NCBI GenBank assembly: GCA_016287565.1
Contig: JAEFAM010000002.1
Coordinates: 7,648-71,647, forward strand
From: Clostridia bacterium
GTDB lineage: Bacteria > Bacillota > Clostridia > UBA1212 > UBA1255
Length of the DNA: 64,000 nt
Reading direction: 5' to 3'
Shown here one piece after another: positions 1 to 64,000 of the stretch. The translations under genes were made by a program, and so were the position numbers. Each line of letters starts with the position of its first letter. Within the stretch, counting starts at the first letter, position 1. The notes under the pieces are model-generated. The model ran no database searches. It was not told the origin of the DNA and worked only from the letters and a program-made list of their open reading frames with translations.

Positions 1-952
1 CGTCCCGGCGCCGCTCGCGACGCTGTCGTTGACGCCCTTCCCGTCCTGCTCCGAAGCATAACTGCCGTCGCCGGAGAGCGACAGGAGCCGCTTCTCCCAC
101 CGCTTGAATTCGAGCTTTTCGGTCATTGCCCTGAGCTGCGCCGCGTCTCCCCTGCCCAGCTCCAGGGCGTCCACGCCCTTGTCCCCCAGCGAAAGAGGCA
201 CGCCGGTGTCGATCCGGCCCAGGTCCTTGCTGAGGTACGCCAGAGATTTATTGTCGATCAGCTTCTGCCTGAGCCCGGCCTTGGGAATATTGTCCACGTT
301 TTCGTAAACGCCGTCCAGTGAACCGTATTCGGAGATGAGGTCGATGGCGGTCTTGGGACCCACTCCGGGAACGCCCGGGATGTTGTCCGAGCTGTCGCCC
401 TGGAGCGCCTTGAGATCCACCAGCAGGTCGGGAGTCAGTCCACCGTAATTCTCTGCCACGACGGCGGCATCGTAGATCACGTCGGCTTTGTTGCCCGCCA
501 GCACCACGGAAGTATCGTCGCGCACCAACTGCAGCGAATCCCTGTCGCCGGTGAGTATGTACGTGTGGCCGGAAACGGCGCGCTTCGCCTCTCCGAACCG
601 CCTGGACAGCGTGCCCAGTATATCGTCCGCCTCGTAGCCCTCCAGCTCGATCCGGGCAACGCCCATGGCGTCCAGCAGCTCTTTCAGCACCGGCATCTGC
701 GCCGCCAGGTCCTCCGGCATAGGCTTGCGGGTGCCTTTATAGGCGGTGTACATCTTGTGTCTGAAAGTGGGCGCGTGCACGTCGAACGCCACGGCAACGT
801 GTGTGGGTCTCAGCAGGTCAACGTTTTTGAAATATATGGTGAGAAAACCGAATACGGCGCCGGTGGGCAACCCTTCCGCGTTCTTCATAAAGCTGTTCTG
901 CGTGCCGTAAAAAGCACGGTTTATGATACTGTTTCCGTCAATTACGAGGAGC
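1..952 (-). CDS. polA: DNA polymerase I, N-terminal 5'-3' exonuclease (FEN-like) part; gene runs off the window start
   Basis: Minus-strand translation gives VETLLVIDGNSIINRAFYG...GLPTGAVFGF...EADDILGT, the typical Pol I 5'-nuclease motifs. GTG start at 952 with GAGGTGA Shine-Dalgarno and an in-frame TGA just upstream. Not in the ORF track because it is truncated at the window edge. Confidence 0.8.
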
Positions 953-1104
953 GTCTCCACGGTCGTCTCACCTCAGATCCTTTTCTGGGCCAATTTTACC
1001 ACATGCCGTGTCCGGGCGCAACGGGAACGGAGGAAATGATGCGCGGCGAAATGATGGCGCTGCGTCATCATTAGCGCAGCGGCATCCTTAGCGCAGCGTC
1101 ATCA

Positions 1105-1141
1105 TTAAAAAAGCAGGCCTTTTTATCAGCCTGCTTTTTTG
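1105..1141 (-). terminator. Rho-independent terminator hairpin with U-runs on both strands, downstream of the NYN-LOTUS gene
   Basis: AGCAGGC-10 nt loop-GCCTGCT stem flanked by AAAAAA on the left and TTTTTT on the right, between polA start and the stop of the 1167..2765 gene. Confidence 0.6.
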
Positions 1142-1166
1142 AACCGCACGATCTGCTATTGTCAGA

Positions 1167-2765
1167 TCATTCTTTTTTCGTCCGGCGGGAAGAGGTTGTC
1201 CTCTTCTTTGCGCCTGATGCCTTCTCGGGCTGGCCGGAAGCGCCTGCTTCCCCGGCGGTTGTTGCCGGCTGCTCGGGTGCTTTTTCTTTCACGGCCTTTG
1301 CGCTTGCGGACCGGGTCCCTGCAGCGGATCTGCGCCTGGTCTTGGCTTCCGTTTTAGGTTCGGCTTTGACCTCTGGCTTGGCCTCAGGCTCGGCTTTGGT
1401 TTCCGCTTTAAGCTCGGCTTTTTTAGCGCCTGCGCTTCTCCTTGACGAAGATTTTTTGGCGCCGGTCACGGCTTCCTTTTTCCCTTCCGATTTGGCTTCA
1501 GCCTTGATTTCAGCCTTGGCCTCGGGCTTCGTTTCCGCTTTCACTTCCGCTTTTGATTCGACTTTCTGCTCGGCTTTCACTTCCGCTTTCGCTTCGGTTT
1601 TGGGCTCGGATCTTGTCTCGGCCTGGGTCTCGGCCTTAGCCTCTGCAGAGGCCTTGCCTGTCCTGCCGCGCCTTCTGGACGAAGACTTGCGGGTATTTGA
1701 CCCGGACTGTGCAGCAGTTTCGGATGCTGCGTTCTGCTTCTCGGCATTCTGCTTCTCGGCGGGAACGGCAGCGGCGTTGTTGACGGCGTCATCCACCGTT
1801 TTAACGGGCTCGGCGACGGCGGCGGCAACGGCGGCGGTCTTCGATTGACCCTTCTCCGCGTCCAGCCTGCGGCGCTCCTCATACTTAAGTCTCAGGCAAT
1901 AATTGCTGGGCCCTTTCTGTTTGCTCTCGAGAAATCCGAGAGACAGAAAATAAGTGGTCCAGATCTTGCGCTTTCCGGCGAACAGAGGCAGGTCCGCGTA
2001 ATCCTTGATGTCCAGATCCGGGAATTTCTGCATAAGCCGGTTGAGCATGGTGCTGGCGGAGAACCAGCCGTCATCTTCGGTGCATCCGTAAAGGAATTCC
2101 CTGATGGCGTCCCGGAGCTCTCTGTCGCTGAGTACCTTGCGCTTCTCCTCGGCAGGGGCTTCGTTCTGCTCGGGCTCGGCAGCATCGGCGGCCTGCGCAG
2201 GCAGTTCTTCTTCCCCGGCGGGTTTCTCCTCATCGGCCTTTTCAGAGGCGCCATGGGGGAATTTCGCCACGCGAAGGGGCCTGCGGGCAGCGAGCCTCAG
2301 CTTTTTCTGCTCGGTCAGTTCCTCTGCGATCCGTCTCGATTCTCTCAGCACGATGAAATCGGTGCATGCCGCCCGGAAAGCAGCGGGAGCCACGTCGTCT
2401 CCCATTCCGATGACGGTCATTCCGCTCTCTCTTAATCTGAGGGCAAGGCGGGTAAAGTCGCTGTCGTTGGTCACGATGGCGAATCCGTCGACTTTTCCGG
2501 TATATAAAATGTCCATGGCGTCAATGACCATTGCGATGTCAGTGGCGTTCTTGCCTTTTATGTAATTGAACTGCTGCACCGGCGTAAGCGCAAATTCCAC
2601 CAGTTTTTCCTTAAGAGCGCTGCGGTTGTACTCGGCCCAGTTGCCGTAGATGCGCCTGAAGGTGGCGTTGCCCCAAAGAGAAATCTCGCCGAAAATGCGT
2701 TCGAAACGCTCCGGCGAGACGTTGTCCGCGTCGATGAGAACGGCAAACGTTTTTTGATTTTCCAT
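1167..2765 (-). CDS. NYN (PIN-like) domain plus OST-HTH/LOTUS domain protein with a long Lys/Ala/Glu-rich repetitive C-terminal tail
   Basis: N-terminus FAVLIDADNVS...AMVIDAMD...IVTNDSDF matches the NYN/LabA fold. The middle segment LNRLMQKFPDLDIKDYADLPLFAGK is OST-HTH-like. The last ~180 aa are KAE/KTE repeats (AEVKAEQKVESKAEVKAETKPEAKAEIKAEAK). Confidence 0.7.
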   Translation of the reverse strand: MENQKTFAVLIDADNVSPERFERIFGEISLWGNATFRRIYGNWAEYNRSALKEKLVEFALTPVQQFNYIKGKNATDIAMVIDAMDILYTGKVDGFAIVTNDSDFTRLALRLRESGMTVIGMGDDVAPAAFRAACTDFIVLRESRRIAEELTEQKKLRLAARRPLRVAKFPHGASEKADEEKPAGEEELPAQAADAAEPEQNEAPAEEKRKVLSDRELRDAIREFLYGCTEDDGWFSASTMLNRLMQKFPDLDIKDYADLPLFAGKRKIWTTYFLSLGFLESKQKGPSNYCLRLKYEERRRLDAEKGQSKTAAVAAAVAEPVKTVDDAVNNAAAVPAEKQNAEKQNAASETAAQSGSNTRKSSSRRRGRTGKASAEAKAETQAETRSEPKTEAKAEVKAEQKVESKAEVKAETKPEAKAEIKAEAKSEGKKEAVTGAKKSSSRRSAGAKKAELKAETKAEPEAKPEVKAEPKTEAKTRRRSAAGTRSASAKAVKEKAPEQPATTAGEAGASGQPEKASGAKKRTTSSRRTKKE

Positions 2766-2905
2766 ATCGATCTCCTCCTTTCCTGCAGTATTTTGTGGCG
2801 GTCAACGCGGCCGCCCTATATATTGTATCACTTTGTGCGAAAAATAGCAACGAAAAGCGCGCCGTGCCTTAGTGCCTTCCGGACCTCCTGGCGGATGGCG
2901 TCTCT

Positions 2906-3841
2906 TCAGCGGAACCGGGGCTCCGACGTAAAGGTGCGGCGGGGCAGCAGCCCTTCCGGATCCAGTGAGACGCGCTCCTGGTCGAATTCGTATCTGGCGG
3001 CCCAGAGAGCCTGGTATTTAAGCCCCGTAAGGCGGTTCTGAGCCTCCCGGCCGTACTTGCCGTCGCCGGCGACCGGGAAGCCGAGATGAGCCAGATGGGC
3101 GCGGATCTGGTGGGTGCGGCCGGTGACCAGCATTGCCTCCAGGTCAGATATGACGGTGCCTCCCCTGCCTGCGGACCTGCCCTTGAGCCTGAGATGTGTC
3201 TCGATGGGGCGGAAGCCTTCCCTCTCTTCGTCGGACAAGGTCACCAGGCTCTCGCCGGAGCGTTTTCCCAGGAATCCGTAAAAAGGCCTCCAGGAGCCAT
3301 TTAGAGGCAGGATCGCCCCGGCATCCCCGATGACCTTGACCGCGTAGATCTTGCGGTAAAAACGGCCGTTAAGGGCATTTTTTACGGTTTCCGTGCGTTC
3401 GGGCCGCTTGGAGATGAATATAAGGCCTCCGGTGTTCCTGTCCAGCCGGTGGCAAAGCTCGAATTCCGACCTGTCTTCGCCCTTTTCTTCGCCGGCGGCT
3501 CGCACCAGCTCGATCAGGGACGGTTCTCCCGGCCTGGACGGATCCGGTTCGCTGAGGAGCCCCTGAGGCTTCTCGACCAGCATTACGCTGTCGTTCTCGT
3601 ACACGGTGACGATCCTGCCGGAGATCGCGCTCCCCGGGCCGTCCGGGTCGATATATGCGGTCACCACGTCTCCTTCGTGAAGCGCCAGTGCTCCGTCGCC
3701 GGTGCGGACGCCGTTGACCTTCACGTCCCGCTTGCGAAGCGCCCTTCGCAGCACGCCGTAGGGCACGAGAGAATATCTGGAGGCAAATATTTTCTCCAGC
3801 GCCCTGCCGTTTTCTTTTTCATTGACCGTGAATTCTATCAT
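2906..3841 (-). CDS. RluA-family 23S rRNA pseudouridine synthase (S4 domain plus PseudoU_synth_2)
   Basis: HRLDRNTGGLI catalytic Asp motif and GRTHQIRAHLAHLGFPVAGDGKYG motif. Confidence 0.8.
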   Translation of the reverse strand: MIEFTVNEKENGRALEKIFASRYSLVPYGVLRRALRKRDVKVNGVRTGDGALALHEGDVVTAYIDPDGPGSAISGRIVTVYENDSVMLVEKPQGLLSEPDPSRPGEPSLIELVRAAGEEKGEDRSEFELCHRLDRNTGGLIFISKRPERTETVKNALNGRFYRKIYAVKVIGDAGAILPLNGSWRPFYGFLGKRSGESLVTLSDEEREGFRPIETHLRLKGRSAGRGGTVISDLEAMLVTGRTHQIRAHLAHLGFPVAGDGKYGREAQNRLTGLKYQALWAARYEFDQERVSLDPEGLLPRRTFTSEPRFR

Positions 3842-3925
3842 ACCGTGGATCCTGCCGTCCCGTCCCGCCGGGCACCGGCCTGCAGTTTCCCGCCGCCGGT
3901 CTCATCTTTGGCCGCCCTGTCGTCC

Positions 3926-3962
3926 CTTAACAAAATAATAGCGGTCCGTTAGAACCGCTATT
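3926..3962 (-). terminator. Rho-independent terminator of the lipoprotein gene
   Basis: On the minus strand, AATAGCGG-loop-CCGCTATT hairpin followed by ATTTTGTT, immediately after the stop of 3986..4657. Confidence 0.5.
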
Positions 3963-3985
3963 ACCTGATATCTAATTTTGGAAGA

Positions 3986-4657
3986 TCATTTCTCGTCGGA
4001 CTTCTCGAAGCCTTCGAAACCGAAGTCAGCCATCATGTCGTTGAAGGTGCTGAGGTTCTCGTCCCAAACGGTGGTCTTGGCTTCCATGCAGACGAGGAAG
4101 AACCAGGTGTTGTTGCCGGTGGAAACGTAGAACTTGCCCTTCCAGTCCTCGCCTTCTCTTACGAAAGAGTAGTTGGCGGTGTTCCACTGGAAGTGGTTGG
4201 GTTTCTCGGAAGCGGGATCGCTGGTGAATGTGAAGGAGTCTCTGGTGAGCTCTTCCTCAACGAACACGTCGTTGAGATAGTAGTTGGACTCGGGATCCAT
4301 CAGGTTATCGGTAATACCGTTCAGGGTATTCATCATGCTGTTAGTATTGTACTTGTAGATCGTAACAGCGATGTCGCCGTTGTAGCCGGAAGCCTCGGGG
4401 AAGAACTTCGCGCAGAGGTAGCCTTCGGTGTTTCCGCGGGTGCTAAGTTCGGCAATGTGCATATCGTCATCGCCGATGCTGTAAGCCCAGTCATCCGGAT
4501 AACCTTCGCTGTAATAGAAACGCTGGTTGATGTATCTCTTTTCGAAGATATGGCTTACGGTGACCTCCTGATCTTTATTGCAGGAGAACATAGGAAGCGC
4601 CATCGCAATAACAAGGAGAACGGCAACCAGAATCTTTATTCTTGTTAATTTCGTCAT
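3986..4657 (-). CDS. Hypothetical lipoprotein in a low-GC gene
   Basis: Signal peptide with lipobox (LVIAMALPMFSC). Markedly lower GC than its flanks. No recognisable catalytic motif. Confidence 0.55.
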   Translation of the reverse strand: MTKLTRIKILVAVLLVIAMALPMFSCNKDQEVTVSHIFEKRYINQRFYYSEGYPDDWAYSIGDDDMHIAELSTRGNTEGYLCAKFFPEASGYNGDIAVTIYKYNTNSMMNTLNGITDNLMDPESNYYLNDVFVEEELTRDSFTFTSDPASEKPNHFQWNTANYSFVREGEDWKGKFYVSTGNNTWFFLVCMEAKTTVWDENLSTFNDMMADFGFEGFEKSDEK

Positions 4658-4800
4658 TTCTTAAACCTCCAAAGTATGTAATACTTTCATAGACAGGTGG
4701 CATTTTACCATATCGTTTTTAATTAGTCAATAAAAAACTTTTTTGCTGTCCGGATTTTTTTGCGCCGGCTCCGGGAGCCCCTTTTCCGCGGACGGCGTTC

Positions 4801-5786
4801 TCAGCCCCGCTCCCCCACGAACCTGATCTCCGGCTCCAGCATGACGCCAGAATCCGCGAACACCCGCTCTCTTACGGCGTCGACGAGTGCCCGTATGTCT
4901 GCGGCGGTGGCTCCTCCGCGGTTGACGATGAATCCGGCGTGTTTTTCGGACACCTGGGCGCCTCCCACTGCGAAGCCCTTCAGCCCCGACGCCTCGATGA
5001 GCCTTCCGGCGAAATCTCCGGGAGGCCTTTTAAAGGCGCTGCCGGCGCTGGGCAGTTCCAGAGGCTGCTTCTCTCTCCTGCGCCTGTTGAGTTCCCGCAT
5101 CTCGGCGGTGATGTCCATCTTAGAGCGGCCTTTCTTCAGGCGGAAATATGCTCCGGTGACGATAAAGCCGTTGTCCTGGTACGCGGAATGCCTGTACGAG
5201 AAGCCCTGGGCCTCCCCTTCCAGCGCGCCTTCGCGGACCGTCCCCGTGCCGTTGACCTCGTCTTTTACGATCTCGATATAATTGCTTTTTACGACGCACT
5301 GACAGAGTTCTCCGCCGTAGGCTCCGGCGTTCATCAATACTCCGCCGCCCACGGTCCCCGGTATCCCGGAGGCGAATTCCAGGCCGGTCAATCCCCTGTC
5401 GCACGCGAACGAGGCCACCGCGGACAATGCCGTTCCGCCGTACGCGTACACCAGCGCTCCTTCTTCGTCTTCTTCGATCAGTTCGGGTCCCGCGGCGCCC
5501 CGCTTTTCACCGTCGCAGAGCCTGATCACAACGCCCTTGAATCCGGCGTCGTCGAACACCAGGTTGCTGCCTCTTCCTATTACGTAAAAGGGAGCTCCTG
5601 CCCCGGCGGCCGTTTCGAGGGCGGCTTTAAGCGTTTCGGCGTTTCCGGCGTTGACCAGCAGATCCGCGGGTCCTCCCACCTTGAAAGTGGTACAGCGGGA
5701 GAGAGGCGCGTTCTTTTTTACGTTCGACGCGCCGCAGGCCTCCGCCAGTTTTTTGTAAAGTTCGGTGTTGTCCACGTTGTCCATCT
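4801..5786 (-). CDS. murB: UDP-N-acetylenolpyruvoylglucosamine reductase
   Basis: FAD-binding and MurB C-terminal motifs (TTFKVGGPAD...GRGSNL...GGATAADI). The track ORF of 412 aa carries an upstream extension that overlaps hprK. The internal ATG (MDNVDNTELYKK) at 5786 abuts the hprK stop. Confidence 0.85.
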
Positions 5787-5792
5787 CGTCTG

Positions 5793-6827
5793 TCAATAAT
5801 AGGGGCTGAAACCGCTGCCTCCCTCGGGAGCGCCGTTTTCGAATACCCTCTTGTTCAGTTCCTGAGCCGCGTTGTAGCCCATCATCTTCTGGCGGTTGTT
5901 CATGGTCGCCGCCTCGACTATCACTGCCAGATTGCGCCCCGGCATTACCGGTATGGTGACGCAGGGCACCTTGATGCCCAGTATCTCCGTGTAGGTGTCC
6001 TCGAGGCCTACGCGCTCGTATTCCTTGCCCTCCACCCATTTTTCAAGCTGGATCACCAGCTGGATGTTCTCCGTCATCTTGACCGCGCCCACGCCGTAGA
6101 GCCGCTTCACGTCGACGAATCCCACTCCCCGGATCTCGATCAGGTGGCGTATCACGTCGGGAGCGCTGCCTACCAGCGTCTTATGGGACACGCGGCGGAT
6201 CTCCACGATATCGTCCGCCACCAGCCTGTGGCCGCGCTTGATCAGCTCCAGCATGGTCTCGCTCTTGCCCACGCCGCTCTTGCCCCGGATCAGCACGCCT
6301 TCTCCGTATACTTCCACGAGGCCCGCGTGAACGGTCTTTCTTGGGGCAAGCTGCACGCAGAGGTATCTGTTTAGCTCGCTGTACAGCGCGGTGGTGGCAA
6401 TATCCGCTCCCAGCACCGGTATGCCGTGTTTTTCGCCCAGCGAAAGCATCTCCGGGAACGGTTCCAGGGACCGGGCAATTATCAGGCAGGGAAATCCCAT
6501 TTCGAACAGCTTAGCCAGCTTCTGCCTGCGCACGTCCTCGTCAAGGCTCTTCAGGTAGAGCATTTCGGAGTTCCCCATGAGCTGTATCCGGTCCCGGGTG
6601 AAATCTTCCGTGTAGCCGGATATCTCCAGCCCGGGCCTGTTGAGGTCGGGGGTAGATATCAGCACCTGAGAAGTCAGTTCTCCGCCGCAAAGGACGGTGA
6701 GCTGCATCTCGCTGATGATCTTGTCCAGGCTGACGCTGTAGGGCGCTTCCGAGAGCGCGCCTCCTTCGCCGCTGCCGTTATTGTCTTCGATATTGACGCT
6801 GCCGTCCATTTCCTTATCGGGGCTCAT
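5793..6827 (-). CDS. hprK: HPr kinase/phosphorylase
   Basis: Walker A GVLIRGKSGVGKSE and the HprK C-terminal signature LVADD...EIRGVG. Start chosen at ATG (MSPDKEM) rather than the longest ORF. The N-terminus is extended relative to the Bacillus enzyme. Confidence 0.8.
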   Translation of the reverse strand: MSPDKEMDGSVNIEDNNGSGEGGALSEAPYSVSLDKIISEMQLTVLCGGELTSQVLISTPDLNRPGLEISGYTEDFTRDRIQLMGNSEMLYLKSLDEDVRRQKLAKLFEMGFPCLIIARSLEPFPEMLSLGEKHGIPVLGADIATTALYSELNRYLCVQLAPRKTVHAGLVEVYGEGVLIRGKSGVGKSETMLELIKRGHRLVADDIVEIRRVSHKTLVGSAPDVIRHLIEIRGVGFVDVKRLYGVGAVKMTENIQLVIQLEKWVEGKEYERVGLEDTYTEILGIKVPCVTIPVMPGRNLAVIVEAATMNNRQKMMGYNAAQELNKRVFENGAPEGGSGFSPYY

Positions 6828-6900
6828 ATGCGTTTCATCCACTCTCCCGCCTCGTCCTTTCCAAGCTTCCATGCGTTGCCGCGCCGCCCGGTCCGGACCC

Positions 6901-7590
6901 TTAGATTATTATAAATACTATCAGCAGCACCACGGCCACGCCTATCACGACGCCGCCTATCCGCTTGTAAATATCCATATCGTGCCACTCGGGTATCTCG
7001 TCTTCTCCCTTGCGCTTGAAGAAGTGCCACAGTTCCTCCGCAAAGAAGATTATGAGCGCGCCGCCCGCGGCCACCGCCGCCACTATAATGGCCTGGGTCA
7101 CCGTGAGCAGAGGCTTTTTACCGAATATCATCGTGAGGAAAACGTTTTTGCTGAACCGTTCGAAAGGCGCTTCTTCGTAATTATCGTCGAAGCCCTCTAC
7201 AAGTTCGTAATCCACCTGAGCCGTCTTCTTGGTCTCGCCGCTGACGTAGTAGGTATACGCGTAGGGCTCCAGGGTGTAGTCCGGCATCTCGTCGGTCTGG
7301 TCGATGTCGATCTCGCTATCGTCGCGCTCCACGGGGATCCGGATGTTCATCACTATACTGTAAACGCCGTCGTCCGACTGGGTCAGGCGCCCCTCCATCA
7401 CGCGGGTGTCAACGAAATAAAACTCGTAAAGGGTAACGTCGCCGCCGCTGCCGGTGCCGGAATCGCGCACGTAGCGCACGTAATCCACCACGCCGGTGTG
7501 ATTGTCGCCGAAAGTGCGCGTCAGGAGAGTCAGCAGGCTCAAGACCAGCAGACAGACCATCAATATCGCCACGTTGCGTCCTTTGTTCAT
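6901..7590 (-). CDS. Hypothetical membrane protein
   Basis: One N-terminal and two C-terminal hydrophobic helices with an acidic middle region. No known motif. Confidence 0.5.
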   Translation of the reverse strand: MNKGRNVAILMVCLLVLSLLTLLTRTFGDNHTGVVDYVRYVRDSGTGSGGDVTLYEFYFVDTRVMEGRLTQSDDGVYSIVMNIRIPVERDDSEIDIDQTDEMPDYTLEPYAYTYYVSGETKKTAQVDYELVEGFDDNYEEAPFERFSKNVFLTMIFGKKPLLTVTQAIIVAAVAAGGALIIFFAEELWHFFKRKGEDEIPEWHDMDIYKRIGGVVIGVAVVLLIVFIII

Positions 7591-7610
7591 TGTCTCTCCC
7601 GCCGCCGGAC

Positions 7611-8840
7611 TCAGTCCAGCATATTCCTTTCAAGGGCCGATTCGTAAAGGGCCCTGGCCGTTTCCACGCTGTCTTCCCCTGTTTTGTTTTTCAGGGGGGC
7701 AAACTCGTCTTCTCTTCTGACGCGCAGGATGCCCATCTCCGGGTACCTGCAGAAAGCGTCGAATATGAACGCTTCGAACTTGTACGCGTTGGGCTTATCC
7801 GGGACAACGACCTCTCCCGCGCCGTTGACGAACTGCGTCTTCTTCACGGCCACGTGGTAAGGCAGCCCTTCCGCCCCCGCATCTTTCAGCGCGTCAACGC
7901 TGAAAATGTTGCACAGTATGTGCGCGTCTCCATAGATGAAATCGCCCCGGGCGTCCGTGGCCCTGGCCATCTCGTCGGATATTTCCGTATATTCTACTAC
8001 GTATGGCCTTCCGTCCCTGAGGCAGAAGACTCCGGCTTTCTCGTAAGGATCGCGCTTGATGAGGGACTTGCCGGCGCAGGGGTAGCCGTTCAGGGAGGCG
8101 AAGCCGATGAACAGCGGGTCGCAGAGCTTCACCAGCACGTTGTCGATGCCGCCTACGAAAGCGTACCTGATGCCGCGCTTTTCCATATCGCGGATAACGC
8201 CCCGCCTGTCCATTGCCCGGAAGATGCCTCCGTGGCCGTCGGCGCCCATCTTGATGCTGTCCGGCCTGTCCCGGACGATCCTGCCTTCAAAGTCGAGCAT
8301 GGGTAGCATGAACTGGGTGAAGAAAAATACGTTGTCCCTGTCGTAGCCGAAATAAGCGTTGTCCTCGAAGAACCGCCTGGTGGCGCCGTCGTTTTCCTCG
8401 CTGGTCATTATATACCAGGGGATCTGGCGTCCGCCTCCGGATGATGCGGCGCGTCGAAGGAGCCTCGAAGCCTGTATCTCGAACAGGGAATGCTCCCGGA
8501 CGCCCAGGTCGAAGGTGCCTTTGGGGCCCGTGTGGCCCAGCCTGGTGCCCTGGCCCCCTGCCATAGTCACCGAAGCGAAAGCGCCTTCGCGGATGAGCCT
8601 CTCCCCTTCCGCCACGTATTTAGCCCTGACTCCCTTCGGGAGCTCCTCGGCCACCGTGACGGGTATGGGAGTGATGTTGCCCTCGTCCGGACGTGCGCCT
8701 TCTCTGGCAAGGCGGTACAGGCCGGAGACCAGTTCAAGATCGATGCCCGCCAGCTTCTCCGCCGCGTCAACCGTTCCCAGAAGCTGTCCCTGACCTGCCT
8801 CTTCAAGTTCTTTTTTCAGCTTTTCTGTGTCAATGACCAT
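7611..8840 (-). CDS. UDPGP-family sugar-1-phosphate uridylyltransferase (UDP-GlcNAc/UDP-glucose pyrophosphorylase type)
   Basis: MAGGQGTRLG nucleotide-binding signature of the eukaryote-type UDPGP family. Confidence 0.7.
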   Translation of the reverse strand: MVIDTEKLKKELEEAGQGQLLGTVDAAEKLAGIDLELVSGLYRLAREGARPDEGNITPIPVTVAEELPKGVRAKYVAEGERLIREGAFASVTMAGGQGTRLGHTGPKGTFDLGVREHSLFEIQASRLLRRAASSGGGRQIPWYIMTSEENDGATRRFFEDNAYFGYDRDNVFFFTQFMLPMLDFEGRIVRDRPDSIKMGADGHGGIFRAMDRRGVIRDMEKRGIRYAFVGGIDNVLVKLCDPLFIGFASLNGYPCAGKSLIKRDPYEKAGVFCLRDGRPYVVEYTEISDEMARATDARGDFIYGDAHILCNIFSVDALKDAGAEGLPYHVAVKKTQFVNGAGEVVVPDKPNAYKFEAFIFDAFCRYPEMGILRVRREDEFAPLKNKTGEDSVETARALYESALERNMLD

Positions 8841-8845
8841 TCCGC

Positions 8846-10507
8846 TTACCTGTTGATCATGAAAGCTCCCGCGGGGTTGCCCTCGCTGTTGGCCAGGTTG
8901 ATCTCCACGCCGAAGTAGTTCTCGGAAATGGCGTTGTAGGCCAGGCCCTTAAGTTCGTAAGAAGCTTTGACCTCGACCGTGTCCTTGCCGGTGATCTTGG
9001 CGGTGACTTCCTTCTTGTTGAGGGTGTCGTCCGCCACGAGGCCCAGGAAGCCCTTGACGCTGGAATCGCCGTCGATAGTCTTCAGCCCGTCGCCCACGTT
9101 CTTGAACTTCACGGTGGCGGTCTTGCCGTCGGAGCTGTAGGTGATGGATTCGATGATGGGGCCGGTGGCCTTTTCCATCGTCATGCCGCCTTCGCCGTTG
9201 ACCGCCATGGCGATCTTGGCGCCGCGGAGCGCCTGCTCGGCCTTGCAGTTGGGATGGAGGCTGTTCCAGTACGTCTTGTCCGCCCATACGTCGGAAGATA
9301 CGATCTGGTAGCTGTTGGGCAGCTTCGTGACGATCTCGCCCATCTTGGCCCTGATCTTGCCGATGTCCATGTAAGCCCACTGGGAAGCGCCGGTGGTGTT
9401 GGGATAGATGGAGGGGAACTCCACGAAATAAACCGCGAAGTCTTTATTGATGAGGTTGTGGGTGCCGCGCATGTAGTTCATAAGTTCGCAGAACGTCACC
9501 ACGTATTTGGCGGTGAGGGCCTCAGTGAAGTCGCTCTCGCCCTGGTACCAGATAATGCCGGCCATGGCCATGCGCTCGAAGGGGTACATATACTCGTTGT
9601 ACATATATCTGCCCGCGTCCGCGTTGACGCCGGAAGTGACGTAGTATTTCTTCTTGGAGTTGAAGGTGTCGGTCTTGCATTTCTCGGCCACTTCGTTGCT
9701 GACGAAAGCTCCGATGGGAAGGCCGTTGCCGTCGATCTCGATGACGCCTACGGGCACGCCGGTGGCTTTAACGTAATCGGCCGCGAACATATATCCGATG
9801 GCGGTGAAGGGATTGGCGACGGCGGTGGTGGCTTTTCTCCACTTGGAATTGTTGGCCACGTCCTTGTTCACGTCGGTGGTGCCTCTCTTGAGCTTGGTGG
9901 GAGCGCCGGCGGTGTTGTAGTGGAGCCTGATGGGAAGCTCCTTGTCGATGGTCTTCATGCCGTACTTTTCAGCGTCGTTTTTGTCAACGAACTGCCAGTG
10001 GTTGGCCATGCTGTACGCGCAGTTGGACTGGCCGATGCACATGTAAACGTCGCCCACGAGAATGTCTTCAAGGACAACTTCCTTGGTATCCGTGTAGATG
10101 CGCATGTTGTTGCCCGGTTCGGCGTTGGCAGCCAACTTCTTCTTGAAGGTCAGCACCCATTCTCCGTCAACTATCTCGGCTTCGGTGAACATGCCCATGA
10201 ACTCGCCGGAAACTTTTTTACCGTTCTCGCTCTCGTCTGCCCAGCCCCATACTCTGATGTGCTCTCCGCGCTGCACCACCATATCCTTGGTGAACGCCTT
10301 GGCAACGGTGAAGTCCGCGGCGTACTCCAGCGGCAGCGGATCGTCTATGCCTGTTTCGGGCACTTCCGTGGGAGCCTCTGTGGGTTCCTCGGTGGGTTCC
10401 GCAGGCTCGGTGTTCTTTGGCTCATCCGTATTGCCCGTGGAGCAGGCGGCAACGCCCAGCAGCATGGCGACGGCCAGCAGCATACTTAAGATCCTGATCT
10501 TTTTCAT
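8846..10507 (-). CDS. SASA/DUF303-family carbohydrate esterase (sialate-O-acetylesterase-like) lipoprotein
   Basis: Lipoprotein signal (LLGVAACS). GQSN block (CIGQSNCAYSM) and IIWYQGESD block typical of SGNH/SASA esterases. The start ATG overlaps the alr stop (ATGA). Confidence 0.65.
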   Translation of the reverse strand: MKKIRILSMLLAVAMLLGVAACSTGNTDEPKNTEPAEPTEEPTEAPTEVPETGIDDPLPLEYAADFTVAKAFTKDMVVQRGEHIRVWGWADESENGKKVSGEFMGMFTEAEIVDGEWVLTFKKKLAANAEPGNNMRIYTDTKEVVLEDILVGDVYMCIGQSNCAYSMANHWQFVDKNDAEKYGMKTIDKELPIRLHYNTAGAPTKLKRGTTDVNKDVANNSKWRKATTAVANPFTAIGYMFAADYVKATGVPVGVIEIDGNGLPIGAFVSNEVAEKCKTDTFNSKKKYYVTSGVNADAGRYMYNEYMYPFERMAMAGIIWYQGESDFTEALTAKYVVTFCELMNYMRGTHNLINKDFAVYFVEFPSIYPNTTGASQWAYMDIGKIRAKMGEIVTKLPNSYQIVSSDVWADKTYWNSLHPNCKAEQALRGAKIAMAVNGEGGMTMEKATGPIIESITYSSDGKTATVKFKNVGDGLKTIDGDSSVKGFLGLVADDTLNKKEVTAKITGKDTVEVKASYELKGLAYNAISENYFGVEINLANSEGNPAGAFMINR

Positions 10508-11724
10508 TGATTTCGACCTCCTAAAAACAGCAGAACGTTGGACACCTGTGCCTCCGCTCCGTCTTTTATAAACTTTCTGGGGATCCTTTTGCTTAATCCG
10601 CAGATTATTTCGTAATTTATGGTATTTTCCAGTTTCGCCAGTTCTTCGGGAGAAACGGCCTCGTCACCCTGGAAGCCGAAAAGCACCGCCTCGTCTCCGG
10701 CCTTTACGGTCTCGCCCCGGGCGGAAAGTTCCGTCACGTCCGCCAGGCACTGGTCCATGCACACCCGTCCGCGGATGGGCACCCTGGCGCCGTGGATCAG
10801 TATCTCCGCTCTGCCTCCCAGAGATCTGGAATAGCCGTCCGCGTATCCCACGGGCACGGTGGCGATCACCCTGGGCTCTTCGGTCATATAAGTGCAGCCG
10901 TAGCTCAGGAACGTTCCCGCAGGCACTTCCTTCACGGCGGTGATCTTCGCCTTAAAGGACATGGCGGGCCTCAGTTCGAATCCCGGATGCGCCGCCCGGA
11001 CTTCCTGACGGGACACTTCCGAAGGATACAGTCCGTACAATATTATCCCGGCCCTGACCGCGTCAAGATGCATCTCTGGGAACCTCAATATGGCGGCGCT
11101 GTTGGCCGCGTGCCTCAGGGGTATTTTAAGCCCCTTTGCCGCCAGCTCGTCGCACACCTTTGTAAATCCTTCGAACTGGCGCCTGGTATATCCCACGCCG
11201 CTGCCTTCGTCGGAAACAGCGAAGTGCGTGAATATGCCTTCTATTTCAAGATTCGGCAGGGCGGCAATCTCAAGTATGGTATCAACGGTGTCCGGGTCTT
11301 CGCTCCTGAATCCCACGCGGCCCATTCCGCTGTCGATCTTTATATGTACCTTCGCCTTTTTCCCTCGCCTTACCGCCGCGTCTGACACGCTTTTCGCCAT
11401 TTCGGAAGCGAATACGGTCTGAGTTACGGAATAGTCGATCAGTTCCTCCGCCCTTTCCGGCTCCGCGTCGCTTAAGATGAGTATGGGCGCTTCGATCCCG
11501 GCCAGACGGAGCTGCAGCGCCTCGTCGATCTGGGAGACCGCCAGCATGTCGATGCCGTTGTCCAGCAGGCACGCGGCAACTTCCGGCGCCCCGTGGCCGT
11601 AGGCGTCTGCTTTTACTACGCCTATGACGGCGGCTCCGGGGGCGGTGACCCTCCGAACCTCTTTTGCGTTGTGCGCTATGGCGTCAAGATCGATCTCGGC
11701 CCAGGCTCTCGTGTTGTCCAGCAT
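10504..11724 (-). CDS. alr: Alanine racemase
   Basis: PLP-lysine motif VVKADAYGHG, and the overall N-terminal barrel plus C-terminal domain pattern. Confidence 0.85.
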   Translation of the reverse strand: MLDNTRAWAEIDLDAIAHNAKEVRRVTAPGAAVIGVVKADAYGHGAPEVAACLLDNGIDMLAVSQIDEALQLRLAGIEAPILILSDAEPERAEELIDYSVTQTVFASEMAKSVSDAAVRRGKKAKVHIKIDSGMGRVGFRSEDPDTVDTILEIAALPNLEIEGIFTHFAVSDEGSGVGYTRRQFEGFTKVCDELAAKGLKIPLRHAANSAAILRFPEMHLDAVRAGIILYGLYPSEVSRQEVRAAHPGFELRPAMSFKAKITAVKEVPAGTFLSYGCTYMTEEPRVIATVPVGYADGYSRSLGGRAEILIHGARVPIRGRVCMDQCLADVTELSARGETVKAGDEAVLFGFQGDEAVSPEELAKLENTINYEIICGLSKRIPRKFIKDGAEAQVSNVLLFLGGRNQ

Positions 11725-12643
11725 ATCTCTTCAGTTCTCCCAATCCCTTTATAAGGTCGGATGCGGCAATATACCGTTCTCCGTATCTGGCTGCCATTAT
11801 ATCTCCCGAAAGTCCGTGGAGCGCCGCCGCGTATCTCGCCGCGGTCAACGGGTCCTTCGCGCTCACCGATATCGCCCCGGTCATCCCGGACAATACGTCT
11901 CCGCTTCCTCCCGTGCCCATCCCCGGATTTCCGGTGGTGTTCTCGTAAATCTCGTATTTCCCGCCGCTTCGTCCGGCGATCAGCGTCCCGTGCCCTTTCA
12001 GCACCGCCGCGCCTCCGTGAGCGGTCTCCGCCAGCTCCCGGGCGCATTCTTCGCGGTTCTCGTGTACGTATTCCCGCGTCTTCCCCAGCAGCCTGGCGGC
12101 TTCTCCTTCGTGGGGCGTTACGATTAGGCGCCCTTCCAGCTTTTCGGCCGCGGCTCTCAGCAGTTCCGGCTTCCCGGCGAAAGGATACAGCCCGTCCGCG
12201 TCCAGCACCACCGCTTTAGCCCTTTTTCCGAAGTCCTCCTCCAGAAGGAGCTTTTTTACGAATTCTGTCGTGGCCTCGGCTCTGCCCAGTCCCGGCCCGA
12301 TCACGATCGCGTCCGCATCCGCGCACACGCGCGCCAGGGCCTCCGCGTCTTCTGCCGTGAAATGATGCCTGTCCGGGTCTCCCGCCGGGATCTTTACAGC
12401 TTCCGGAAGGTTGGCTTCCAGCGCCGCCAGGCAGCCTCCCGGCACTATGGAATATACAAGCCCCGCGCCGGAACGTATTGCCGCCGAAGCGCACAATACC
12501 GCCGCTCCCGTCATCCCGTAGTTCCCGGCGATCACCGCCACTTTTCCGTTGGCGAACTTGTCCGCCTCACTCGGAAGAGGTGCTGTGAAAAATTCCAGCG
12601 CTTCCGCCACAAACGATTCAGTCATTTTCAAGTCGCTTCTCAT
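11684..12643 (-). CDS. nnrD: ADP-dependent NAD(P)H-hydrate dehydratase (YjeF C-terminal domain)
   Basis: GKVAVIAGN...GPGLG...GTGGSGDVLSG carbohydrate-kinase-like motifs of Nnr. The 3' end overlaps the alr start by 41 nt. Confidence 0.75.
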   Translation of the reverse strand: MRSDLKMTESFVAEALEFFTAPLPSEADKFANGKVAVIAGNYGMTGAAVLCASAAIRSGAGLVYSIVPGGCLAALEANLPEAVKIPAGDPDRHHFTAEDAEALARVCADADAIVIGPGLGRAEATTEFVKKLLLEEDFGKRAKAVVLDADGLYPFAGKPELLRAAAEKLEGRLIVTPHEGEAARLLGKTREYVHENREECARELAETAHGGAAVLKGHGTLIAGRSGGKYEIYENTTGNPGMGTGGSGDVLSGMTGAISVSAKDPLTAARYAAALHGLSGDIMAARYGERYIAASDLIKGLGELKRYAGQHESLGRDRS

Positions 12644-12673
12644 TGGTCTCCCGGTCGTTGCCCCTGCCGCCGC

Positions 12674-13507
12674 TCAGTCCGTTTTGAAGTTTTTGTCGCG
12701 GTTCTTAAAATGCTTCACAATCATTTCCACTATCCCGCTTAAGACGGACAACGCAGCCAGCGCGATGATGACTATCATGATCACGCCGCCAGCGGAAGAA
12801 GTGTTGTTCTTGCCCTCTCCCTCCGGAACTTCGAACTTGATGACGTTGCCGTTGTACGTGGGCACCGGCGTGGCGTTCGGATCCCGCGTGACCTCCGGCG
12901 TCCCGGTCGCATCTGCGTCTTCCGTCGCTTCAGGGTCGATTTCGCCCTTCTCTTCCGGGTCGATCGCGCCCGCTTCTTCCGGGTCAATCGCGCCCGTCGC
13001 TTCCGGGTCCATCGCGCCCGTCTCTTCCAGGTCCATCGCACCCGTCGCTTCCGCCAGATCCGTCAATACGGTCTCCGCCTGCCCCGCCGCATCGAGCGCG
13101 GCAACGTCCGCCATCTCCGCCTCAGCGAGCATGGCAACGTCCGCCTTCTCCGCCTGCTCAGCCTCAGAGAGTGGGGCAACGTCCGCCTTCTCCGCCTCAG
13201 CGAGCATGGCAACGTCCGCCTTCTCCGCCTGCTCAGCCTCAGAGAGTGGGGCAACGTCCGCTATCTCCGCCTGCTCTGCCGCAGAGAGTGGGGCAACGTC
13301 CGCTATCTCCGCCTGCGGGATCTCGCCGGCCTCGGCAAATACAGGCGCGTGAGCGGCGGCGAGGCACAGCACGGCAATGACGATCAGCGCGGCAATAAAT
13401 GCCGCTTTCCTGCTGCCGCAATTTGCTGTTTTCCCGAACCAGCGGTGTTTCATAACAGGCACACACCCCCACGGTGGTATTGTACCATCGAAGGCGTTTT
13501 TTGGCAA
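12674..13507 (-). CDS. Secreted/membrane-anchored acidic tandem-repeat protein
   Basis: Signal-like hydrophobic segment (likely start MKHRWFGK at 13453). Repeats ADVAPLSEAEQAEK/ADVAMLAEAE and a C-terminal TM anchor. The repeats are also visible at the DNA level. Confidence 0.55.
   Translation of the reverse strand: MPKNAFDGTIPPWGCVPVMKHRWFGKTANCGSRKAAFIAALIVIAVLCLAAAHAPVFAEAGEIPQAEIADVAPLSAAEQAEIADVAPLSEAEQAEKADVAMLAEAEKADVAPLSEAEQAEKADVAMLAEAEMADVAALDAAGQAETVLTDLAEATGAMDLEETGAMDPEATGAIDPEEAGAIDPEEKGEIDPEATEDADATGTPEVTRDPNATPVPTYNGNVIKFEVPEGEGKNNTSSAGGVIMIVIIALAALSVLSGIVEMIVKHFKNRDKNFKTD
13100..13320. repeat. In-gene tandem DNA repeats (33 plus 42 bp compound unit) that encode the acidic peptide repeats
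   Basis: GCAACGTCCGCCTTCTCCGCCTCAGCGAGCATG alternating with GCAACGTCCGCCTTCTCCGCCTGCTCAGCCTCAGAGAGTGGG. Confidence 0.7.
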
Positions 13508-13539
13508 GGATAAACAGACGAAGAACGGACGGAATTCCT

Positions 13540-13815
13540 CTGTGCAAAGTGATCTTCGCCTGCGGCGAGTGATCTTCGGCCTGACGGCCGAGTGATATTG
13601 CGCGGGGCGCAGTGATATTCGCCATACGGCGAGTGGTGTTGCGCGGCGCGAGCAGCTAAATTCGACTTCGTCGAGCGAAATTGAACCCTGACTGTTTAGC
13701 GGGGCTTTTCAGGGTTCAGCTAAATGCGACTTCGTCGCGCTAAATTCGTGCTGTCACACGAGCTAAATTCCGCATTGCGAGCAGTGAAATTCGACTTCGT
13801 CGAGGAAAATTGATC
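13540..13815. repeat. Array of mini-hairpins separated by the conserved octamer GTGATATT/GCTAAATT (top-strand orientation)
   Basis: About 12 units of roughly 20 nt. Each is an 11-16 nt palindrome (for example CGCCTGCGGCG, TGCGCGGGGCGCA, CGACTTCGTCG) followed by GTGATCTT, GTGATATT, GCTAAATT or GTGAAATT. Confidence 0.8.
13681..13719. repeat. Conserved hairpin class 2 (TTGAACCCTGA-loop-TCAGGGTTCAG) followed by CTAAAT
   Basis: 10-bp stem with a 19-nt loop. The same stem with a different loop occurs at 21208..21245. Confidence 0.7.
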
Positions 13816-13885
13816 TTCGGTCGGAGGGATTGATCTCTTCCTTCGCTCATACCAAAGGCCTTGCTCTGTCTCCGAGAGGCAGATG

Positions 13886-14142
13886 AACGAAAAACGCCCA
13901 CATTTTACCGCTCCTTTCAAATTTCTGGGCGTTTTGAAGAAGGACGCTCTGTCTATTAGCTTTAAACGAGCGGAAAACGCCCACATTTTACCGTTTCTTT
14001 CGAATTTCCGGGCGTTTTGAAGAAGGTGGCGCTGCCTCTGAAGCTTGAAATGAGCGAGAAACGCCCACATTTTACCGTTTCTTTCGAATTTCTGGGCGTT
14101 TTGAAGAAGGTGGCGCTGCCTCTGAGCTTGAAACGAGCGATA
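13886..14142. repeat. Three tandem copies of an 83-bp unit, each with a 9-bp-stem hairpin AAACGCCCA-25 nt-TGGGCGTTT
   Basis: Unit starts at 13892, 13975 and 14058, nearly identical. The track ORF 13720..14190(-) is a translation artefact of this repeat. Confidence 0.8.
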
Positions 14143-14189
14143 ATATAGCTGGACCCTGACGTGCTCGAGCAAAAAGCCGGAAGGGTCCA

Positions 14190-14644
14190 ATTTAGCCGAA
14201 GCAGCAGGCTTCGATTTAGCTGTGAGCGCCAGCGAACAATTTAACTGAAGGCCGCAGGTTCCATTGTCTCTGAAAGCCTGCGGTCTTCAGTTTCACTCGC
14301 GCGCCAGCGCGAATTTAGCTCGGCCGTCAGGCCGAATTTAACTGCCGCAAAGAGGCAATTTAGCTTGACGAAGTCGAATTTAGCTGCTCGCCTCGCAAGC
14401 AATTTCGCTCGCGCGTCAGCGCGAACATCACTCCGCGAAGCGGAATATCACTTGCCCGCAGGGCAAATATCACTCGCGCGCCAGCGCGAATTTAGCTCGG
14501 CCGTCAGGCCGAATATCCCTCGCCGCAGGCGAATATCACTCGGCTCCAGTCTGACGTCAGGCCGAATATCCCTCGCCGCAGGCGAATATCACTCGGCTCC
14601 AGTCTGACGTCAGGCCGAATATCACCGCGGCTCCCACCTGCTCC
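14190..14644. repeat. Array of mini-hairpins with octamers AATTTAGC/AATATCAC (opposite orientation to 13540..13815), ending in 2.5 copies of a 59-bp unit
   Basis: Units such as CTCGCGCGCCAGCGCG-AATTTAGCT, CGGCCGTCAGGCCG-AATATCCCT and CGCCGCAGGCG-AATATCACT. The 59-bp unit contains the palindrome CTGACGTCAG. The array abuts the GH3 stop codon. Confidence 0.8.
14247..14288. repeat. Conserved hairpin class 1 (GAARRCCGCAGGYT-CCATTGTCTCTGAAA-AGCCTGCGGYYTTC)
   Basis: 14-bp stem. The loop is identical to the copy at 26787..26828 and differs by one nucleotide (CCATTGTCACTGAAA) from the copy at 24584..24625. Stem differences between copies are compensatory. Confidence 0.8.
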
Positions 14645-17152
14645 TCAGGCCGCGTTCTTCGTCAGGTGCTCGAACTCCTTCCTCGGCACGCAGCGGGGTT
14701 CGACGTCGTCGGTAACGGTCAGCACTTCTCTGTTGACGCTGGCGCTGTCCGCAAAAGAGCCACAGGCATTGCCCACGTAAAACACGTACTCGCCCTCCGG
14801 AACGATATACCGGCTGTTGTCCTTGTCGTAGGCCCGAAGCTGCTCCTCGGTCACCGTGACGGTAACCGTCTGAGACTTGCCTGCCTTCAAAGTCTTGGTC
14901 TTGGCGAAGCCGCAGAGCTCGTAGGCGGCCATTTCGAGAGTGCCTTCGGGCTTGGAAACGTAAAACTCCACAACTTCACGGCCCGCGGCCTTGCCCGTAT
15001 TCTTGACCGTGACCTTCAGCTCGTAGGTGCCGTCGCCGTTGTCCTTCACGGAAAAACCGCTGTAGGAGAAGGTGGTGTAGGAAAGGCCGTAGCCGAAGGG
15101 GTACGCGGTCCCGACTTCGAAGGTGGAATAGTACCTGTATCCCACGTAAATGTCCTCGTAGTAGATCACTTTGGAGGAATTGCCCGGGAAATGGCGGAAC
15201 GCGGGAGTGCTCTCGTAGGTCAACGGCCAGGTGATGACGGTCTTGCCGGAGGGATTCACTTTTCCGGACAACACGTCTGCCACCGCTTCTCCGGCTCTTT
15301 CGCCGGGATAGCCGCACCATAGTATGGCGTCGACCGAGTCGCGCCAGGAGATCACTTCTATGGGGTTGCCGGTGTTCAGAACGACGATCACTTTCTTGCC
15401 CGCGGCGTGGAAGGCCTCGGAAGCGTTCCGGATCATCTCTTCCTCGCGTTCATTCAGCAAAAAGCCGCCTTCCTTTTCGGTATTGTCCGCGCCTTCCATA
15501 GAGATGCGGGAGATGACTATCACGGCGGCTCCTGCGCCCTGGGCGCATTCTTCGGCATATTCCCTGCTGACCTGCACGTCTTTGGTGGGATCGGTCTCGG
15601 AATGGGCTTCGCACCAGTTGAAAATGTTGAACGCCTTGTCGTATACGGAAAGGCCGGAAGCCGCGTCGATGCCGTCGATGATGTTGACCGTCTCCACCGG
15701 GTTGACGCCTCCGGAACCTGCTCCGCCGTAGAACGTGCTGAATGCGCCGTTTCCGAATGCCGCCACCACCGTGCCGGACTTCAGAGGCAGCGCAGAACCC
15801 TCGTTCTTAAAGAGCACCATAGTCTCGGCGGCAACTTTTCTGGAGATCTTGGAATGACCGGCGTGATCCACCTCGTGGTTCATCTTGACCCCGTTGTAGG
15901 TGGGAGACGCCAATATAGTGTTCAATATGTGCTCGGCGCACCGGTCAAGCGCCTCCAGATCAACGTTGCCCTCCGAAAGGGCCTCGAGCATCTGCTGCAT
16001 CTCTCCGTAAGATCCCGGCATATCCAGGTCGTTGCCGGCTTTTACCTTATCGGGGATGCTTCCCGCGGCGCCCCAGTCGGACATGACCACTTTCCGGAAG
16101 CCCCATTCGTCGCGCAAAATGCCCGTGAGCAGGTCTTTGGTGATGGAAGTGTGGTTGCCGTTCAGGCAGTTGTACGAAGACATCACTGCCATGGGATCGT
16201 CGTTTTTGACAACGTATTCGAACCCTCTCAGGTATATCTCCCGGAGCGCTCTTTCGGTGACTTCGGAACTGACGGTACCGCGCCAGGTCTCCTGGTTGTT
16301 GACGCAGAAATGCTTGAGGCACGCTCCTGCGCCGGTGGACTGGAGGCCGCGCACGTAGCCTGAGGCGGCAAGCGCGGTGACAAGCGGATCTTCTGAGAAA
16401 TATTCGAAATTCCTGCCTCCCAGCACGTTTTTATGTATGTTCATACCGGGGCCCAGCACGATGTCGATGCCCTGGGCCAGCGAGTCCTCTCCGATGGCCT
16501 TGCCCACTTCATATATGCGGTCCGTGTCCCAGGATGAGGCGAGGTTCATCATCGACGGGTACCAGACGGCATAGCCGTACCGGACACCCGCGGGGCCGTC
16601 GTTGACAGTAATGGTGGGGATGCCGTAGTGATCCAGAGAGAAGGTGCCTCCGGAGGATCCCGGTTTGGCCGGATTGGGTTCACCCATCACCAGATTCGCT
16701 TTTTCCCTGGCGGACATGGCGTGTACGACGCATTTCACTCCGTCATGGGTCAATTGCGGCAGCCTGTCTATAAGTTTCAACTCCGCTCTGCCGTATTCCT
16801 TTCCCTCCAGCGTGTACGAAACGAGCACCGTCAATTCGTCCCAGAGCCTTCCGGGGGAGCATTCCAGCCGCACTTCCTCGGGCGTTTCAGGCAGGTGGTC
16901 TATCTCCGCCCGGTCGATCTCCCCTTTCACGTCAGTAAGAGTCACCGTAACTATGCCGCCCGCGATCTCCTCGGAAGCCACCGATCCGCTCAATTTAAGC
17001 GTGACTGCTCCGTCGGCGGCAGTCATCTCCCATGCGGTGATGGAGGCCCTGGGCCCGTTGTCCTCTTTAGGGCGGCAGGCGCAGAACAGCGCGGCGGCAA
17101 GGACCACCGACCACACCAATAAAAGCGATCTTAACAAAACGGTTCTTTTCAC
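14645..17152 (-). CDS. Glycoside hydrolase family 3 (beta-glucosidase/beta-xylosidase-like), secreted lipoprotein
   Basis: GH3 N-domain motifs KHFCVNNQETWR and VMSDWGA (catalytic Asp), then GH3 C-domain and Fn3-like tail. Signal peptide with Cys (LFCAC). Confidence 0.8.
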   Translation of the reverse strand: MKRTVLLRSLLLVWSVVLAAALFCACRPKEDNGPRASITAWEMTAADGAVTLKLSGSVASEEIAGGIVTVTLTDVKGEIDRAEIDHLPETPEEVRLECSPGRLWDELTVLVSYTLEGKEYGRAELKLIDRLPQLTHDGVKCVVHAMSAREKANLVMGEPNPAKPGSSGGTFSLDHYGIPTITVNDGPAGVRYGYAVWYPSMMNLASSWDTDRIYEVGKAIGEDSLAQGIDIVLGPGMNIHKNVLGGRNFEYFSEDPLVTALAASGYVRGLQSTGAGACLKHFCVNNQETWRGTVSSEVTERALREIYLRGFEYVVKNDDPMAVMSSYNCLNGNHTSITKDLLTGILRDEWGFRKVVMSDWGAAGSIPDKVKAGNDLDMPGSYGEMQQMLEALSEGNVDLEALDRCAEHILNTILASPTYNGVKMNHEVDHAGHSKISRKVAAETMVLFKNEGSALPLKSGTVVAAFGNGAFSTFYGGAGSGGVNPVETVNIIDGIDAASGLSVYDKAFNIFNWCEAHSETDPTKDVQVSREYAEECAQGAGAAVIVISRISMEGADNTEKEGGFLLNEREEEMIRNASEAFHAAGKKVIVVLNTGNPIEVISWRDSVDAILWCGYPGERAGEAVADVLSGKVNPSGKTVITWPLTYESTPAFRHFPGNSSKVIYYEDIYVGYRYYSTFEVGTAYPFGYGLSYTTFSYSGFSVKDNGDGTYELKVTVKNTGKAAGREVVEFYVSKPEGTLEMAAYELCGFAKTKTLKAGKSQTVTVTVTEEQLRAYDKDNSRYIVPEGEYVFYVGNACGSFADSASVNREVLTVTDDVEPRCVPRKEFEHLTKNAA

Positions 17153-17156
17153 TTTA

Positions 17157-19247
17157 TCATCCTTCTTTTTCGATCAGATACTCTGAGAAAGACAGCCTGG
17201 GCGCCGGAACGCGAAGAATGCCGTCCCGTACTATCCCGTCTTCGGCGGGTCCTTCTGTTATCTGCTGATCGTTAAGTCTGTTCATCGAAAGCAGTTCTCC
17301 GCCCTTCAAAATGACGCCCCTGGCGATCCCTTCCCTTATCCCGAAGGCGGAAAGGTCTATCTCCACTTCGTCGTCCTGTTCGGAGCGGTTCAGCACGTTA
17401 AGCACCAGCGCCGAACCGTCCTTGTTTTCGGAAAGCTGCACGCTGACGGGATCCGTGCGCAGGGCGTGGTAGTTTTCGATCTCAATCGTCCTTGCCGCCT
17501 GCGTATTGGCGAAACGGTGCATCATCATTCCCGCGGCGGTAATATAATAGCCTTCCTTGGGCGTCTCCAGCACGGACTGGGAATGGGTATTGGCCAGGTT
17601 GTTGAAATTGATGAAGTCCACAATGTCGCCGTGCCTCTGCCACATCATCATATTGGCCGCGGCGTCCAGGGCGTAGGACCATTTGCTGAAGAGGAAGCAT
17701 TTGTTGTGCCGCATCTCGGAGCGTGGCACCATATTGTACACGTCTGCGCCGTTCAGCGGGAGCCATTCCGTGTTGCAATATTTTAAGTTAGTGCCGTGCT
17801 TTTCGTTGTACGCGCGGAGGATGCCGAGCTTGCGCTCCAGGTCCTTCTCTTCTATGCCCCGGTCGGCAAAAAAGTCGATATATTCTCCCGCTCGTTCCAG
17901 CATCATTTCCAGCGTTTCGTACCCGTGGCAATATGAGATCATTCCGATCTTTATCGTTGGGTCGACCGCCTTCATCGCCTTGGAATACATGACGCAGGTG
18001 TCGGCGTACTCCTCGGCGGAAAACCAGCGGTGTATCTCGTTGTCCATCTCCCAATATTTTACGTTGTATGGCTTTTCCCTGCCGTTGGCCGCGCGCTGCC
18101 TTCCGCCTTCGGTGGTGAGGTCGCCGTTGCAATATTCCACCCAGGCTGCCGCTTCCCTGGCGCCCAGTTCCTTGTCCGCGAACTGTTTGAGGTCGCGTCC
18201 GTGCCTGGCGGCGGGTATGTTTGGATCGTCGGGATCACGGTCGAAATATTCCTGAGGCACGTAGTCGTAGAACCGCTTGAAGGGGTGGAAAAGGTTGACG
18301 CAGATCATGGATTCGCCGCCTACCGCCTCTGCGTAGGAAACCAGCTCGTCGGTGCCTATGTCGTTGTACCTGAAGCCGCCCCAGAAATCCGAATACATGG
18401 GCGTCCTGTTTTTGCCCACGCCGTCGCGCCAGTTGTAGAAGGAGGCGAAGCAGCCTCCCGGCCAGCGTATCACTTTCGGGGCAACGTACCTGCCCGCTTC
18501 CACCGCGCTCTTTTTAAAGCCGCCTATGGCGTCATCCGGCGTCAACGAAAAGTCGTCGCACAGTATTTCGCTCCCTTCCGGCGTCAACAGCGCGAAAGTG
18601 TACCGTCCTTCTTTCGGCACGGCGAGCGAAGCTTTCACTTCGGCGAAATCTCCTTTAACGTCCAGCGGGGCAACGCACACCGGATCCTTTACGGTATTCT
18701 CCCTGTAGAGCGCCGCGAAAAAGCCTCTGCCGGAACTGCCGGGCCGGACAACGTCGATCCTTCCTCTGAAGCTGTAATTGACGCCCGGGAAGCAATATTT
18801 TCCGTCCTGGGCCAGGCCTCCGTCGCCGCCGCAGTTGTTGACAACCCTCATTGCGTGGGTGCCGTTGACGCCTCCCTCTACGATGCCGATGGTGACGTCG
18901 GCGCAGGGCGACTTTTCGATTACGAAGGTGGAATCGTCCCGTATCTCCTGGTATCCGGCAGTGCCCGGGAACGCGAACCAGGCGTTGTGCTCGTAGGAGG
19001 AATGGTACCAGTCGAACACGCGCCAGTCGGTCTCGCACCGGGACTGAAGGTCGTTCTCGTCCTCCAGCAGGTCGAACCAGATCTTGTTGATCATGCGGTA
19101 CGGATAGAAGGGCTCGAAGCTGCGGTTGAAGAACAATTCCGCGGCCATACCTTCCACCTGAAGGCCGTATCCCAGCTCTATAAAGTTGGAAGCCAGCCTG
19201 GGGCTTATGGCTGTGGAATGGTATTTTTGAGTAGCTTTAAGTTTCAT
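17157..19247 (-). CDS. Clan GH-A glycoside hydrolase, GH51-like (putative alpha-L-arabinofuranosidase)
   Basis: IRWPGGCFASFYNWRDGVG resembles the GH51 RYPGGNFVSGYNWEDG block. The NE acid/base region is KYWEMDNEIH. Start placed at ATG 19247 (MKLKAT) with GAGG Shine-Dalgarno; the longest ORF starts with TTG at 19274. Confidence 0.6.
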   Translation of the reverse strand: MKLKATQKYHSTAISPRLASNFIELGYGLQVEGMAAELFFNRSFEPFYPYRMINKIWFDLLEDENDLQSRCETDWRVFDWYHSSYEHNAWFAFPGTAGYQEIRDDSTFVIEKSPCADVTIGIVEGGVNGTHAMRVVNNCGGDGGLAQDGKYCFPGVNYSFRGRIDVVRPGSSGRGFFAALYRENTVKDPVCVAPLDVKGDFAEVKASLAVPKEGRYTFALLTPEGSEILCDDFSLTPDDAIGGFKKSAVEAGRYVAPKVIRWPGGCFASFYNWRDGVGKNRTPMYSDFWGGFRYNDIGTDELVSYAEAVGGESMICVNLFHPFKRFYDYVPQEYFDRDPDDPNIPAARHGRDLKQFADKELGAREAAAWVEYCNGDLTTEGGRQRAANGREKPYNVKYWEMDNEIHRWFSAEEYADTCVMYSKAMKAVDPTIKIGMISYCHGYETLEMMLERAGEYIDFFADRGIEEKDLERKLGILRAYNEKHGTNLKYCNTEWLPLNGADVYNMVPRSEMRHNKCFLFSKWSYALDAAANMMMWQRHGDIVDFINFNNLANTHSQSVLETPKEGYYITAAGMMMHRFANTQAARTIEIENYHALRTDPVSVQLSENKDGSALVLNVLNRSEQDDEVEIDLSAFGIREGIARGVILKGGELLSMNRLNDQQITEGPAEDGIVRDGILRVPAPRLSFSEYLIEKEG

Positions 19248-19319
19248 ATGCAGCCTCGCCGAATCCGTCGTCAATAAAAGTCGTCAAGATATGTCGTCAA
19301 GTAAGTTCGGTATGGCCGG

Positions 19320-21122
19320 TCATTTGTAAAGCGGCCCGAAGTTCTTGCAGGCCCGGAAATCGGCGCCTTCCTTGTCCATGCCGAAAGCGTTCCAGGCGGC
19401 GGGACGGAATATGTCTTTGTCGGGGACGTTGTGCATGCACACGGGTATTCTCAGTATGGAGCAGAGCGTGATCAGATCTGCGCCGATGTGGCCGTAGGAG
19501 ATGGCTCCGTGGTTGGCGCCCCAGTTGTTCATTACACTGTACGCGTCTTCGAAGGGGCTGCCGGACCTGCCGTCGCAGCGTGGCGTGAACCAGGTGCAGG
19601 GCCAGGTAGGATTGGTGCGTTCCATCAATATATCCGTGACTTCGTCGGGCAGTTTTACGGTCCAGCCTTCCGCGATCTGGAGCACGGGGCCCAGGCCTTT
19701 GACCAGGTTAAGGCGGATCATCGTGGCAGGCATTTCGGCCCTGGTGACGAAGTGGCTGGAGAAGCCGCCTCCGCGGAAATTGTCGAAGCCGGCCTCGCAC
19801 CAGACGGTGGCGGCGGTCATCTTTTCGATGTCTTCGTCGTTGACCTCCCACCAGCGTTTCATCAGGTGATTGCCCTCGGCGTCGGTGGCCTCTCCGCAGG
19901 CGTCGAGACAGGCGGCGCCGGAGTTGAGCAGGTGGATTATGCCACCGTTCTCCCTGGCCTTGCCCTGGAATTCGTAATTCGCCACCCGTTTTACGGCGTC
20001 GGGAGACCAGTAGGTGCGCACGTCGGCGAATATCTGGGCGCGGCCGGTGAGCAGCTTCATAAAGAGCATCCCCATGCCGTTCAGGATGTCGTTTTCGGTG
20101 GCAAGCACGTAGGGCTCCCTGGCGCCTTCAAAGTCGAAGGAGGAGTTCAGCAGCGCCTCGGGATAGTCGCAGTTGGGCCAATGGTCTGTCCACTGGCGCT
20201 GTCCCTGGAAGCCGGCGGCGATGGCGTTGTGGCCGGAAGCTTCTTCTTTGAACTGCGGAGGCAGCCGGTCGCTTCCGCCCATGAGGTCGCGGATGATCAG
20301 ATACATTTTTACGGTGAATTCCCACTGTTTTTTCTTCTGTTCGGGAGAGAAACGCACGAAATCCGGGTTGTCGTCCCGGCCTTCCTTACAATGTTCGAAG
20401 GTCCAGGCCAGCGCCCGCTCGTAATCCTCTTTGTTGTATATCCCCTCTTCCATGCGCCTGAGTATCTCAACTTCGTCAACGGATTCCACCCGCATGCCGA
20501 AGTAGTCCTCCATAAACGCCTGGTCCATTATCGACCCGCCGATGCCCATCGTCACCGAGCCGATCTGGAGATACGATTTGCCCCGCATGGACGCCGCGGC
20601 AACGGCTGCCCTGCCGAACCGCAAAAGCTTCGCGGCAACGTCGTCGGGTATCCTGTCCACGTCTCCCACGTCCTGCACTTCGTGCCCGTATATCCCGAAG
20701 GCAGGCAGCCCTTTCTGTGCGTGTGTGGCAAGCACGGATGCCAGATACACCGCTCCGGGCCGCTCCGTGCCGTTGAAGCCCCAGACCGCCTTTATAGTAT
20801 GCGGGTCCATATCCATGGTCTCTGATCCGTAGCACCAGCAGGGCGTCACGGTCAACGTGATGTCCACTCCTGCTTTTCTGAATTTCTCCGCACACGCCGC
20901 GGATTCCGGCACCCGGCCAATGGTCGTGTCCGCCACGATGACCTTCACGGGCTCCCCGTTCGAATAGAAAAGGTTCTCCTCGAACAGCTTCTTCGCCGCC
21001 AGGGCCATGGCCATGGTCTGGTCCTCCAGGCTCTCTCTCAGCCTCATTGGCCCCCGTCTGCCGTCAATAGTCGGTCTGATGCCTATCACCGGTTCTCCGC
21101 CGATAAGTCGCTGCTTTTTCAT
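19320..21122 (-). CDS. fucI: L-fucose isomerase (also acts on D-arabinose)
   Basis: N-terminus [26 protein letters not shown] matches E. coli FucI ([31 protein letters not shown]). About 600 aa, as for FucI. Confidence 0.85.
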
Positions 21123-21205
21123 ATGACACCTCCGGAATGTATTTCGGTTTTTCGTTGGGTCAATTGTACCAAAAAAAGTGGTGGTTGTCCATCGGGAAAA
21201 GCGAA

Positions 21206-21325
21206 TGTTGAACCCTGATATGTTGTCAGAAAATTCAGGGTTCAGCTAAATTCGTCCTGACGAACGAGCGGAATTCGTCCTGGCGGGCGGGCGAAATTGC
21301 TCGCGTGGCGAGCGGCTCTTGTTTA
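21206..21325. repeat. Class-2 hairpin plus a short mini-hairpin/octamer array in the fucI upstream region
   Basis: TTGAACCCTGA-20 nt-TCAGGGTTCAG, then CTAAATT-CGTCCTGACGAACGA-GCGGAATT-CGTCCTGGCGGGCGGGCG-AAATTG-CTCGCGTGGCGAGCGG. Confidence 0.7.
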
Positions 21326-21517
21326 AATCGTTGTATTTCTTTTTGGAACGTCCGCTTCTGACGAATGGGATGAAATCAACAGGTTTGTAAGAAACGCAAG
21401 GCCAAGATCCAGGAATCAAACGCTATTGTCAGCGCTCGATTGACCCTGAACTTGCTTTTCACACCCGCTTGCCGATAAAATATTGACAACGAATGAACGC
21501 GCAGAAAGGGCTCGGAT

Positions 21518-21724
21518 ATGATCAGGAAGATAGACGTGCCCGCAGAGGCCATGGTGGAATTAAAAAGACGCCGAGATCATAATAACCGGATCGATAATCT
21601 ACAGGATCAAAACGTGGATACCACCGTCATTCCGGAAGTATCCGATTCTGTTAAAAACCAGTTGAGAAAAGATTTTAAAAAGGACATGCAAGGATATGCG
21701 ATTTTTTGTCGTCACATTATTTGA
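21518..21724 (+). CDS. Small hypothetical protein (68 aa) in the low-GC leader of the sigma-factor operon
   Basis: ORF only. Weak RBS, no motif. Could be non-coding. Confidence 0.25.
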   Translation: MIRKIDVPAEAMVELKRRRDHNNRIDNLQDQNVDTTVIPEVSDSVKNQLRKDFKKDMQGYAIFCRHII

Positions 21725-21760
21725 AAGGGATCAGGAGACGAAATTATCCAGGGAGAAACA

Positions 21761-22345
21761 ATGACAGGCCTGACAAGTGATATTTACAACAACATAACTG
21801 ACGAAGAGATAATTGCCATGCTCGAGGGACGGGACGAAATGGCAATGGGATTACTGGAATCCAGATTCCGTAATCTTATACGAAGCACTTCTGTCCGGAT
21901 CCTCGGGAATGAGCAGGACGCGGAGGAGTGCGTCAATGATGTGCTGCTGAAGATCTGGAACAGTATTCCGCCGAACAAACCATCGAATTTAAAAGCATAC
22001 GTGGCTGTCGCGGCCAAAAACAACGCGATCGATCGTTATAAAGCGCAGCGGCGCAAGGGCCGGATCCCTCCGGAAAAACTGGAACCGCTGGAAACTGCAG
22101 ACAACATCGGAGTGTTAGATATTGACCGGGATGATAAAGAAACTGTTGCCGCGCTGATAGCCGATTATTTAAACGGAGTCAGCTCTGAAAAAAGAAAGTG
22201 CTTCATTGCCAAATTCTATTTCGGGGCAAAAGATTCCGAGATAGCAAGGAAAGCAGGAGTGCCTGTGGGGACTGTTTCATCGACATTGAGCAGGATGCGT
22301 AAGGAACTGATTAAAAAACTGAAAACGGAAGGAATAAGGTTATGA
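21761..22345 (+). CDS. ECF-subfamily RNA polymerase sigma-70 factor
   Basis: Region 2 (ECVNDVLLKIWNSI) and region 4 HTH (SEIARKAGVPVGTVSSTLSRMRKEL). GGGAGAAACA-ATG ribosome-binding site. Confidence 0.8.
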   Translation: MTGLTSDIYNNITDEEIIAMLEGRDEMAMGLLESRFRNLIRSTSVRILGNEQDAEECVNDVLLKIWNSIPPNKPSNLKAYVAVAAKNNAIDRYKAQRRKGRIPPEKLEPLETADNIGVLDIDRDDKETVAALIADYLNGVSSEKRKCFIAKFYFGAKDSEIARKAGVPVGTVSSTLSRMRKELIKKLKTEGIRL

Positions 22346-24375
22346 AAAACAAAAAGCTGAAAGAATATATGAAATATTTGCCTCAGGAGATGCTGTCTGA
22401 GGCCGAGGAATTTGTTCCGTCCGTCCCAGAAGTGAGTTCTTCATCCGCCGGCAGGGCGAAGAAGTTTTTTGGCTCGACCGCGTTCAGATTTGCTGTCGAA
22501 GCTTTGGTGGTCGCGGCTTCGCTGGCTGCAGGGATAATTATTGCTATCCGGTTAAGTAAACCCGACAGTCAGGATAAAGGAAACGAAACGACGATATCAG
22601 AGGGGACAGAAGCGCCGACGCAGGCCGGGCAGGTTACTGCTGCTCCGACGGAGATTCCGACGATGCTTCCGGCAACACCGGCTGAAACTACTGCCGCCAC
22701 GTCAACGACGACAGTGCCTCCTACCGCGACGCCGACGAAATTGCCTTCTTCGGAGACGCCCGTCGAGGTGGTACCCACTGCGACGTCAACTGTAACAACA
22801 CAGACGACTGTTCCGCCGACAGCGACACCGACAGCCGTACCTCCGACAGCGACATCAACCGCCGCACCGACTGCTTTGCCTCCTACAACTACGCCGACGA
22901 AAGCGCCTTATACCGCTGCTCCGACCGCAGTTCCGCCGACCGCGACCCCGACTGCCGCACCTCCGACGACGGCGCCTGCTACAGTACATCCGGACTGGTT
23001 TTCAGGACCTGAGGCAACGGTAAGGCCAGACCATATTGCCCCGGAAGGAGCAGCGGAATACATTATATTGCCGACGAAAAACACCAGATCGGAGTTGTTC
23101 CCGGATGTTCTTCCGGAATCAGTGAAGCTTGACGGTGACAAAGCATATTTCAACGTCCGCAGCAGGATCGAAACGGTCCTGATAGACGAAACCGGCATGA
23201 TGTACTTTTTAAAAGGCGAAATGTATATCGACCAGATATACCTTTGCGACGTAACGCGGAACGGAAACAGCATAATACTCACAGCGAAAAGCATACATTT
23301 CAGGCTGAAATGCACTTCAAATGAAGATTACAATGCGCTGGTGTTTACGGTAAAATACCAGGAAGACTCAGTGGGCAGTAACGTTCAATGTGTTAAAGAG
23401 TTACTTGCCGGAAAGCTATATTACGATTTCTCCGCAGGAAAATGGAATTCGCTGCTGCTCCCGGGACCGAACGTTGTAAACGAATTGACTCTGAACCTCG
23501 GCGGTACCGAGGGGTATCCTGCCGTAATCGACACCTCGAACGCATCAGGCGGTACATCCTCAATAACCAGCTTCCGTTATGAATTTGACGGTTCCGGAAA
23601 ACTCAGCAGTTATGCTAAAATTTTCGGAGCCTGCAGATATGAGCAATATTTTGAGAACGGGATACTTGTACGCGAATATACGGTGAACAGTTCAGACAGT
23701 TCGACTGAAAAAATATACAATCTGGAAGGGATCGACCTGTATACACGGATCATTAACGGAGACACCGAGACCGTCCGGGAACGGTACAAAGACCGTGCGG
23801 ATCTGGTTTATGAGACAGTCAAGATAAAGAAGAAGGAAAGTGATACCAGATCGACGTATACCGAAAATGTATATTGTTATAAAAACGAGAGCCGTACGGA
23901 AACGTTTCTGTACAAGAATACTGTGACAACGTATTATTCTAACGAATGGCAGACGGTTACAACTAAAACGTATCGTCCTGACGGCCAGGAGCTTAGCAGT
24001 ATTACGGATTTTGGCAACGGGTCGTGTTCCGAGATATTGTATGTGTATCGTGATTCCGGTGTGATCGCAGAAAAAACGACCATAATTACGGAAAACGGCC
24101 TGCGCAATCGGTATACTCTGCTAAGATATAACGAAAAAGGAAAAGCGATCTATTATTTTGATGAGCTTCGATATTCCGACGACGAATTGCACTACTCCGA
24201 AGATCACTATTATGATTCCGGTCGGGCAAGGATCGAAAGAAGATATGCGACCAACGGCGGAATGGATCCGAATGATCCTCCGTACAACTATTACCGTTAT
24301 TATGACGAGGCGGGCAATATAATCAGATCCGGCGTCGTTGCCTACGTCAATGGCGAGTGGATCGAGGATCCGTGA
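22342..24375 (+). CDS. Single-pass membrane protein co-transcribed with the ECF sigma (putative anti-sigma/sensor) with a Pro/Thr-rich linker and an extracytoplasmic YD-repeat (RHS-like) domain
   Basis: ATGA overlap with the sigma gene. One TM helix (FAVEALVVAASLAAGIIIAI). A PT-rich linker of about 170 aa (VPPTATPT repeats). C-terminal YD-type repeats (KTYRPDGQELS, HYYDSGRARIERRY, YRYYDEAGNIIRSG). The second half has lower GC. Confidence 0.65.
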   Translation: MKNKKLKEYMKYLPQEMLSEAEEFVPSVPEVSSSSAGRAKKFFGSTAFRFAVEALVVAASLAAGIIIAIRLSKPDSQDKGNETTISEGTEAPTQAGQVTAAPTEIPTMLPATPAETTAATSTTTVPPTATPTKLPSSETPVEVVPTATSTVTTQTTVPPTATPTAVPPTATSTAAPTALPPTTTPTKAPYTAAPTAVPPTATPTAAPPTTAPATVHPDWFSGPEATVRPDHIAPEGAAEYIILPTKNTRSELFPDVLPESVKLDGDKAYFNVRSRIETVLIDETGMMYFLKGEMYIDQIYLCDVTRNGNSIILTAKSIHFRLKCTSNEDYNALVFTVKYQEDSVGSNVQCVKELLAGKLYYDFSAGKWNSLLLPGPNVVNELTLNLGGTEGYPAVIDTSNASGGTSSITSFRYEFDGSGKLSSYAKIFGACRYEQYFENGILVREYTVNSSDSSTEKIYNLEGIDLYTRIINGDTETVRERYKDRADLVYETVKIKKKESDTRSTYTENVYCYKNESRTETFLYKNTVTTYYSNEWQTVTTKTYRPDGQELSSITDFGNGSCSEILYVYRDSGVIAEKTTIITENGLRNRYTLLRYNEKGKAIYYFDELRYSDDELHYSEDHYYDSGRARIERRYATNGGMDPNDPPYNYYRYYDEAGNIIRSGVVAYVNGEWIEDP

Positions 24376-24469
24376 ATTTGATCTTCTTTCGAGAGGGAAA
24401 CAGCAAATGTTAGTTAAAGGAACAAAAGCGCCGGATCTCACACTTCCGGACCAGAACAAAGTCATTGGT

Positions 24470-24655
24470 ATGCGCGAAGGAAATATTTAGCCGCTCGCCA
24501 CGCGGGCAACATCACTCCGCGAAGCGGAATTTCGCTCGCGCCAAAGCGCGAATTTAGCTGGATCCGCAGGCTTCAATTTAGCTGAAAACCGCAGGCTCCA
24601 TTGTCACTGAAAGCCTGCGGTTTTCAATTTAGCTCGGCATAGAGGGCTATCACTT
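24470..24655. repeat. Mini-hairpin/octamer array plus a class-1 hairpin between convergent genes
   Basis: CCGCTCGCCACGCGGGC-AACATCACT-CCGCGAAGCGG-AATTTCGCT-CGCGCCAAAGCGCG-AATTTAGCT-GGATCCGCAGGCTTC-AATTTAGCT-[class-1 hairpin 24584..24625]-AATTTAGCT. Confidence 0.8.
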
Positions 24656-26329
24656 TTCCCTCTTGTCCTTCTCCCTGATCTCCACGCGGCGGATCTTGCC
24701 GCTGATGGTCTTGGGCAGCTCGTCGACGAATTCCACGACACGGGGGTACTTGTAAGGAGCGGTGGACTTTTTGACGTGGTTCTGCAGCTCCTTCTTAAGC
24801 TCGTCGGAAGCCGTGTAGCCCCTTGCCAGCACCACGGTGGCCTTGACCACCTGGCCCCTGAGTTCGTCGGGGACGCCGGTGATGGCGCATTCCAGCACCG
24901 CGGGGTGGGTCATCAGGGCGGATTCCACTTCGAAGGGGCCGATGCGGTAGCCGGAGCTCTTGATGACGTCGTCCTTGCGGCCAACGTACCAGAAATAGCC
25001 TTCCTCGTCGCGGTAGGCCAGGTCGCAGGTGTGATAATAGCCGTCGTGCCAGACTTCCTCGGTGAGTTCCTTGTCCTTGTAATAGCCCTTGAACATGCCG
25101 ACGGGGCGGCCTTTGGAGGTGTTGATCACGATCTCACCCACTTCGCCGGGATAGCAGGAACGCATATCGTTGTCGACGATATCCACGTCGTAGCAGGGGG
25201 AGGGTTTGCCCATGGAGCCGGGTTTTTTCTTCATCCAGGGGAATGTGCAAACGAGGGCAACGACTTCGGTCTGCCCGTAGCATTCCCGCATCTCGATGCC
25301 GGTGGCCGCCTTGATCTGGTTGAACACTTCCGGATTCAGCGCCTCTCCCGCCACGGTCAATTCCCGGAGCGACGACAGGTCGTAGCTCTTCATATCTTCC
25401 TTCATCATGAAGCGGTACATCGTTGGCGGCGAGCAGAAAGTGGTGAGTTTGTAGTCCTGCATCTTCCGGAGCAGTTTGTTGGGATCGAACTTGTCCATAT
25501 CGTACACGAAAATGGCGGTCTCCCCCAGCCATTGACCGTAAAGCTTGCCCCAGACGGCCTTTGCCCAACCCGTCTCCGCCACCGTCATATGAAGGCCGCC
25601 CTCTTTAACGCTGTGCCAGTAACCGGCGGTGATTATGTGGCCCAGAGGGTAGGCGAAATCGTGTATGACCATCTTGGGATAGCCGGAAGTGCCGGAAGTA
25701 AAATACAGGAGCATGGTGTCGTCGTTGTGCACCGCTTTCTCCCCCTCCGGCCTGGGGAAAACGTCGGAAGCGCTTTCCACGCCCTTGTCGAAATCCAGCC
25801 AGTCGCCTCCCGGGAACTCCCCGTGGCCGCCGGCGGACAATTTAAGCTTCAGCGTGGGCGAGGTCAATTGCGCCTCTTCCACCTGCTTGTAAAAGTCGTG
25901 GTCCGTGGTGGCGATGATCGCCTTCACGTCCGCCCTGTTGAACCTGTAATCCAGGTCCTTCGCCGTCAACAGGTGCGTTGCGGGCACGGCAACGGCTCCG
26001 ATCCTGTGAAGCCCCATCAGCGCGTACCAGAACTGGTAATGGCGCTTCAGCACCAGCACCACGCTGTCGCCCTTCCCGATGCTCAGGCTCGACAGATAAT
26101 TGGCCGCGCGCATCGACAGCTTCGACATCTCGCCAAACGTGAAAGTCCGCTCCGCGCCATGATCGTCGCACCAGACCATTGCCCTGCCGTCCGGATCCTT
26201 CTCCGCCAGCGCGTCCAGCACGTCGTATGCAAAATTAAAATCGTCTGGGACGTTGATCCGCAGATTCGCCTTCATATCCTCGTAAGACGTAAAATCCGCT
26301 CTGTTAACGTACTTCTCAAAAAATGCCAT
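24650..26329 (-). CDS. AMP-forming acyl-CoA synthetase (ACSM/medium-chain fatty-acid-CoA ligase-like)
   Basis: AMP-binding motif YFTSGTSGYPK, YGQTE, and the C-terminal KTISGKIRR lysine motif. Start at ATG 26329 with AGGTGG Shine-Dalgarno. Confidence 0.8.
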   Translation of the reverse strand: MAFFEKYVNRADFTSYEDMKANLRINVPDDFNFAYDVLDALAEKDPDGRAMVWCDDHGAERTFTFGEMSKLSMRAANYLSSLSIGKGDSVVLVLKRHYQFWYALMGLHRIGAVAVPATHLLTAKDLDYRFNRADVKAIIATTDHDFYKQVEEAQLTSPTLKLKLSAGGHGEFPGGDWLDFDKGVESASDVFPRPEGEKAVHNDDTMLLYFTSGTSGYPKMVIHDFAYPLGHIITAGYWHSVKEGGLHMTVAETGWAKAVWGKLYGQWLGETAIFVYDMDKFDPNKLLRKMQDYKLTTFCSPPTMYRFMMKEDMKSYDLSSLRELTVAGEALNPEVFNQIKAATGIEMRECYGQTEVVALVCTFPWMKKKPGSMGKPSPCYDVDIVDNDMRSCYPGEVGEIVINTSKGRPVGMFKGYYKDKELTEEVWHDGYYHTCDLAYRDEEGYFWYVGRKDDVIKSSGYRIGPFEVESALMTHPAVLECAITGVPDELRGQVVKATVVLARGYTASDELKKELQNHVKKSTAPYKYPRVVEFVDELPKTISGKIRRVEIREKDKREK

Positions 26330-26739
26330 CAGAACCACCTTCCATTCCTCGGAGTAAATATGAATCGGACGGAAGTTCCGGGGACAAAAAAACTCGTCTC
26401 AGAAACGAGACGAGGTCAATGACTTCGTTATACCACTCGGAATTCTGTCGGATTCGGTACGCCCCGGCCCTTTTCCTGCTGAGCCTCGCGCACTTAAATC
26501 TTCCGCCTGTCACGGGACGCCCCGGAGCCGCTTACCACCGTCTCCGGCTTCAGCCGCCCGGCTCAGGAGTGATCTGCTTCCGCCCTTCCTCACCGCATTG
26601 CACCAGACTGCGGCTCTCTATAGAGGACAATGGCGGCGCCCGTCTCCGTCAACGCCGTTACGCGAATTATACTCCTCGTTTCCCGGCGGCGCAAGTGGTT
26701 TTTTGCTCGGGACAATACGCGGCGCGCGGAAGGACATGG

Positions 26740-26856
26740 TGCGCATGGCGCGCAGTGATATTGCTCGCGTTGTGAGCAGCGAAATTGAAAACCGCAGGCT
26801 CCATTGTCTCTGAAAGCCTGCGGTTTTCAATTTCACTCGCGCGTCAGCGCGAACGC
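26740..26856. repeat. Class-1 hairpin flanked by inverted octamers, immediately downstream of trkH
   Basis: CAGTGATATTG...GCGAAATT-[GAAAACCGCAGGCT-CCATTGTCTCTGAAA-AGCCTGCGGTTTTC]-AATTTCACT-CGCGCGTCAGCGCG. On the minus strand the hairpin is followed by UUUUC, so it may also act as the trkAH terminator. Confidence 0.75.
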
Positions 26857-28305
26857 TTACTTCCTCCTCCACAGCCCCGGCGACAATGCCAGGATCAGCG
26901 GATATATCTCCAGGCGGCCGAAGAGCATTGACAGAGAAAGCACGATCTTCGAACCCACGGAGTAGAAACTGTAGCCCATATACGGGCCTACCTTGCCCAG
27001 ACCGGGGCCCACGTTGTTGAGGGTGGCCATTGACGCGGTCATATTCGTTATCATGTCGGTATCGGGTTCGAAGAGGCTGAGCAGCAGGAACACGGAGCCC
27101 AGCACGGCGCAATAGAGAACGAAGAAGGAAGTGACGCCGCGGAGGGTGTTGTCGTCCACGCGCCTGCCCTCGAATTTGACCACGCCGACGGAATGAGGAT
27201 GGACCATGTGCCGAAGGTCGCGGCGGATGATCTTGCCCAGCAGTATCACGCGGGAGACCTTGATGCCGCCGGCGGTTGAGCCGGCGCAGCTGCCAACGAA
27301 ATAAAGCATAAACAATACCGCCCTGGAAATGCCGGTCCAGGTGTCGAAATCGGCGGTGGCGAAACCGGTGGTGGTAACGATCGAGGCCACCTGGAAGAAG
27401 GAGGTCCGGAGATTGTCGCCGAAGGTCTGGTACAGGTTATGCATATGTATCGTAATTATTGCCACGCTGCTGCCGATGATGCCCAGATAGAGCCACAGTT
27501 CGCGGCTTTTAAGGGCGGTCCTGATCTTGCCCATTATCACCAGATAGTACAGGTTGAAATTGACGCCGAACATCACCATAAAGATACCTACGACCCACTG
27601 GATATACGGGTTGTAATTCGTGAGGCTGGTGCCGCTGAGGCCGAAGCCGCCGGTACCCGCGGTGCCGAAGGTATATATCAGGCTTTCGAACAGGTCCATG
27701 CCGCCGAAGAGCAGCATTATTGTCTCGACCGCCGACAGGCCTATGTAGAGCAGGTACAGGATCAGGGCGGTCTTTTTGATCTTGGGAACGAACTTGCCGA
27801 AGGTGGGTCCGGGCACTTCCGCTCTCAGGATGTGCACCGAGCCTTCCGTGTCCGAGGGCAGTATGGCCATCATCAGCACGAGAACGCCCATACCTCCGAT
27901 CCAGTGGGTGGCGCTGCGCCAGAACAGCACGCCCTTGCTCATGGTCTCGAATGACGTGACGACGGAGGCGCCGGTGGTGGTAAAACCGCTGGCGGTCTCG
28001 AAAATGGCGTCAATGACTCCCAGTTCCCCAGTAAAAATAAACGGCAGCGCGCCGAACAGCGTCATCGACAGCCAGGCCAGGGCAACGATAACGAACCCTT
28101 CCTTGGCGTATATGGCGCTTCTCCGCTTGCGGCAGATCAGCATCATAAGCGAACCCACGGCGGCGGCAACTGCGGAAGAAAGCAGTATCATCGACGCAGA
28201 CCGCAGCTCGCCGTAGATAAGCGATACTATGGCGGGGATCAGCATCAGCACCGCTTCCGTATCAAGTATCAAACCTAAAGTGTAAAAAACTCTGCGTCTG
28301 TTCAT
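26857..28305 (-). CDS. trkH: Trk/Ktr-type potassium uptake membrane protein
   Basis: Four selectivity-filter-like repeats (GFTTTGA, GTGGFG, TTTGFAT, GGIKV) and multiple TM segments. Confidence 0.85.
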   Translation of the reverse strand: MNRRRVFYTLGLILDTEAVLMLIPAIVSLIYGELRSASMILLSSAVAAAVGSLMMLICRKRRSAIYAKEGFVIVALAWLSMTLFGALPFIFTGELGVIDAIFETASGFTTTGASVVTSFETMSKGVLFWRSATHWIGGMGVLVLMMAILPSDTEGSVHILRAEVPGPTFGKFVPKIKKTALILYLLYIGLSAVETIMLLFGGMDLFESLIYTFGTAGTGGFGLSGTSLTNYNPYIQWVVGIFMVMFGVNFNLYYLVIMGKIRTALKSRELWLYLGIIGSSVAIITIHMHNLYQTFGDNLRTSFFQVASIVTTTGFATADFDTWTGISRAVLFMLYFVGSCAGSTAGGIKVSRVILLGKIIRRDLRHMVHPHSVGVVKFEGRRVDDNTLRGVTSFFVLYCAVLGSVFLLLSLFEPDTDMITNMTASMATLNNVGPGLGKVGPYMGYSFYSVGSKIVLSLSMLFGRLEIYPLILALSPGLWRRK

Positions 28306-28327
28306 AACTCAAACGGGCCTGCTCCGG

Positions 28328-29686
28328 TCATGCCAGGATATCGGCAATATCCTCGAAACGCACTCCGCTGCCTATGACCACTACGTTGTCGTCCGCCAGG
28401 ATCATATCGTCGCCGGAAGGTATGATGGCCTTGCGTTGACGGATGATGCCCGCCACCAGCGTGTTCTTCTTGAATTTCATCTCTTTGAGCGGCATGCCGA
28501 TCACCGGAGAACCTGCGTTGACGTGGAACTCCAGCGCCTCGGCGCTGCCGTCCATCAGGTGGTAAAGCGTCTCGATGTTGCTGCCTTCGGAATTCCGAAG
28601 CGCCCTGGCGTACCTGACGATGATGTCGGACACGATCTTCCTGGGCGACACGATTGTGTCAAGGGACAGCTTCTCCGCGAGCCTTGCCATCTCTTCCCTG
28701 TTGACTTTGGAAATGACTTTGGGGACTTTATGGTTCGAGGCGAATATGGACATCAATATGTTTTCCTCGTCCATACCGGTGAGGGCAACGAAGGCGTCCT
28801 GCTGCTCCAGGCCCTCTTCCATCAATATCTCCTGCTGGGCTCCGTCTCCCTGAAGGACAACGGCTTTGGGAAGCGAGTCGCAAAGCTCCCGGCAGATCTC
28901 CCTGTCCTGCTCGATTATCTTGACCTGGTTGCCGGAAGCCAGCAGCATCTTCGCCAGATAAAACGCGGTGCGGCTGCCTCCCAGTATCATGACGTTTCTG
29001 GCCTGCTTCTGCATTGCCCCCAGGTTTTTTAGCAGCCTGGCGATCTCGCTCCTGGTGGCGGTGATGCCTATCCTGTCTCCCGCCCGAAGTGTAAAACTGC
29101 CGTCGGGTATGAACGCTTCGTCGCCGCGCTGCACGGCGCAGACCAGATACTGGCCTTTGTATTTCTGGCGCATCTCGAACAGCTTCATTCCGTCCAGAGG
29201 GGTGTCTGGCCTCAGCTTCAGCTCCGCCATCTCGAAATTGCGTCGGGAAAAAGTCTCCACCTTGGCGGCGGAGGGAAATTTCAGCAAGGTGTAGATCTCT
29301 TCGGCGGCCAGCAGCTCGGGGTTTATTGCCATAGAAAGATTCAGCTGCTCTTTGAAGAAACCCAGGCTGGAGTCGTTGTACTCCGGGTTCCTGATGCGCG
29401 CGATGGTATGACGGGCTCCCAGCTTTTTTGCCATGAAGCAGGTAAGCATGTTCTTCTCGTCCGAATCCGTGACGGAGGCCACGAGTTCCGATTGCTCGGC
29501 TCCCGCTTCCACAAGGGTCTCCCAGTCGGCGCCGTTGCCGCATACCGCCATTACGTCGTACTGATTCGTTATCTCGTCGATGACCTTCACGGAATTGTCC
29601 ACGACCACCACGTCGTGCCCTTCCCGGACAAGGCTCTCCACGATAAACTTGCCGATCTTACCTGAACCGACAACAATTACTTTCAT
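28328..29686 (-). CDS. trkA: Trk system NAD-binding regulatory protein
   Basis: Two Rossmann TrkA-N domains (MKVIVVGSGKIGK..., NVMILGGSRTAFYLAK) each followed by a TrkA-C domain. Confidence 0.85.
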   Translation of the reverse strand: MKVIVVGSGKIGKFIVESLVREGHDVVVVDNSVKVIDEITNQYDVMAVCGNGADWETLVEAGAEQSELVASVTDSDEKNMLTCFMAKKLGARHTIARIRNPEYNDSSLGFFKEQLNLSMAINPELLAAEEIYTLLKFPSAAKVETFSRRNFEMAELKLRPDTPLDGMKLFEMRQKYKGQYLVCAVQRGDEAFIPDGSFTLRAGDRIGITATRSEIARLLKNLGAMQKQARNVMILGGSRTAFYLAKMLLASGNQVKIIEQDREICRELCDSLPKAVVLQGDGAQQEILMEEGLEQQDAFVALTGMDEENILMSIFASNHKVPKVISKVNREEMARLAEKLSLDTIVSPRKIVSDIIVRYARALRNSEGSNIETLYHLMDGSAEALEFHVNAGSPVIGMPLKEMKFKKNTLVAGIIRQRKAIIPSGDDMILADDNVVVIGSGVRFEDIADILA

Positions 29687-29710
29687 TTAACAAACACCTG
29701 ATCTCCCGTA

Positions 29711-31471
29711 TCAGTTGGACGGCCTCTCGATACCGACTCTTACCGTCTTTATGAACTCTTCGTTGCTCTGGGTCTTGAGCATCTTGCTTACGATCATTTC
29801 CGTAACGTCCGCGCCTCCGGCATTGGCAATGGCCTTGCGGATGGAATACACCGCGTTCATTGCCGCCTCGGAAAGCAGCAGTTCTTCTTTACGCGTACCG
29901 GATTTGTTGATGTCGATGGCGGGGAACACGCGCTTTTCGGAAAGCTTCCGGTCAAGATGGAGCTCCATATTGCCCGTGCCCTTGAATTCCTCGAATATCA
30001 CGTCATCCATCTTGGATCCGGTGTCGATCAGCGCGGTGGCAACGATGGTGAGGCTGCCTCCTCCCCTGATGTTTCTGGCGGCGCCGAAGAATTTCTTGGG
30101 GTTGTACATGGCGCCCGGATCGAGACCGCCGGACAGCGACCTGCCCGTGGGAGTTATGGTGATGTTGTACGCTCTGGCAAGCCTGGTGAGGCTGTCCATA
30201 AGTATGACCACGTCGTACCCGAATTCCACCAGCCGCCTTGACCGCTCGAATACCATTTCGGCCACTTTTATGTGGCGCTCCGGCATCTCGTCGAAAGTGG
30301 AGGAGACCACTTCGCCTTCGATGGACTCTCTCATATCCGTCACTTCCTCGGGCCGCTCGTCTATCAGCAGCACGATCAGTTTGACTTCGGGGTAATTTGC
30401 GGTGATGGCGTTGGCGATCTTCTTAAGGAGCACCGTTTTACCGGCTTTGGGAGGCGACACGATCATGCCGCGCTGGCCTTTTCCGATCGGGGCAATGAGA
30501 TCGATGAGGCGGGTGGACAATTCTCCGGGCACCGTTTCCAGCTTCAGCTGCTCGTCCGGATATATGGGCGTCAACGACTCGAAGGAGGCTCTGTTCATGG
30601 CCTGGTCCGGAGATTTGCCGTTGATGGAGGTGATGTAGAACAGCGCCTGGTACTTGTCGTTGTCACGCTGGGGGCGGCTGCGTCCGGACAATTCGTCTCC
30701 TGTCCTGAGGCCGTATTTGCGTATGAAATTCGGGGCAACGAAAACGTCCTTGTTTCCCGTGTAATACTTGTTGGTCCTGAGGAATCCGTACCCTTCCTGC
30801 ATCACGTCCAGAAGGCCCGTGACTTCTTCCGAATTCTCCTGGAATTCAAGTTTGCGGCCGCCGTTCTGCTCTTCTTCCTGGCGCTCTTTCGCCTCGGGCT
30901 CGCAGGGAGCGGAGGCGGGAACCGCGGGAGCAGGTGCCGCGGCTGCGGCTGCCGGAGCGGCTTCCTGAACGTTCTCGCTTTCTTTCGCCGGGGCTTTTCC
31001 GGCATTTTCCAGCGCTTTTAAAGCGTTGGGCTTTCTGCCTCTGCGCCCCTTCTGAGGAGCGGTCTTTCCTGCGGCGGCATCGTTTCCGGACGCTTCCGTT
31101 TTGGGAGCCTCGGCCGCGGTCTCTGCGGCTTTCCCTGCGCCCTTTTCAGGAACCTTTTCGGGAGCTTTCTCGGGAGCCTTTTCGGGAACATTTTCCGCGG
31201 AGGCCTCGGGAGTCGCCGCGCTGCCGTTTTCGGCAGCTTTCCCGGCGTTCTCCAGCGCTTTTAACGCGTTAGGCTTTCTGCCTCTGCGGCTCTTCGGAGG
31301 CGTCTCGGGCGCTGCCGAGAGCGTTTCCTTGGTCTCCCATTGCTGACTGTCACCGACGATCATCTTTATCAATTTTGCCTTAGTGCATTTTTCAGGCACC
31401 AGCAGCCCCAGCAAGTTCGCGATGGTCTTAAGATCGTCAACGCTTTTGTTTTGGATAGTTTCCAGATCCAT
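29711..31471 (-). CDS. rho: Transcription termination factor Rho with a long duplicated N-terminal insertion
   Basis: Rho N-terminal motif ([11 protein letters not shown]), then about 190 aa of Ala/Pro/Lys-rich insertion containing two copies of [18 protein letters not shown]. The CSD-like RNA-binding domain and the RecA-type ATPase follow (Walker A GKTVLL, Q and R loops). Confidence 0.85.
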
Positions 31472-31503
31472 GAATTCACCAGCCTGTAAAAAAAATTATG
31501 ATA

Positions 31504-32568
31504 TTATGATCGGTCCGAACCGATCCGCATAAGTCTTATATCGTCTCCGAGAAGCCGGACGTTGACCGAGTTTTTCAGATCGATAAATCTCGACGCCAGG
31601 CGCTCGCCGTATACTTCCTTTATTTCCCTGAGCCCCAGGTTGGAAGTGATCACCGTCTTCCTGCCGGAATCGGTGCGTTTGTCCAGAAGCGTTATGAGAT
31701 TCTCGAAGCGCCTCTCGGTGACGTTTTCCACGCCCAGGTCGTCTATTATGAGCAAGTCGCAGTTTTCGATATATTCCCGCCGATTTTCGTACGTTTCCCG
31801 CTCTTCGTCGGAATTGAATATCCTGTTCTGGATGGCGTCGAGAATGACGGAAATGCTGCCGTAGCGCACGAAAAGGCATTGACGGGCGGCGGCGGTGGCC
31901 ATACAGCAGGCGAGATGGGTCTTGCCCACTCCCACACGGCCGGTTATGAACATTTTCGTTTTCGAAGAGGGAGAACGGTCTGACACGAAATCCATTGCGG
32001 CCCTGTAAGCGGCCACGGCGGTCTTTTCGGGGCTCTCTTCGCTGCCGTACCTGGCTTTGTCCGCCACAGGCGAGTAGATGCCTTTCTCAGGCGGCTCCGG
32101 TTCGAACCGTCCCTCGGGTATCCCGGAGGCTTCCAGTATGAATCCTGACAAAATCTCGTTGAAGCACCGGCAGCGTCTTGCGTTTCCCGCTCCGTCTTCC
32201 AGATATCCCTTGTCAAGGCACAGGGGGCAATAATATTTTCGCGCTTCCGGGGCTTTGTTTTCCGCTTCCAGCTTTTCAGTCAATGCCTCCAGCCTCTCTT
32301 TTTCGGCCAGCAGCGCATCCCTTCTCATAGCGAAAACGTCCGCGTACCTTTCCCCGGCGGTGCCTGCCACCCGGGCGGAAACTTTCTTTCCGATCTCGAT
32401 GTTGTCAAGGCAGCTGTACACGTATCCCAGCCTGGTCCTGGCCTCCGAAAGTTCGGGCAACGACAAAAGCCGCGACAGTTCCGCCTTTCTGGCCTCAGCC
32501 GCAAAAGCTCTTGCCCGGCCTGACAGCTCGTCGCCTGCCAGAGATATGATCCGTTCTCTTTCCGTCAT
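31504..32568 (-). CDS. DnaC/DnaI-family helicase-loader ATPase with an N-terminal Cys cluster
   Basis: Walker A GRVGVGKTHLA, Walker B LLIIDDLG, and the upstream motif CPLC...CRC. Confidence 0.7.
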   Translation of the reverse strand: MTERERIISLAGDELSGRARAFAAEARKAELSRLLSLPELSEARTRLGYVYSCLDNIEIGKKVSARVAGTAGERYADVFAMRRDALLAEKERLEALTEKLEAENKAPEARKYYCPLCLDKGYLEDGAGNARRCRCFNEILSGFILEASGIPEGRFEPEPPEKGIYSPVADKARYGSEESPEKTAVAAYRAAMDFVSDRSPSSKTKMFITGRVGVGKTHLACCMATAAARQCLFVRYGSISVILDAIQNRIFNSDEERETYENRREYIENCDLLIIDDLGVENVTERRFENLITLLDKRTDSGRKTVITSNLGLREIKEVYGERLASRFIDLKNSVNVRLLGDDIRLMRIGSDRS

Positions 32569-33539
32569 TTTCCGTCACCGTAGATGCTGTCGTAAAAATC
32601 CTGTGAATAGTCCCGTTGGTCGTAATTGCCAGAGGGCTTCTTCCCGGTACCCTTGCTGTTGCCCGAAGCGTTTCCGGAAGCTTTTTTTCTGGAATTTACG
32701 TACGCCTTAACCGCCTCCGCCGTTTCAAGGCCGTTGTCGTGCCAGTTGGTCAGCATGGCGTCGTAAAGGTTGAAGGAAGGCCTGTTCATTCCGGCGGCTT
32801 CTTTCAGGGCAATATCGATCACGTCAAAGCCGTAACCGTACTCGTAAAACCATTTTTCTATGTATTTTTCCTGATAGACGGTCAACGGGTCAATCTTAAG
32901 GTTGGAGGCCACCCGGGACCGCACTTTCACGTATACTTCGCGGCGCTGGAGCCAGTTGTTCATCTGCTCTACCGTGTGGATGCCGCGCTCGCCGTAGGCT
33001 TCCATGACTTTTTTCATATAGGGGCGGCTATAGGGCTTGTCCTTGTTCTGCTGGAAGATCATAAATACCACTTCGTCGCAGAAGTCGTAGGTGTTGGCCC
33101 AGAGCACGATGTCGTTGTACCAGGACTGGGACATCTGGCCTCCGAAGAAACGGTCGCTGATGGCTCTCAACAAGTGGGTGCGGTCGGGAGCGTCTCCCGA
33201 TTCGGAATTGTCCGGACGCGGCGCGGTGCGGGGAGCGTAATTGTCCCGGATATGCTTTTCCACCAGGTCCTGGAGCACCAGTTCATTGCCCTCGCGGGAG
33301 ATCAGGCCCTTGGACTCCAGCTCGATGAGCCCTGCGCTGACGTAGGAAAGGTCCATACCCAGGTTGTTGGCCACGGACTGCTCGTCAGCTTTGGCGCCGA
33401 TCTTGGCGTAGTAGAGCAGCAGCACGTATATCTTCAGCGCGTTGCCGCCTATGCCCGGCATATATTCCGTCACGAACAGGTTGCTGAGATTTACGGTGCC
33501 GTATTTTTTGTTGTATTCGCCTGTGATTTTGTAAGCCAT
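32565..33539 (-). CDS. DnaD-domain replication initiation/helicase-loading protein
   Basis: N-terminal winged-helix portion and a C-terminal DnaD-like segment (YMKKVMEAYGERGIHTVEQMNNWL). 4-nt overlap with the DnaC-like gene. Confidence 0.6.
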   Translation of the reverse strand: MAYKITGEYNKKYGTVNLSNLFVTEYMPGIGGNALKIYVLLLYYAKIGAKADEQSVANNLGMDLSYVSAGLIELESKGLISREGNELVLQDLVEKHIRDNYAPRTAPRPDNSESGDAPDRTHLLRAISDRFFGGQMSQSWYNDIVLWANTYDFCDEVVFMIFQQNKDKPYSRPYMKKVMEAYGERGIHTVEQMNNWLQRREVYVKVRSRVASNLKIDPLTVYQEKYIEKWFYEYGYGFDVIDIALKEAAGMNRPSFNLYDAMLTNWHDNGLETAEAVKAYVNSRKKASGNASGNSKGTGKKPSGNYDQRDYSQDFYDSIYGDGK

Positions 33540-33569
33540 AAAAATCGATCACCCGGAAGACCGCGAAGG

Positions 33570-34622
33570 TCAAAGCATCGGAGAAGATCCGACTTTCACC
33601 GCGTGGACCACCAGCCGCCCGTCGGCGCCGTGATACAGCCTGTAGCAGGTGGAAAGGGTCAACACGTCGTCGGTCTTCACCAGGTTTACGTCGGATTTAT
33701 ACATTGACGAATCATTCAGGCCGTTTATGAACGCCAGATAGTCGGTGGGAGACCTGAAATAGGTCTCGATATAATATTCGTCGATGGTGGTTATGTACAC
33801 GGAGAACACCTTCCACATGGTAACGCTGTCAAGCGAAAGCGTATAGAAATACCTGTGGGAGTTGTAATAATCTTCCTCCAGGTAGTCCCGGAGCTCTCCG
33901 AAAATACTTATGTCGTTCATGGTGTGGCCGTAAATGATAGTATGGCCGGACATGGTGGCGGGGTCGCACCTGTAATCCAGGAACAGGCAGCCGGAGCGGT
34001 TGTAATTCCTGAATATATCGGCTCTCAGGTAGGTCTCGTTGGTCTCTCCCTGGAGCACGTAATAGCTGATCTCCGAATCGGGCAGGTAGAGCCAGAACTG
34101 GAAATCTTCGTTGATGTTCTTATATACCAGCAGGTCTTCCCTGGTCTTGGGAAGCGATTCCGCAGGATATTCTATGCGCTTGGGAGTCTCCATAGGATAT
34201 TCAGGCACTTCCCTGTCTGGAGTGGCGTAGACCACGGGATCTGAGGTGTGTCCCGTCAATTCCCTCACCGCCTGATGGTGTTCCCGTCCGGCAACGTTGC
34301 TCTTGTAGTTCTCGCCGATCTTTGCGATGGCAAACAGCATCACCGCCGTGAGGACCGACTGCACGGCGATATATATGATCTTGTTCCGGCGTTTTTTCTT
34401 CTCTCTGGCGGCCACTTTCCTGCGGTGCTTTTCCGGGTCCACTTCCTTGAACCCTTCCAGCTTTTTGATGCCCAGCACTTCGCTGCTGAGGTCCCTGCCG
34501 TACTTTTCGGACCAGCCCTCTTTAAGGCCCAGCGCTCCCCTGTCGTTGCCGGGGCGCAGGGAAACGGCGGAATAAGCCGGTTTGTCCTTTATGAGTTTTA
34601 AAGTCTTTTTATCTCTTTCCAT
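33570..34622 (-). CDS. Class B-like sortase (membrane-anchored transpeptidase)
   Basis: N-terminal TM. Catalytic His region IIYGH and the TLSTC active-site Cys motif. Confidence 0.7.
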   Translation of the reverse strand: MERDKKTLKLIKDKPAYSAVSLRPGNDRGALGLKEGWSEKYGRDLSSEVLGIKKLEGFKEVDPEKHRRKVAAREKKKRRNKIIYIAVQSVLTAVMLFAIAKIGENYKSNVAGREHHQAVRELTGHTSDPVVYATPDREVPEYPMETPKRIEYPAESLPKTREDLLVYKNINEDFQFWLYLPDSEISYYVLQGETNETYLRADIFRNYNRSGCLFLDYRCDPATMSGHTIIYGHTMNDISIFGELRDYLEEDYYNSHRYFYTLSLDSVTMWKVFSVYITTIDEYYIETYFRSPTDYLAFINGLNDSSMYKSDVNLVKTDDVLTLSTCYRLYHGADGRLVVHAVKVGSSPML

Positions 34623-34650
34623 ATCTTCTTCCTCGATGTTGCCTCCGCCG

Positions 34651-36183
34651 TCAGTTCGTAGATACTACCGGAGTAACGTAAGTGTAGAGTTTATCGGCGT
34701 ACCTGTTGACCACCAGGAGCGTCAGTTTTTCGCTGTAGCATTCGCAGGAGTAAAGGTGTTTTATGTTGCGCAGGTCCAGCATCTGTATCAGCGTATTGCT
34801 GAGCCTGAGATAGGTGAGCGCGGTGTTTTCCGGAACTATGAGGTTGCTCACGGACGTATCGGATATGTCGATGCTCTCCAGCGCCATGAACGAGGGTAAC
34901 TTCAGCCCCCGGAGCCCCGGATTTTCGGAAGCGATGAGCGTCTTAAGTGCGGGACAATTATCGCCGGATACTTCGTCTTCGTCAAGTTCCGTGCGCGATA
35001 CGTCCAAATATTCGAGATACGGGAGCTCCTCTTTCGGGAACTTCCCTACCGGCGATCCGGCAAGAATCAGGACTCTCAGCTGGCCGTTCTTGCTGAGGTC
35101 CAGGGAGCGGAGCCGGGTGTTTTCCAGGGAGAGGCGCATGAGGGACGTGCAGCCTGAAATATCCAGAGAAGCCAGAGGAGTGTTGTTGACCTCCAGATCC
35201 GTCAGCGCGGGATGGTCCGCCAGATTGAGCAGCGTCACGTCGGAATCGTTTATCTTGAGCGACTCCAGGTTGGAGAGCTTTGCCAGATCCGCGTTCAGAT
35301 CGCCTTTTATTATGGCTCCGCTGAGGTCGAGGGCCCTCACGGCGCCCAGGTCGGAGTTCTTGACGCGGCTTGAGGCGGTATATGAATCGTAGAAGCCGTT
35401 TTCGTTGTGCTCCATCAGATATTTTACGGCTTCCTGGCGCACGACGTCGTTGGAGAACACCGCGTCGTCCTGGCTGTTCATTACCGTGTAGTATCCGGAG
35501 AATCTGATCTCGCGGTAGGTCACGCATTCTCCCGAGGTGGAATCCGAGAGCACCTGGCCGAATACGTAAGTGTTGTCGTATCTTACTTCGGCGTAGGGAG
35601 CCAGCAGCGTGCCCGTGAGCACCGCGCCGCCGAGATCGACGGTCTTTGCTTCGTAGCAGTTGATGAGCACTCTGGAGGCGTACATGTATCCGCTTTCCCG
35701 GGCAAGTATGTAATATCCGGACAGGTCCACGTTTTCGCCCGCCAGGTTTACAACCACGTAAAAGCCGTCGTCTTCGGAGTTCAGCCACATGTACCTGAAG
35801 TCGCTCAGTTTATAGTCTCCGCCGCAGAGGGCGTCGCTGTCCGTGTCGTAGATGCAGAAACGGAGATTGTCCCGGGAGATGAAATAGAGGCCGCTTTCCT
35901 TGCCCTCTTCCACGTCGGCGGCGTCGGTCCATTCGATGCAGGTGGAACCGAGGGTGGTGTAGTTGTAGGAAAGCTCTTTATAGCTGATGACGGGAGACGT
36001 GTTGTCGCCCGATGAAGAGGACCCGCCGGACAGGACAACGGAATTGCCGTACGACGTAACGCCGTCGTAGGCCTTCACGGCATTGACGCAGAAAACTATC
36101 CCCGTTACCGCGAGGGCAACGGCGATGACGGTCAATATAATACCTTTCGCGCTGAAAAGATATTTCAATTCCCTGTTTTCCAT
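34651..36183 (-). CDS. Membrane-anchored protein with a leucine-rich-repeat C-terminal domain
   Basis: N-terminal TM. C-terminal repeats LxxLxLxxN (LSNLESLKIN, LTDLEVNNTPLASLDISGCTSLMRLSLENTRLRSLDLS...). No LPXTG motif. Confidence 0.55.
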   Translation of the reverse strand: MENRELKYLFSAKGIILTVIAVALAVTGIVFCVNAVKAYDGVTSYGNSVVLSGGSSSSGDNTSPVISYKELSYNYTTLGSTCIEWTDAADVEEGKESGLYFISRDNLRFCIYDTDSDALCGGDYKLSDFRYMWLNSEDDGFYVVVNLAGENVDLSGYYILARESGYMYASRVLINCYEAKTVDLGGAVLTGTLLAPYAEVRYDNTYVFGQVLSDSTSGECVTYREIRFSGYYTVMNSQDDAVFSNDVVRQEAVKYLMEHNENGFYDSYTASSRVKNSDLGAVRALDLSGAIIKGDLNADLAKLSNLESLKINDSDVTLLNLADHPALTDLEVNNTPLASLDISGCTSLMRLSLENTRLRSLDLSKNGQLRVLILAGSPVGKFPKEELPYLEYLDVSRTELDEDEVSGDNCPALKTLIASENPGLRGLKLPSFMALESIDISDTSVSNLIVPENTALTYLRLSNTLIQMLDLRNIKHLYSCECYSEKLTLLVVNRYADKLYTYVTPVVSTN

Positions 36184-36199
36184 CTGTCTGCTCTTTTCT

Positions 36200-36937
36200 T
36201 CAGATTTGTCGATCCTTACCCAGAAGCGAATACTGACGCTCCTCTATGGCGTCGAATATTTCAGACGAGAACTTCTTCGAGACCGCTTTCTTCAGTTCCG
36301 GAAGGGTCTCTCCCAGATCGGGCGCCCTATGCCGCGCTCCGTGGCAGTCGCTGGCCCAGAACACGGTCTTCCCGCGCTTGATAAGTGAGTACATATATTT
36401 CAGGGCTTTCCTGTTTTTGAAGGCGTCCGAATTAAACTGGAACGCCGCCCTGGGAACTTCTTCCAGCTCCTCGAGGTCACCGCTCCGGAGCATTCCCAGA
36501 TACCTGTCTATATGGGCGAAGACAGGCCGTCCGCCGGCTTTTCCCGCCACCAGATCCACCAGCCGGGGCATCCAGCCGTGAAATCCCGAGAACGGCAGTT
36601 CGAACAGCATCAGGTCGCTGCCTGATATTTTAAGCAGCTCCGGATCGCTCACGTTTTCGAGGCTGTTCACCAGATATATCTCTGCTCCAAAACGCATCTC
36701 CGGCAGCCGCGCGTCTTCTCCGTGCGTCTCCTGCCAGGCCTCCAGGAACCGTCTGTAAGCGCCCTTCGCCTTCTCGGCGTGCTCTGCGGGAGAACAGTCC
36801 AGGCAATAATAGTGCGGCGTCGCCACAACGGTGTCAACGTTCTGGGCGATCATCATTTCCATCATTTCAACGGATATCCCGGAGTCGGGCGATCCGTCGT
36901 CAATGCCCGGAAGTATGTGAGTGTGAAGATCGATCAT
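36200..36937 (-). CDS. CpsB/YwqE-type PHP-family protein-tyrosine phosphatase
   Basis: N-terminal signature MIDLHTHILPGIDDG. Confidence 0.8.
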   Translation of the reverse strand: MIDLHTHILPGIDDGSPDSGISVEMMEMMIAQNVDTVVATPHYYCLDCSPAEHAEKAKGAYRRFLEAWQETHGEDARLPEMRFGAEIYLVNSLENVSDPELLKISGSDLMLFELPFSGFHGWMPRLVDLVAGKAGGRPVFAHIDRYLGMLRSGDLEELEEVPRAAFQFNSDAFKNRKALKYMYSLIKRGKTVFWASDCHGARHRAPDLGETLPELKKAVSKKFSSEIFDAIEERQYSLLGKDRQI

Positions 36938-36985
36938 ATTGTCCGGTCGCTGTCCCTGTCGATTTGCCCGTCGCCGCGTTCCCGG

Positions 36986-37750
36986 TCAATTCCGGTGGGC
37001 GCGGTATTCGTAACTGTAGCTGCTCCCGTACTTGTAATACTTCTTGTAGTATCCCTTGTGCTCGCTCTTGACGGCGATCATGGAGAATCCGATGATGTTG
37101 GCGCCTGCCATATCAAGCTGGTTTTTGACTTTCATAAAGTCGTCGCGGCGGGTGGTTCCGTAGTGGACCACAACGAGCACGCCGGAAACGTACTTGGAAA
37201 GCACGGCGGCGTCGATGACCATTCCTACGGGAGGAGTATCGAGTATGATGTAGTTGTAATATTCTTCGACTTTGTCAAGGAACACTTTCATCCTGTTGCT
37301 GCCCAGAAGCTCCGAGGGGTTGGGAGGGATGACTCCCGCGGGCATAAGGTCAAGGTTCTTTATCTCAGTGTGCACCAGCGTTTCGTTGAGCGGTTCCTGC
37401 CCCACCAGGAAGCGGGAGAGTCCGTGAACGTAATCCACTCCGAAGAATTTGTGGAGCTTCGGCTTTCTCATATCGCAGTCGATCAGGAGCACCTTGTATC
37501 CGCTCTGGGCCAGCGCCGCCGCCAGGTTCACGGCTGTGGTGCTTTTACCTTCGGACTGGTTCGCCGACGTGATCAGCAGTTTCTTTCCGTTGGTGGGAGC
37601 CAGCGCGAAAAGCACGTTGGAGCGCAGTGTGTTGAACGCTTCGCGGATATTGAACGGAGTGTTCTCGTCCACCAGATACTCGCTCTCCATCTCTTCTTCT
37701 CCGGCGTTGTTCTTTTTCTTAAATTTCAAAAAGTTCAGATTTAACTTCAT
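36986..37750 (-). CDS. CpsD/YwqD-type BY-kinase (protein-tyrosine kinase), with a C-terminal Tyr cluster
   Basis: Walker A SANQSEGKSTT, Walker B ILDTPP, and a Tyr-rich tail YYKKYYKYGSSYSYEY. Confidence 0.8.
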   Translation of the reverse strand: MKLNLNFLKFKKKNNAGEEEMESEYLVDENTPFNIREAFNTLRSNVLFALAPTNGKKLLITSANQSEGKSTTAVNLAAALAQSGYKVLLIDCDMRKPKLHKFFGVDYVHGLSRFLVGQEPLNETLVHTEIKNLDLMPAGVIPPNPSELLGSNRMKVFLDKVEEYYNYIILDTPPVGMVIDAAVLSKYVSGVLVVVHYGTTRRDDFMKVKNQLDMAGANIIGFSMIAVKSEHKGYYKKYYKYGSSYSYEYRAHRN

Positions 37751-37843
37751 TTCGGGAAAACCTCTGCGCCTTTATCCGGCGCCTTATGCCTTATGTATTC
37801 GATACCGTCTGCGTTGCCGCCTGTCTATGCGCTTCGCGCGCCG

Positions 37844-38626
37844 TCAGGTCGTCGAGGTGCCGCTGCTTCCGTAGCCCCTCTGGTATTCGTATTTGCCGCC
37901 TTTAAACGATTCGTGGATATCCGGAATGTCGCCCAGATAACGGACGCCGCTGATATTTGCCAGATCCTCGCCGCTCTTCAGGGATGTGTCAAGCATATAG
38001 ATGGCAAGTATCACCGCCACGCTGGCAACCAGTCCGATCAGGCCTCCGATCAGGCCGTTCCTCACCGCGTTGGATTTGTCCGCGCTCCTGGCTCTTGAGG
38101 CGTGGTTGAACACGTCAACGGTGCAGCCGATATACGCGTCTTTTACCATCGTTCCGGCATCTTCCCCTACTATCTCGCAGATGGCGTAGGACAGATCCGG
38201 ATCGTAGGTGGTTGCCTTAACGTGTATGATCTCCGAAGCGTCGGAGTCCGTGGATACTCTAAGGTATTTGCTCAGCTGTGTAGCCGTGACGCCGGCGTAC
38301 TTCTCGTCCTGGGCCCTGAGCTTTTCGGCCATGGACCTGAGGCTGTCGGACTTTTTGATCGCCTTTACGTACAGCGCCGCTACGTTTCGCCTTATATTGA
38401 TCTGCGAGGTGGTGACGGTGGCTTGAGATGACTCGTCGTCCGCCGACTTCATTATCGTATAGAGCTGGATCTCAGAGGTGTAAGTGGGTTTCCAGGTCAG
38501 GCGCGTGACAAGATACGCCGCCAGGGCAAGAACGAACGCGCTCAGGATGACCCAGATGATATTGTTCCAGACTACGAGCAATAACTTACCGAGATCGATA
38601 GCCGAATCTTTCGATTTTTCTTCCAT
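37844..38626 (-). CDS. CpsC/YwqC-type Wzz-domain modulator (transmembrane activator of the BY-kinase)
   Basis: Two TM helices flanking a periplasmic-type Wzz segment; position immediately upstream of the kinase. Confidence 0.7.
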   Translation of the reverse strand: MEEKSKDSAIDLGKLLLVVWNNIIWVILSAFVLALAAYLVTRLTWKPTYTSEIQLYTIMKSADDESSQATVTTSQINIRRNVAALYVKAIKKSDSLRSMAEKLRAQDEKYAGVTATQLSKYLRVSTDSDASEIIHVKATTYDPDLSYAICEIVGEDAGTMVKDAYIGCTVDVFNHASRARSADKSNAVRNGLIGGLIGLVASVAVILAIYMLDTSLKSGEDLANISGVRYLGDIPDIHESFKGGKYEYQRGYGSSGTSTT

Positions 38627-38749
38627 TACTCTTCTCCGATTTTAAAAACATTAAAAAAGCGATGGCATAAAACCACGGATAGGATTTTACCACATTCAGG
38701 GAGGTAAAACAACCCTTTTTTCAATTTGAAAAACCGGCAGATTTGTGCT

Positions 38750-39275
38750 AAATTTAGGGGCGGGGCGCAGTGATATTCTGCTTCGCAGAGTGATATTGCG
38801 CGGGGCGCAGTGATATTGTGCTTCGCACAGCTAAATTACTCGCTTGCGCTCGCAGCTAAATTGCGTGCAGGGCACGCAGCTAAATCGAAGCCGTCCGGCT
38901 TCGGCTAAATTGACCTTCGGTCAGCTAAGCTCGGTTGCGGCGAGTGATATTGCGCGAAGCGCAGTGATATTCTGCTTCGCAGAGTGATATTGCGCGGGGC
39001 GCAGTGATATTCTGCTTCGCAGAGTGATATTGCGCGGGGCACAGTGATATTGTGCTTCGCACAGCTAAATTACTCGCTTGCGCTCGCAGCTAAATTGCGT
39101 GCAGGGCAAATTAAGCTGTTCGCGCCAGCGAACGATATCACTCGGCGAAGCCGAACATCACTCGCACGCAAGTGCGAATATCACTGCGAGTGTTAACGAG
39201 CAATATCACTTGGCGTAGCCGAACATCACTCGCACGCCGGTGCGAATATCACTGCTCATACCAGCGAGCAACAGG
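38750..39275. repeat. Large mini-hairpin/octamer array that switches orientation near 39115 (GTGATATT/GCTAAATT units, then GATATCACT/GAACATCACT units)
   Basis: Units of about 20 nt: TGCGCGGGGCGCA-GTGATATT, CTGCTTCGCAG-A-GTGATATT, GTGCTTCGCAC-AGCTAAATT and so on. A 150-bp block (38760-38910) is duplicated at 38950-39110. The right arm reads CGGCGAAGCCG-AACATCACT, CGCACGCAAGTGCG-AATATCACT. Confidence 0.8.
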
Positions 39276-39288
39276 AGGCGCATGATAA

Positions 39289-39948
39289 TTGGAGCCGATC
39301 TGCTTTTCGAATAGAGATCTTGAGAGCATAGAACGCTCCGCGGCGCCTGGTGATTCGGGCGCCGAAGGGCTGCTTATTGCCGTTTTGGATAACGTGAAGC
39401 AGAAGATCCGCTCCGGCTCCCCTTTCGAGGAGGAGCCCCATATATTGCTGCGGGAGACCGGCGGGAAAGTCTCGCTGTATACAAATTATTTCCTCCGGAA
39501 TCAGGCTGCAGGCGGAGGCTTTGCGGACCTGGTCTTTTCTGATGAGTTTCTTGCCGGACTGGCGGAAGAGATATGCGACCGTTCGTTGACGGAACGGGAG
39601 CCGGAGCAGGGCGCAGGAGCGGGAACTGCAGAAGGAGAGCTGCCGGACGAAGATATTGCCGCATACGCGGGAAGGATTGCCGCAAAAGTGGCGGAAAAAG
39701 AGCGTGAGCAGGAAGCCGCGGAGAGCGCCGGAGGTTTGAGCCGGACGGGCCGCAATATAATGCTCAGGATGATACATTTTTGCGCCGGGAGCGGCGGAAG
39801 AGGCGATAAAAAAGGAAAGCTCCTTTCGAAGCTTTCCGTTAACGTTATTGACATGGCCGTGTCCGGATGTTCCGGCGCCCGGTCGAAGGAAGATCTGTCA
39901 GTGCTGGACGCCGCGGGTCATTTTCTCGGCATCGTCACCCGTTCATAA
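39289..39948 (+). CDS. Hypothetical protein (Ala/Glu/Gly-rich)
   Basis: ORF only. The only start in frame is TTG. No motif. Low-complexity middle region. Confidence 0.3.
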   Translation: MEPICFSNRDLESIERSAAPGDSGAEGLLIAVLDNVKQKIRSGSPFEEEPHILLRETGGKVSLYTNYFLRNQAAGGGFADLVFSDEFLAGLAEEICDRSLTEREPEQGAGAGTAEGELPDEDIAAYAGRIAAKVAEKEREQEAAESAGGLSRTGRNIMLRMIHFCAGSGGRGDKKGKLLSKLSVNVIDMAVSGCSGARSKEDLSVLDAAGHFLGIVTRS

Positions 39949-39991
39949 TTTCAGGATCACCTGAAGGATCCGCGGGACCGTCCGTTGTTCT

Positions 39992-40621
39992 TTATTTCGT
40001 GCCGAACAGCCTGTCTCCGGCGTCTCCGAGGCCCGGAACTATATAGGCGTGGTCGTTAAGTCTCTCGTCGATGGCGGCGCAGAAGATGTCCACGTCGGGA
40101 TGATCCTGGAGCACTCTCTGGATGCCCTCGGGAGCGGCGATCAGGTTCATAAGTTTGATCCTGGTGGCGCCTCTGGCCTTAATGAAATTGATGGCCGCGG
40201 AAGCGCTGCCGCCGGTGGCGAGCATGGGATCGAGCACTACCACTTCCCTTTCCGGAATGTCCGGAGGAAGCTTGCAGTAATATTCTACGGGCTCGAAGGT
40301 CTGGGGGTCGCGGTACAGGCCGATGTGGCCTACCTTGGCCATAGGAATGAGTTTAAGCACTCCGTCCACCATTCCGAGACCGGCGCGAAGGACCGGTACG
40401 AAGCAGATGTCTTTTCCGTCGAGAACCTTGCAATGAGCCGTTCCCACGGGAGTCTCGACTTCTTTGTCCACAGTCTTAAGTTTGCGCGTGACCTCGTAAC
40501 ACATAAGCATGGCTATTTCAGAGACCAGATCCCTGAAATCCTTAGTGTTCGTGTTCTTGTCTCTCAGCATTGCGATCTTGTGCTGGATCAGCGGATGATC
40601 ATATGCCAAAACCTGTCCCAT
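39992..40621 (-). CDS. upp: Uracil phosphoribosyltransferase
   Basis: PRPP-binding motif [13 protein letters not shown] and the C-terminal [15 protein letters not shown]. Start at ATG 40621 with GGGAGG Shine-Dalgarno. The track's TTG start lies inside the SD. Confidence 0.85.
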
Positions 40622-40705
40622 AAAACTACCTCCCAAAAATGAATGAATATATTTGTACAGCGTAAAATACTTTTTTGCGGACCGCGCCCGGCAATGCGCA
40701 GCGGC

Positions 40706-41776
40706 TCACCCGAACGCCTTCTCCGTCTTTCCTCCCGCAGCTCTGAACATCCTGTTCATCACGGCGTCGTCAACGCCCTCGCACCCGGTGGATTCGGCGA
40801 ATATCACGTCAACGCCCCTCGCGTCGAACTGCCTGAGCGAATCGAACAGCGCCCTGGCGTGCTCCGCGCCGTCTTTCGCGGGCCCTAAAGACAGCACCGC
40901 GTCAGCGTCCTTATAATAGCAAATATGTTCCTGGGTTGCAAGAACTCCCACCCGTTTTCCCAGGGATTTTTCTTCCGAGATACGGTGCCTGATCGTCCCG
41001 GCCACGTCGTCCGCGTTGCCCTCGTAAAGTATCATCTCGGCGCCGGGAGCGTAGTGCCTGTATTTCATGCCGGGGCTGGGAGGCCGGTCAACGGCGCCTT
41101 CGTTAAAGCGCCAGTCGAACTCGCCGCATTGTCCCGCCACCCGGGCAATATCTTCCTTCGTCACGAATCCAGGCCGCAGCACCACCGGCTCCGTACCGCA
41201 CAGATCCACTACCGTGGATTCCACTCCCACTTCGCAGTCTCCTCCGTCAATTATGACGTCAACTCTACCCTTCATATCTTCGATTACGTGCGATGCCCTG
41301 GTTGGACTGGGACGCCCGGAGAGGTTGGCGCTGGGAGCGGCAATCGGCACCCCGGCCCGGAGTATGAGCTCCCGGGCAACTTTATTAGCAGGCATGCGTA
41401 TTCCTACGGTCTCCAGACCGCAGGTGACGCGGTAAGGCACGATATCCTTCCTGTGTATGATCATTGTGAGAGGCCCGGGCCAGAATCTGGCGCCCAGGGC
41501 GTAAAACAGTTCCTGCTGATGCTCGGACGAGAAACGACCCGCCCGGAGCGCGGTCTCGTAATTGGCCACGTGAACGATGAGAGGATTGTCCCCGGGGCGC
41601 CCCTTGGCCTCGAAGATATTGCCCACGGATTTGGCGTCGAAGGCGTTGGCCCCCAGCCCGTACACGGTCTCGGTAGGGAAAGCCACCAGGCCGCCGTAAC
41701 GTATCACGGCGCCGCAATATTCCATTTTTTCCGGCTCCGGCCTTGCCGGGTCTATCTTTACGATCTCGGTCTTCAT
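40706..41776 (-). CDS. tsaC: L-threonylcarbamoyladenylate synthase (Sua5/YwlC type with C-terminal Sua5 domain)
   Basis: YrdC fold motifs (VAFPTETVYGLGANA...PSAN) plus a C-terminal extension of about 130 aa. Confidence 0.8.
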   Translation of the reverse strand: MKTEIVKIDPARPEPEKMEYCGAVIRYGGLVAFPTETVYGLGANAFDAKSVGNIFEAKGRPGDNPLIVHVANYETALRAGRFSSEHQQELFYALGARFWPGPLTMIIHRKDIVPYRVTCGLETVGIRMPANKVARELILRAGVPIAAPSANLSGRPSPTRASHVIEDMKGRVDVIIDGGDCEVGVESTVVDLCGTEPVVLRPGFVTKEDIARVAGQCGEFDWRFNEGAVDRPPSPGMKYRHYAPGAEMILYEGNADDVAGTIRHRISEEKSLGKRVGVLATQEHICYYKDADAVLSLGPAKDGAEHARALFDSLRQFDARGVDVIFAESTGCEGVDDAVMNRMFRAAGGKTEKAFG

Positions 41777-41836
41777 ATCTTCTCGGTCTTCATATCTTCC
41801 CGGCCTTGATATCTTCCCGGCCTTCTTTGTTTCAGA

Positions 41837-42919
41837 TCATTCTTCCCCCGCGTTGGCGAGCGTCCTCGCCCGGTCGTCCGTGATAAGGGCGTCGATGATC
41901 TCGTCCAGATCTCCGTTCAGCACCGATTCCAGCTTGTACAGCGTGAGGTCGATGCGGTGATCCGTAACTCTGTTCTGGGGGTAGTTGTAGGTCCTTATGC
42001 GTTCGCTCCTGTCCCCCGTTCCCACCTGGGAGCGCCTCTCTTTCGAAAGCGCCTCGTCCTTGGCGGCGGCCTCCATCTCGTACAGCCTGGAATACAGCAC
42101 TTTGAAAGCCTTTTCCTTGTTCTTGAGCTGGGACCGCTGGTCCTGGCATGTCACCACTATGCCCGTGGGCTTGTGGGTCAGGCGGATGGCGGAATCGGTC
42201 TTGTTAATGTGCTGGCCTCCTGCGCCGGAAGAGCGGAAAATGTCGATCTCCACGTCGTCCGGGTCAATGGTCACGGAAGCCTCCTCCGCTTCGGGCAGCA
42301 CAGCAACGGTGGCCGTAGAAGTATGTATGCGGCCGGAGGATTCGGTGGAAGGCACCCGCTGCACCCGGTGCACTCCGCTCTCGTATTTAAGCCGGGAGTA
42401 CGCGCCTTTTCCGTCAACGGAAAACACGATCTCTTTTATGCCTCCAAGTTCCGTTTCGCTGATATCCACCAGGTCAACGCTCCAGCCGCGCCCTTCCGCG
42501 TAATGTGTGTACATCCGGTACAGCACTGCTCCGAACAGCGCGGCTTCCTCTCCCCCGGCGCCTGCCCTGATCTCCATAAAAACGTTCTTGGAATCGTTGG
42601 GGTCTTGGGGCGTCAGCAATAGTTTCAGCCGGTCTTCCAGTTCCTCCGCCTCCCGGGTCTTCTCATCGAATTCCGTCTTTAAAAGCTCCCGGAACTCCGG
42701 ATCCGAGGCTCCCGGACCGTTCAGTTCCGAAAGCGCCTCGTCACGCTCCGCCACCGCCTTCTTGTATTGCCGGAATACCGTCACGATCTCTTCCAGGTCG
42801 GAATGCTCCGAAAGCAGCGAGGCGTAAAGCGCCCTGTTGCCGATGGTCCCGGGTTCGCTAAGGCGCATATTCAGTTCTTCGTACCGGTTTTCGGCCGCGG
42901 CTAATTTTTCCAGCATCAT
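41837..42919 (-). CDS. prfA: Peptide chain release factor 1
   Basis: GGQ motif ([11 protein letters not shown]) and the RF1-type PST tripeptide ([10 protein letters not shown]). Confidence 0.85.
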
Positions 42920-42961
42920 TTGGGCAGGATATTGACGGCTCCGAAGCGCCGTTGAAAGGGA

Positions 42962-44158
42962 TCAGAGCCAGTAAAGTTCTTCGAATATGGACATTGCGTA
43001 GGCGTCGGTCATGCCGGCTATGTAGTCGACGGTGATCTGTTCCGGAAGCGTTCCGGGCTCATACGCTTTTTCCTGTATGTACTTGATAAGGCGGGTGTCC
43101 AGGCGGTCGGGACCGTCGATGGAAGACATATCGAGGGCGCCGTATGAATCGACCTTGTCCTCCGCCTTGCCGAGCAGAGCGCAGACGCGGTTGTAGACCG
43201 CTTCGAAAAGGCCTTCTACGATGTTGTTGGTATTGGCCTCGTACCGCTTGATCATATCGGACTTGTATATCTTTTTGTAGTTCAGCTCGATCATCTCGCG
43301 CAGTGCCTGGCCGCACTCGTCGCTGAGGCGGATCTCGTCACGCTGGTAGCTGTTCTCCAGAAGGTCCTCCACCAGGGTGTTGATCATCTGGCCGTTGGTG
43401 GCGCCCAGCGTGGAACGGATGTCCTCCGGAATGCCGCTGTAGTCCATCATCTTGGCCCTGATGGCGTCTTCGATGTCCCGGCCCACGTAGGCTATCTTAT
43501 CCACCAGCCTCACCACACAGCCCTCCATAGTGGCAGGCATCTCCACGCGGTGCTCGCAGGTGTATATCTTCGACGGATCCTTTTTTCTGTTGGGCCGCAG
43601 GATGTATTCGTCAACGTTCTCGCCGCAGTGGCTCACGATGCCGTCCCGCACTTCGTACGTCAGGTTCAGGCCGCACTTGGACAATATCTTCTCCTGCGAT
43701 ATGCGGGTGGAAAGGCGGTCAACGACTCTCAGGCTGTGATATTCATGGCGGAACCGCAGCGCCGGATTGACCTTGTTCAGGCACTGATCCAGCTTTCTCT
43801 CGCCGCTGTGGCCGAAAGGCGCGTGGCCTATGTCGTGGCCCAGGGCAATGGCGGAGATCAGATCCTGGTTCAGCCCGAGAGTCCTGCCTATGGTGGTGGA
43901 TATGGAATTCACATACAGGACGTGCTCCATGCGGGTGCACACGTGGTCGTTCTTGGCGTTGAAGAACACCTGCGTCTTGTGCCTCAGCCGCCTGAAATCC
44001 TCCGAGTAGAGGATCCTGTTGGCGTCACGCTCGAATATTGACCGAACGTGGCATTCGGGCTCGTCGCTGAGGCGGCCCTTGCTGTCTCTGGCCCTGGTGG
44101 CCAGGGGGCTCAGCGTTTCTTCCTGTTTTAATCTTATCTCGCGCCAGGTCTCCGGCAT
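42962..44158 (-). CDS. dGTPase-like HD-domain deoxynucleoside triphosphate triphosphohydrolase
   Basis: HD motif ALGHDIGHAPFGH and overall dGTPase architecture. Start at ATG 44158 (MPETW) with AGGAGG Shine-Dalgarno. Confidence 0.75.
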   Translation of the reverse strand: MPETWREIRLKQEETLSPLATRARDSKGRLSDEPECHVRSIFERDANRILYSEDFRRLRHKTQVFFNAKNDHVCTRMEHVLYVNSISTTIGRTLGLNQDLISAIALGHDIGHAPFGHSGERKLDQCLNKVNPALRFRHEYHSLRVVDRLSTRISQEKILSKCGLNLTYEVRDGIVSHCGENVDEYILRPNRKKDPSKIYTCEHRVEMPATMEGCVVRLVDKIAYVGRDIEDAIRAKMMDYSGIPEDIRSTLGATNGQMINTLVEDLLENSYQRDEIRLSDECGQALREMIELNYKKIYKSDMIKRYEANTNNIVEGLFEAVYNRVCALLGKAEDKVDSYGALDMSSIDGPDRLDTRLIKYIQEKAYEPGTLPEQITVDYIAGMTDAYAMSIFEELYWL

Positions 44159-44169
44159 TGGCGACACCT

Positions 44170-44640
44170 CCTGTTGTTAGTGGGAAACGGGAAATGGCAA
44201 GTGGCAAATGGCAAGTGGGAAATGGAAAATGGCAAATGGCAAGTGGGAAATGGAAAATTATATTTTCCTCATTTTCAATCTGCACTTCTCGCTTTGCGTT
44301 TTTCAATTTCCGATTTGCAATTTCCAATTTGCAATTCTCAACTGGCAAGTGGGAAATGGCAAGTGGCAAATGGCAAATGGGAAATGATAATATCCTTTTC
44401 TCCTTTTCGATTTTCAACTATTCACTTGCAATTTGCAATTTCCAATTTGCAATTTTCTATCTTCCCCTTTTAATTTGCAATTTGCAATTTCCAATTTGCA
44501 ATTTTCAATTTGCAATTTCCAATTGTCACTTCGCAACTTTTAATTTGCAATTTGCCATTTGCAATTTGCAATTTTCAATTTGCAATTCTCCATTTGCCAT
44601 TTGCCATTTGCCATTTGCAATTTGCAATTTGCAACTAATC
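44170..44640. repeat. 470-bp intergenic block of heptanucleotide tandem repeats G[CG]AA[AG]TG alternating with complementary-orientation blocks CAATTT[GC]/CATTTGC
   Basis: Block 44175-44265 is (GCAAGTG/GCAAATG/GGAAATG/GAAAATG)n. Block 44300-44335 is (CAATTTC/CAATTTG)n. Block 44336-44385 is again (GSAARTG)n. Block 44420-44640 is (CAATTTG/CCATTTG)n. The track ORFs here (44025..44417, 44158..44679, 44174..44473, 44559..44771) are repeat translations. Confidence 0.85.
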
Positions 44641-44641
44641 C

Positions 44642-45607
44642 TCACGCCCACCACATCTCTCCCGCCTGCTCGAATATGAGCACTTCCTTCAGGAATTCGA
44701 TGGCTTTGTTGAGGCCTTCTTTGGGAGACATCAGCGAATCTTCGTGCTCGATGCTCACCACGTCGTCGTAGCCCACTTTCTTGAGCATGCTGACGATCTC
44801 TTTCCAGGTGGCAAGGTCGTGGCCGTAGCCCATTGTGCGGAACACCCAGGCGCGGTGGAGCACGTCGCCGTAATGCTTGGTGTCCAGCACGCCGTTCTTA
44901 GCTACGTTGGCGTCGTCCAGCTTAACGTCTTTGCCGTGGAAATAATATACGGCGTCGCCCAGTTCGCGGATGGCTTCCACCGGATCCATCCCCTGCCAGA
45001 ACAGGTGGCTGGGATCCACGTTGGCGCCGATCATATCTCCTACCGCCGCTCTCAGTTTAAGCAGCGTTTCGGGGTTGTACACGCAGAATCCGGGGTGCAT
45101 CTCGAATGCGATCTTCTCGATACCGTGGGCAGCGGCAAATTCGGCGGTCTTCTTCCAGTAAGGGATCAACACTTCGTTCCACTGGTAGTCCAGTATCTTC
45201 AGGAAATCGTCGGGCCAGGGGCAGGTCACCCAGTTGGGATATTTGGAATCGGGGCAATCTCCGGGGCAGCCCGAGAAGCCTACGATGCGCTTTACTCCAA
45301 GCTTTTCCGCCAGCAGTATGGCGTCGATGAAATCCTCGTGGAAGGCCGAAGCCACTTTCTTATCCGGATGCACGGGGTTGCCGTGGCAGGAAAGCGCGGA
45401 GATCTCCAGGCCGTTGCCGCAGATGGCGGCCTTGAACTCGTCGAGCTTTTTGGGATCGGAAAGCAGGACCTTGGGGTCCGCGTGAGCCTTGCCCGGGAAG
45501 CCGCCGCAGCCTATCTCTACGCACTGCACTCCCTGGCCTGCCAGGTATTTCATGGCGTCCGCCAGTTTCATCTCGCCTAAAACTACGTTAAAAACTCCTA
45601 ATTTCAT
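44642..45607 (-). CDS. Xylose-isomerase-like TIM-barrel sugar phosphate isomerase/epimerase
   Basis: AP-endonuclease-2/xylose-isomerase fold pattern (IEHED, metal-binding His/Glu/Asp positions). Confidence 0.6.
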   Translation of the reverse strand: MKLGVFNVVLGEMKLADAMKYLAGQGVQCVEIGCGGFPGKAHADPKVLLSDPKKLDEFKAAICGNGLEISALSCHGNPVHPDKKVASAFHEDFIDAILLAEKLGVKRIVGFSGCPGDCPDSKYPNWVTCPWPDDFLKILDYQWNEVLIPYWKKTAEFAAAHGIEKIAFEMHPGFCVYNPETLLKLRAAVGDMIGANVDPSHLFWQGMDPVEAIRELGDAVYYFHGKDVKLDDANVAKNGVLDTKHYGDVLHRAWVFRTMGYGHDLATWKEIVSMLKKVGYDDVVSIEHEDSLMSPKEGLNKAIEFLKEVLIFEQAGEMWWA

Positions 45608-45619
45608 ATGGCACCGTCC

Positions 45620-46733
45620 TTATTTGTTTTTATTGAATTCCGCCGCTAAATAAGCGTTTATAAATCCGTCGATATGGCCGTTCATGACCCTGTCCACCAT
45701 CGTTTCTTCGTAGGAAGTGCGGTGGTCTTTCACCAGCGTGTACGGACAAAATACGTAGGAGCGTATCTGGCTGCCCCAGGCGATCTCCATCTGGACGCCT
45801 TTCAGGTCTTCGATGCGGGCAACGTTTTCACGCTGCTTGATCTCGAACAGCTTGGACCTCAGCATGCGCATGGCGGTCTCCCTGTTCTGGACCTGGGAAC
45901 GCTCGGTCTGGCAGGCAACGGTGATGCCGGTGGGCTTGTGGGTGATGCGCACCGCGGAGTCGGTCTTGTTGACCTTCTGGCCGCCGGCGCCGGATGAGCG
46001 GTACGTGCCCACGTCCAGGTCTTCGGGACGGATGTCGATCTCGATGGTGTCGTCGATCTCGGGCATGACTTCCACGGAGGCGAAAGAGGTGTGTCGCCTT
46101 CCCGCGGCGTCGAAGGGAGATATGCGCACCAGCCGGTGCACGCCGTGCTCCGACTTCAAAAAGCCGTAGGCGTTGTCCCCGTTGAACTGCACCACCGCGC
46201 TCTTCAGGCCAGCCTCGTCGCCGTCAAGATAGTCCACTACCTTGACCTCGAAGCCGTGGTCCTCTCCCCAGCGGCAATACATCCTGAACAACATGGAGCC
46301 CCAGTCCTGAGACTCGGTGCCTCCCGCGCCGGGATGTATGGTGAGGATGGCGTTGTTGGCGTCGTACTCTCCGGTGAGCAGCGTCTCCAGACGCAGCATC
46401 TCGAATTCTTCGTTATATTTCTCGATGGTCTCCGCCACCTGGGCAGGCATCGATTCGTCGTTTTCCTCGTTGCCCAGCATGATCATCAGCTGGATCTCCT
46501 CCAGCATCGATTCCAGATGCTGGAATTTTCCGAGTTTGGTCTTGAGCACTTTAAGGTGCTTCAAAGTGGCCTGGGAATTTTCCTGATCGTTCCAGAAATC
46601 CGGCTCGGAAGCCTTATTTTCCAGCTCTTCGATCAGATTTGACATGCCCTCCGTGTCAAAGTGAATCCCTCAGATCATATAAATTTTTCTGGAGCCCGTC
46701 GATGGCCTGGGCGTATTGATCCAGTTCAAACAT
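45620..46733 (-). CDS. prfB: Peptide chain release factor 2, expressed through a programmed +1 frameshift
   Basis: SPF tripeptide and GGQ motif. ORF0 is ATG(46733)...LRDSL then CTT-TGA-C at about 46655-46661, after which the +1 frame continues DTEGMSNLIEEL. A partial Shine-Dalgarno (AGGGAT) lies upstream of the shift site. Confidence 0.85.
46650..46665 (-). other. prfB +1 ribosomal frameshift site (CUU UGA C) with upstream internal SD-like AGGGAU
   Basis: Reverse complement of 46640-46675 reads ...AGGGATTCACTTTGACACGGAGGGCATG. Confidence 0.8.
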
Positions 46734-46890
46734 TTTATATCATCTCCTTTGCGGCCTTGCCGCTCATAAAATTATTATATTGCCGGCCGCCCGGTGAAGG
46801 CGCGCCGCGTCGGTTCTCTGATTTCGGTTCGGCGTGTTTTACGGCCCTTTCCGGAGGGCCTCTCCCCGCTTCTCTGATTTTATCATATTT

Positions 46891-48657
46891 TCATCCGAAT
46901 TGAAACTGTATGCGGCCTGTTTTTTCGTCGGACGAGGCTATCACGACTTCCACCCTGTCGCCGTATCTGAAAGTCCTGCCGGTGAACCGCCCCTTGGCGA
47001 TGAGCCGCTTGGGGTCGAAGACCATCTGGTCGGGCATATCGGCGTAAAAGAGCAATCCTTCAGCGGAATTGTCCAGCGTGATAAAGAGTCCGAAAGACGT
47101 CATGCCGGAAACGGTGCCGACGAATGATTCTCCCAGGAAACCCGCCATGTATTTCGCGGCAAGCTTGTCCGTGTACAGCCGTTCCGCCCTTTCCGCTTCC
47201 CGCTCGGCGTCCGATGACGCTTCCGCCGCTTCTTCCGCGTCGGGGAATCTTTCCCTGAGCGTGGCGGGCCTGGCGCCGTAGATCGATTCTTTTATCACCC
47301 TGTGTATGTACAGATCGGGATACCGCCGTATCGGCGACGTGAAGTGTGTGTACTTCTCGGAGGCCAGGCCGAAATGGCCGCGGCACTCGGATGAATAAAC
47401 GGCTTTTCCCATCGACGTCAGCGCCAGCGTCTGGATCAGGCGGCCGGACTTCGACTCTTTGGTAGAGTCGATCATATCGGAGATCGATCCGGGTATCAGT
47501 TCCCCCCTGCGGGTCAATAGCGTGTACCCGAACCGGCGGACGGTGGCGTCAAGTTCCTCCAGCTTTTCTCTGGTAGGCGCGGGATGGTTCCGGTATATGA
47601 ACGGGACTCCCAGCGCTTCGAAATGGGCGGCAACGGTCTCGTTGGCCAGCAGCATGAATTCTTCGATGACTCCGTTGGCGAAAGTGAGTTCCGCGGGATA
47701 CACACCGTCGGGCTCCCCGTTCTGGCCTATGGAGATCTTGGTCTCGGGAAATTCGAAATCCAGCGCTCCCCGCTTCTTCCTGATGGCGCGCCGGAGCTCA
47801 GCCAGGGCCTTCATATCGGTGAGCATGTCTATATATGGCGAATAGGCCTTCCGGAGCTCCCGGCAGCGTGGCTCCGGCCCTTCGAACAGGTCGTAATATT
47901 GCTCGTAGGTGATCTTGTAGCGCACGTTCACGACGCTCTCGAATATCTCGTGGGAGACCACTTCTCCCGAAGGGTCCAGCTCCATCGACACGGAGAGCGC
48001 GAACCTGTCCTCCCCCACGTTCAGGCTGCAGATGCCGTTGGACAGCTCTTTAGGCAGCATGGGAAGGACCTTGTCCGGGAAATAGACGCTGGTGCCACGG
48101 CGGTAAGCTTCGTTGTCCAGGGGGCTGTACTTTTTTACGTAATGGGCAACGTCGGCGATGTGCACGCCAAGGAGCCACCCGCCGTTGTCCGTCCGTTCCA
48201 GCGAAACGCCGTCGTCAACGTCCCGGGTGTCCGCTCCGTCGATGGTCACGATCACCTTGTCCCGGAGGTCCCGCCTTCCCTTCGCCAGCTCCGCCGCGAT
48301 CTTCTCCTCCGTCAATACCTGAGGTATGGCCATGGCTTCCGCCGCTGCCTTTTCGGGGAACTCCCTCCTGGAATAGAGCAGCTCCTCAAGCTCCGCCAGA
48401 GGATCCGCAGCCTGGCCCGAACGTTCCCTGCCCGCCGTAATACCGGCGCCGGAAACAGGCCTTGCCCCGGATGCCCTCGCCGCACCGCTGCCGTAAGCCG
48501 CACCCTTGCCGGACCGGCCAGCAACGAAACCGCGGCCGCTGCTCCGGCGGCTGCCCCCCGAGCCCGTGCTGCTTCTAGCTTTATGCGCCACCCGCCTGCC
48601 CGAAGCCGCAGGTCCCCGGGAACCGGAACGTTTCTTTCCGTAATTTGTCTTCTTCAT
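46891..48657 (-). CDS. rnr: RNase II/R-family 3'-5' exoribonuclease (RNB plus S1 domains) with an Arg/Gly/Ser-rich N-terminal tail in place of cold-shock domains
   Basis: RNB motif VIVTIDGADTRDVDDGVSL, and a C-terminal S1 domain (GTVSGMTSFGLFITL). The first 90 aa are low-complexity RGS-rich. Confidence 0.75.
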   Translation of the reverse strand: MKKTNYGKKRSGSRGPAASGRRVAHKARSSTGSGGSRRSSGRGFVAGRSGKGAAYGSGAARASGARPVSGAGITAGRERSGQAADPLAELEELLYSRREFPEKAAAEAMAIPQVLTEEKIAAELAKGRRDLRDKVIVTIDGADTRDVDDGVSLERTDNGGWLLGVHIADVAHYVKKYSPLDNEAYRRGTSVYFPDKVLPMLPKELSNGICSLNVGEDRFALSVSMELDPSGEVVSHEIFESVVNVRYKITYEQYYDLFEGPEPRCRELRKAYSPYIDMLTDMKALAELRRAIRKKRGALDFEFPETKISIGQNGEPDGVYPAELTFANGVIEEFMLLANETVAAHFEALGVPFIYRNHPAPTREKLEELDATVRRFGYTLLTRRGELIPGSISDMIDSTKESKSGRLIQTLALTSMGKAVYSSECRGHFGLASEKYTHFTSPIRRYPDLYIHRVIKESIYGARPATLRERFPDAEEAAEASSDAEREAERAERLYTDKLAAKYMAGFLGESFVGTVSGMTSFGLFITLDNSAEGLLFYADMPDQMVFDPKRLIAKGRFTGRTFRYGDRVEVVIASSDEKTGRIQFQFG

Positions 48658-48765
48658 TTCAAACGCCCCTCCTTAGAACTCATTATCCCGGGAACAGAAA
48701 AAAGCCGTGACTGAAAACTGAGCCACGGCCGGTGATTTTAACGTTACGGATGAGCCGGTATTCTT

Positions 48766-49029
48766 TCAGATACCGCCCAGAGCGCGGATGAGCACGCTCA
48801 TGACCACGGCGATGACCGCGAAGCTGACGCCCAGAACTATGGTAAGTCTGGCGAGGAACTTGTCCTTGCTGAGATTTCCGCCGCTCTTGGAATAGAAAGA
48901 ATCGGTGCTCTGTCCGGTAATGGCGCCGCTGAGTCCGTCTTCCTTGGACTTCTGCAAAAGGATAATTACCACCAGGCCGACGCTGATGAGCAGAAAGAGT
49001 ATACCTAAAATCGTAATTAAAGCTTTCAT
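48766..49029 (-). CDS. secG: Preprotein translocase subunit SecG
   Basis: Two TM helices with a Gly/Ser-rich loop (LLQKSKEDGLSGAITGQS). Start at ATG 49029 with GGAGGTG Shine-Dalgarno. The track's TTG start lies within the SD. Confidence 0.75.
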   Translation of the reverse strand: MKALITILGILFLLISVGLVVIILLQKSKEDGLSGAITGQSTDSFYSKSGGNLSKDKFLARLTIVLGVSFAVIAVVMSVLIRALGGI

Positions 49030-49113
49030 TAGTTGCTGCACCTCCAAAAGTGAAACATAGGAATTTTACTCACGAAGAGCAGGTATGTCAAGCACTTTTT
49101 TGCCGTTGTTCGA

Positions 49114-49142
49114 TTGAATTTTTTAAATTATTGTTTTATAAT
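49114..49142 (+). promoter_or_regulatory. Sigma-70-type promoter TTGAAT-N17-TATAAT upstream of 49208..50077
   Basis: TTGAAT at 49114-49119 and TATAAT at 49137-49142. Confidence 0.5.
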
Positions 49143-49207
49143 GTGTGCGCGAATGAGGCCGGGCCTGTCCGGCGCCTCGAAACGGTAGAGACAGCTGGGA
49201 AGATAAT

Positions 49208-50077
49208 ATGTTTGCCAACCGGAAAATTGCCCGCGTAAACGGGAACGAAAACAGAAGATTCGGTACGGTATGCCGCCGGACCTTATTAGTATTGTCCTCG
49301 CTGCTGCTTTTAGCCGCGTTCTTTGCCGCGCCGTTCACGTCGAACGTTATGGCGGACAATAAAAAGAAGATCGATTTCTGCGACGGCACGATGCAGAGCA
49401 ATCCCCGGCCTTTCAACTACTACGGGAGCGTGGGATTCAGGTTCGAAATACCGGAAGGATTCAAGCTGGATCAGTTCGACCTCCTTGCCTGCCCCACGTG
49501 GGGAGAACGGGCCAACGCCGGATTCACGGCGGATATCTACCCCTGGAAGGGCTCCTATAAAGAATCCGTCACCGGCTACCCTCTGGACAGCTGCGTCATT
49601 ACACAGCACAGGGACAATGCCGGCATAACGCTCACTTACGACTACGTTCCCGCCGGCGAATACCTCATCCACATCTACAAATTTACAGATACGATCGGGA
49701 CCTGGGAATTCGTGGCGCTCCCCGAACAATACGCTTCCACATGGGCCTACTACCAGGACGGCGTCGAGGAGATCGAATACCTCCCGGGGACCAGCATGGT
49801 CGTCAGTTTCGATAAGAACCCTCACGAGGTCTATCCCCGGACTCCGGCGCCCACCGAAGAACCTGCAGGCGACGGCGCTGAAGATGAGCAGGCTACCGAC
49901 GTACCGGTACATACCAGGGAAAGGATAACCGAGGAGCCGAAGGAAGCGGCAGATGAGAAGCGCTCCGGCGCGGGAGGCATCATAGCGGGAACGGCGGTGG
50001 CGCTGCTGGCCGTGGCGGCGACGCTCGTAACGATCGGAATTATTGTCCGCAAAGATAAAAAAGACGCGAACGTTTAA
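49208..50077 (+). CDS. Surface-anchored protein of a local paralogous family (signal peptide, conserved about 110 aa domain, acidic linker, C-terminal TM anchor)
   Basis: Domain FNYYGSVGFRFEIPEGFKLDQF...YDYVPAGEYLIHIYKFTDTIGTW is homologous to the second domain of 50120..51394. C-terminal TM IIAGTAVALLAVAATLVTIGIIV. Confidence 0.6.
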   Translation: MFANRKIARVNGNENRRFGTVCRRTLLVLSSLLLLAAFFAAPFTSNVMADNKKKIDFCDGTMQSNPRPFNYYGSVGFRFEIPEGFKLDQFDLLACPTWGERANAGFTADIYPWKGSYKESVTGYPLDSCVITQHRDNAGITLTYDYVPAGEYLIHIYKFTDTIGTWEFVALPEQYASTWAYYQDGVEEIEYLPGTSMVVSFDKNPHEVYPRTPAPTEEPAGDGAEDEQATDVPVHTRERITEEPKEAADEKRSGAGGIIAGTAVALLAVAATLVTIGIIVRKDKKDANV

Positions 50078-50119
50078 TAGTTTAATAGTAATTCGAATAA
50101 AAGGAAGGAAGAACGAAAA

Positions 50120-51394
50120 ATGAAAAAAATCTGTGCGATCATTGTCGCGGCAGCGATCCTGCTGGGCCTCTTCGGAGCTGTAAACGCAGGGGCAGCCTCT
50201 TCGTACGTCAGCCAGGACGATTTCGACGGTACCATCCGCGGACAGGCGCTGGACATCATCAGAGGCGACGGCGTGGATCTCTACACGCCCGGCCAGACCG
50301 GCGACTACCTCGTCAGCACGAAGAACACTATTTACGGACCTTACCAGACCGTTACCATGCGCGGCTGGATCGGCGTTGAAGATACCGAGATCAAGCAGTT
50401 CGGATACGTCATCGGCGACGGCGAGCCCGTGTTCAGCGACGATTTCTTCACCGAGACCGAAGCCGCGGTGCTTGGAGCCGGCGGCGACTACGCGCTGCGT
50501 TATATGGTGACCATGGACGTTTCCGGCCTGGGAGAAGAAGAGACGCTGCTCATGCCCGTAGTCAAACTTGAAGACGGCACCGTTCTGGCAGTCACCTTCA
50601 ACCAGATCAAGTACACCACCAAGCCCGAGCCCGTAGAAGAAAAGCCCGTCATCATGCAGCTGAACAACGGCAACACCAGCACGCCCTTCAACTTCAGCGG
50701 CCATATAAGCGTAGGTTACAGATTCACCATTCCCGAGGGATACAAGCTCGATACCTTCACCGTGGTGCAGTCCCCCACCTGGAACGGCCCCAACACCGGC
50801 ATCGGCCTGATCGCCTCCATTTACAGATGGGTCAACGACGATTATGAAGACACCATCGACCAGGATCCCCTCGGCGTATTCGAAGAAGAGGATCACAAGG
50901 ACAACGCCAACCTGATCGTTTCCTACGACTACATCCCCGCCGGCGAGTACCTCATCGAACTCACCGAATTCACGGGCAACATCGGCGGCTGGATGGCTGC
51001 CCAGAAGACCGCCGAATACGAGGATATGTTCCACGCCTACGTTGACGAAGAAGAAGTGGACGACTGCGTGCTCGTCAAGATGTCCATAGTGGTGGACAAC
51101 GATCCTCCGGCTCCCACGGAAGTTCCCACCGAGAAACCCACCCAGGCGCCTACCGAAGTTCCCACCGAAGATCCCGCCACCGAGGCTCCCACGGATGCTC
51201 CCGCCACCGAAGAACCCGCCACCGACGCTCCCGTTGCCACCGAGAAGGCCGACGACGATACGGGCGACAAGGACAATAAAGACGAGACCAAGTCCGGCGC
51301 CAATACCGGCCTGATCATCGGCATCATCGCGGCACTAGTCGTAGTGGCAGCCGTCGCGGCAATCATTATCATCTCCAAGAAGAAAAAGAAATGA
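50120..51394 (+). CDS. Surface-anchored two-domain protein of the same paralogous family
   Basis: Signal peptide. Domain A (QTVTMRGWIGVEDTEIKQFGYVIGDGEPVF) resembles 58942..60186. Domain B (FNFSGHISVGYRFTIPEGYKLDTF...YDYIPAGEYLIELTEFTGNIGGW) resembles 49208..50077. PT/E-rich linker and C-terminal TM plus KKKKK. Confidence 0.6.
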   Translation: MKKICAIIVAAAILLGLFGAVNAGAASSYVSQDDFDGTIRGQALDIIRGDGVDLYTPGQTGDYLVSTKNTIYGPYQTVTMRGWIGVEDTEIKQFGYVIGDGEPVFSDDFFTETEAAVLGAGGDYALRYMVTMDVSGLGEEETLLMPVVKLEDGTVLAVTFNQIKYTTKPEPVEEKPVIMQLNNGNTSTPFNFSGHISVGYRFTIPEGYKLDTFTVVQSPTWNGPNTGIGLIASIYRWVNDDYEDTIDQDPLGVFEEEDHKDNANLIVSYDYIPAGEYLIELTEFTGNIGGWMAAQKTAEYEDMFHAYVDEEEVDDCVLVKMSIVVDNDPPAPTEVPTEKPTQAPTEVPTEDPATEAPTDAPATEEPATDAPVATEKADDDTGDKDNKDETKSGANTGLIIGIIAALVVVAAVAAIIIISKKKKK

Positions 51395-51420
51395 TAGATC
51401 TTTTTAAGATCTGAAAACGG

Positions 51421-51456
51421 AAAGAGCCGCGGGTCCTGCTCACGGCTCTTTTTTGT
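51421..51456 (+). terminator. Rho-independent terminator after 50120..51394
   Basis: AGAGCCG-13 nt-CGGCTCT followed by TTTTTTGTGTTT. Confidence 0.65.
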
Positions 51457-51792
51457 GTTTGTTCCAGCTGCACGAGCAGTGTCTTCGTGAGGCCCGTGCC
51501 GCTGCTCAAAAACAGATTGTTTTTAAATCGCGCGAATGTTAAAATCGCAAGCGTAAGAACGTTAATAAAATGCGCACCAATAATTGATATTGGGCTTCTG
51601 TATTATTTTGGTATTGTTAAAGAGGTTGGAGTTGAACCGAATTATTATGATAGTGATACGATTTACTTTGCTGTAACGATAGTGTACTGATGCCTTCAGA
51701 AATAGTATAGCATGTTATCGAACGAAGCGAAATGGTTACAAAGGTTTCACAACACAATCGACAGACATTCGCAGAAAGGTTGGGGTATAATA

Positions 51793-52134
51793 ATGAAAAA
51801 AATAGTATTAGCAGGATTTATTTTTATAGTACTCATATCTCTGCTTCTCATATTTGTCCTGATAAAAAGCGATAAGAAAGGTAATATAATGAATATGAAA
51901 GAGTACTATAGTATGGAAGATTTTGATTCAATTATCATAAAAAAATCCACATATAAAGATGTCTTTGAAATTGCCCCTATTGATTCAATGCAAATAACAT
52001 CATATGGAGGATTTTGCATATTTCCAAAGAAGGATGGGGGTTACATTCGAATCGATTTCGTGGGAAATGATTTGATTGTGATCAATATTACGGAAGTAAA
52101 TAGTGACTGCCCAATAACGAAAAGCATCAATTAA
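51793..52134 (+). CDS. Small hypothetical membrane-anchored protein inside an AT-rich island
   Basis: MKKIVLAGFIFIVLISLLLIFVLI N-terminal TM. About 30% GC against roughly 60% for the window. Confidence 0.45.
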   Translation: MKKIVLAGFIFIVLISLLLIFVLIKSDKKGNIMNMKEYYSMEDFDSIIIKKSTYKDVFEIAPIDSMQITSYGGFCIFPKKDGGYIRIDFVGNDLIVINITEVNSDCPITKSIN

Positions 52135-52441
52135 GTATTGCAAAATATGTGGATATCGGATCTATATAGGAGTTCTCTCATTTCAAGTTGTCTTCACATT
52201 ACTTTATTACCAATGGTTAATGCGCGTTACATTAAAGAACCCGTTATCTGCAAGATTGTCTTCCTATCGATTTGATGTCACTTCGGCGGCATAAACTAAT
52301 CTCAAGCGATGATTCACGCCAAGATTTACGCGCTGGATAGGAGAATGTATTATATTTTTCAACGAGTATATGATCGAACTATCACTATGAAGTCGCCGTT
52401 TTTTGACACGAACGACACCGGATTGATGATGCCGGAGGCGC

Positions 52442-53974
52442 TTACGGAAACGTCATCTGCTCCATGAAGGCGTTGACGAAGAAGCTGTCGGTGGAAAGCT
52501 CCAGGACGTTGACCCGGTCGGTGAAAGCGCGGATCTCGTCCCGGGCGGCAGCCGAGAGCAGGAGCATCACGGCGCCGGCAAGGGCGGCATTGCCCGAAAC
52601 GTGCACTTTACGCACGAGCGCTTCAGGTATCAGGCCTATCTTTCCGGCGTTTTCGACGTTCAGGAAGCTGCCGAAACCTCCGGCTATATGGAATATTTCC
52701 ACCTCTTCGAGCCCGGTGAGCGCGGCGTGGAGCAGCGACAAAACTCCCGCGTGGATGGCGCTTTTGGCCAGCTGCACGGCCCGTATATCCTTCCGCGTAA
52801 GGCAAACCCCTCCGCCGATTTCGGCGCTCTCTTCTTCCATATATCCCGTCTCGTCGACGAGCTCCAGTTCCCTCAGGCAGCTCACCGCGTCCACCAGTCC
52901 GCTTCCGCAGATGCCTTTCGCCGTAGCTCCCCTCTCCTGGCCTATCACGTGGACTTGAATGGCGCCGCTCCCGTCGACCGCTGCCCGGTCGATGGCTCCG
53001 TCGAAGCCTCCCATGCCCGAGCTGATACCGGCTCCTTCAAATGCCGGTCCCGCTGCGGTAGAGCAGGCAAAAAGTTCCCCTCCCGCGCAAAGCACCATCT
53101 CTCCGTTGGTGCCAATATCGGTGAGCAGTTCGCATACCGCGCCGTTCTTCCCCAGATCCGCTAAGGACGCGCACATAACGTCTGCGCCTATAAAGGCAGC
53201 GGCGCAGGGAGGCAGATAAATATCCGTATCAGGCTCCAGGCAGGTCAATTCCAGCTGCCTTGCCGCATATGTTTTTCCAAACAGTTCTTTCGGCAGGAAC
53301 GGAGCGTGAGTGAGAGGTTCCGTGTCAACGCCCGCAAAAAAGCTCAGCATCACCGTGTTGCCCGTAACCACCGCGCCGTCAATATCCCGGCTGTCGATGC
53401 CGGCCTTGTCCGCCAGCTCTCTCACCAGCCCGTCGACCGCATTGCGGATGGCCTCCGTCAATTCCTCTCCCGCTCCTTTAAGGGCCGCTTCCATCCTGGA
53501 CACCACGTCCGCGCCGTAGCTCGTCTGGGGATTTGAAGCGCCTCCGGAAGCGGCAACGGTCCCGTCCGGACGGCATATCACCGCCGCCAGAGTGGTGGTC
53601 CCTATATCCACCGCCGCGCCGTACTTTTTAAAGACCGGAGCGCGCTCGAACTCGGGAAGCTCTCCGGATATGCGTATGACTTCCCCTTTGCCGCGGCCGG
53701 ACCTGGTCGCTACGGCGCAGTCGCCCGTAGCCCTCGTGAGGCAGGCCAGCCGGACTCCCTGCTCCAGCTCGTCGGCGGAGAGAAGTTTCCGCTCCTCTTC
53801 CGTAACGGGAGAAATGTCGCCTTCAGTCACTATGATCCTGCATTTTCCGCACTTGCCGTGACCGCCGCAGGCAAAAACCGGAGCGGCTTCCGGGCAGCGC
53901 TCTCGCAGCACGTCTCCCAGTTTCCGATCCGGTTCGCACAAATATTCAGTTCCGTCGATCTTGATCCTGATCAT
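52442..53974 (-). CDS. RACo-type reductive activator of corrinoid proteins (N-terminal 2Fe-2S ferredoxin plus ASKHA ATPase domain)
   Basis: Plant-type ferredoxin Cys pattern (CGGHGKCGKC ... C) followed by ASKHA phosphate motifs (AVDIGTTT, DIGTNGE, AGGFG). Confidence 0.75.
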   Translation of the reverse strand: MIRIKIDGTEYLCEPDRKLGDVLRERCPEAAPVFACGGHGKCGKCRIIVTEGDISPVTEEERKLLSADELEQGVRLACLTRATGDCAVATRSGRGKGEVIRISGELPEFERAPVFKKYGAAVDIGTTTLAAVICRPDGTVAASGGASNPQTSYGADVVSRMEAALKGAGEELTEAIRNAVDGLVRELADKAGIDSRDIDGAVVTGNTVMLSFFAGVDTEPLTHAPFLPKELFGKTYAARQLELTCLEPDTDIYLPPCAAAFIGADVMCASLADLGKNGAVCELLTDIGTNGEMVLCAGGELFACSTAAGPAFEGAGISSGMGGFDGAIDRAAVDGSGAIQVHVIGQERGATAKGICGSGLVDAVSCLRELELVDETGYMEEESAEIGGGVCLTRKDIRAVQLAKSAIHAGVLSLLHAALTGLEEVEIFHIAGGFGSFLNVENAGKIGLIPEALVRKVHVSGNAALAGAVMLLLSAAARDEIRAFTDRVNVLELSTDSFFVNAFMEQMTFP

Positions 53975-54531
53975 ATATCGAACAGCACGCCGCTGAAATA
54001 AGTGACCGTATTCTGACCGTTGATATATTTCATCCCGGCCGCAGCGGCCAGTTTAGAAACGTTGACGCCGTACGTCTCGAGAGAAGCCATTGCCAGGTCA
54101 GGATGGCGGCAGGGCTCGTCCGTCTTCTTTGCGCAGACTTCGCAGACGCGGCAGCCTCCGGCGCACAGAAACAGCTTCCGGTTCACGTTCAGCTTCTCCG
54201 TCAGCGCCTTTCTCACATTTTGAGTGAGTTCGTTGTGGTACACAGAAGCGGCCATCATACCCTCGATGTCGAAGCTGTCTTCCAGCTCGTTCACCGACTG
54301 GTACACCAGAATATAGCTGTAAGACCTGAGTCTCTCTATGAGCACGTCGATGTCGCCGGCATCGGGAGGACACATCCAGCACCTGCCGTAGTTGCCGCAG
54401 GTGTTCATGGCGCAAAGGTCCCTGAAAGAGCGGTCCGTTTCAACGTCTGAGACAGGTATCACCGAGGCCCGGAACGCTCCCAGTTCAAGCGTCAAGTCGC
54501 ATATCTTCTTGAATATACCCTCGTTTTTCAT
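53971..54531 (-). CDS. Cys-rich predicted metal-binding protein (DUF2284-like), commonly found beside corrinoid methyltransferase genes
   Basis: Cys clusters CGNYGRCWMCPP and CAGGCRVCEVC. Overlaps both neighbouring genes by 4 nt. Confidence 0.5.
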   Translation of the reverse strand: MKNEGIFKKICDLTLELGAFRASVIPVSDVETDRSFRDLCAMNTCGNYGRCWMCPPDAGDIDVLIERLRSYSYILVYQSVNELEDSFDIEGMMAASVYHNELTQNVRKALTEKLNVNRKLFLCAGGCRVCEVCAKKTDEPCRHPDLAMASLETYGVNVSKLAAAAGMKYINGQNTVTYFSGVLFDI

Positions 54532-55169
54532 GCGGTAAGGAAGGATTTGGCCACGTCCGCGGCGCTGGCGGCGTCGGGAGTGTACGCGTCGGCTCCGATC
54601 TTCTTGCAGAAGGCGTCGTCAACAGGAGCGCCGCCGATCATGATCTTGACCTTGTCTCTGATTCCGGCTTCCTCCGCCTTCTTGACCACTTCTTCCATCA
54701 CGCCCATGGTGGTGGTGAGCAGCGCGGACAGGCAGATAAGCTGGCAATCCTGCTCGATGGCGGTGTTGATGAACGTCTCCGGCGCCACGTCGGTGCCCAG
54801 GTCGATGACTTCGATGCCCTTGCCTTCCAGCATCATCTTGACCAGGTTCTTGCCGATGTCGTGGAGGTCGCCCTGCACGGTGCCCAGGCAGGCACGGCCG
54901 ATGGACTGGACGCCGGCTTCTTCGAGGTAGGGTTTCAGCATCTGGGCGCCCTGGTTCATTGCCCTGGCGGCGATCAATACTTCGGGCACGTACACTTCTC
55001 CGGCCTTGAATTTGCCGCCAACAATGTTCATGCCGTCCAGCAGTCCCTCGTTCAGTATGGTCTCGGGAGAGATACCCTCGTCCAGCGCCTGCTGTACCAG
55101 TTCCTTTACGAGCTTCGCTCTGCCTTTCTGAAGGTTCTCAGAGATGTTTTTTAAAAGTTCGGTATTCAT
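54528..55169 (-). CDS. Cobalamin-binding corrinoid protein (MtaC/MtbC/MttC type)
   Basis: B12-binding DxHxxG motif (GDLHDIGKN) in a Rossmann domain preceded by a helical cap. Confidence 0.8.
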   Translation of the reverse strand: MNTELLKNISENLQKGRAKLVKELVQQALDEGISPETILNEGLLDGMNIVGGKFKAGEVYVPEVLIAARAMNQGAQMLKPYLEEAGVQSIGRACLGTVQGDLHDIGKNLVKMMLEGKGIEVIDLGTDVAPETFINTAIEQDCQLICLSALLTTTMGVMEEVVKKAEEAGIRDKVKIMIGGAPVDDAFCKKIGADAYTPDAASAADVAKSFLTA

Positions 55170-55201
55170 GGTCAGTCTCCTTTATAGTGTCGATACCGTA
55201 T

Positions 55202-56320
55202 TTAAATGCGTATTTTCTTGATCTCTTCGGCGTAGTATTGCACCAGCTCGAATTTCGTTCCCGGCATGAGCCTGTGGTCGGGGCAGGGTATGAAGCCTCC
55301 CAGCGCCGTCAGGCGTTTCATCCGCTCTATCTCGGCGTCCACCGCAGCCTTGTCACGGCGAAGCGCCGTCTTGTCCATGCCTCCCACGCCCAGCACTTCG
55401 TTGCCGAACTGTTTGCGGGCGGGTTCGAACTGATCTCCCCAGACGCCCACTTCTATGGGGAACATGGTGTTGACGCCGTTGCCGACCCACGTGGGCAGCA
55501 GTTTCCCCACCACTCCGTCGCAGTCGAGGGATATGATGTCTATCCCGTACTGATGGCAAAGATCGTTGCGCTTTTTATAATGTTTGGCGCAGAGTTCATC
55601 GAACAGTTCCGGCGCGATCAGCGGCCCGTTCTTGAAGCATATGTCCTCCCAGTAATGAGCGAAATCGAACTTTGCTCCCGTCTCCAGGATGGCTTTGGCG
55701 CACTGGTACTGCATCTCGGCGTAGGTGTCGACGATATCCGCGAACAGGTCCTCGTCTTCGTCGTACATCAGGTAGCTCATGCCGACCACGGTGCAGATGT
55801 TCCTGATATTGCCCATGACGGAGCCCAGATGGAGTCCCAGGGGCCTGTCGTAAGGCCGCTCGTCGTTGAGCTTTCTGAACCAGTCCAGGTTGACGCGCTC
55901 GGGTTTGAATTCCATGCGGTGCCTGTACTGGGTCTCGAAGGTCTCTCTGTCTTTCAGCAGGTAGTCGTCTTCTGAGGGGATCGAAGTGATGCCGGGTTTT
56001 ACACGCTCGATGTTGCCGTCGCCGTTCTGCACACGCACGGTGCCGTCGGGAAGCGTCTCCACGACCTTGCACTCGAAGGGAGGCATCAGGTGGTTGGCGG
56101 GGCCGGCCATATTCTGCCAGTTAAAATCCCAGCCTATGAGCCGCTCGAGCTCCCGGTCCTTCTCGCTGCCGTCGTAATTGCCCTCGGCCAGTTCCGCAGG
56201 TATCTTGCCCTGCTCCGCCCATTCTTTCAATAGCTCGGGCCAATAGCCGAAATGCACCGCCGGAAGCCTGTCCACCGGTTTAAAATGAAGTATATTCAGA
56301 GCGCGTTCCCTGTTGGTCAT
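55202..56320 (-). CDS. Uroporphyrinogen-decarboxylase (UroD/MtaA)-family methyltransferase
   Basis: UroD-like TIM-barrel pattern. N-terminus MTNRERALNILHFKPVDRLP is paralogous to the next gene. Confidence 0.7.
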   Translation of the reverse strand: MTNRERALNILHFKPVDRLPAVHFGYWPELLKEWAEQGKIPAELAEGNYDGSEKDRELERLIGWDFNWQNMAGPANHLMPPFECKVVETLPDGTVRVQNGDGNIERVKPGITSIPSEDDYLLKDRETFETQYRHRMEFKPERVNLDWFRKLNDERPYDRPLGLHLGSVMGNIRNICTVVGMSYLMYDEDEDLFADIVDTYAEMQYQCAKAILETGAKFDFAHYWEDICFKNGPLIAPELFDELCAKHYKKRNDLCHQYGIDIISLDCDGVVGKLLPTWVGNGVNTMFPIEVGVWGDQFEPARKQFGNEVLGVGGMDKTALRRDKAAVDAEIERMKRLTALGGFIPCPDHRLMPGTKFELVQYYAEEIKKIRI

Positions 56321-56356
56321 ATCTCACCACACTCTTTCCGGGTCAACGTTCCCGGC

Positions 56357-57358
56357 TCAGCCCAGCACGGCCTTCCTGCCGTACTCTTTCAGCATATCGA
56401 CGTATTTATGGTATCGCTCCAGCGGGCAATCCGGCGGCGTCTGGTGATCGACGCTGGGCACGAATCCGCCTGTCTTCATAACGGGCAGAAGCCGCTCGAA
56501 CTCCTGCCGCATGGCCTCGTCGCTCTCGCGCATGGTCATCTTGTCGAAGGCGCCGATGAACAGGAAATCCGGATGGGCTTCCCGAAGGGCCGCCACGTCC
56601 ACTCCCGCCTTGCGCTCCAGGGGCAACACTCCCTGTATCCCCGCGCGTTTCAGCCAGGGTATCATCTTGGAGATGTCGCCGTCGGAGTCGACAATGACTT
56701 TCGTCCCGTGTTCTCTTATGTACGGCACTATCTTGTTGTAGTACGGAAGCAGGAACTCGTCAAAGCTGTCTTCCGAGATCATCGGCCCGTTGTTGTAGCT
56801 CATATCCTCGCCGAAAGTCATGAATTCCGGCGTCAGCACGGAGTACAGTTTCTCCAGCGTCCTCATCTGGAATTCCGCCAGATCGTCGAGTATCCGGTGG
56901 TACAGCTCCGGCTGGTCGTAGAACGAATAAAGGTGGTTCTCGATGCCCAGGATCGTCCTGGGGAACCAGAAGCCGCCGTCAAGAGAGAACCAGATTGGAA
57001 ACTCTCCTGCGTCGTGCCTGCCCTTTAAAGTGCGTATAAATTCGATGATTCCGTCGATATCCTTGTCGGGATACAGGTACGGCAACAACTGCTCGTACCC
57101 TTCCTCGTCTTCGGCAATAGGTCCTCCGAAGGACGCAGGCTGGGGGCAATCGGCGTTTCTGTGCGGGAACCAGAACTGGTAATGCTGATCAAGCCCGAGG
57201 TACGGCGCGATCTCGTGGAACCCAAGTCCCGCGGGGAATCCCTGTCCGACCCACGCCTGGATCGTATCGCCCCACCAGGACGCCCACTCGACTGCCGGCA
57301 GCCTGTCGTCCGGCTTCTCGAAATTTAATACCGCCTGAAAACGTTCTCTGTTAGTCAA
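56357..57358 (-). CDS. UroD/MtaA-family methyltransferase, second paralogue; TTG start
   Basis: MTNRERFQAVLNFEKPDDRLP. Start codon TTG preceded by AGGGGGG Shine-Dalgarno. Confidence 0.65.
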   Translation of the reverse strand: MTNRERFQAVLNFEKPDDRLPAVEWASWWGDTIQAWVGQGFPAGLGFHEIAPYLGLDQHYQFWFPHRNADCPQPASFGGPIAEDEEGYEQLLPYLYPDKDIDGIIEFIRTLKGRHDAGEFPIWFSLDGGFWFPRTILGIENHLYSFYDQPELYHRILDDLAEFQMRTLEKLYSVLTPEFMTFGEDMSYNNGPMISEDSFDEFLLPYYNKIVPYIREHGTKVIVDSDGDISKMIPWLKRAGIQGVLPLERKAGVDVAALREAHPDFLFIGAFDKMTMRESDEAMRQEFERLLPVMKTGGFVPSVDHQTPPDCPLERYHKYVDMLKEYGRKAVLG

Positions 57359-57567
57359 CCGCGTTTCCCCCCTGTCGAACCGACGTTGCTTACTGTAAAA
57401 TTTTAGCGGTTCGGGCGGGCAAAGTCAAGGGAAAAGTCCGGGTTTTGAACAGTGGATAAAGGGTCAAACCGTGACGAAATAACCTTTTCGTCGCAGCGGC
57501 GTAACAAAACAACCGAAAGAATTTCTTCACGAAACTCTCAGAAGATCGAATAAGATCGAAAAAGATG

Positions 57568-57596
57568 TTGACACGGAATAGTTAATATAATATAAT
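57568..57596 (+). promoter_or_regulatory. Consensus sigma-70 promoter TTGACA-N17-TATAAT for tRNA-Ser
   Basis: TTGACA at 57568-57573 and TATAAT at 57591-57596. The tRNA begins 12 nt downstream. Confidence 0.7.
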
Positions 57597-57608
57597 CACT
57601 CCCGGCCT

Positions 57609-57697
57609 GGAGAAATCGCGTAGTTGGTCGAGCGCGCACGACTGGAAATCGTGTAACCGTCAGAAGCGGTTCGAGGGTTCGAATCCCTCTTTCTCCG
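57609..57697 (+). tRNA. tRNA-Ser (anticodon GGA)
   Basis: Acceptor GGAGAAA/TTTCTCC, anticodon stem CACGA/TCGTG with loop CTGGAAA, long variable arm ACCGTCAGAAGCGGT, T-arm GAGGG-TTCGAAT-CCCTC, discriminator G, no encoded CCA. Confidence 0.9.
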
Positions 57698-57700
57698 TAC

Positions 57701-57736
57701 GAAAAAACACCACCCAACCGGGTGGTGTTTTTTCGT
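57701..57736 (+). terminator. Rho-independent terminator of tRNA-Ser
   Basis: AAAAAACACCACCC-AACC-GGGTGGTGTTTTTT perfect hairpin with a U-run. Confidence 0.85.
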
Positions 57737-57842
57737 ACAACCGAGGGGATTCGAACCGTCCCTTCTTCCCCTTGTTGCCGCCCCGTTCTTTCCCGCCTCT
57801 CTCCCCGCTTCTTGCCATCTCCCCCTCCGCCATGCTATAATA

Positions 57843-58739
57843 TTGACCGACGAGAACGCACAAAGGCTCACACAGACGCAAGGCATACCCGCTCGGGAAA
57901 GGAGGGACGGCGCAGTGTATCATATGTTTTACGGGATATTGACCATCCTGAACCCGGTCACCGTGATCATTTTCGGCACAAAGGTAAAAGACATCGACTT
58001 CTACGAAAAAGCGTACGCGTTTCCTAAAAAGGAGAAGCTGCAGATCGCGTGCTTCGTATCGATGATATTGACCATGACCATCCCCTTCTTAATCCTCCCG
58101 CTCATACTGGCCCTCCTTTCGTCCGCAGAAGATTCGTCGGTCCACCCCGACACGGCGCTCATCCTGGTCACCGGAGCCATATTGTTGTCCGTGGCGCTGC
58201 CGTTCATTGCCGCCGCCATCGCCGAATCCATCATCTTCATAGGCTGGACAAAAGGCTACAAAAAATACATGCCCTGGCTGATGGCAGGGATCGACTACGT
58301 AATGATGTTCCTGAGCATGCTCTTGACGCTGCTCGTACTGTCGCTGTTCCTGGGCGAAAAGGCGGTGACCCTCGACATAGCCGCCGCGGCCCGCAGGGCG
58401 CCGATCAATATTTCAGATTACACGCTGGTATTCCTGTCGATCGCCATGATGCAGACCGTATCGTTCCTGCTGCTGGCGCTGAAAGAACTGATCAACGGGC
58501 TCCTCTTCCGCTGCAGGATCGGCCGGATCATAAAAGAGCTGATCATGGCCGGAGTCAATCTCATCCTGGCCGCCCTTATTTATCTGATCGGGGCAATGCT
58601 GGAGCCTGAGCTGCCGGAGGCGCTGGTCTCGTTCATACTTCTCGCGGGCGTCAACGTCGCCTGCACGATCATCCTGTACCGCCTCATCCGCCATGGCCGC
58701 CTGGGAGCCGCCCGGGAAACAACTCAGAAAGCCCTTTAA
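57843..58739 (+). CDS. Hypothetical polytopic membrane protein (about 8 TM helices)
   Basis: Hydrophobic helices throughout, no motif. Likely start at MFYGIL (57919). Confidence 0.5.
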   Translation: MTDENAQRLTQTQGIPARERRDGAVYHMFYGILTILNPVTVIIFGTKVKDIDFYEKAYAFPKKEKLQIACFVSMILTMTIPFLILPLILALLSSAEDSSVHPDTALILVTGAILLSVALPFIAAAIAESIIFIGWTKGYKKYMPWLMAGIDYVMMFLSMLLTLLVLSLFLGEKAVTLDIAAAARRAPINISDYTLVFLSIAMMQTVSFLLLALKELINGLLFRCRIGRIIKELIMAGVNLILAALIYLIGAMLEPELPEALVSFILLAGVNVACTIILYRLIRHGRLGAARETTQKAL

Positions 58740-58941
58740 AGGCACGGTCAACGCAGGAGGCATCACGACACCCTCATTGCCGGAAAACCGCTTAAAAGCC
58801 GTTCCAGAGGCCTCAGGAAGCGTCCCGCAAAGAGGTCGCGGTCACGAGCTTCATAATGACTCCAAATAACAAAAAAATATGCCCTGCAGGACCGCTCCCG
58901 CAGGGCATCTTGCTCAAAGGGCCATTGCCCTTTTCACGTTA

Positions 58942-60186
58942 TCAATAAGCGAAATACTCGTGGATCCCCAGATCTTTGCAGAACCAGCTGGAACCGGGAG
59001 CCTCGGACTGGTTGGTGAATCCTTCTCCGCCGCCCAGCACCGCGAACATGCCGTAGTACAGTTTCTCCACGCCGTACTCGAACTCGGCCGCGTCAGCCAC
59101 GTCGGTAACTTTGAAGAAGTCGACGGGCAGCTTGAACTCTGCGGTAAACGTGGTACCGTCAACCACTACTTTGTACTCGATAGATTCGGTGATATCCACG
59201 CCGGCGGCGCTGTCGTCATCCTTCAGGGCAGTCTTGTGGTTGTGCTGCAGGAACGTGAGGCTGTCGCCCAGGACTACGGTGAGGAACAGTCCGGGAACTT
59301 CTTCGAGGCGGGCGCCGGGGTTGAAGTTCAACTGCACCATCTCGCCCGCGTTGAGGCCGGTGCCGACGAAACCAACGTACAGGCCGTCTTCCTTCTGGCT
59401 CATATAGTAAGTGATCGTCCGCTTGGCCATCTTGGAACCGGTCCAGGTCTTGGCGTTGTTCTTGTCCATCGTGAAGCAGGTATTGTACTCGCCTACGCCG
59501 ATAGTGCCGTCGATGGCGGCTTCAGCGGCTTCGGGGCCGTCGTAGAACAGCACGAAGGGCGCCGTTTCAAGGTTCAGATAATAAAGTCCGCTCTCGACCT
59601 TGGCAACGATCTTGAGCTCGTGCTGAGCTCCGGCCAGGTGCGACACGGGAATGTCTACGCTGAAGCGCTGGGCAAATTCGCCGCCCGCAGCCTTGACTTC
59701 GGGCTGAGTGGTCTCAAAGAAAGAGGTGCTGAGCACTACGGGGCCCTGATCGATCTGGTAACCGATGGAGAGCAGTTCTTCTTCTATGAAGCCGAGCCAG
59801 CCGCGCATAGTGACGGTATTGGTCTTGCCGTCTTTGCCGTCGATGGTGTCTTCTATGTCAAGCCTGTAGGAACTGACTGTACCGTCGGCAAGGATCTTGC
59901 CGTTCTGCTTGATCGTATCGAAGGAGACTGCCTTTATCTCGGCTTCTTCCTGGTCGAGTATCTCGTATCTGTAAGGATCCGGATAGGGCTCGGGAGTGGG
60001 TTCGGGCGTAGGAGTGGGAGCTTCCGTGGCGGGCGCTTCCGTAACAACCGGCGCTTCGGTGGCGGCTGGAGCTTCGGTAGCCGGGACTTCGGTAGGCTGA
60101 GCGTCTTCCTGAGGCGCCTTGGCGCAGCCTGCGAACAGAGCGGCGGCCAGTGCCAGTGACAACACTATGGCTATGATCTTTTTCAT
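58942..60186 (-). CDS. Lipoprotein of the same paralogous surface-protein family (domain A homologue)
   Basis: Lipobox LFAGC. PT/E-rich linker (TEAPATEAPTPTPEPTPEP). NTVTMRGWLGFIEEELLSIGYQIDQGPVVL resembles domain A of 50120..51394. Start at ATG 60186 with GGAGG Shine-Dalgarno. Confidence 0.6.
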   Translation of the reverse strand: MKKIIAIVLSLALAAALFAGCAKAPQEDAQPTEVPATEAPAATEAPVVTEAPATEAPTPTPEPTPEPYPDPYRYEILDQEEAEIKAVSFDTIKQNGKILADGTVSSYRLDIEDTIDGKDGKTNTVTMRGWLGFIEEELLSIGYQIDQGPVVLSTSFFETTQPEVKAAGGEFAQRFSVDIPVSHLAGAQHELKIVAKVESGLYYLNLETAPFVLFYDGPEAAEAAIDGTIGVGEYNTCFTMDKNNAKTWTGSKMAKRTITYYMSQKEDGLYVGFVGTGLNAGEMVQLNFNPGARLEEVPGLFLTVVLGDSLTFLQHNHKTALKDDDSAAGVDITESIEYKVVVDGTTFTAEFKLPVDFFKVTDVADAAEFEYGVEKLYYGMFAVLGGGEGFTNQSEAPGSSWFCKDLGIHEYFAY

Positions 60187-60413
60187 GATTTTTTCCTCCA
60201 AAACATTGATTTTTGGTTTGTTCCGGTCAATTATACACCATATTTTCCCTGCGTACAATATATTTATCCGCACGTTTACCGTTCCGTCACCGCGATTCAG
60301 CCTCGATCTGCCGTTGACGCCGTCTTTACTCCGCCTCGCTTTTTTGCTAAAATACGCCTGCCAACGGGGCGCGGCGGCGACCCGCGCACGTCAACGGTCG
60401 GAGGCCTGTCTTA

Positions 60414-61523
60414 ATGAAAAAACGCGTCATAATAACATTGTCACTGCTTCTTGCCGCCGGGATATGCGTCGGACTGCTGTTCCTGTCGAGACTCGCTCCG
60501 GAATTTGTCACCAACTTCTACACCAGAAACGTTTTCAGATATATATCGCTGCCAATAAAATGGCTGGTGAACCTGGTCCCCTTCTCGGTGGCCGAGATAC
60601 TGCTCATAATTGCCGCGGTGGCGCTGCCGGTGGTCCTCATAATCACCGTGATACGGTGCTTCTACTACAGATCCGCCAGGCCCGCCGCCAAATACGGGCT
60701 CCATCTGGTATCCCTTGCCTCGGTCATACTTATTATGTACGTGCTGTTCGGCGGGTTCAACTACAACGCGTTGACCTTTGCCCGGAGGTACGGGTACGAC
60801 GTAAGGGAGTCGACGGTGCAGGAACTCATGGACCTGTGCGTCTGTCTCAATGAAAAAGCCGCGGAATGCAGGAACGACCTGGCCACAGACGAGAACGGCG
60901 TCGTGACCACCGATATGACGGTATACGAGATGATAGAGAAAGCCGGGGCCGGTTACGAAGCCATCAGCGGCCGTTTCCCCGAATTCGGCAGCTTTTATCC
61001 CAAGGCAAAGCCCGCGATCCTTTCCGAGGGGATGTGCTACCTGATGATCTCGGGGATCTACCCTTACATAATCCCGGAAGCGGTGGTCAATTACAAGACT
61101 CCCTCTGCGGAACTGCCCCACACCATCTGCCACGAAATGGCCCATCAGCGGGGCGTGGCGAGGGAGGACGAGGCCAACTACGTAGGCTATCTTGCGGCGG
61201 TCAACAACCCGGACGTTTTCTTCCGCTATTCCGGCTATATGGAAGCGCTTTCATACTGCCTCAGCGCCCTCGGAAGAGCCAGTTCCGTGGCATACGATCA
61301 GGTCCGTCCCCTGATCCATAAAGGGATCATGAAAGACCTCTCCGCGGCAAGCGCTTTCTGGAGCAGTTTCGAAGAAAAAAACGAACTGCCGGCGAAGATA
61401 TCGGCGGCAGTCAATGATACGTATTTACAGATCCAGAACATTCCGGACGGCACCAGGAGCTACGGCAGAGTGGTGGACCTGCTGCTGGCGGAATACCGGG
61501 CGGAGTTGTCCGGCGATTCCTAA
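60414..61523 (+). CDS. DUF3810-family membrane protein with a HExxH zinc-metalloprotease-like motif
   Basis: N-terminal TM helices, HEMAHQRG motif, size and layout typical of DUF3810. Confidence 0.6.
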   Translation: MKKRVIITLSLLLAAGICVGLLFLSRLAPEFVTNFYTRNVFRYISLPIKWLVNLVPFSVAEILLIIAAVALPVVLIITVIRCFYYRSARPAAKYGLHLVSLASVILIMYVLFGGFNYNALTFARRYGYDVRESTVQELMDLCVCLNEKAAECRNDLATDENGVVTTDMTVYEMIEKAGAGYEAISGRFPEFGSFYPKAKPAILSEGMCYLMISGIYPYIIPEAVVNYKTPSAELPHTICHEMAHQRGVAREDEANYVGYLAAVNNPDVFFRYSGYMEALSYCLSALGRASSVAYDQVRPLIHKGIMKDLSAASAFWSSFEEKNELPAKISAAVNDTYLQIQNIPDGTRSYGRVVDLLLAEYRAELSGDS

Positions 61524-61562
61524 AGCTCTAAAAACTCCTGATCATCTGATACTCTTTTATTT

Positions 61563-62921
61563 TTATCCCCCGTACAGCACTTGCCATTTCTCGTTGCACT
61601 GCTGCTCGATCTTGGCCAGCGTGTCGCGGTAATCGGCTCTGCCCGAGAAATAGAGCGTGAACACGGAGCCGATCTGGTTCCTGATTATCGAGGCGATGTC
61701 CGCAGGCATCAGGCACTCGAACTTGCCGACAACGTCGTTGTCCGGGTAGCTGACGAAGGCGTCGTAGTTGGTGTCGTCCTTGCCGCCCACGCGCCAGAAG
61801 CTGTCGAGAGCCAGGGACCTGACGTTGGGCACCGAGCCGCCTATCTGGCCGTTGTACGCGATCTGTCCCTCTTCGGTATAGAAGAACAGCGCCAGCGCGG
61901 CCGCGGCGTCGGGATTGTTGGTCCTGTTGTAGACTCCGAATCCGGTGGCTCCGGCGCCTACCGCATGGACGGGATATGCGTAATAATCCGCCACGTTCCA
62001 GTCGACGTTGTAGCTCTCGTATTCTTTGGCCCTGTTGGCCACCTCGGGGAACACGCAGGTGTTGAAGACGCAGCGGATGGTGTTGTTGGCCACCCTGCTG
62101 TAACGGGAAGCGATCTCTCCGGTGGCGCCGGTGGGAATGATATATCCCTTCTCCATCAGGCCGATTATCTCGCCGATGCCCTCGATCACCTCGTCGGAAG
62201 TAAGGTTGATCTTTTTATTGACCGTATCCACCCATTTGCCGCCCCAGCCCTGAAGCACGGGGATGATGGTGGGACCGTAGCTGAAATCGATCTGGGCGCC
62301 TACCTGCTCGTAGTAGCCGTCGTCGCCGATTATTGTCAGTTTTTCGCAATAATCCTTGAAGTCGTCCCAGGTCCAGCCCTTCGGAGGATCGGTCAAACCG
62401 GCGGAGGTCAATGCGTCGCGGTTGTATATCAGCGTCAGGTGCGTGTGGTCCCTGGCCACCATATAGATGTTGCCGTCAACTCTTCCCAGGTCCATCGTGC
62501 CGGAGTAGATGTTGCCGATGTCGATGCCCAGAGGATCCAGGTACTGGGTCAGATTCATCAGGGCGTTGTTGGATACGGCGTAGCTGTAGGTGTCTTCCTC
62601 CCAGAAGAAGAACACGTCGCCGATGTCGCCGGAAGCGATCCTGTTGGCGGTGCTGCCCTGGTCCGTGATAGTGATGTCCACGTTGACCTTCGTGCCCGGA
62701 TAATGGCTCTCGAAAGCCGCGGCCAGCGCCCTTATGGACGTCTTGCCCTCTTCGCCGGCGGAATTGTACGCGGAAATGGTCAACGTGCCCTTGACCGTCG
62801 GAACGTAATCCTTTTCGAGTATGCCCGTCTGCACGACTTCGGTCCTGCAGGAGACGCACGAAAACAGAGCCGCGGCGGCAAGGAGCAGCAGCAAAACGAT
62901 CTTGCATTTTTTCATATGCAT
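61563..62921 (-). CDS. ABC transporter extracellular solute-binding lipoprotein (family 1, carbohydrate type)
   Basis: Lipobox (LFSCVSC) and a periplasmic-binding-protein fold pattern of about 430 aa. Confidence 0.65.
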   Translation of the reverse strand: MHMKKCKIVLLLLLAAAALFSCVSCRTEVVQTGILEKDYVPTVKGTLTISAYNSAGEEGKTSIRALAAAFESHYPGTKVNVDITITDQGSTANRIASGDIGDVFFFWEEDTYSYAVSNNALMNLTQYLDPLGIDIGNIYSGTMDLGRVDGNIYMVARDHTHLTLIYNRDALTSAGLTDPPKGWTWDDFKDYCEKLTIIGDDGYYEQVGAQIDFSYGPTIIPVLQGWGGKWVDTVNKKINLTSDEVIEGIGEIIGLMEKGYIIPTGATGEIASRYSRVANNTIRCVFNTCVFPEVANRAKEYESYNVDWNVADYYAYPVHAVGAGATGFGVYNRTNNPDAAAALALFFYTEEGQIAYNGQIGGSVPNVRSLALDSFWRVGGKDDTNYDAFVSYPDNDVVGKFECLMPADIASIIRNQIGSVFTLYFSGRADYRDTLAKIEQQCNEKWQVLYGG

Positions 62922-62971
62922 ATCAGACCTTTCGTTTTAAGAATCAAGGAAGGTCAGGATTTCAAAAAAGG

Positions 62972-64000
62972 TCAATTGAACACGTCCGGAAGGTAATCCA
63001 TGGGATCCCTGGTCTCGCCGTCGATACGGATCTCGAAGTGAAGGTGAGGTCCGGTGGAAACGCCGGTGGAACCGACAAGGGCAATCCTCTGCCCGCGATC
63101 TACGTAATCTCCTTTTTTAACCAGGAGTTTGGAGCAATGGCCGTAAAGCGTGGTCATTCCGTCGCCGTGATAAATAAGTACGTACCAGCCGTACGAATCG
63201 TTCCATTCGGCCTTGGTAACGGTGCCGCTGAGGGCAGCCACGATATCCGTGCCTTCGTCAGCAGCAATGTCGATGCCGTTGTGGAATTTTCTGGTCTTAT
63301 ATATGGGATGGATCCTCCATCCGTAAGGAGAACTGATCCTGCGCCCCTTCACGGCCGGGAACACCATTTTGGATTCGTCTTCGGGCACCCGGGAATTGAG
63401 TTCCTCCTGCCTGGCCCTTTCGGCCTCTTCTCTGGCACGGCGCTCTTCTTCCTCTTTCTGCCTGCGCTGCTCTTCGAGGATCCTGTCGTATTCGGCCCTT
63501 AAAGCCTTGATCTCCCTGGTGAGTTTTTCGGATTCCTGCTCCAGCTGGGATTCCTGGACTTCCAGGGCCTCGATGGCACTCCTGCTGGCGATCATATCTT
63601 CTTCCAGTATCTCCTGGTTCTGCCTGATCTTTTCGATGATGGCTTCCTTTTCGGCTATGGCGGCTTCCATATCCACGGTCATCGCTTCAGCCATTGCTTT
63701 CTTGGTCTCCAGGTCCTTCTTCATAAGGACGAGGCGCTCCATCTCGGCCTTGTCGCATTCGAGCATGTTGGACACGAGCCTGGTGAGGTCGGTGTATGTG
63801 AAAATGCTCTTGGCTTCGGTGAACAGTTTCAAAGCGCTGTATCCGGAATATCTGCTGGTGACGGCGGCTCTCTTGTAGAACAATGCCAGCGCTTCGTCAT
63901 ACTCCGCCTGGGTGTCCTCTATGACTTTCTGAAGGGAAAGGATCGATTCGTACATATCTTCCAGATCGTCGATCTGAGCCTGGAGCTCGTCGGCGTTCCG
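62972..64000 (-). CDS. M23-family metallopeptidase with an N-terminal coiled coil (EnvC-like); N-terminus lies beyond the window end
   Basis: LytM motifs HNGIDIAA, HLHFE, and the long EEQRRQKEEEERRAREEAE coiled coil. The reading frame is open through position 64000. Confidence 0.75.
   Translation of the reverse strand, partial: RNADELQAQIDDLEDMYESILSLQKVIEDTQAEYDEALALFYKRAAVTSRYSGYSALKLFTEAKSIFTYTDLTRLVSNMLECDKAEMERLVLMKKDLETKKAMAEAMTVDMEAAIAEKEAIIEKIRQNQEILEEDMIASRSAIEALEVQESQLEQESEKLTREIKALRAEYDRILEEQRRQKEEEERRAREEAERARQEELNSRVPEDESKMVFPAVKGRRISSPYGWRIHPIYKTRKFHNGIDIAADEGTDIVAALSGTVTKAEWNDSYGWYVLIYHGDGMTTLYGHCSKLLVKKGDYVDRGQRIALVGSTGVSTGPHLHFEIRIDGETRDPMDYLPDVFN

Follow-up and report, generated by a model that had tools for sequence, protein, structure and literature searches.

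ECF sigma/anti-sigma pairs are the third major mechanism of bacterial signalling. To our knowledge, hardly any of those in gut and rumen Clostridia have been characterised, and all current anti-sigma domain (ASD) models miss their partner proteins. The 64-kb stretch of DNA analyzed here (the window) comes from the genome of an uncultured gut Clostridia (Oscillospiraceae-like) bacterium and carries an ECF-type sigma factor gene followed by an overlapping gene for a 677-aa membrane protein, whose sole database annotation is "hypothetical protein". What does this partner do for its sigma factor, and what is the large domain that it exposes outside the cell? We consider it likely that the two genes, which lie together on a small cassette of low GC, encode an autoregulated ECF sigma factor and its cognate anti-sigma factor, anchored in the membrane.

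An ECF sigma factor gene and its overlapping partner on a low-GC cassette

The two ORFs lie on the plus strand at 21761-22345 (194 aa) and 22342-24375 (677 aa), exactly where the initial annotation had placed them, and their stop and start overlap by 4 bp (ATGA). Both genes are real. The first encodes, as had been proposed, an ECF (group 4) sigma factor of the sigma-70 family: its product matches Sigma70_r2 (41.8 bits, cutoff 24, E 9e-11) and Sigma70_r4_2 (29.9 bits, cutoff 25.7, E 4e-7) in Pfam, and the sigma70-ECF model TIGR02937 in NCBIfam (64.3 bits, cutoff 42.9). Pfam returned no match to region 3, and the length falls inside the ECF range of ~170-220 aa. Because no equivalog or subfamily model of NCBIfam reached its cutoff, the protein was not assigned to a named ECF sigma factor. 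Its 462 homologs are largely from Clostridia/Oscillospiraceae MAGs.

The genes belong to a 3.1-kb cassette (21445..24536, plus strand) made of a leader, the sigma gene, the membrane-partner gene and a 3' hairpin, which was delimited by blastn against a second copy (locus L093), by GC values and by the contexts of L001 and L093. GC content is 0.470 in the sigma gene, 0.457 in the C-terminal domain of the partner and 0.448 in the upstream intergenic region, versus 0.56 in the whole window and 0.58-0.60 in the neighbouring genes. The reduced GC noted earlier is therefore genuine, except for the Pro/Thr linker (0.631), which is unlike the rest of the cassette genes. The hint of acquisition drawn from it is also supported, since a copy with 94% nucleotide identity (blastn) sits in another assembly, L093, from a related genome, between genes unrelated to those that flank it in the window. 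A tblastn search of plasmids and phages with the ectodomain gave no match and thus no support for a plasmid or phage as the vehicle. Toward the 3' end, a GC hairpin (24423..24448, no strand assigned) found by consensus scan only and kept in L093 looks like a minus-strand terminator and may be bidirectional. A low-GC region with PT repeats at 49-52 kb was checked as a second sigma cassette and is not one.

A candidate promoter upstream of the sigma gene

A candidate ECF-type promoter, TGCAAG-N17-CGTC (full match TGCAAGGATATGCGATTTTTTGTCGTC, 21687..21713, plus strand), is located 74 nt upstream of the sigma start. Its -35/-10 spacing is ECF-like, the norm being a -35 element of the AAC/AAG type and a -10 element CGT(C) about 16-17 nt apart. 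The pattern TGnArG-N5-GC-N8-GTCGTC is conserved in front of each of the five sigma genes in the close clade, where the flanks are otherwise unalignable, and in a wider survey the motif was present upstream of 5/49 sigma genes (shuffle mean 0.2), limited to the close clade and one further locus. We presume this candidate to be autoregulatory. It is the single exact copy in the 64-kb window, where the search for further copies found none and no regulon member is visible. One site with a single mismatch, at 17349, lies inside a gene on the opposite strand, and such sites are as numerous as chance predicts. At locus L098, a promoter common to the sigma gene and the MFS-fucI genes was sought and not found.

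The promoter motif falls within a 68-aa leader ORF (21518..21724, plus strand) that public assemblies annotate as a gene. This ORF has no family matches, an indel leaves it with 48 aa in the L093 copy, and its dN/dS, calculated on very few sites, is 0.41; it is probably not a conserved coding sequence.

A short cytoplasmic peptide that accompanies the sigma factor

Four parts make up the partner: an N-terminal tail of 46 aa in the cytoplasm, a single TM helix, a stalk of ~130 aa rich in Pro and Thr, and an outside domain of 462 aa. Searches of Pfam, NCBIfam, PADLOC and PHROGs gave nothing informative for this protein. The topology of an anti-sigma factor, with a short cytoplasmic N-terminus and one TM helix, had been recognised at the outset and holds. 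In the hydropathy profile, a basic stretch precedes a single hydrophobic segment at aa ~47-72 (22480..22557, plus strand), an Ala-rich helix (VVAASLAAG) of type II with a positive-inside bias. Across 57 partners, the 12 aa in front of the TM contain on average 4.0 K+R and those behind it 1.3, which indicates a type II single-pass protein, N-in/C-out. The TM segment contains AA[C/S/A/G] in 46 of these 57 partners. The frequent "AAC" could be taken for a lipoprotein signal, a reading that we rejected: too few hydrophobic residues precede the Cys, the helix runs on past it, and the window protein has AAS.

The tail (aa 1-46, 22342..22479, plus strand) contains a conserved peptide, KLKEYMKYLPQEMLSEAEEF, that is kept in family members, and is presumed to be the sigma-binding (anti-sigma) element. 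In the partners of more distant relatives of the sigma factor, a related motif recurs, hydrophobic-xx-hydrophobic-xx-hydrophobic-[D/P]-[D/E]-x-hydrophobic-[I/L]-x-E-A, a strict regular expression of which matches 25/57 partners (shuffle mean 1.7). Class I ASDs are helical, ~70-90 aa long, detectable with Pfam and often furnished with an HxxxCxxC zinc site. The tail has neither Cys nor His, and searches of the 677-aa protein against Pfam and NCBIfam were empty for zinc-finger or other ASDs even at E<=10, in agreement with the initial annotation, which had seen no zinc-finger anti-sigma domain. Likewise, class I ASD and DUF4179 models matched none of the 57 partners at E<=1e-3. Most characterised ASDs are longer than this tail of 46 aa, of which only ~25 are conserved.

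Past the membrane, the protein continues as a stalk rich in Pro, Thr and Ala (aa ~85-215, 22594..22986, plus strand), built of imperfect 27-nt repeats (tandem at 22706-22868) and variable in length: relative to L093 it has an 18-aa indel and a dN/dS of 0.56. The linker reported earlier is thus real, at ~130 aa rather than ~170 aa.

The two genes are translationally coupled via ATGA and stay side by side throughout the family. A sigma gene with the 4-bp overlap precedes every TM-bearing ectodomain homolog whose context could be recovered, that is, in nine contexts (the window, L093, L087, L085, L090, L095, the partial L096, L098/L099 and L100); the only architecture without tail and TM (protein P0135) is also without the sigma gene. 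Of ~80 more distant relatives of the sigma factor, nearly all are followed by a partner gene that overlaps by 4 bp, and the encoded partners combine a related N-terminal peptide with a basic stretch and a single TM. The ectodomains on these partners are of unrelated kinds (Peptidase_M23, DUF4901, BspA LRR, beta-propeller, serpin, RHS_repeat and others). Since the partners keep peptide and TM over unrelated ectodomains, these two are the conserved element linked to the sigma factor.

A rare ectodomain predicted to form an open sheet of beta-hairpins

The ectodomain is a rare and previously undescribed beta-hairpin domain, on a protein whose gene shares an operon with that of a sigma factor of an ordinary stress type. 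Word-index homolog searches returned essentially the query alone, as the index saturates on such composition, and we therefore used an exhaustive HMMER search, which found 11-12 clusters among 1.84 billion proteins. The homologs are 27-47% identical and span the full ~460-aa domain. Against L093, dN/dS is 0.14 for the ectodomain, indicating that it is under purifying selection, and 0.23 for the sigma gene. One relative, P0135, has a signal peptide and a dockerin, showing that the domain is also found in a secreted, dockerin-bearing form.

From only 10 sequences, AF2 produced a model with pLDDT 88 and pTM 0.77. In this model, a membrane-proximal alpha/beta subdomain (aa 216-375, 22987..23466, plus strand), with a long curved hairpin sheet, two helices and no match to a known fold, is followed by a Tyr-rich beta-hairpin meander of ~24 consecutive antiparallel strands (aa 377-676, 23470..24369, plus strand) that ends in the conserved YYRYYDEAGN...VNGEWIE. 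Two kinds of turn follow each other in alternation along the hairpins, one of 2 residues (NG/GD) and one a loop of 5 residues (D/N-x-x-G-x). The domain would thus be a novel alpha/beta cap with ~300 aa of beta-hairpins, resembling single-layer sheets (OspA, MORN). Searches of PDB sequences with the single sequence and with a profile found nothing significant (best match a teneurin-like protein, E 0.74), and no ligand-binding fold was identified.

This part of the protein had initially been described as YD (RHS-type) repeats, a description that is not supported. Neither RHS_repeat (PF05593) nor the YD model TIGR01643 matches the window protein (E<=10) or 10 relatives (E<=5), whereas the control RhsA matches RHS_repeat at 1.5e-68 in 11 stretches. 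The dipeptide YD occurs 3 times in aa 216-677, as expected by chance (shuffle mean 2.85), versus 19 times in RhsA, where 5.3 are expected. Only one unit, FRYEFDGSGKL at aa 411-421, fits the YD-repeat core Y.[YF]D..G.[LIVM]. The RHS core is likewise lacking in the partner, with no DP.G[LIVM] motif and no PF03527 match, both of which RhsA has; hhalign against RhsA gives a probability of 2.6%; and the protein ends one residue past its last strand, with no toxin domain. What the "YD" region really contains is an array of Tyr-rich beta-hairpins.

It is thus very improbable, and largely refuted, that the domain is of the RHS/YD kind found in Rhs/Tc toxin and teneurin shells, acting as a sensor or as a shell for toxin delivery. 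In its favour, teneurin (8fia, E 2e-8), RhsA (7q97, 8e-8), Tse15, Tse5 and TcdB2-TccC3 take the top ranks in a Foldseek search. The one core-like unit is conserved and aligns weakly to teneurin-like proteins (E 0.74) and to a RhsA repeat, and the partner of a distant relative, L041, carries a genuine short RHS_repeat (42.7 bits, cutoff 22), with an hhalign match that is weak (probability 34%, 47 columns). The modelled sheet, however, is open and does not close into a beta-shell (cocoon). The model thus argues that the ectodomain is not a toxin-type shell and that its likeness to YD shells is only local. We conclude that arrays of Tyr-rich hairpins with D-x-x-G turns need the support of an HMM or a fold before they are called RHS/YD shells. 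A YD-repeat sensor on an anti-sigma-like protein is also less unusual than had been suggested, given the true RHS_repeat of the L041 partner and the very varied ectodomains of this sigma family.

A model for the pair and its alternatives

In the best reading of these sequences, the pair has a minimal, non-zinc sigma-binding tail by which the partner probably holds the sigma factor inactive. The N-terminal peptide of ~20-25 residues, which probably folds into two short helices with a break at the L-P/I-D position, would bind and sequester the sigma factor, with a size comparable to the class II two-helix clamp rather than to the class I zinc-binding ASD (classes I-III are described in PMC6101532). 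The stalk would take the ectodomain through the cell wall, and the cap and single-layer sheet may bind an extracellular ligand. Ligand binding or cleavage of the ectodomain would trigger regulated proteolysis, in which a site-1 event is followed by an intramembrane S2P cut in the Ala-rich TM and by Clp degradation that frees the sigma factor; the latter would then transcribe its own operon from TGCAAG-N17-CGTC, plus further targets. ECF groups normally have a single-pass anti-sigma partner (PMC7826278), and precedents for the proteolytic cascade exist in Firmicutes anti-sigma factors (site-1 protease, RasP and Clp; PMC8767453) and in clostridial RsgI sensors (autoproteolysis, RseP and ClpXP; PMC10328401, PMC12203970). 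Our leading guess for the ligand is a glycan or a plant or host surface component, because of the one dockerin paralog and of the neighbourhoods of these loci, which consist of sugar catabolism genes. Such neighbourhoods are common in gut Clostridia anyway.

Several points count against the sigma/anti-sigma reading: no recognised ASD model matches the tail, which is also short for such a domain, no second promoter copy and so no regulon member lies within the window, and many wider-family ectodomains are effector-like (M23 peptidase, serpin, LRR adhesin), such that the partner could be a co-expressed surface protein. In this alternative, which we consider unlikely, an adhesin or binding module that depends on the sigma factor would merely be co-transcribed with it, and the N-terminal peptide would serve membrane targeting or insertion, or some other cytoplasmic contact. 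Beyond the missing ASD match and the effector-like ectodomains, among which beta-propellers and BspA LRRs may also be counted, it can draw on the occurrence of the same domain as a free dockerin protein and on a candidate promoter that would drive both genes and make the partner at least a target. But a TM with its flanking charges suffices for membrane targeting, whereas the peptide is acidic and amphipathic and is kept over unrelated ectodomains, always beside a 4-bp-overlapping sigma gene, as expected of an anti-sigma element. The dockerin form, moreover, lost tail, TM and sigma gene together, and ECF sigma factors are typically paired with a single-pass anti-sigma factor (PMC7826278).

The partner could also be an anti-sigma factor in a generic envelope-stress module of the sigmaW/sigmaV/sigmaM type, its ectodomain being a proteolysis-sensitive "fuse" that has no specific ligand. 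Firmicutes ECF systems commonly answer envelope damage by RIP (PMC8767453), the TM is Ala-rich, and no ligand-binding fold was recognised, but we find this distinctly improbable: a specific extracellular interaction is argued by an ectodomain that is large, confidently folded in the model, constrained (dN/dS 0.14) and employed a second time as a cellulosome-type dockerin module, and the neighbouring genes are for sugar catabolism, not for the envelope. Finally, that the long ORF is spurious, or a pseudogene decaying from low-complexity PT-coding DNA, is already refuted and has practically no chance of being right. The bare annotation and the 12 clusters in 1.84 billion proteins might have suggested it; homologs alignable over the full 460-aa domain, the low dN/dS, an AF2 model of high pLDDT from so few sequences and the conserved synteny with the sigma gene say otherwise.

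Comparison with known systems

The putative sigma/anti-sigma pair resembles sigmaW-RsiW and sigmaV-RsiV of B. subtilis in having a group-4 sigma factor with regions 2 and 4 only, a partner directly downstream in the operon with N-in/C-out orientation, one TM and an extracytoplasmic sensing part, and a likely autoregulatory ECF-type promoter; the Ala-rich TM would also be compatible with S2P/Clp processing. Unlike RsiW and RsiV, the window partner has no detectable class I ASD (three helices plus a fourth, often zinc-binding), DUF4179 or zf-HC2, its cytoplasmic part is limited to 46 aa with no Cys/His, and its ectodomain is unrelated. A very short element, probably of two helices and with no metal site, recalls the class II ASDs (the two-helix clamp of CnrY and NepR), and CnrY, too, continues into one TM; this class assignment is a guess from the length and the helix-breaker position, not from sequence similarity. 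CnrY differs in being nearly devoid of an ectodomain and part of the proteobacterial three-protein CnrYXH system.

With sigmaI-RsgI of C. thermocellum, the pair shares a membrane (putative) anti-sigma factor whose sensing module also occurs on dockerin-bearing cellulosomal proteins, multiple paralogous pairs with differing ectodomains in fibre-degrading Clostridia, and a signal that would pass by proteolysis through the TM. In contrast, the window sigma factor is a canonical ECF (r2 plus r4_2) that matches ECF models and not SigI, Pfam found no RsgI_N (PF12791) in the partner, and the ectodomain is none of the known CBM, PA14 or GH modules.

Among beta-hairpin proteins, the predicted ectodomain has in common with RHS/YD shells (RhsA, TcB/TcC, teneurins) its Tyr-rich strands, D-x-x-G turns, a single YxFDxxGxL unit and local 3Di similarity (Foldseek E to 2e-8). 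It differs in lacking homology at the HMM level, in having ~300 aa of hairpins versus 700 aa or more in a shell, and in an open sheet with no RHS core/autoprotease motif, plug or toxin domain. We also compared it with single-layer and MORN-type proteins (the OspA central sheet, the CPAP/SAS-4 TCP domain, MORN1 and the MORN_2 "YwqK" repeats of Pfam). MORN_2 (PF07661) reaches at best 21.3 bits, below its whole-protein gathering score of 29.6, the N-terminal cap has no counterpart in this group, and the extracellular, sigma-coupled context is different.

The locus is a clean example of a putative minimal sigma-tethering tail carrying, on a stalk, a rare and confidently modelled ectodomain that has no annotated relatives and is also found on a dockerin protein. 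If this ectodomain is a ligand sensor, it would be a new sensory module for the sensing of fibre or host glycans by Clostridia, and the locus would also supply an orthogonal set of sigma factor, anti-sigma factor and promoter.

Gut-1 RNA arrays around the cassette

A broader reading is less likely than not, and we offer it tentatively. The N-terminal peptide and Ala-rich TM may define an undescribed minimal class of ECF anti-sigma factors, widespread in gut and rumen Clostridia, that tethers each dedicated sigma factor to one of several exchangeable surface domains (M23 peptidases, serpin, BspA LRRs, beta-propellers, short YD arrays, hairpin sheets). The window ectodomain would then be a new fold-level binding or sensing family, shared with a cellulosomal dockerin protein, that may report fucose- or rhamnose-containing glycans, and the cassette may move between Gut-1 RNA arrays. 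Such movement, if true, would place this RNA, so far "environment-only", in a host genome and might make it a hotspot of recombination or insertion.

The similarity between the window and L093 stops within a Gut-1-like hairpin array at the right cassette junction (24480..24560, minus strand; Rfam RF01706, 45.8 bits, E 4.6e-7), whose score falls slightly short of the 50-bit gathering threshold. Left of the cassette, a weak Gut-1-like array of the AGCTAAATT/GAAATT spacer type (21243..21302, plus strand; Rfam 22.4 bits, E 0.38; 23-nt period by TRF) has a larger counterpart of the same spacer type in L093, likewise on the left side of the cassette. Matches to RF01706 of at least 50 bits occur elsewhere in the window at 14397-14475 (66.1), 38768-38841 (51.5) and 38922-38995 (54.2), and in L093 immediately right of the cassette at 8861-8939 (66.1) and 8948-9027 (59.9).

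An ECF sigma factor gene overlapping a membrane protein gene

On the + strand, an ORF of 194 aa (21761-22345) is followed by one of 677 aa (22342-24375) whose start overlaps the preceding stop in an ATGA, exactly as the initial annotation described. The first gene had been read as an ECF sigma factor, and its product indeed exceeds the gathering scores of Pfam Sigma70_r2 (9e-11) and Sigma70_r4_2 (4e-7), as well as the cutoff of the curated sigma70-ECF model TIGR02937 (64.3 bits against 42.9). None of the equivalog-level models of NCBIfam attains its cutoff on this protein, which we therefore treat as an unnamed ECF sigma factor. The partner has a single strongly hydrophobic segment (aa ~47-72), preceded by a 46-residue tail that is free of Cys and His and ends in a basic stretch. 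The topology proposed for it (short tail, one TM helix) thus holds, and so does the PT-rich linker, except that this Pro/Thr/Ala-rich region, beyond the TM, spans ~130 residues (aa ~85-215) rather than ~170. The remaining C-terminal part is Tyr-rich and 462 residues long. The lower GC content is also real: the upstream spacer, the sigma gene and the region coding for the C-terminal domain have 0.45-0.47, against a window mean of 0.56 and 0.58-0.60 for both genes flanking the pair. This anatomy is as the initial annotation had read it.

The pairing is kept across close and distant relatives

A co-occurrence analysis found the sigma/partner pairing, with its 4-bp overlap, in close and distant relatives alike. 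The closest sigma relatives (98%, 70% and 61% identity) are each followed by a 4-bp-overlapping homolog of the 677-aa protein, in neighbourhoods that differ from one another, and distant relatives of the ectodomain (P0123, P0125, P0127 and P0130) also have a sigma gene upstream with the same overlap. A wider survey took in 80 loci whose sigma relatives are 29-41% identical; they come from MAGs of Oscillospiraceae, Ruminococcus and other Clostridia, for the most part of ruminant and human gut, and in nearly all of them the sigma gene overlaps a partner gene of this same layout.

The N-terminal peptide of these partners follows the pattern hydrophobic-xx-hydrophobic-xx-hydrophobic-[D/P]-[D/E]-x-hydrophobic-[I/L]-x-E-A; a basic stretch comes next, then a single TM (residues ~27-63), and the outside part measures 190-1233 aa. 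With a strict regular expression the peptide is recognised in 25 of 57 partners (shuffles give 1.7), and K+R average 4.0 ahead of the TM and 1.3 beyond it. In 46/57 partners the TM contains the tripeptide AA[C/S/A/G], which has the form A-A-C in 28/57 (alignment A4). The latter resembles a lipobox, yet sits too early in the hydrophobic stretch to be one; it may be a packing or intramembrane-cleavage determinant.

The ectodomains of the surveyed partners are mutually unrelated, and include Peptidase_M23 (7), DUF4901 (5), BspA-type LRR, beta-propeller, DUF4349, serpin and a short RHS_repeat array. In one sub-clade (L016, L024, L026, L029, L035, L048 and L051; partner N-terminus MKKLNxALNEVxDxYIEEA), the part beyond the membrane holds 1-3 Peptidase_M23 domains; these proteins, of up to 1233 aa, are predicted to be sigma-tethered peptidoglycan hydrolase-like proteins.

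A rare ectodomain family

By database search, the ectodomain (aa 216-677) belongs to a very small family. A word-indexed search of 5.8 billion proteins recovered the query alone, and an exhaustive HMMER search of 1.84 billion cluster representatives returned 12 matches, of which 11 are true members, 27-46% identical across the full domain. Their database names do not go beyond 'hypothetical protein' and 'dockerin type I repeat-containing protein [Clostridia bacterium]'. AF2, given an alignment of 10 sequences, models aa 216-677 with confidence (mean pLDDT 88.4, pTM 0.77) as an alpha/beta part with two helices and, after it, a run of ~24 consecutive antiparallel strands; turns of 2 residues and D/N-x-x-G-x loops of 5 residues alternate as the links between these strands. 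The cap subdomain of this family, as modelled, has no structural match. Against a copy of both genes in another assembly (locus L093, 94% identical), the window's domain has a dN/dS of 0.14, sigma 0.23 and the PT stalk 0.56; an 18-residue repeat indel also separates the two copies of the stalk.

One member, MCR5695082.1 (P0124/P0135), lacks tail, TM and stalk, has instead a signal peptide together with a type I dockerin (Pfam, 4.4e-9), and is not preceded by a sigma gene; the ectodomain therefore appears to work extracellularly on its own. Four other relatives (P0122, P0125, P0127 and P0131) have an additional ~200-aa module between stalk and conserved domain, with hairpin repeats of its own and an end motif (Y-x-x-Y-Y-D-E-x-G-N…G-x-W) that matches the C-terminus. 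Their sequences suggest that the terminal hairpin block was duplicated within the protein.

Anti-sigma factor, surface protein or RHS shell

We consider it likely that the second gene of this operon codes for a membrane-anchored anti-sigma factor that acts on the ECF sigma factor encoded by the first. The main rival, that the partner is merely a co-expressed surface protein, seems to us rather unlikely, even though no recognised anti-sigma domain was matched among the survey partners. Their ectodomains are unrelated while the peptide is kept, and the element linked to sigma is therefore the short cytoplasmic peptide with the TM; travelling with sigma, these would be the signature of an anti-sigma module.

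That the outside part forms an RHS/YD shell, as expected from the YD (RHS-type) repeats initially annotated, is highly improbable. Neither Pfam nor NCBIfam matches the 677-aa partner even at E<=10, and RHS_repeat was not found among ten relatives of the ectodomain, while the positive control, E. coli RhsA, matched RHS_repeat at 1.5e-68 across 11 stretches as well as the RHS core model. The sole repeat-model matches were sub-threshold ones to MORN_2 in seven of the ten relatives (top 21.3 bits, cutoff 29.6). When the family alignment was compared profile to profile with RhsA, the probability was 2.6%, and the 3 YD dipeptides of the ectodomain are at chance level (shuffle mean 2.85), against 19 in RhsA for 5.3 expected. 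A single unit agrees with the canonical YD core (FRYEFDGSGKL); the DPxGL autoprotease motif is absent from the partner. The AF2 model gives an open hairpin array whose ~300 residues cannot close a YD cocoon, and the C-terminus lies 1 residue past the last strand. From these comparisons and the model we conclude that the ectodomain is most probably a beta-hairpin meander outside the RHS/YD family, its likeness to YD repeats being confined to hairpin geometry. The YD shell on an anti-sigma factor, singled out at first as an unusual feature, is not present at this locus.

A genuine short YD array was observed elsewhere, in the partner of a distant sigma relative from Oscillospiraceae MAG SIG620 (L041, 6543-8621). 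It occupies the last ~250 residues (RHS_repeat 42.7 bits; units such as YEYDEQGRVIRK), and neither an RHS core nor a toxin was found in this partner, which by its sequence appears to be a real case of an anti-sigma-like protein with a short ectodomain of YD repeats.

Proposed signalling mechanism

The anti-sigma reading starts from what is established, namely the identity of sigma, the gene coupling, the topology, the conserved pairing, a constrained folded ectodomain and a conserved upstream motif. The N-terminal peptide would sequester sigma, the PT stalk would span the cell wall, and the hairpin domain would bind an extracellular ligand, our leading guess being a glycan or surface polymer. 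The signal could then be relayed by regulated proteolysis through the Ala-rich TM, as in RsiW/RsiV (PMC8767453) and clostridial RsgI (PMC10328401, PMC12203970), and the freed sigma would drive its own promoter and further targets. Anti-sigma partners of ECF sigma factors are usually single-pass (PMC7826278), and the size of the tail is closer to a class II two-helix clamp (CnrY/NepR) than to a class I anti-sigma domain (ASD; PMC6101532). ECF sigma/anti-sigma pairs are a known kind of system; the unfamiliar parts here are two, a minimal tail missed by current ASD models and a rare ectodomain with an unmatched cap.

A candidate promoter upstream of sigma

The motif TGnArG-N5-GC-N8-GTCGTC is conserved upstream of five close-clade sigma genes, in otherwise unalignable DNA. 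It amounts to a candidate -35/-10 pair typical of ECF promoters, with 17-nt spacing and a CGTC -10, and its copy at 21687-21713 is the single exact one within the 64-kb window. Among 49 non-redundant sigma relatives, the motif is found in the close clade and at one other locus only, a distribution that fits clade-specific promoter recognition and autoregulation. A 68-aa ORF, annotated as a gene in some assemblies, encloses the candidate promoter; this leader ORF is probably non-coding, because it is truncated in the 94%-identical copy.

The cassette is bordered by Gut-1-like arrays

The segment holding both genes (21445-24536) is 94% identical at the nucleotide level to L093 5686-8829, and the flanking genes are unrelated: fucI and an AMP-dependent ligase in the window, and in L093 AraC plus rhaA and araA-like genes at one end and acpS-ybbR-cdaA at the opposite end. 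No copy of this cassette was found on plasmids or phages. Both junctions adjoin arrays of short GC hairpins with constant spacers, which we assign by sequence to the Rfam Gut-1 motif. Because the similarity between window and L093 stops within the right-hand array, we suggest that the cassette may have relocated via recombination at, or insertion beside, hairpin arrays.

Such arrays are dispersed and intergenic, at 13548-13815, 14234-14627, 21243-21302, 24480-24636, 26778-26839 and 38768-39271 in the window, and at 5400-5690 and 8777-9070 in L093. Their 20-25-nt units combine a short GC hairpin with a constant spacer (AATATCACT / GTGAAAT, or AGCTAAATT). Gut-1 RNA (RF01706) scores above its gathering threshold in the window (66.1, 54.2 and 51.5 bits) and in L093 (66.1 and 59.9), directly right of the cassette in the latter; the right cassette junction of the window scores 45.8 bits, and the window's own above-gathering copies lie at two other places. 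Gut-1 was described as occurring only in environmental sequence of the human gut, its host not known (PMC2864571). Here, Gut-1-like arrays occur in a Clostridia MAG, border a relocated sigma cassette, and seem to behave like a variable-copy tandem or dispersed repeat. Elsewhere in the window, a low-GC stretch (44181-44634, GC 0.47) contains 7-nt repeats (TGGCAAA / TTGCAAT) in dense arrays that reach 30 copies.

Neighbouring genes

Sugar-catabolism genes recur near sigma/partner pairs. L-fucose isomerase (FucI) adjoins the pair in the window (19320-21122, - strand) and, together with an MFS transporter, a distant pair at L098 (8433-10238); the two FucI are 75% identical, the ectodomains <30%, and gene order and orientation differ. 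Its proximity in two lineages may reflect a functional tie to fucose/rhamnose glycans or a synteny remnant. Other neighbours are rhamnose and arabinose-type isomerases (L093), a pectate-lyase-fold protein and a solute-binding protein (L085, L090), and F5/8-type-C proteins (L095, L098, L099). Sugar-catabolism genes are found everywhere in gut Clostridia, and this neighbourhood is therefore only a lead.

Finally, a separate low-GC island on the + strand, with no sigma association, encodes two adjacent paralogous secreted proteins (49208-50077 and 50120-51394). Besides a PT/E-rich linker and a TM anchor at the C-terminus of each, they have in common the domain …F-N-[FY]-x-G-x-[IV]-[GS]-[FY]-R-F-x-I-P-E-G-[FY]-K-L-D….

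Follow-up and report, generated by a model that had tools for sequence, protein, structure and literature searches.

What are the rows of small hairpins that fill gaps between genes in this genome, and why do they persist there? An earlier note on the 64-kb window (the whole stretch of 64,000 nucleotides analyzed here) had described five repeat loci in intergenic gaps and likened their behavior to that of the REP and BIME repeats of enterobacteria, with a different architecture in which the stems vary and the linker is fixed. We find that these repeats are expanded arrays of a family that already has a name, Rfam Gut-1, and we weigh the explanations that can be offered for them.

Results

Linker-hairpin units form arrays in five intergenic gaps

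Parsing of the 64-kb window returned at least 41 perfect linker-plus-hairpin units, with 29 distinct hairpin sequences among them. Read on the strand that carries the linker GTGATAT or GCTAAAT, the unit is a 7-nt linker of consensus G-Y-K-A-W-A-T followed by a hairpin, in which a T-A pair closes a GC-rich stem of 4-6 bp with a loop of 3-4 nt. The linkers fall into the classes GTGATAT, GCTAAAT and GTGAAAT, and are A/T-rich and polar with respect to the hairpin that follows; the palindromes measure 9-18 nt and the fixed portion 7-9 nt. When spacers were shuffled as a control for the 41 perfect hairpins, 0.7% folded back likewise. The 9-mer AATATCACT, with at most one mismatch, occurs 42 times in the window against 7.3 expected, a count reached in none of 100 shuffles, and its 11 matches beyond the arrays are isolated, dispersed and at about chance level. 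Predicted RNA folds gave z-scores of -3.7 for array B and -8.3 for arm A2. The stems are not free but belong to a limited, conserved repertoire, which the earlier note had missed, as it had the Gut-1 name and the convergent pairing of the arms.

As that note had reported, the arrays lie in five intergenic gaps (at 13.5-14.6, 21.2, 24.5, 26.8 and 38.8-39.3 kb; Table 1). None lies within an ORF, and about 20 further gaps in the window, each 40 nt or longer, are without an array. Their strict summed length is 1.64 kb, or 2.6% of the window, and reaches about 1.95 kb when the center of locus A is counted, close to the 2 kb first estimated.

Table 1. Array features of the window and their matches to the Rfam Gut-1 model
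Feature	Position	Strand	Composition	Gut-1 matches
Locus A	13549-13815 and 14136-14626	+ and -	84-bp tandem repeats between the arms	
Arm A1	13549-13815	+	at least 7 perfect units, inverted relative to A2	13610-13686; 13737-13815
Center of composite A	13888-14140	none	84-bp tandem repeat (period 84, 3.0 copies, 88% matches)	
Arm A2	14136-14626	-	16 perfect units plus imperfect ones; same sense as the GH3 gene	14397-14475 (-), 66.1 bits; weaker at 14528-14627 and 14234-14344
Locus E	21208-21313	+	long hairpin TGAACCCTGA...TCAGGGTTCA plus 3 units; divergent gap	none
Array B	24470-24655	-	3 perfect and about 3 degenerate units; convergent gap	24480-24560 (-), 45.8 bits, E 8e-6, under the gathering score
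Array C	26740-26856	-	mini composite: one sense unit, long hairpin as in B, two inverted units	
Locus D	38768-39096 and 39130-39277	+ and -	two arms	
Arm D1	38768-39096	+	at least 11 perfect units; runs of GTGATAT-type linkers, then GCTAAAT-type	38922-38995, 54.2 bits; 38768-38841, 51.5 bits; 39002-39075, 48.0 bits
Arm D2	39130-39277	-	about 6 units, 3 perfect; inverted relative to D1	

The further claim that all loci abut a stop or start codon was slightly overstated: locus E, upstream of the L-fucose isomerase gene, adjoins neither. The overlap described for array B is real, since its first heptamer, GTGATAG (24653-24647, minus strand), holds the TGA stop (24652-24650) of the AMP-binding (acyl-CoA synthetase) gene. 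Arm A2 begins about 20 nt past the GH3 stop (14645), the sense unit of array C begins 4 nt past the TrkH stop, and arm D2 ends at the ribosome-binding site of a 219-aa ORF (39289-39948, plus strand; public gene calls). A promoter-like site that serves the next gene lies beyond arm A1 (13507-13479, minus strand), and a T-box leader promoter comes after array C, so that loci A and C both read stop, sense arm, inverted arm, promoter. Loci D and E occupy divergent gaps. At four of the five array gaps the neighbors are ordinary housekeeping genes.

Sequence blocks recur both within and between loci. Perfect multi-unit tandem copies of 53-bp and 40-bp blocks are found within arms: in A2 a two-unit block of 53 bp is present 2.3 times at 100% identity, and in D1 a two-unit block of 40 bp three times at 95%. 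Different loci of the window have blocks in common at 89-100% identity; arrays B and C share 48 nt (97.9% identity), and B and A share 53 nt. Each 84-bp copy at the center of composite A is a long hairpin, AAAACGCCCA...TGGGCGTTTT, and array B includes another of 44 nt. The 662-nt D gap is matched base for base in two other assemblies, and the D array is therefore not an assembly artefact. The window also has hairpin-free arrays of a similar heptad, GNNAAAT, likewise in convergent blocks.

The repeats are arrays of the Gut-1 family

Gut-1 RNA (RF01706) was described by Weinberg et al. 2010 (PMC2864571) as three hairpins, typed Gene; sRNA, and found only in gut metagenomes. Three matches to its Rfam covariance model in the window pass the gathering score of 50 bits (66.1, 54.2 and 51.5 bits) and ten weaker ones have E < 0.1; together they lie in four of the five gaps (Table 1). 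The window units have the covarying hairpins and GUGAWAU linker that define the family: 29 distinct perfect hairpins are present in the window, and across the family 28 of 45 pairs have compensatory changes. The module is the same, a GUGAAAU/GUGAUAU linker plus short covarying hairpins closed by U-A, and so is the setting, downstream of a stop codon or terminator and confined to gut-associated uncultured bacteria. We conclude that the window repeats are expanded arrays of the Gut-1 family.

They differ from the Rfam entry in extent. The model covers three hairpins of one arm, whereas the element seen here is a two-armed composite with a long-range helix; this genome has arrays of up to at least 16 modules at several loci, polymorphic between strains, and a second linker class, GCTAAAT. 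In the alignment of Weinberg et al., which draws on 2007-era Sanger gut contigs, the unmodelled flanks show a matching center and right arm. The literature searched yielded no discussion of Gut-1 beyond that 2010 paper.

A two-armed composite is maintained across gut Clostridia

By pattern scan, at least 100 MAGs of Clostridia from gut and rumen have the module, nearly always between genes; they belong to Acutalibacteraceae, Oscillospiraceae, Ruminococcus, Christensenellaceae and relatives from human and ruminant guts. Bare matches to the linker pattern include unrelated simple repeats (about 9% in the genome scan, 79% in the metagenome scan and 41 of 42 viral matches), and the genome-scan matches in Methanobacteriota, Arcicella, Gracilibacteria, Prevotella and one Verrucomicrobiota MAG were set aside as simple repeats or hairpin-free. 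In 2.9 million viral contigs the module is all but missing: a true hairpin array was found in only one of the 42 pattern matches, which speaks against phage carriage.

Elsewhere the usual form is a composite of about 175 nt with about seven modules, four in the left arm and three in the inverted right arm, and this seven-hairpin layout is kept across Oscillospirales and Christensenellales MAGs. Neighboring arm pairs are convergent in 58 of 67 cases. No part is better conserved than the linker, which is present four times in each orientation. The composite center, GGCGAATATA, pairs with the first linker and the 5' half of the first hairpin in a long-range helix, and when the center varies (ATATA, ATAGA, ATAAA, GGCAAATATA or ATTTA) the exact upstream complement co-occurs in 52 of 67. 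This is the unbiased figure for helix P0, whose 100% pairing in alignment A1 arises because composites were selected there for the exact complement. Helices P0 and P1 are mutually exclusive, and both are maintained.

The hairpins covary strongly. Across 41 aligned composites of other genomes, paired cells make up 96.3%, compared to 33-48% in slid controls, and 289 cells are compensatory against 80 in shuffled alignments, with none of 500 shuffles reaching the observed count. As a guide to strand assignment, wobble mismatches were compared: in the linker sense A.C outnumbers G.T by 20 to 9, a count drawn from non-independent units and about balanced in the aligned composites. Pairing of left-arm with right-arm linkers as a strict helix was rejected, as the association is weak (9 T/A vs 1 G/A) and 27 of 84 cells are mismatched.

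Composites usually lie after the 3' end of one gene and before the promoter of the next, with the left edge abutting the upstream terminator or stop codon. Overlap with an ORF is limited to 5% of 205 arrays from other genomes, compared to a coding density of 80%, and confinement to intergenic DNA thus holds across the family. The upstream gene is co-directional for 33 composites vs 13, and for 43 single arms vs 19, an orientation bias of only about 70%. In one genome (L185) the array spans the entire gap between co-directional genes, from stop codon to ribosome-binding site; if those genes are an operon, their common transcript must include the array. About 55% of loops are C-GNA-G or C-GNRA-G on one strand, the one opposite the Rfam sense; the arm near the upstream gene thus carries these loops on the template strand.

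The element is tied to no particular neighbor. A conserved site beside tRNA genes was rejected, since just 13 of 141 elements have a tRNA within 200 nt and the tRNAs concerned are of many kinds. The 129 flanking proteins match 145 Pfam families, the commonest of which, PALP, accounts for six proteins, and no mobile-element domain is among the 25 most-matched Pfam families listed.

Whole units are gained and lost between strains

To see how the arrays change, we compared orthologous gaps. Two strains with flanks otherwise 100% identical to the window differ from it in unit number: one (L293) has a 129-nt, five-unit, in-register duplication in arm A1, and the other (L292) has one 84-bp copy fewer at the center of composite A. 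The more distant L002, in which a flanking protein is 93% identical, lacks arrays in the orthologous gaps, including that of array C. All polymorphisms seen are tandem and none is insertional. When gap C of the window was aligned with the empty L002 gap, neither a target-site duplication nor a clean empty-site boundary could be defined, the alignment being uninformative because the spacer has diverged. This gain and loss of units resembles that of REP/BIME or VNTR repeats, and together with the intergenic confinement and the empty orthologous gaps it bears out the likeness first proposed.

Comparison with known repeat systems

Like the REP/BIME repeats of enterobacteria and pseudomonads, the Gut-1 repeats are extragenic clusters of palindromic units with conserved linkers, situated at gene 3' ends or inside operons, variable in copy number and present in some relatives but not others. 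REP/BIME elements stabilize upstream mRNA and affect translation when close to a stop codon. The architecture is different, however, and on this point the first description survives testing. REPs have a 5' GTAG head and an imperfect palindrome of about 20-40 nt, with stems of about 12-15 bp; the flank here is G-Y-K-A-W-A-T and the stems are 4-7 bp. BIMEs alternate palindrome orientation, whereas Gut-1 units are direct within an arm and flip once, at the center. The conserved part is the linker and not the stem, the host belongs to Bacillota, and no RAYT (Y1 transposase, PF01797) was seen in the 64-kb window or among the 25 most-matched Pfam families of the 129 flanking genes of other genomes. 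Since a GTAG head and orientation alternation are both absent, the family is not REP/BIME sensu stricto, and the resemblance is one of behavior.

REPINs likewise consist of two inverted repeat copies and are multi-copy, intergenic and persistent over the long term with compensatory evolution, but their arms pair into one long hairpin, which Gut-1 arms do not, and the DNA examined here yielded no cognate Y1 transposase. The MIRU-type VNTRs of mycobacteria are tandem units between operon genes that touch stop and start codons and differ in number between strains. The gap-filling array of L185 and the unit number of L293 are comparable, yet MIRU units are of 46-100 bp, near-identical and often with small ORFs, unlike linker-hairpin modules.

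Three further classes were rejected. GC-rich hairpins right after stop codons recall intrinsic terminators, and the long ones, such as TGAAAACCGCAGGCT...AGCCTGCGGTTTTCA in array B, look bidirectional; the small modules, however, have no T-tract, and terminator calls at A, B/C and D did not exceed shuffle expectation and never coincided with a small module. The arrays are not CRISPR, because the fixed part is only 7-9 nt, against identical CRISPR repeats of 21-48 nt, the variable parts are palindromes that recur within and between loci, unlike unique non-palindromic spacers, and Pfam, NCBIfam and PADLOC found no cas domains. Nor are they type III toxin-antitoxin loci, in which near-identical tandem repeats directly precede the endoribonuclease gene: the units differ, and the same three resources gave no ToxN/AbiQ-type match for adjacent ORFs. 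Scans of the window ORFs with Pfam, NCBIfam and PADLOC returned no transposase, integrase or RAYT, in agreement with the earlier note.

Discussion

The explanation that we favor, and to which we give about an even chance of being correct, is that the arrays are expanded Gut-1 extragenic repeats acting as REP/BIME-like spacers at RNA ends and growing by slippage. Arms in this genome would have reached at least 16 modules as blocks of several modules were duplicated in tandem and in register, the repeated linkers being where slippage or unequal exchange took place, and blocks would also have been copied from locus to locus. From their position we infer that the arrays are transcribed and affect RNA ends. 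They would be carried in 3'-untranslated, intercistronic or leader RNA, where a row of stable hairpins could block 3'-to-5' exonucleases, dampen read-through and insulate adjacent transcription units, and we propose that they persist because they are harmless outside coding sequence.

Several observations fit this spacer function poorly. The small hairpins, having no T-tract, are not intrinsic terminators; the orientation bias reaches only about 70%; loci D and E, being in divergent gaps, could only be 5' leaders or untranscribed; and the polarity of the modules, with their loops opposite the Rfam sense, is unlike the simple prediction for a 3'-UTR. Selection on RNA is not required for compensatory changes in DNA palindromes, since template-switch correction can produce them. 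That the composite is conserved as a whole among Clostridia families hints at a specific recognizing factor, which goes beyond a spacer.

It is possible, though we think it rather unlikely, that the elements are instead non-autonomous mobile DNA, MITE- or REPIN-like and selfish, with any effect on RNA incidental. The inverted arms of 9-bp sites with their hairpins would then be the ends recognized by an enzyme whose gene lies in another part of the genome, either a transposase or a domesticated HUH nuclease, and the form recognized would probably be single-stranded DNA. C-GNA-G and C-GNRA-G loops, which make up over half of those on one strand, give very stable DNA mini-hairpins. The convergent arms, the unrelated gene contexts, the blocks common to window loci, the presence and absence between species, and the occurrence of several copies per genome, including a near-identical pair 2.7 kb apart behind different terminators (L035), are all consistent with mobility. 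Nevertheless, no transposase, integrase or Y1/RAYT domain was found in the 64 kb or among the 25 most-matched Pfam families of the 129 flanking genes, and at gap C no target-site duplication or clean empty-site boundary could be defined. The strong divergence of two copies in one genome (L017 vs L072) argues against recent bursts, and the restriction to tandem polymorphism and the near absence from viral contigs also count against this reading.

We consider it unlikely, but worth stating, that gut Clostridia have a recognition system, so far undescribed, in which the Gut-1 composite serves as the cis element and a dedicated, host-encoded factor as the reader. Such a reader would act on single-stranded nucleic acid, recognizing the 7-nt linker plus a hairpin with a C-GNA/GNRA-G loop, and could be an HUH/RAYT-like nuclease, a different recombinase or an RNA-binding protein. 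It would fix the inverted-arm layout and the P0/P1 alternatives, and drive both spread and array growth.

The Rfam type, by which each element would be a free-standing small RNA gene and the arrays duplicated genes, seems to us quite improbable. It would account for the strong covariation, the long-range helix, the maintenance of both P0 and P1 and the conserved seven-hairpin layout, and a subgroup of composites even has its own terminator-like hairpin downstream. Among 51 composites, however, we saw no consistent promoter or terminator: terminator-like sites lie upstream of 26 and downstream of 22, and on neither side of 15. The left edge abuts the terminator or stop codon of the upstream gene, the number of modules, as low as 3 and as high as more than 16, is not constant even between identical strains, and arms occur alone, as in array B. 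Both module orientations are present in every composite, and therefore no single transcript carries the Rfam structure throughout.

Also improbable, and to a still greater degree, is a double-stranded array for a heptad-binding protein of the nucleoid-associated, gyrase-like or partition/repressor type, with the linkers as sites and the palindromes as no more than spacers, or as DNA prone to form cruciforms and so to set local topology between transcription units. The BIMEs of E. coli are bound by gyrase and IHF, and a highly conserved linker present in both orientations is what multi-site operators and transposon ends look like. A sigma-70-like promoter starts within a few bases of the last linker in 10 of 51 composites, and the convergent, hairpin-free GNNAAAT blocks of the window would suit such a protein. 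On the other hand, successive linkers can be 16 bp or more than 50 bp apart and the sites are thus out of helical phase, and a model of duplex binding has no place for covariation that keeps the hairpins intact. Two composites only 70 nt apart (L107) have different linker classes, which argues against a single cognate protein and led us to reject one trans factor per genome as setting the class; no candidate protein was identified.

That the arrays are low-complexity sequence, chance, MAG mis-assembly, or a CRISPR-like or ToxI-like array is scarcely credible: although the source is a short-read MAG, in which perfect tandem copies could result from collapse or expansion during assembly, and many bare pattern matches are simple repeats, identical arrays stand in independent assemblies and in the Sanger contigs, the 9-mer and hairpin statistics exclude chance, and recurring palindromic "spacers", non-identical units and empty PADLOC results fit neither of the named systems.

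Since 2010 Gut-1 has been an orphan Rfam sRNA, known from the human gut only, without organism, context or function. The present loci put it in named MAG lineages from human and ruminant guts, identify the Rfam model as one arm of a larger two-armed element, and show that this element behaves as a dispersed, expandable extragenic repeat rather than a single gene. To our knowledge, REP-like families are well studied in Proteobacteria and poorly described in Clostridia. The arrays are strain-level VNTR markers, and they are also places where short-read assemblies of gut MAGs are likely to break and genomes to rearrange. Conservation of the linker instead of the stem is an unusual design and gives a way to look for the factor by which the family is read; were a dedicated reader to exist, the family would be a Firmicute counterpart of REPIN-RAYT systems or a new structured RNA switch, and not a set of passive hairpin spacers.

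Identity and module structure of the arrays

Comparison of the window with Rfam identified Gut-1 RNA (RF01706), with three matches at or above the gathering score of 50 bits (66.1, 54.2 and 51.5). Ten further Gut-1 matches with E < 0.1 lie on gaps A, B and D of the five array loci (A to E), and none on C or E. The match at locus B (24480-24560, minus strand, 45.8 bits) is sub-threshold, and this locus is tied to A and C by shared sequence blocks. Gut-1 was described by Weinberg et al. 2010 (PMC2864571), and its Rfam consensus consists of three hairpins with GUGAAAU between them; in the literature searched, we found no other paper discussing it. By the Rfam criterion, the arrays of the window are Gut-1.

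Direct reading of 24200-27100, 13480-14700 and 38600-39320 revealed a single repeated module. On the strand that gives the simplest reading, each module opens with a 7-nt A/T-rich linker and continues as a short GC-rich hairpin whose first base is T and whose last base is A. The linkers are GTGATAT or GCTAAAT, more rarely GTGAAAT, GCGAAAT or GTTAAAT (consensus G-Y-K-A-W-A-T), and typical hairpins are tcgccTGCggcga, tccgcTTCgcgga and tcggccTGACggccga. A few modules carry instead a long hairpin of 37-44 nt, again flanked by T...A and linkers. Tandem Repeats Finder returned array periods of 20-25 and also of 40, 53 and 68, which are two- or three-module blocks. Allowing at most one mismatch, the 9-mer AATATCACT was counted 42 times where 7.3 were expected, a number reached in none of 100 shuffles. 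A dynamic-programming parse of the window found at least 41 modules whose spacer folds perfectly on itself with at least four terminal pairs, as do 0.7% of shuffled spacers. These modules comprise 29 distinct hairpin sequences. The earlier note had described variable stems with a fixed linker; the linker stands, and the stems are drawn from a recurring repertoire and are therefore not freely variable. We conclude that the module is a polar linker-hairpin unit under constraint to stay a hairpin.

Placement in the window

Genes were placed by self-trained ORF calls, checked by Pfam and public gene calls. As had been proposed from the sequence, the arrays are confined to five intergenic gaps; they total 1.64 kb in a strict count and about 1.95 kb when the centre of A is included, in line with the 2 kb first estimated. 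Coding sequence in the window is free of arrays apart from the stop codon of the AMP-binding (acyl-CoA synthetase) gene, whose TGA does lie, as reported, in a unit of B, the first heptamer GTGATAG. Some 20 other intergenic gaps of the window have no array. The claim that all loci abut stop or start codons fails for E. Locus D ends at the ribosome-binding site of the 219-aa ORF. Loci A and C both read stop, sense arm, inverted arm, promoter, the order preferred by composites elsewhere.

Array loci and neighbouring features (window positions)
Feature	Position	Strand	Description
Locus A	13508-14644		Minus-strand order: GH3 stop (14645), A2, 84-bp tandem repeat, A1, promoter-like site, next gene
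Arm A2	14626-14136	minus	GH3 sense
84-bp tandem repeat	13888-14140		Between arms A1 and A2; each copy a long hairpin flanked by A- and T-runs
Arm A1	13815-13549		Inverted relative to A2
Promoter-like site TTGCCA-17-TACAAT	13507-13479	minus	3' of arm A1, ahead of next gene
Locus B	24470-24655		Convergent gap
Locus C	26740-26856		TrkH stop, 4 nt, one sense module, long hairpin, two inverted modules, T-box leader promoter
Locus D	38768-39277		Two convergent arms between 5' ends of Wzz-like gene and 219-aa ORF
Locus E	21208-21313		Small; divergent gap
17-nt repeat	1057-1107		GCGCAGCGTCATCATTA, three copies, between 5'-3' exonuclease gene and NYN/OST-HTH gene; not of Gut-1 type
Repeat-coding gene	12674-13430	minus	Protein without family match; coding tandem repeats of 24, 42 and 75 nt
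27-codon ORF	24407-24490	plus	MLVKGTKAPDLTLPDQNKV...; stops at start of array B, as if a gene were truncated there
Acyl-CoA synthetase	24650-26329	minus	Best NCBIfam match MbcS (branched-chain acyl-CoA synthetase), 476 bits, below cutoff
T-box leader	26403-26661	minus	66.5 bits, E 3e-12, under Rfam gathering score of 93; precedes acyl-CoA synthetase
Heptad repeats	44181-44634		Contiguous 7-bp repeats occupying the entire gap between two minus-strand genes: (GGCAAAT/GGGAAAT/GGAAAAT)n blocks, then (ATTTGCA/ATTTCCA)n blocks, twice, convergent

Several neighbouring features are recorded here. The 27-codon ORF resembles the N-terminus of Bcp/thiol peroxidase, a likeness that comes from one PDB match (2cx3, E 1.6). 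The pairing of T-box leader and acyl-CoA synthetase recurs in four relatives (L002, L003, L006 and L007); a T-box ahead of an acyl-CoA ligase is unusual, and its candidate specifier codon is GCA or GAU. The heptad GNNAAAT at 44181-44634 resembles the Gut-1 linker, without hairpins. Such runs were absent from 1.6 Mb of other loci; one of the gut contigs used by Weinberg has similar AUUUUCA heptads 3' of Gut-1.

Modules assemble into two-armed composites

Among the matches listed, the modules of 58 genome loci are arranged in a stereotyped element about 175 nt long. It runs as follows: a long hairpin, often a bidirectional terminator; CA-GTTATAT; hairpins P1 (tcgcc..ggcga), P2 (tgcttcgca) and P3 (tcggc..gccga), each followed by GTGATAT; P4, followed by GTT and 4-6 nt; the centre GGCGAATATA; P5 (tgaaacc..ggtttca), P6 and P7, each preceded by ATATCAC; and a last ATATCAC. 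The first linker and 5' half of P1 are complementary to the centre (long-range helix P0), and both covary: an exact 10-nt upstream complement was present in 52 of 67 cases among the matches listed, with centres ending in ATATA, ATAGA, ATAAA, GGCAAATATA or ATTTA. RNAalifold recovered P0 and the hairpins from 41 aligned composites, with compensatory changes at 28 of 45 pairs; P0 is perfect in this alignment because the alignment was selected for it. Paired cells in these composites amounted to 96.3%, compared with 33-48% when partners were slid, and compensatory cells numbered 289 against 80 in shuffles, none of 500 shuffles reaching 289. P0 and P1 are mutually exclusive, yet both are maintained.

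At one locus (L107, 190-580) two complete composites lie 70 nt apart, with a terminator-like hairpin ahead of each. The linkers of one are all GCTAAAT/ATTTAGC and those of the other all GTTATAT/ATATCAC; linker class thus belongs to the element, not to the genome. Loops read in the Rfam sense are T..C (TTC, TTGC, TAC, TTAC, TGC), so that about 55% on the opposite strand are C-GNA-G triloops or C-GNRA-G tetraloops, both classically stable. As the arms are inverted, every strand bears one arm of each loop kind. On one strand the Rfam model detects the left arm, on the opposite strand the right; published Gut-1 therefore corresponds to one arm, and the centre and right arm are present as unaligned flank in Weinberg's Stockholm file. 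Modules assemble into inverted arms.

Distribution and genomic placement

The window was assigned to contig JAEEGI010000398.1 of MAG GCA_016295045.1, and the closest named homologues of its proteins are from Clostridia. Scanning one genome of each GTDB species for a three-linker pattern returned at least 119 stretches in at least about 105 genomes. Among the matches listed, 108 of 119 stretches contained true hairpin modules, and the hosts were gut and rumen MAGs labelled Acutalibacteraceae, Oscillospiraceae, Ruminococcus, Christensenellaceae, Faecousia, Butyrivibrio crossotus and 'Clostridia/Eubacteriales'; the few odd taxa among the matches carried unrelated simple repeats and were rejected. 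Metagenome contigs, scanned next for the GCTAAAT linker, yielded more true arrays, among them those at L166 and L185. In viral contigs, one of 42 pattern matches was genuine. Separately, an Akkermansia sp. MAG (a Verrucomicrobiota bin; L009, 6500-6950) carries a tandem repeat of about 190 nt made of similar linker and hairpin pieces (GTTATAT, GCGATAT and ATATAAC with GC palindromes), for which a parallel family, horizontal transfer and contamination of the bin are all conceivable.

Arrays equally frequent inside coding sequence had been named as the sign of mere low complexity. Among the matches listed, 5% of 205 arrays overlapped called ORFs, against a coding density of 80%. In the same matches, the gene to the left was co-directional with the composite in 33 cases versus 13, the gene 5' of single arms in 43 versus 19, and neighbouring arrays were convergent in 58 of 67 pairs, as are both pairs of the window. 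A convergent gap at L166 is filled by 5+9 modules, and at L185 an array starts at the TAA of one gene and ends 20 nt short of the ATG of the next, co-directional gene, occupying the entire gap. Also among the matches listed, 10 of 51 composites have a sigma-70-like promoter that starts only a few bases from the last linker, and 13 of 141 elements closely follow tRNA genes of many kinds. Terminator-like hairpins flank some composites on either side, inconsistently. Flanking genes are diverse (129 proteins, 145 Pfam families). Collectively, the arrays strictly avoid coding sequence and lie preferentially between the 3' end of one gene and the promoter that follows.

Gain and loss between species, strains and loci

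The close relative L002 has an AMP-binding protein 93% identical to that of the window (DNA identity 82-87%) and retains the Rho-TrkA-TrkH-T-box-AMP-binding synteny. In the comparison of orthologous gaps that the earlier note had called for, modules are missing from the TrkH/T-box gap of L002 and from the sequences that follow its AMP-binding and GH3 genes, and 39 kb from four relatives gave no Gut-1 match. Two other assemblies carry an identical 662-nt D gap, which rules out assembly noise as the source of the arrays. At locus A, strain L292 has one 84-bp central unit fewer and strain L293 a 129-nt tandem duplication of exactly five modules in arm A1, the remainder of 1.3 kb being 100% identical between strains. 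The window also contains tandem multi-module copies (53 bp x 2.3 at 100%; 40 bp x 3 at 95%) and blocks common to loci A and C (62 nt, 93.5%), B and C (48 nt, 97.9%) and A and D (31 nt, 100%). Therefore, arrays grow and shrink in linker register within very short times, and between loci there is movement or conversion of blocks; the expansion is VNTR-like.

In L002 the GH3 gene directly follows the AMP-binding gene (6678-6853). In the window about 7.5 kb (17153-24470), bounded by B and A2, separates them and holds a fucose isomerase, an arabinofuranosidase-like gene and a sigma/anti-sigma-like pair whose codon usage is atypical (GC3 0.52); arrays B and A2 may mark rearrangement junctions. The product of the repeat-coding gene varies by one 75-nt unit among strains that are identical in other respects: some encode 259 aa, another 234 aa.

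The likeness to REP/BIME first suggested is borne out by intergenic confinement, in-register unit gain and loss between strains, and presence or absence between species; these are the closest systems in behaviour, and copy-number variation is similar to that of MIRU. Membership in REP was rejected for lack of a GTAG head and in BIME because unit orientation does not alternate; CRISPR, ToxI and terminators were each rejected as well.

Possible function

The arrays are probably transcribed: for the gap-filling array at L185 and the copy that overlaps the stop codon at B, it is hard to see how transcription could be avoided. In RNA, rows of stable hairpins would act in the manner of REP/BIME, forming barriers to 3' exonucleases and damping read-through between transcription units, a combined reading to which we give an even chance. 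Predicted folds have z-scores of -3.7 for B and -8.3 for A2. Terminator scans rejected the small modules as intrinsic terminators.

Module polarity is odd, the classically stable loops sitting on the strand opposite the Rfam sense, and loci D and E, in divergent gaps, fit the proposed working poorly. Together with the maintenance of both P0 and P1, this keeps three other explanations alive. Mobile DNA of REPIN type is unlikely: ORF scans found no transposase or RAYT in the window, as had been noted for transposases, none was found among neighbour genes elsewhere, and no mobile-element family is among the 25 most-matched Pfam families of the flanking proteins. A true structured RNA is doubtful, and an array for duplex binding we consider improbable.

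The Gut-1 family itself was already known. The description found does not mention that it forms two-armed composites, which hosts carry it, or that it expands into long polymorphic arrays. The arrays offer a new and useful way to read an orphan motif of unusual design.

Follow-up and report, generated by a model that had tools for sequence, protein, structure and literature searches.

We analyzed a window of 64,000 nt (the whole stretch of DNA presented above) and observed that the 42-nt hairpin at 26787-26828 probably represents one long-hairpin unit type of Gut-1 tandem arrays and, where it is functional, may act in the transcript as a weak terminator. Judged from its sequence, the hairpin is a unit of the arrays and not a separate element, that is, an oversized variant unit within the known but uncharacterised Gut-1 kind. 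The preliminary description had reported three such hairpins in the window, and all three were found at their positions, with the loop letters CCATTGTCTCTGAAA, or CCATTGTCACTGAAA in the 24584 copy, that it had given:

14247-14288, minus strand: hairpin copy 1, within array B, 357 nt past the stop codon of the GH3 gene (14645).
24560-24574, minus strand: half-copy unit GAAGCCTGCGGATCC (sense strand), adjoining copy 2.
24584-24625, minus strand: hairpin copy 2, 24 nt past the stop codon of the AMP-binding gene (24650-24652); covariance-model score 90.2 bits.
26787-26828, minus strand: hairpin copy 3, 29 nt past the trkH stop codon; covariance-model score 84.5 bits.

A fourth copy lies ~60 nt past a stop codon at locus L061/L132, and L061 was assigned to the same genome since the adjoining MnmA comes from the same MAG (GCA_016648615.1) and JGI sample as the TrkH of the window. 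The hairpins are real and far beyond chance: the fold z-scores of the window copies range from -3.8 to -8.1, none of 200 shuffles folds equally well, and a covariance model scores the three window copies at 84-90 bits. In a repeat search, these three copies form one 71-nt repeat family with 75-90% identity. Copies 1 and 3 have in common a 71-nt block at 90% identity, which includes the neighbouring unit, and differ by four stem bases; a single loop base separates copies 2 and 3. In copy 1, the U-tract is decayed and the sense strand shows two A.C mismatches. All four copies are sense-oriented behind the upstream gene, three of them within the first three units past the stop codon and, likewise in three of the four, at a distance of 24-60 nt from it. 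As previously described, AATTTAGCT-type octamer arrays contain or flank the copies (31 matches with at most one mismatch, 9.6 expected; 0 of 100 shuffles equal), and the octamers around the 26787 copy are inverted, lengthening its stem to ~23 bp (26778-26837 with linkers). We also confirmed UUUUCAAUUUCGCU directly after this copy on the minus strand, and the half-copy GGATCCGCAGGCTTC at 24560-24574. The half-copy retains the 3'-arm core AGCCTGCGG, with a AGCTAAATT linker on either side, and has the appearance of a duplicated hairpin unit shortened by deletion.

The array unit consists of a 9-nt A/U-rich linker (AGUGAUAUU, AGCUAAAUU or AGCGAAAUU) and a short G+C-rich palindrome of 11-16 nt (stem of 4-6 bp, loop of 3-4 nt), with a unit period of 20-25 nt in our array parse. 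The commonest linkers are AGTGATATT (19 occurrences), AGCTAAATT (16) and AGCGAAATT (6). The Rfam search that the preliminary description had proposed gave a clear answer, as the arrays score as Gut-1 RNA (RF01706), with three array segments at or above the gathering score of 50 bits (66.1, 54.2 and 51.5 bits) and several more just below. The arrays of the window are the following:

13546-13822, plus strand: array A, opposite to and converging on array B; Gut-1 match of 41.1 bits at 13610-13686 (+).
14142-14634, minus strand: array B, ~20 units, sense to the GH3 gene; Gut-1 match of 66.1 bits at 14397-14475 (-).
21195-21315, plus strand: small array F, upstream of the fucose-isomerase promoter, opening with a long GAACCCTG..CAGGGTTC hairpin.
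24479-24642, minus strand: array C, in which four or five short units accompany copy 2 and the half-copy; Gut-1 match of 45.8 bits.
26741-26856, no single strand: array D, with a sense unit CGCGCTGACGCGCG and linker at 26829-26856, copy 3, and two inverted units at 26741-26786.
38769-39108, plus strand, and 39109-39261, minus strand: converging arrays E and E2; Gut-1 matches of 54.2 and 51.5 bits.

We observed what defines Gut-1, at least three tandem short hairpins with a GUGAAAU-like single-stranded linker, and the 42-nt hairpin fills one slot between two linkers; in the array parse, it is bounded by linkers in all copies. A sub-threshold Gut-1 match (14234-14344, minus strand, 36.2 bits) takes in copy 1 as an enlarged hairpin, and the 45.8-bit match lies immediately behind copy 2 (24480-24560, minus strand), array C coming after this copy in the sense direction. 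Copy 3 forms the centre of array D, between one sense and two antisense units. No Gut-1 match covers copy 3 or copy 4, the hairpin by itself staying below 50 bits, and the long CCGCAGG hairpin is absent from arrays E and E2. The hairpin is not alone in recurring between arrays, as units such as CGACTTCGTCG, GCGCGGGGCGC, CTGCTTCGCAG, CGGCCTGACGGCCG and TGCCCTGCGGGCA do so too. In total, the ~103 kb of genome inspected contains four hairpin copies and seven array regions.

The arrays begin 0-20 nt past a stop codon and finish ~15-20 nt before the next -35; array A, for instance, ends just upstream of the promoter-like site (13507-13479) of the minus-strand gene 12674-13507. Units are co-oriented within each array half and their palindromes differ, while the two halves are inverted relative to each other and point to a centre whatever direction the next gene takes. 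Half of the arrays are oriented against the next gene, and their Gut-1 strand would not be read from the upstream gene. The arrays grow by block duplication, the blocks being 115 nt long at 99% identity and 53 nt long at 96%. In the CGCGC-loop-GCGCG and GAACCCTG-loop-CAGGGTTC unit families, stems are kept and loops vary. The array stems are nearly all Watson-Crick (136 pairs, against 4 G.T and 6 A.C), with no strand-specific G.U signal, and therefore fit DNA-level palindromes as well as RNA. By these features of their sequence, the arrays behave as an expanding intergenic repeat.

The description of Gut-1 goes back to reads from the human gut (Weinberg et al. 2010, PMC2864571; RF01706), and the sole comment made on it at that time, one sentence of the supplement, is that it occurs in no sequenced organism (PMC2864571). 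The alignment published then contains, in order, a stop codon, a terminator-like hairpin with A-run and U-run that abuts the first linker, a sense array and an opposite array, and heptamer runs occur nearby (PMC2864571). We found no later literature on Gut-1, nor any on the source assemblies. The arrays analyzed here resemble this family in their tandem short hairpins with a conserved linker of the GUGAAAU/GUGAUAUU type, in their location between convergent gene ends, often right behind a terminator-like hairpin, and in the sense-then-antisense layout with neighbouring heptamers. By contrast, the family model comprises three short hairpins, for which the 42-nt hairpin is oversized (36.2 bits against 50), and the AGCUAAAUU and AGCGAAAUU linkers are here as frequent as AGUGAUAUU. 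Moreover, Gut-1 is filed as a small-RNA gene, whereas here it is a dispersed repeat present in seven intergenic regions in ~103 kb. Gut-1 has the look of a dispersed array of repeats more than of a gene for a small RNA.

A preserved structure with a preserved loop had been proposed to mark a specific RNA or single-stranded DNA recognition element, in which the loop sequence is under selection and the stem merely needs to pair. It is true that the loop is identical in two copies and differs by one base in the third, that copy 1 carries one genuine compensatory pair (A-U to G-C), and that the motif UUCAG..AAUGG is retained in all four copies. However, this A-U to G-C change is the lone compensatory pair among the 17 of the stem, 12 of which never vary in the four copies, and 148 of 500 shuffles match the observed covariation, so that the co-varying stem was not borne out. 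The two other stem differences of copy 1 give a G.U on the plus strand and an A.C mismatch on the gene-sense strand. The near-invariant 15-nt loop did not hold either: around half of its positions are paired on the gene-sense (minus) strand, the strand of the Gut-1 orientation, UUCA with UGG(G), and the retained positions are those that pair mutually. This leaves an apical loop of 6-7 nt that does vary, with three variants in the four copies (GAGACAA twice, GUGACAA and GGAUAA once each).

Copy 4 differs from the other copies by ~3 events in 14 loop positions and, in the outer stem and linker, by ~2 differences at the 27 positions left free by the search pattern, which was stem-anchored and inflates apparent stem conservation. 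As far as the data reach, this copy varies more in the loop, and a loop varying as freely as the stem was what the preliminary description had named as evidence against selection on it. The absence of loop differences between copies 1 and 3 is itself unremarkable, since ~1.5 would be expected in 15 nt at 10% divergence. Three recent paralogues cannot demonstrate the invariance of a loop, and such similarity is what recent duplication predicts; the common loop reflects recent shared ancestry together with half of it being stem on the gene-sense strand. More generally, a few paralogous repeat units can mimic a conserved loop and a covarying stem without any selection on the loop.

Searches for further copies led in the same direction. 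A loop-anchored scan (GYTCCATTGTCNCTGAAAGCC) of 185,579 GTDB species genomes recovered no true copy, only two chance matches without a stem, and the same pattern had no match in viral contigs. A stem-anchored scan of metagenome contigs (CCGCAGGYTN{13,17}AGCCTGCGGT) returned at least 117 loci, almost all unrelated hairpins, the pattern being too permissive; L061 was the only true relative among the matches listed. The covariance model suggested as a check could be built from the four copies, but the search with it of 213 kb of the genome and its relatives yielded no new members, other long array units giving weak matches at most. No predicted protein spanning the hairpin was identified when its six-frame translations were compared with an index of 5.8 billion proteins. 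Considering also that relatives lack the hairpin at the same loci, we regard recognition of a selected loop as highly improbable. A small ORF starting from an ATG in the loop was considered as well and rejected, the frames being 7, 7, 14 and 45 aa long with no common conserved product.

We then considered a promoter within the hairpin, TTGAAA-16-GACAAT on the sense strand, with TTGAAA formed by linker and 5' arm and its -10 in the so-called loop, which would drive the array units as a Gut-1 small RNA ending at the centre. The conserved positions of the loop would then be those of a -10 element. A promoter scan calls this site on the minus strand of copies 2 and 3; GACAAT is present in three copies and GATAAT, nearer to the consensus, in the fourth, the variable loop positions lying just outside it. 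In three of the four copies, array units come next in the sense direction, and Gut-1 is classed as an independent small RNA (PMC2864571). On the other hand, conservation does not extend to the -35, which reads CTGAAG in copy 1 and, at a spacer of 15-16 nt, TAGCAA or ATAGCA in copy 4, and the -10 lacks its first T and has no TG extension. The units behind copy 3 are antisense, with a far better promoter 93 nt further on, and the complementarity of the spacer to the downstream sequence would be left unexplained. A promoter role thus appears quite unlikely.

Linkers themselves resemble -10 hexamers (TAAATT in AGCTAAATT, GATATT in AGTGATATT), which is why promoter scans call sites inside arrays, for example at 21223-21252 and 38726-38754. 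The latter site, TTGAAA-17-TAAATT with a TG extension on the plus strand, directly precedes array E in the Gut-1 orientation, in divergent arrangement with the promoter region that serves the Wzz-like gene 37844-38626. It could give a stand-alone array transcript.

In the preferred reading, an array unit acting in the transcript, the functional part takes its support from strand and position. In all four copies, folding is favoured on the sense strand, by ~3-5 kcal/mol over the antisense strand, with a sense-strand stem energy of -16 to -23 kcal/mol and a loop of 6-7 nt. If the hairpin has a functional site, it would most likely be the transcript of the upstream gene, in which a 16-23-bp hairpin with a 6-7-nt loop would be followed by UUUUCA(A/G). 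Such a structure may serve as a weak, partly bidirectional intrinsic terminator and as a block to 3'-exonucleases. Indeed, the copies sit at the ends of transcription units, and copy 3 lies between trkH and a conserved T-box promoter:

26857-28305, minus strand: trkH, upstream of copy 3, in the operon rho-trkA-trkH.
26403-26661, minus strand: T-box leader of the AMP-binding gene, 66.5 bits (E = 3e-14), below the Rfam gathering score of 93.

The T-box promoter (TTGCGC at 26694-26689, 17 nt, TATAAT at 26671-26666) sets a limit of ~160 nt within which the trkAH transcript has to end. Between the trkH stop codon and this promoter, no terminator-like structure other than copy 3 with UUUUCAAUUUCGCU is present, and the T-box leader has its own canonical terminator at 26414-26393. 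Copy 3 would thus keep the trkAH transcript apart from the downstream T-box-controlled gene. The suggestion that the 26787 copy terminates trkAH is therefore plausible by position; its terminator score is borderline, +1.5 compared to +24 and +26 for two canonical terminators of the window with the same formula, which is of the d'Aubenton-Carafa type and gives approximate scores that are comparative only. On this scale, the sense strand of copy 4 reached +11.6, copy 2 -3.2 and copy 1 -55, the last because its U-tract is lost, and all antisense scores were negative. Tail scores were 3.2-3.5 for copies 2-4 and 0.74 for copy 1, against 4.5-5.0 for the canonical terminators. The hairpin shares with intrinsic terminators a G+C-rich stem, A-run and U-run flanks (GAAAAC...GUUUUC) and a location between transcription units. 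It differs from them in its short U-tract (four U, then C), absent in copy 1, and in its loop, which is 15 nt on one strand and 6-7 nt after stem extension on the other. At best, these features would make the hairpin a weak terminator or 3'-end stabiliser. The borderline scores, the relative L123 without a hairpin behind trkH, the array stems without strand bias in wobble pairs and the arrays oriented against the next gene count against this reading. In the T-box locus itself, we noted that the leader precedes an AMP-binding (acyl-CoA/adenylate-forming) gene and not an aminoacyl-tRNA synthetase.

To place the arrays in their lineage, we compared the same loci in relatives. In three relatives with 81%, 74% and 72% identical TrkH, synteny and the T-box promoter are kept (the T-box leader and promoter being conserved in relatives L123 and L125), and neither a Gut-1 array nor the hairpin was found behind trkH. 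Its place is taken by an A/C-rich spacer in one relative, by a heptamer array starting from the stop codon in another and by an extra gene in the third. The hairpin is thus dispensable in relatives, as none is present behind trkH, for example in L123. At the copy 4 locus, the convergent genes overlap in a relative with 86% identical MnmA, compared to an array-filled gap of 470 nt here. Even in strain L002, with 98.5% DNA identity over 6.5 kb, array C is missing, and the two sequences diverge ~2 nt past the stop codon of the AMP-binding gene. From there (L002 6544-7688, window 24648 downward), array C, copy 2 and the sigma-factor cassette beyond it give way to a heptamer run and another gene. 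Overall, relatives whose proteins are 72-86% identical lack the arrays at the corresponding loci. From the source names attached to homologues of TrkH and MnmA, the organism was judged to be an uncultured member of the Clostridia, and sortase, DnaD/DnaI-type loaders and Rho are among its genes.

This distribution bears on a second reading of the arrays, in which the hairpin is a selfish or neutral DNA palindrome of the REP/REPIN kind without any RNA role, spread by slippage, gene conversion or an enzyme such as a RAYT (REP-associated transposase) and retained only in free intergenic DNA, and its position behind genes only reflects where insertions are tolerated. We consider this possible, if unlikely. 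It would account for nearly perfect palindromes without strand-specific wobble, for arrays that reach ~15-20 nt before the next -35 and converge regardless of the direction of the flanking genes, for array growth by block duplication, and for differences in array presence that extend to a near-identical strain and to close relatives; the inverted linkers around copy 3 also recall a REPIN doublet. Nevertheless, each of the four hairpins has the orientation of the gene upstream of it, and the better fold is always that of the sense strand. No domain of a transposase, Y1 (tyrosine) transposases included, was found among the Pfam-annotated genes of ~120 kb. Within an array, the units follow one another in tandem and in one orientation, unlike the alternating order of BIMEs, the REP clusters of E. 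coli. Plasmid and phage collections gave no match to the element, a result that counts against a selfish repeat and on which we also rejected an origin from a mobile element.

The hairpins are paralogous copies that spread together with the arrays by block duplication and unit exchange, and the arrays are a lineage-specific filler from the stop codon to the next promoter, in which respect they are similar to REP elements. It is rather unlikely, in our estimate, that the arrays make up an undescribed repeat system of uncultured gut Clostridia, together with the CCGCAGG and GAACCCTG hairpins, the covarying 84-nt module and the related heptamer arrays, in which a dedicated enzyme or binding protein would recognise the linker or a long hairpin and build the arrays outward from gene ends, with the 42-nt hairpin as its seeding or recognition site instead of a passive unit.

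Several known repeat systems were compared with the arrays. REPs may stabilise the upstream mRNA and attenuate transcription, and REP clusters combine a constant palindrome with alternating orientation. The hairpin is, as expected of a REP, an extragenic imperfect palindrome within 20-40 nt, and like REPs, BIMEs and REPINs, the palindromes described here are extragenic, clustered behind genes and strain-variable, with copy 3 and its inverted linkers as the doublet-like case. In contrast to REPs and BIMEs, the units are co-oriented in tandem, with a variable palindrome and a constant linker, and do not show the alternating orientation. In addition, no RAYT was observed among the Pfam annotations of the sampled loci, and the host is a Firmicute. 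The Correia elements (CREE) of Neisseria are small intergenic inverted repeats, strain-variable, with promoter-like activity and terminator or RNA-processing hairpin activity; they are discrete units of 100-155 bp with target-site duplications. Unlike the hairpin, they are not units of tandem arrays, and they have no sequence similarity to it. CRISPR arrays, with 23-55-nt repeats, unique spacers and cas genes, come to mind because constant and variable short segments alternate regularly here. A CRISPR array was rejected, as the constant part is only 9 nt long, the "spacers" are recurring palindromes and the annotated neighbourhood contains no cas domains.

Listed since 2010 as an orphan small-RNA gene known from gut reads alone, Gut-1 is now seen in a contiguous genome, where it behaves as a dispersed array of hairpin units, specific to its lineage, which converges on a centre and occupies the space from stop codon to promoter. 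The question therefore shifts from what a small RNA regulates to what builds and maintains the arrays, and the MAG GCA_016648615.1 together with its array-free close relatives provides a concrete comparison set. The wider value lies in the arrays around the hairpin more than in the hairpin itself, the result on which serves as a caution.

Other repeats were observed in and near the arrays, among them a larger module between arrays A and B:

13875-14125, no strand assigned: an 84-nt module, present three times in tandem at the centre on which arrays A and B converge.

In each module, a stem with a 25-nt loop is preceded by an A-run and followed by a T-run, and a single homologue is located at the centre of the mnmA-locus arrays of the same genome (L132 ~11220-11330). 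The module hairpin (AAAACGCCCA/TGGGCGTTTT compared to AAATACATA/TATGTATTT) has 4 compensatory pairs out of 10, a number equalled in 3 of 500 shuffles, and the 25-nt loop and the 3' flank GAAGAAGGnGGCGCTGCCT remain similar. On this comparison, the 84-nt module makes a better case than the 42-nt hairpin for a loop conserved over a covarying stem. The arrays also contain a second long-hairpin family, in which a constant stem, GAACCCTG..CAGGGTTC, goes with unrelated loops of 15-19 nt, and in two of its L061 copies the loop itself holds the linker AGCGAAATT:

Window 13683-13717 and 21210-21243, with a variant at 14151-14188: GAACCCTG family.
L061 1124-1160, 1279-1320 and 1553-1587: GAACCCTG family.

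The minus-strand gene 12674-13507, next to array A, encodes a highly repetitive protein with periodic repeats of 24, 33 and 42 nt and no Pfam match. Finally, long arrays of 7-nt repeats (GGCAAAT, GGGAAAT, GGCAAGT) with blocks in both orientations occupy window positions 44150-44650, filling the gap from a stop codon (44642) to the ribosome-binding site of the next gene, and heptamers were also found at L127 11474-11560 and L002 6545-6600. The heptamer GCAAATT resembles the Gut-1 linker GC(T/G)AAATT. The same heptamers begin at the trkH stop codon in one relative and at the stop codon of the AMP-binding gene in the near-identical strain, and the same 27-nt sequence GGCGAACCGAGTGATGGCACGAATTTT follows both.
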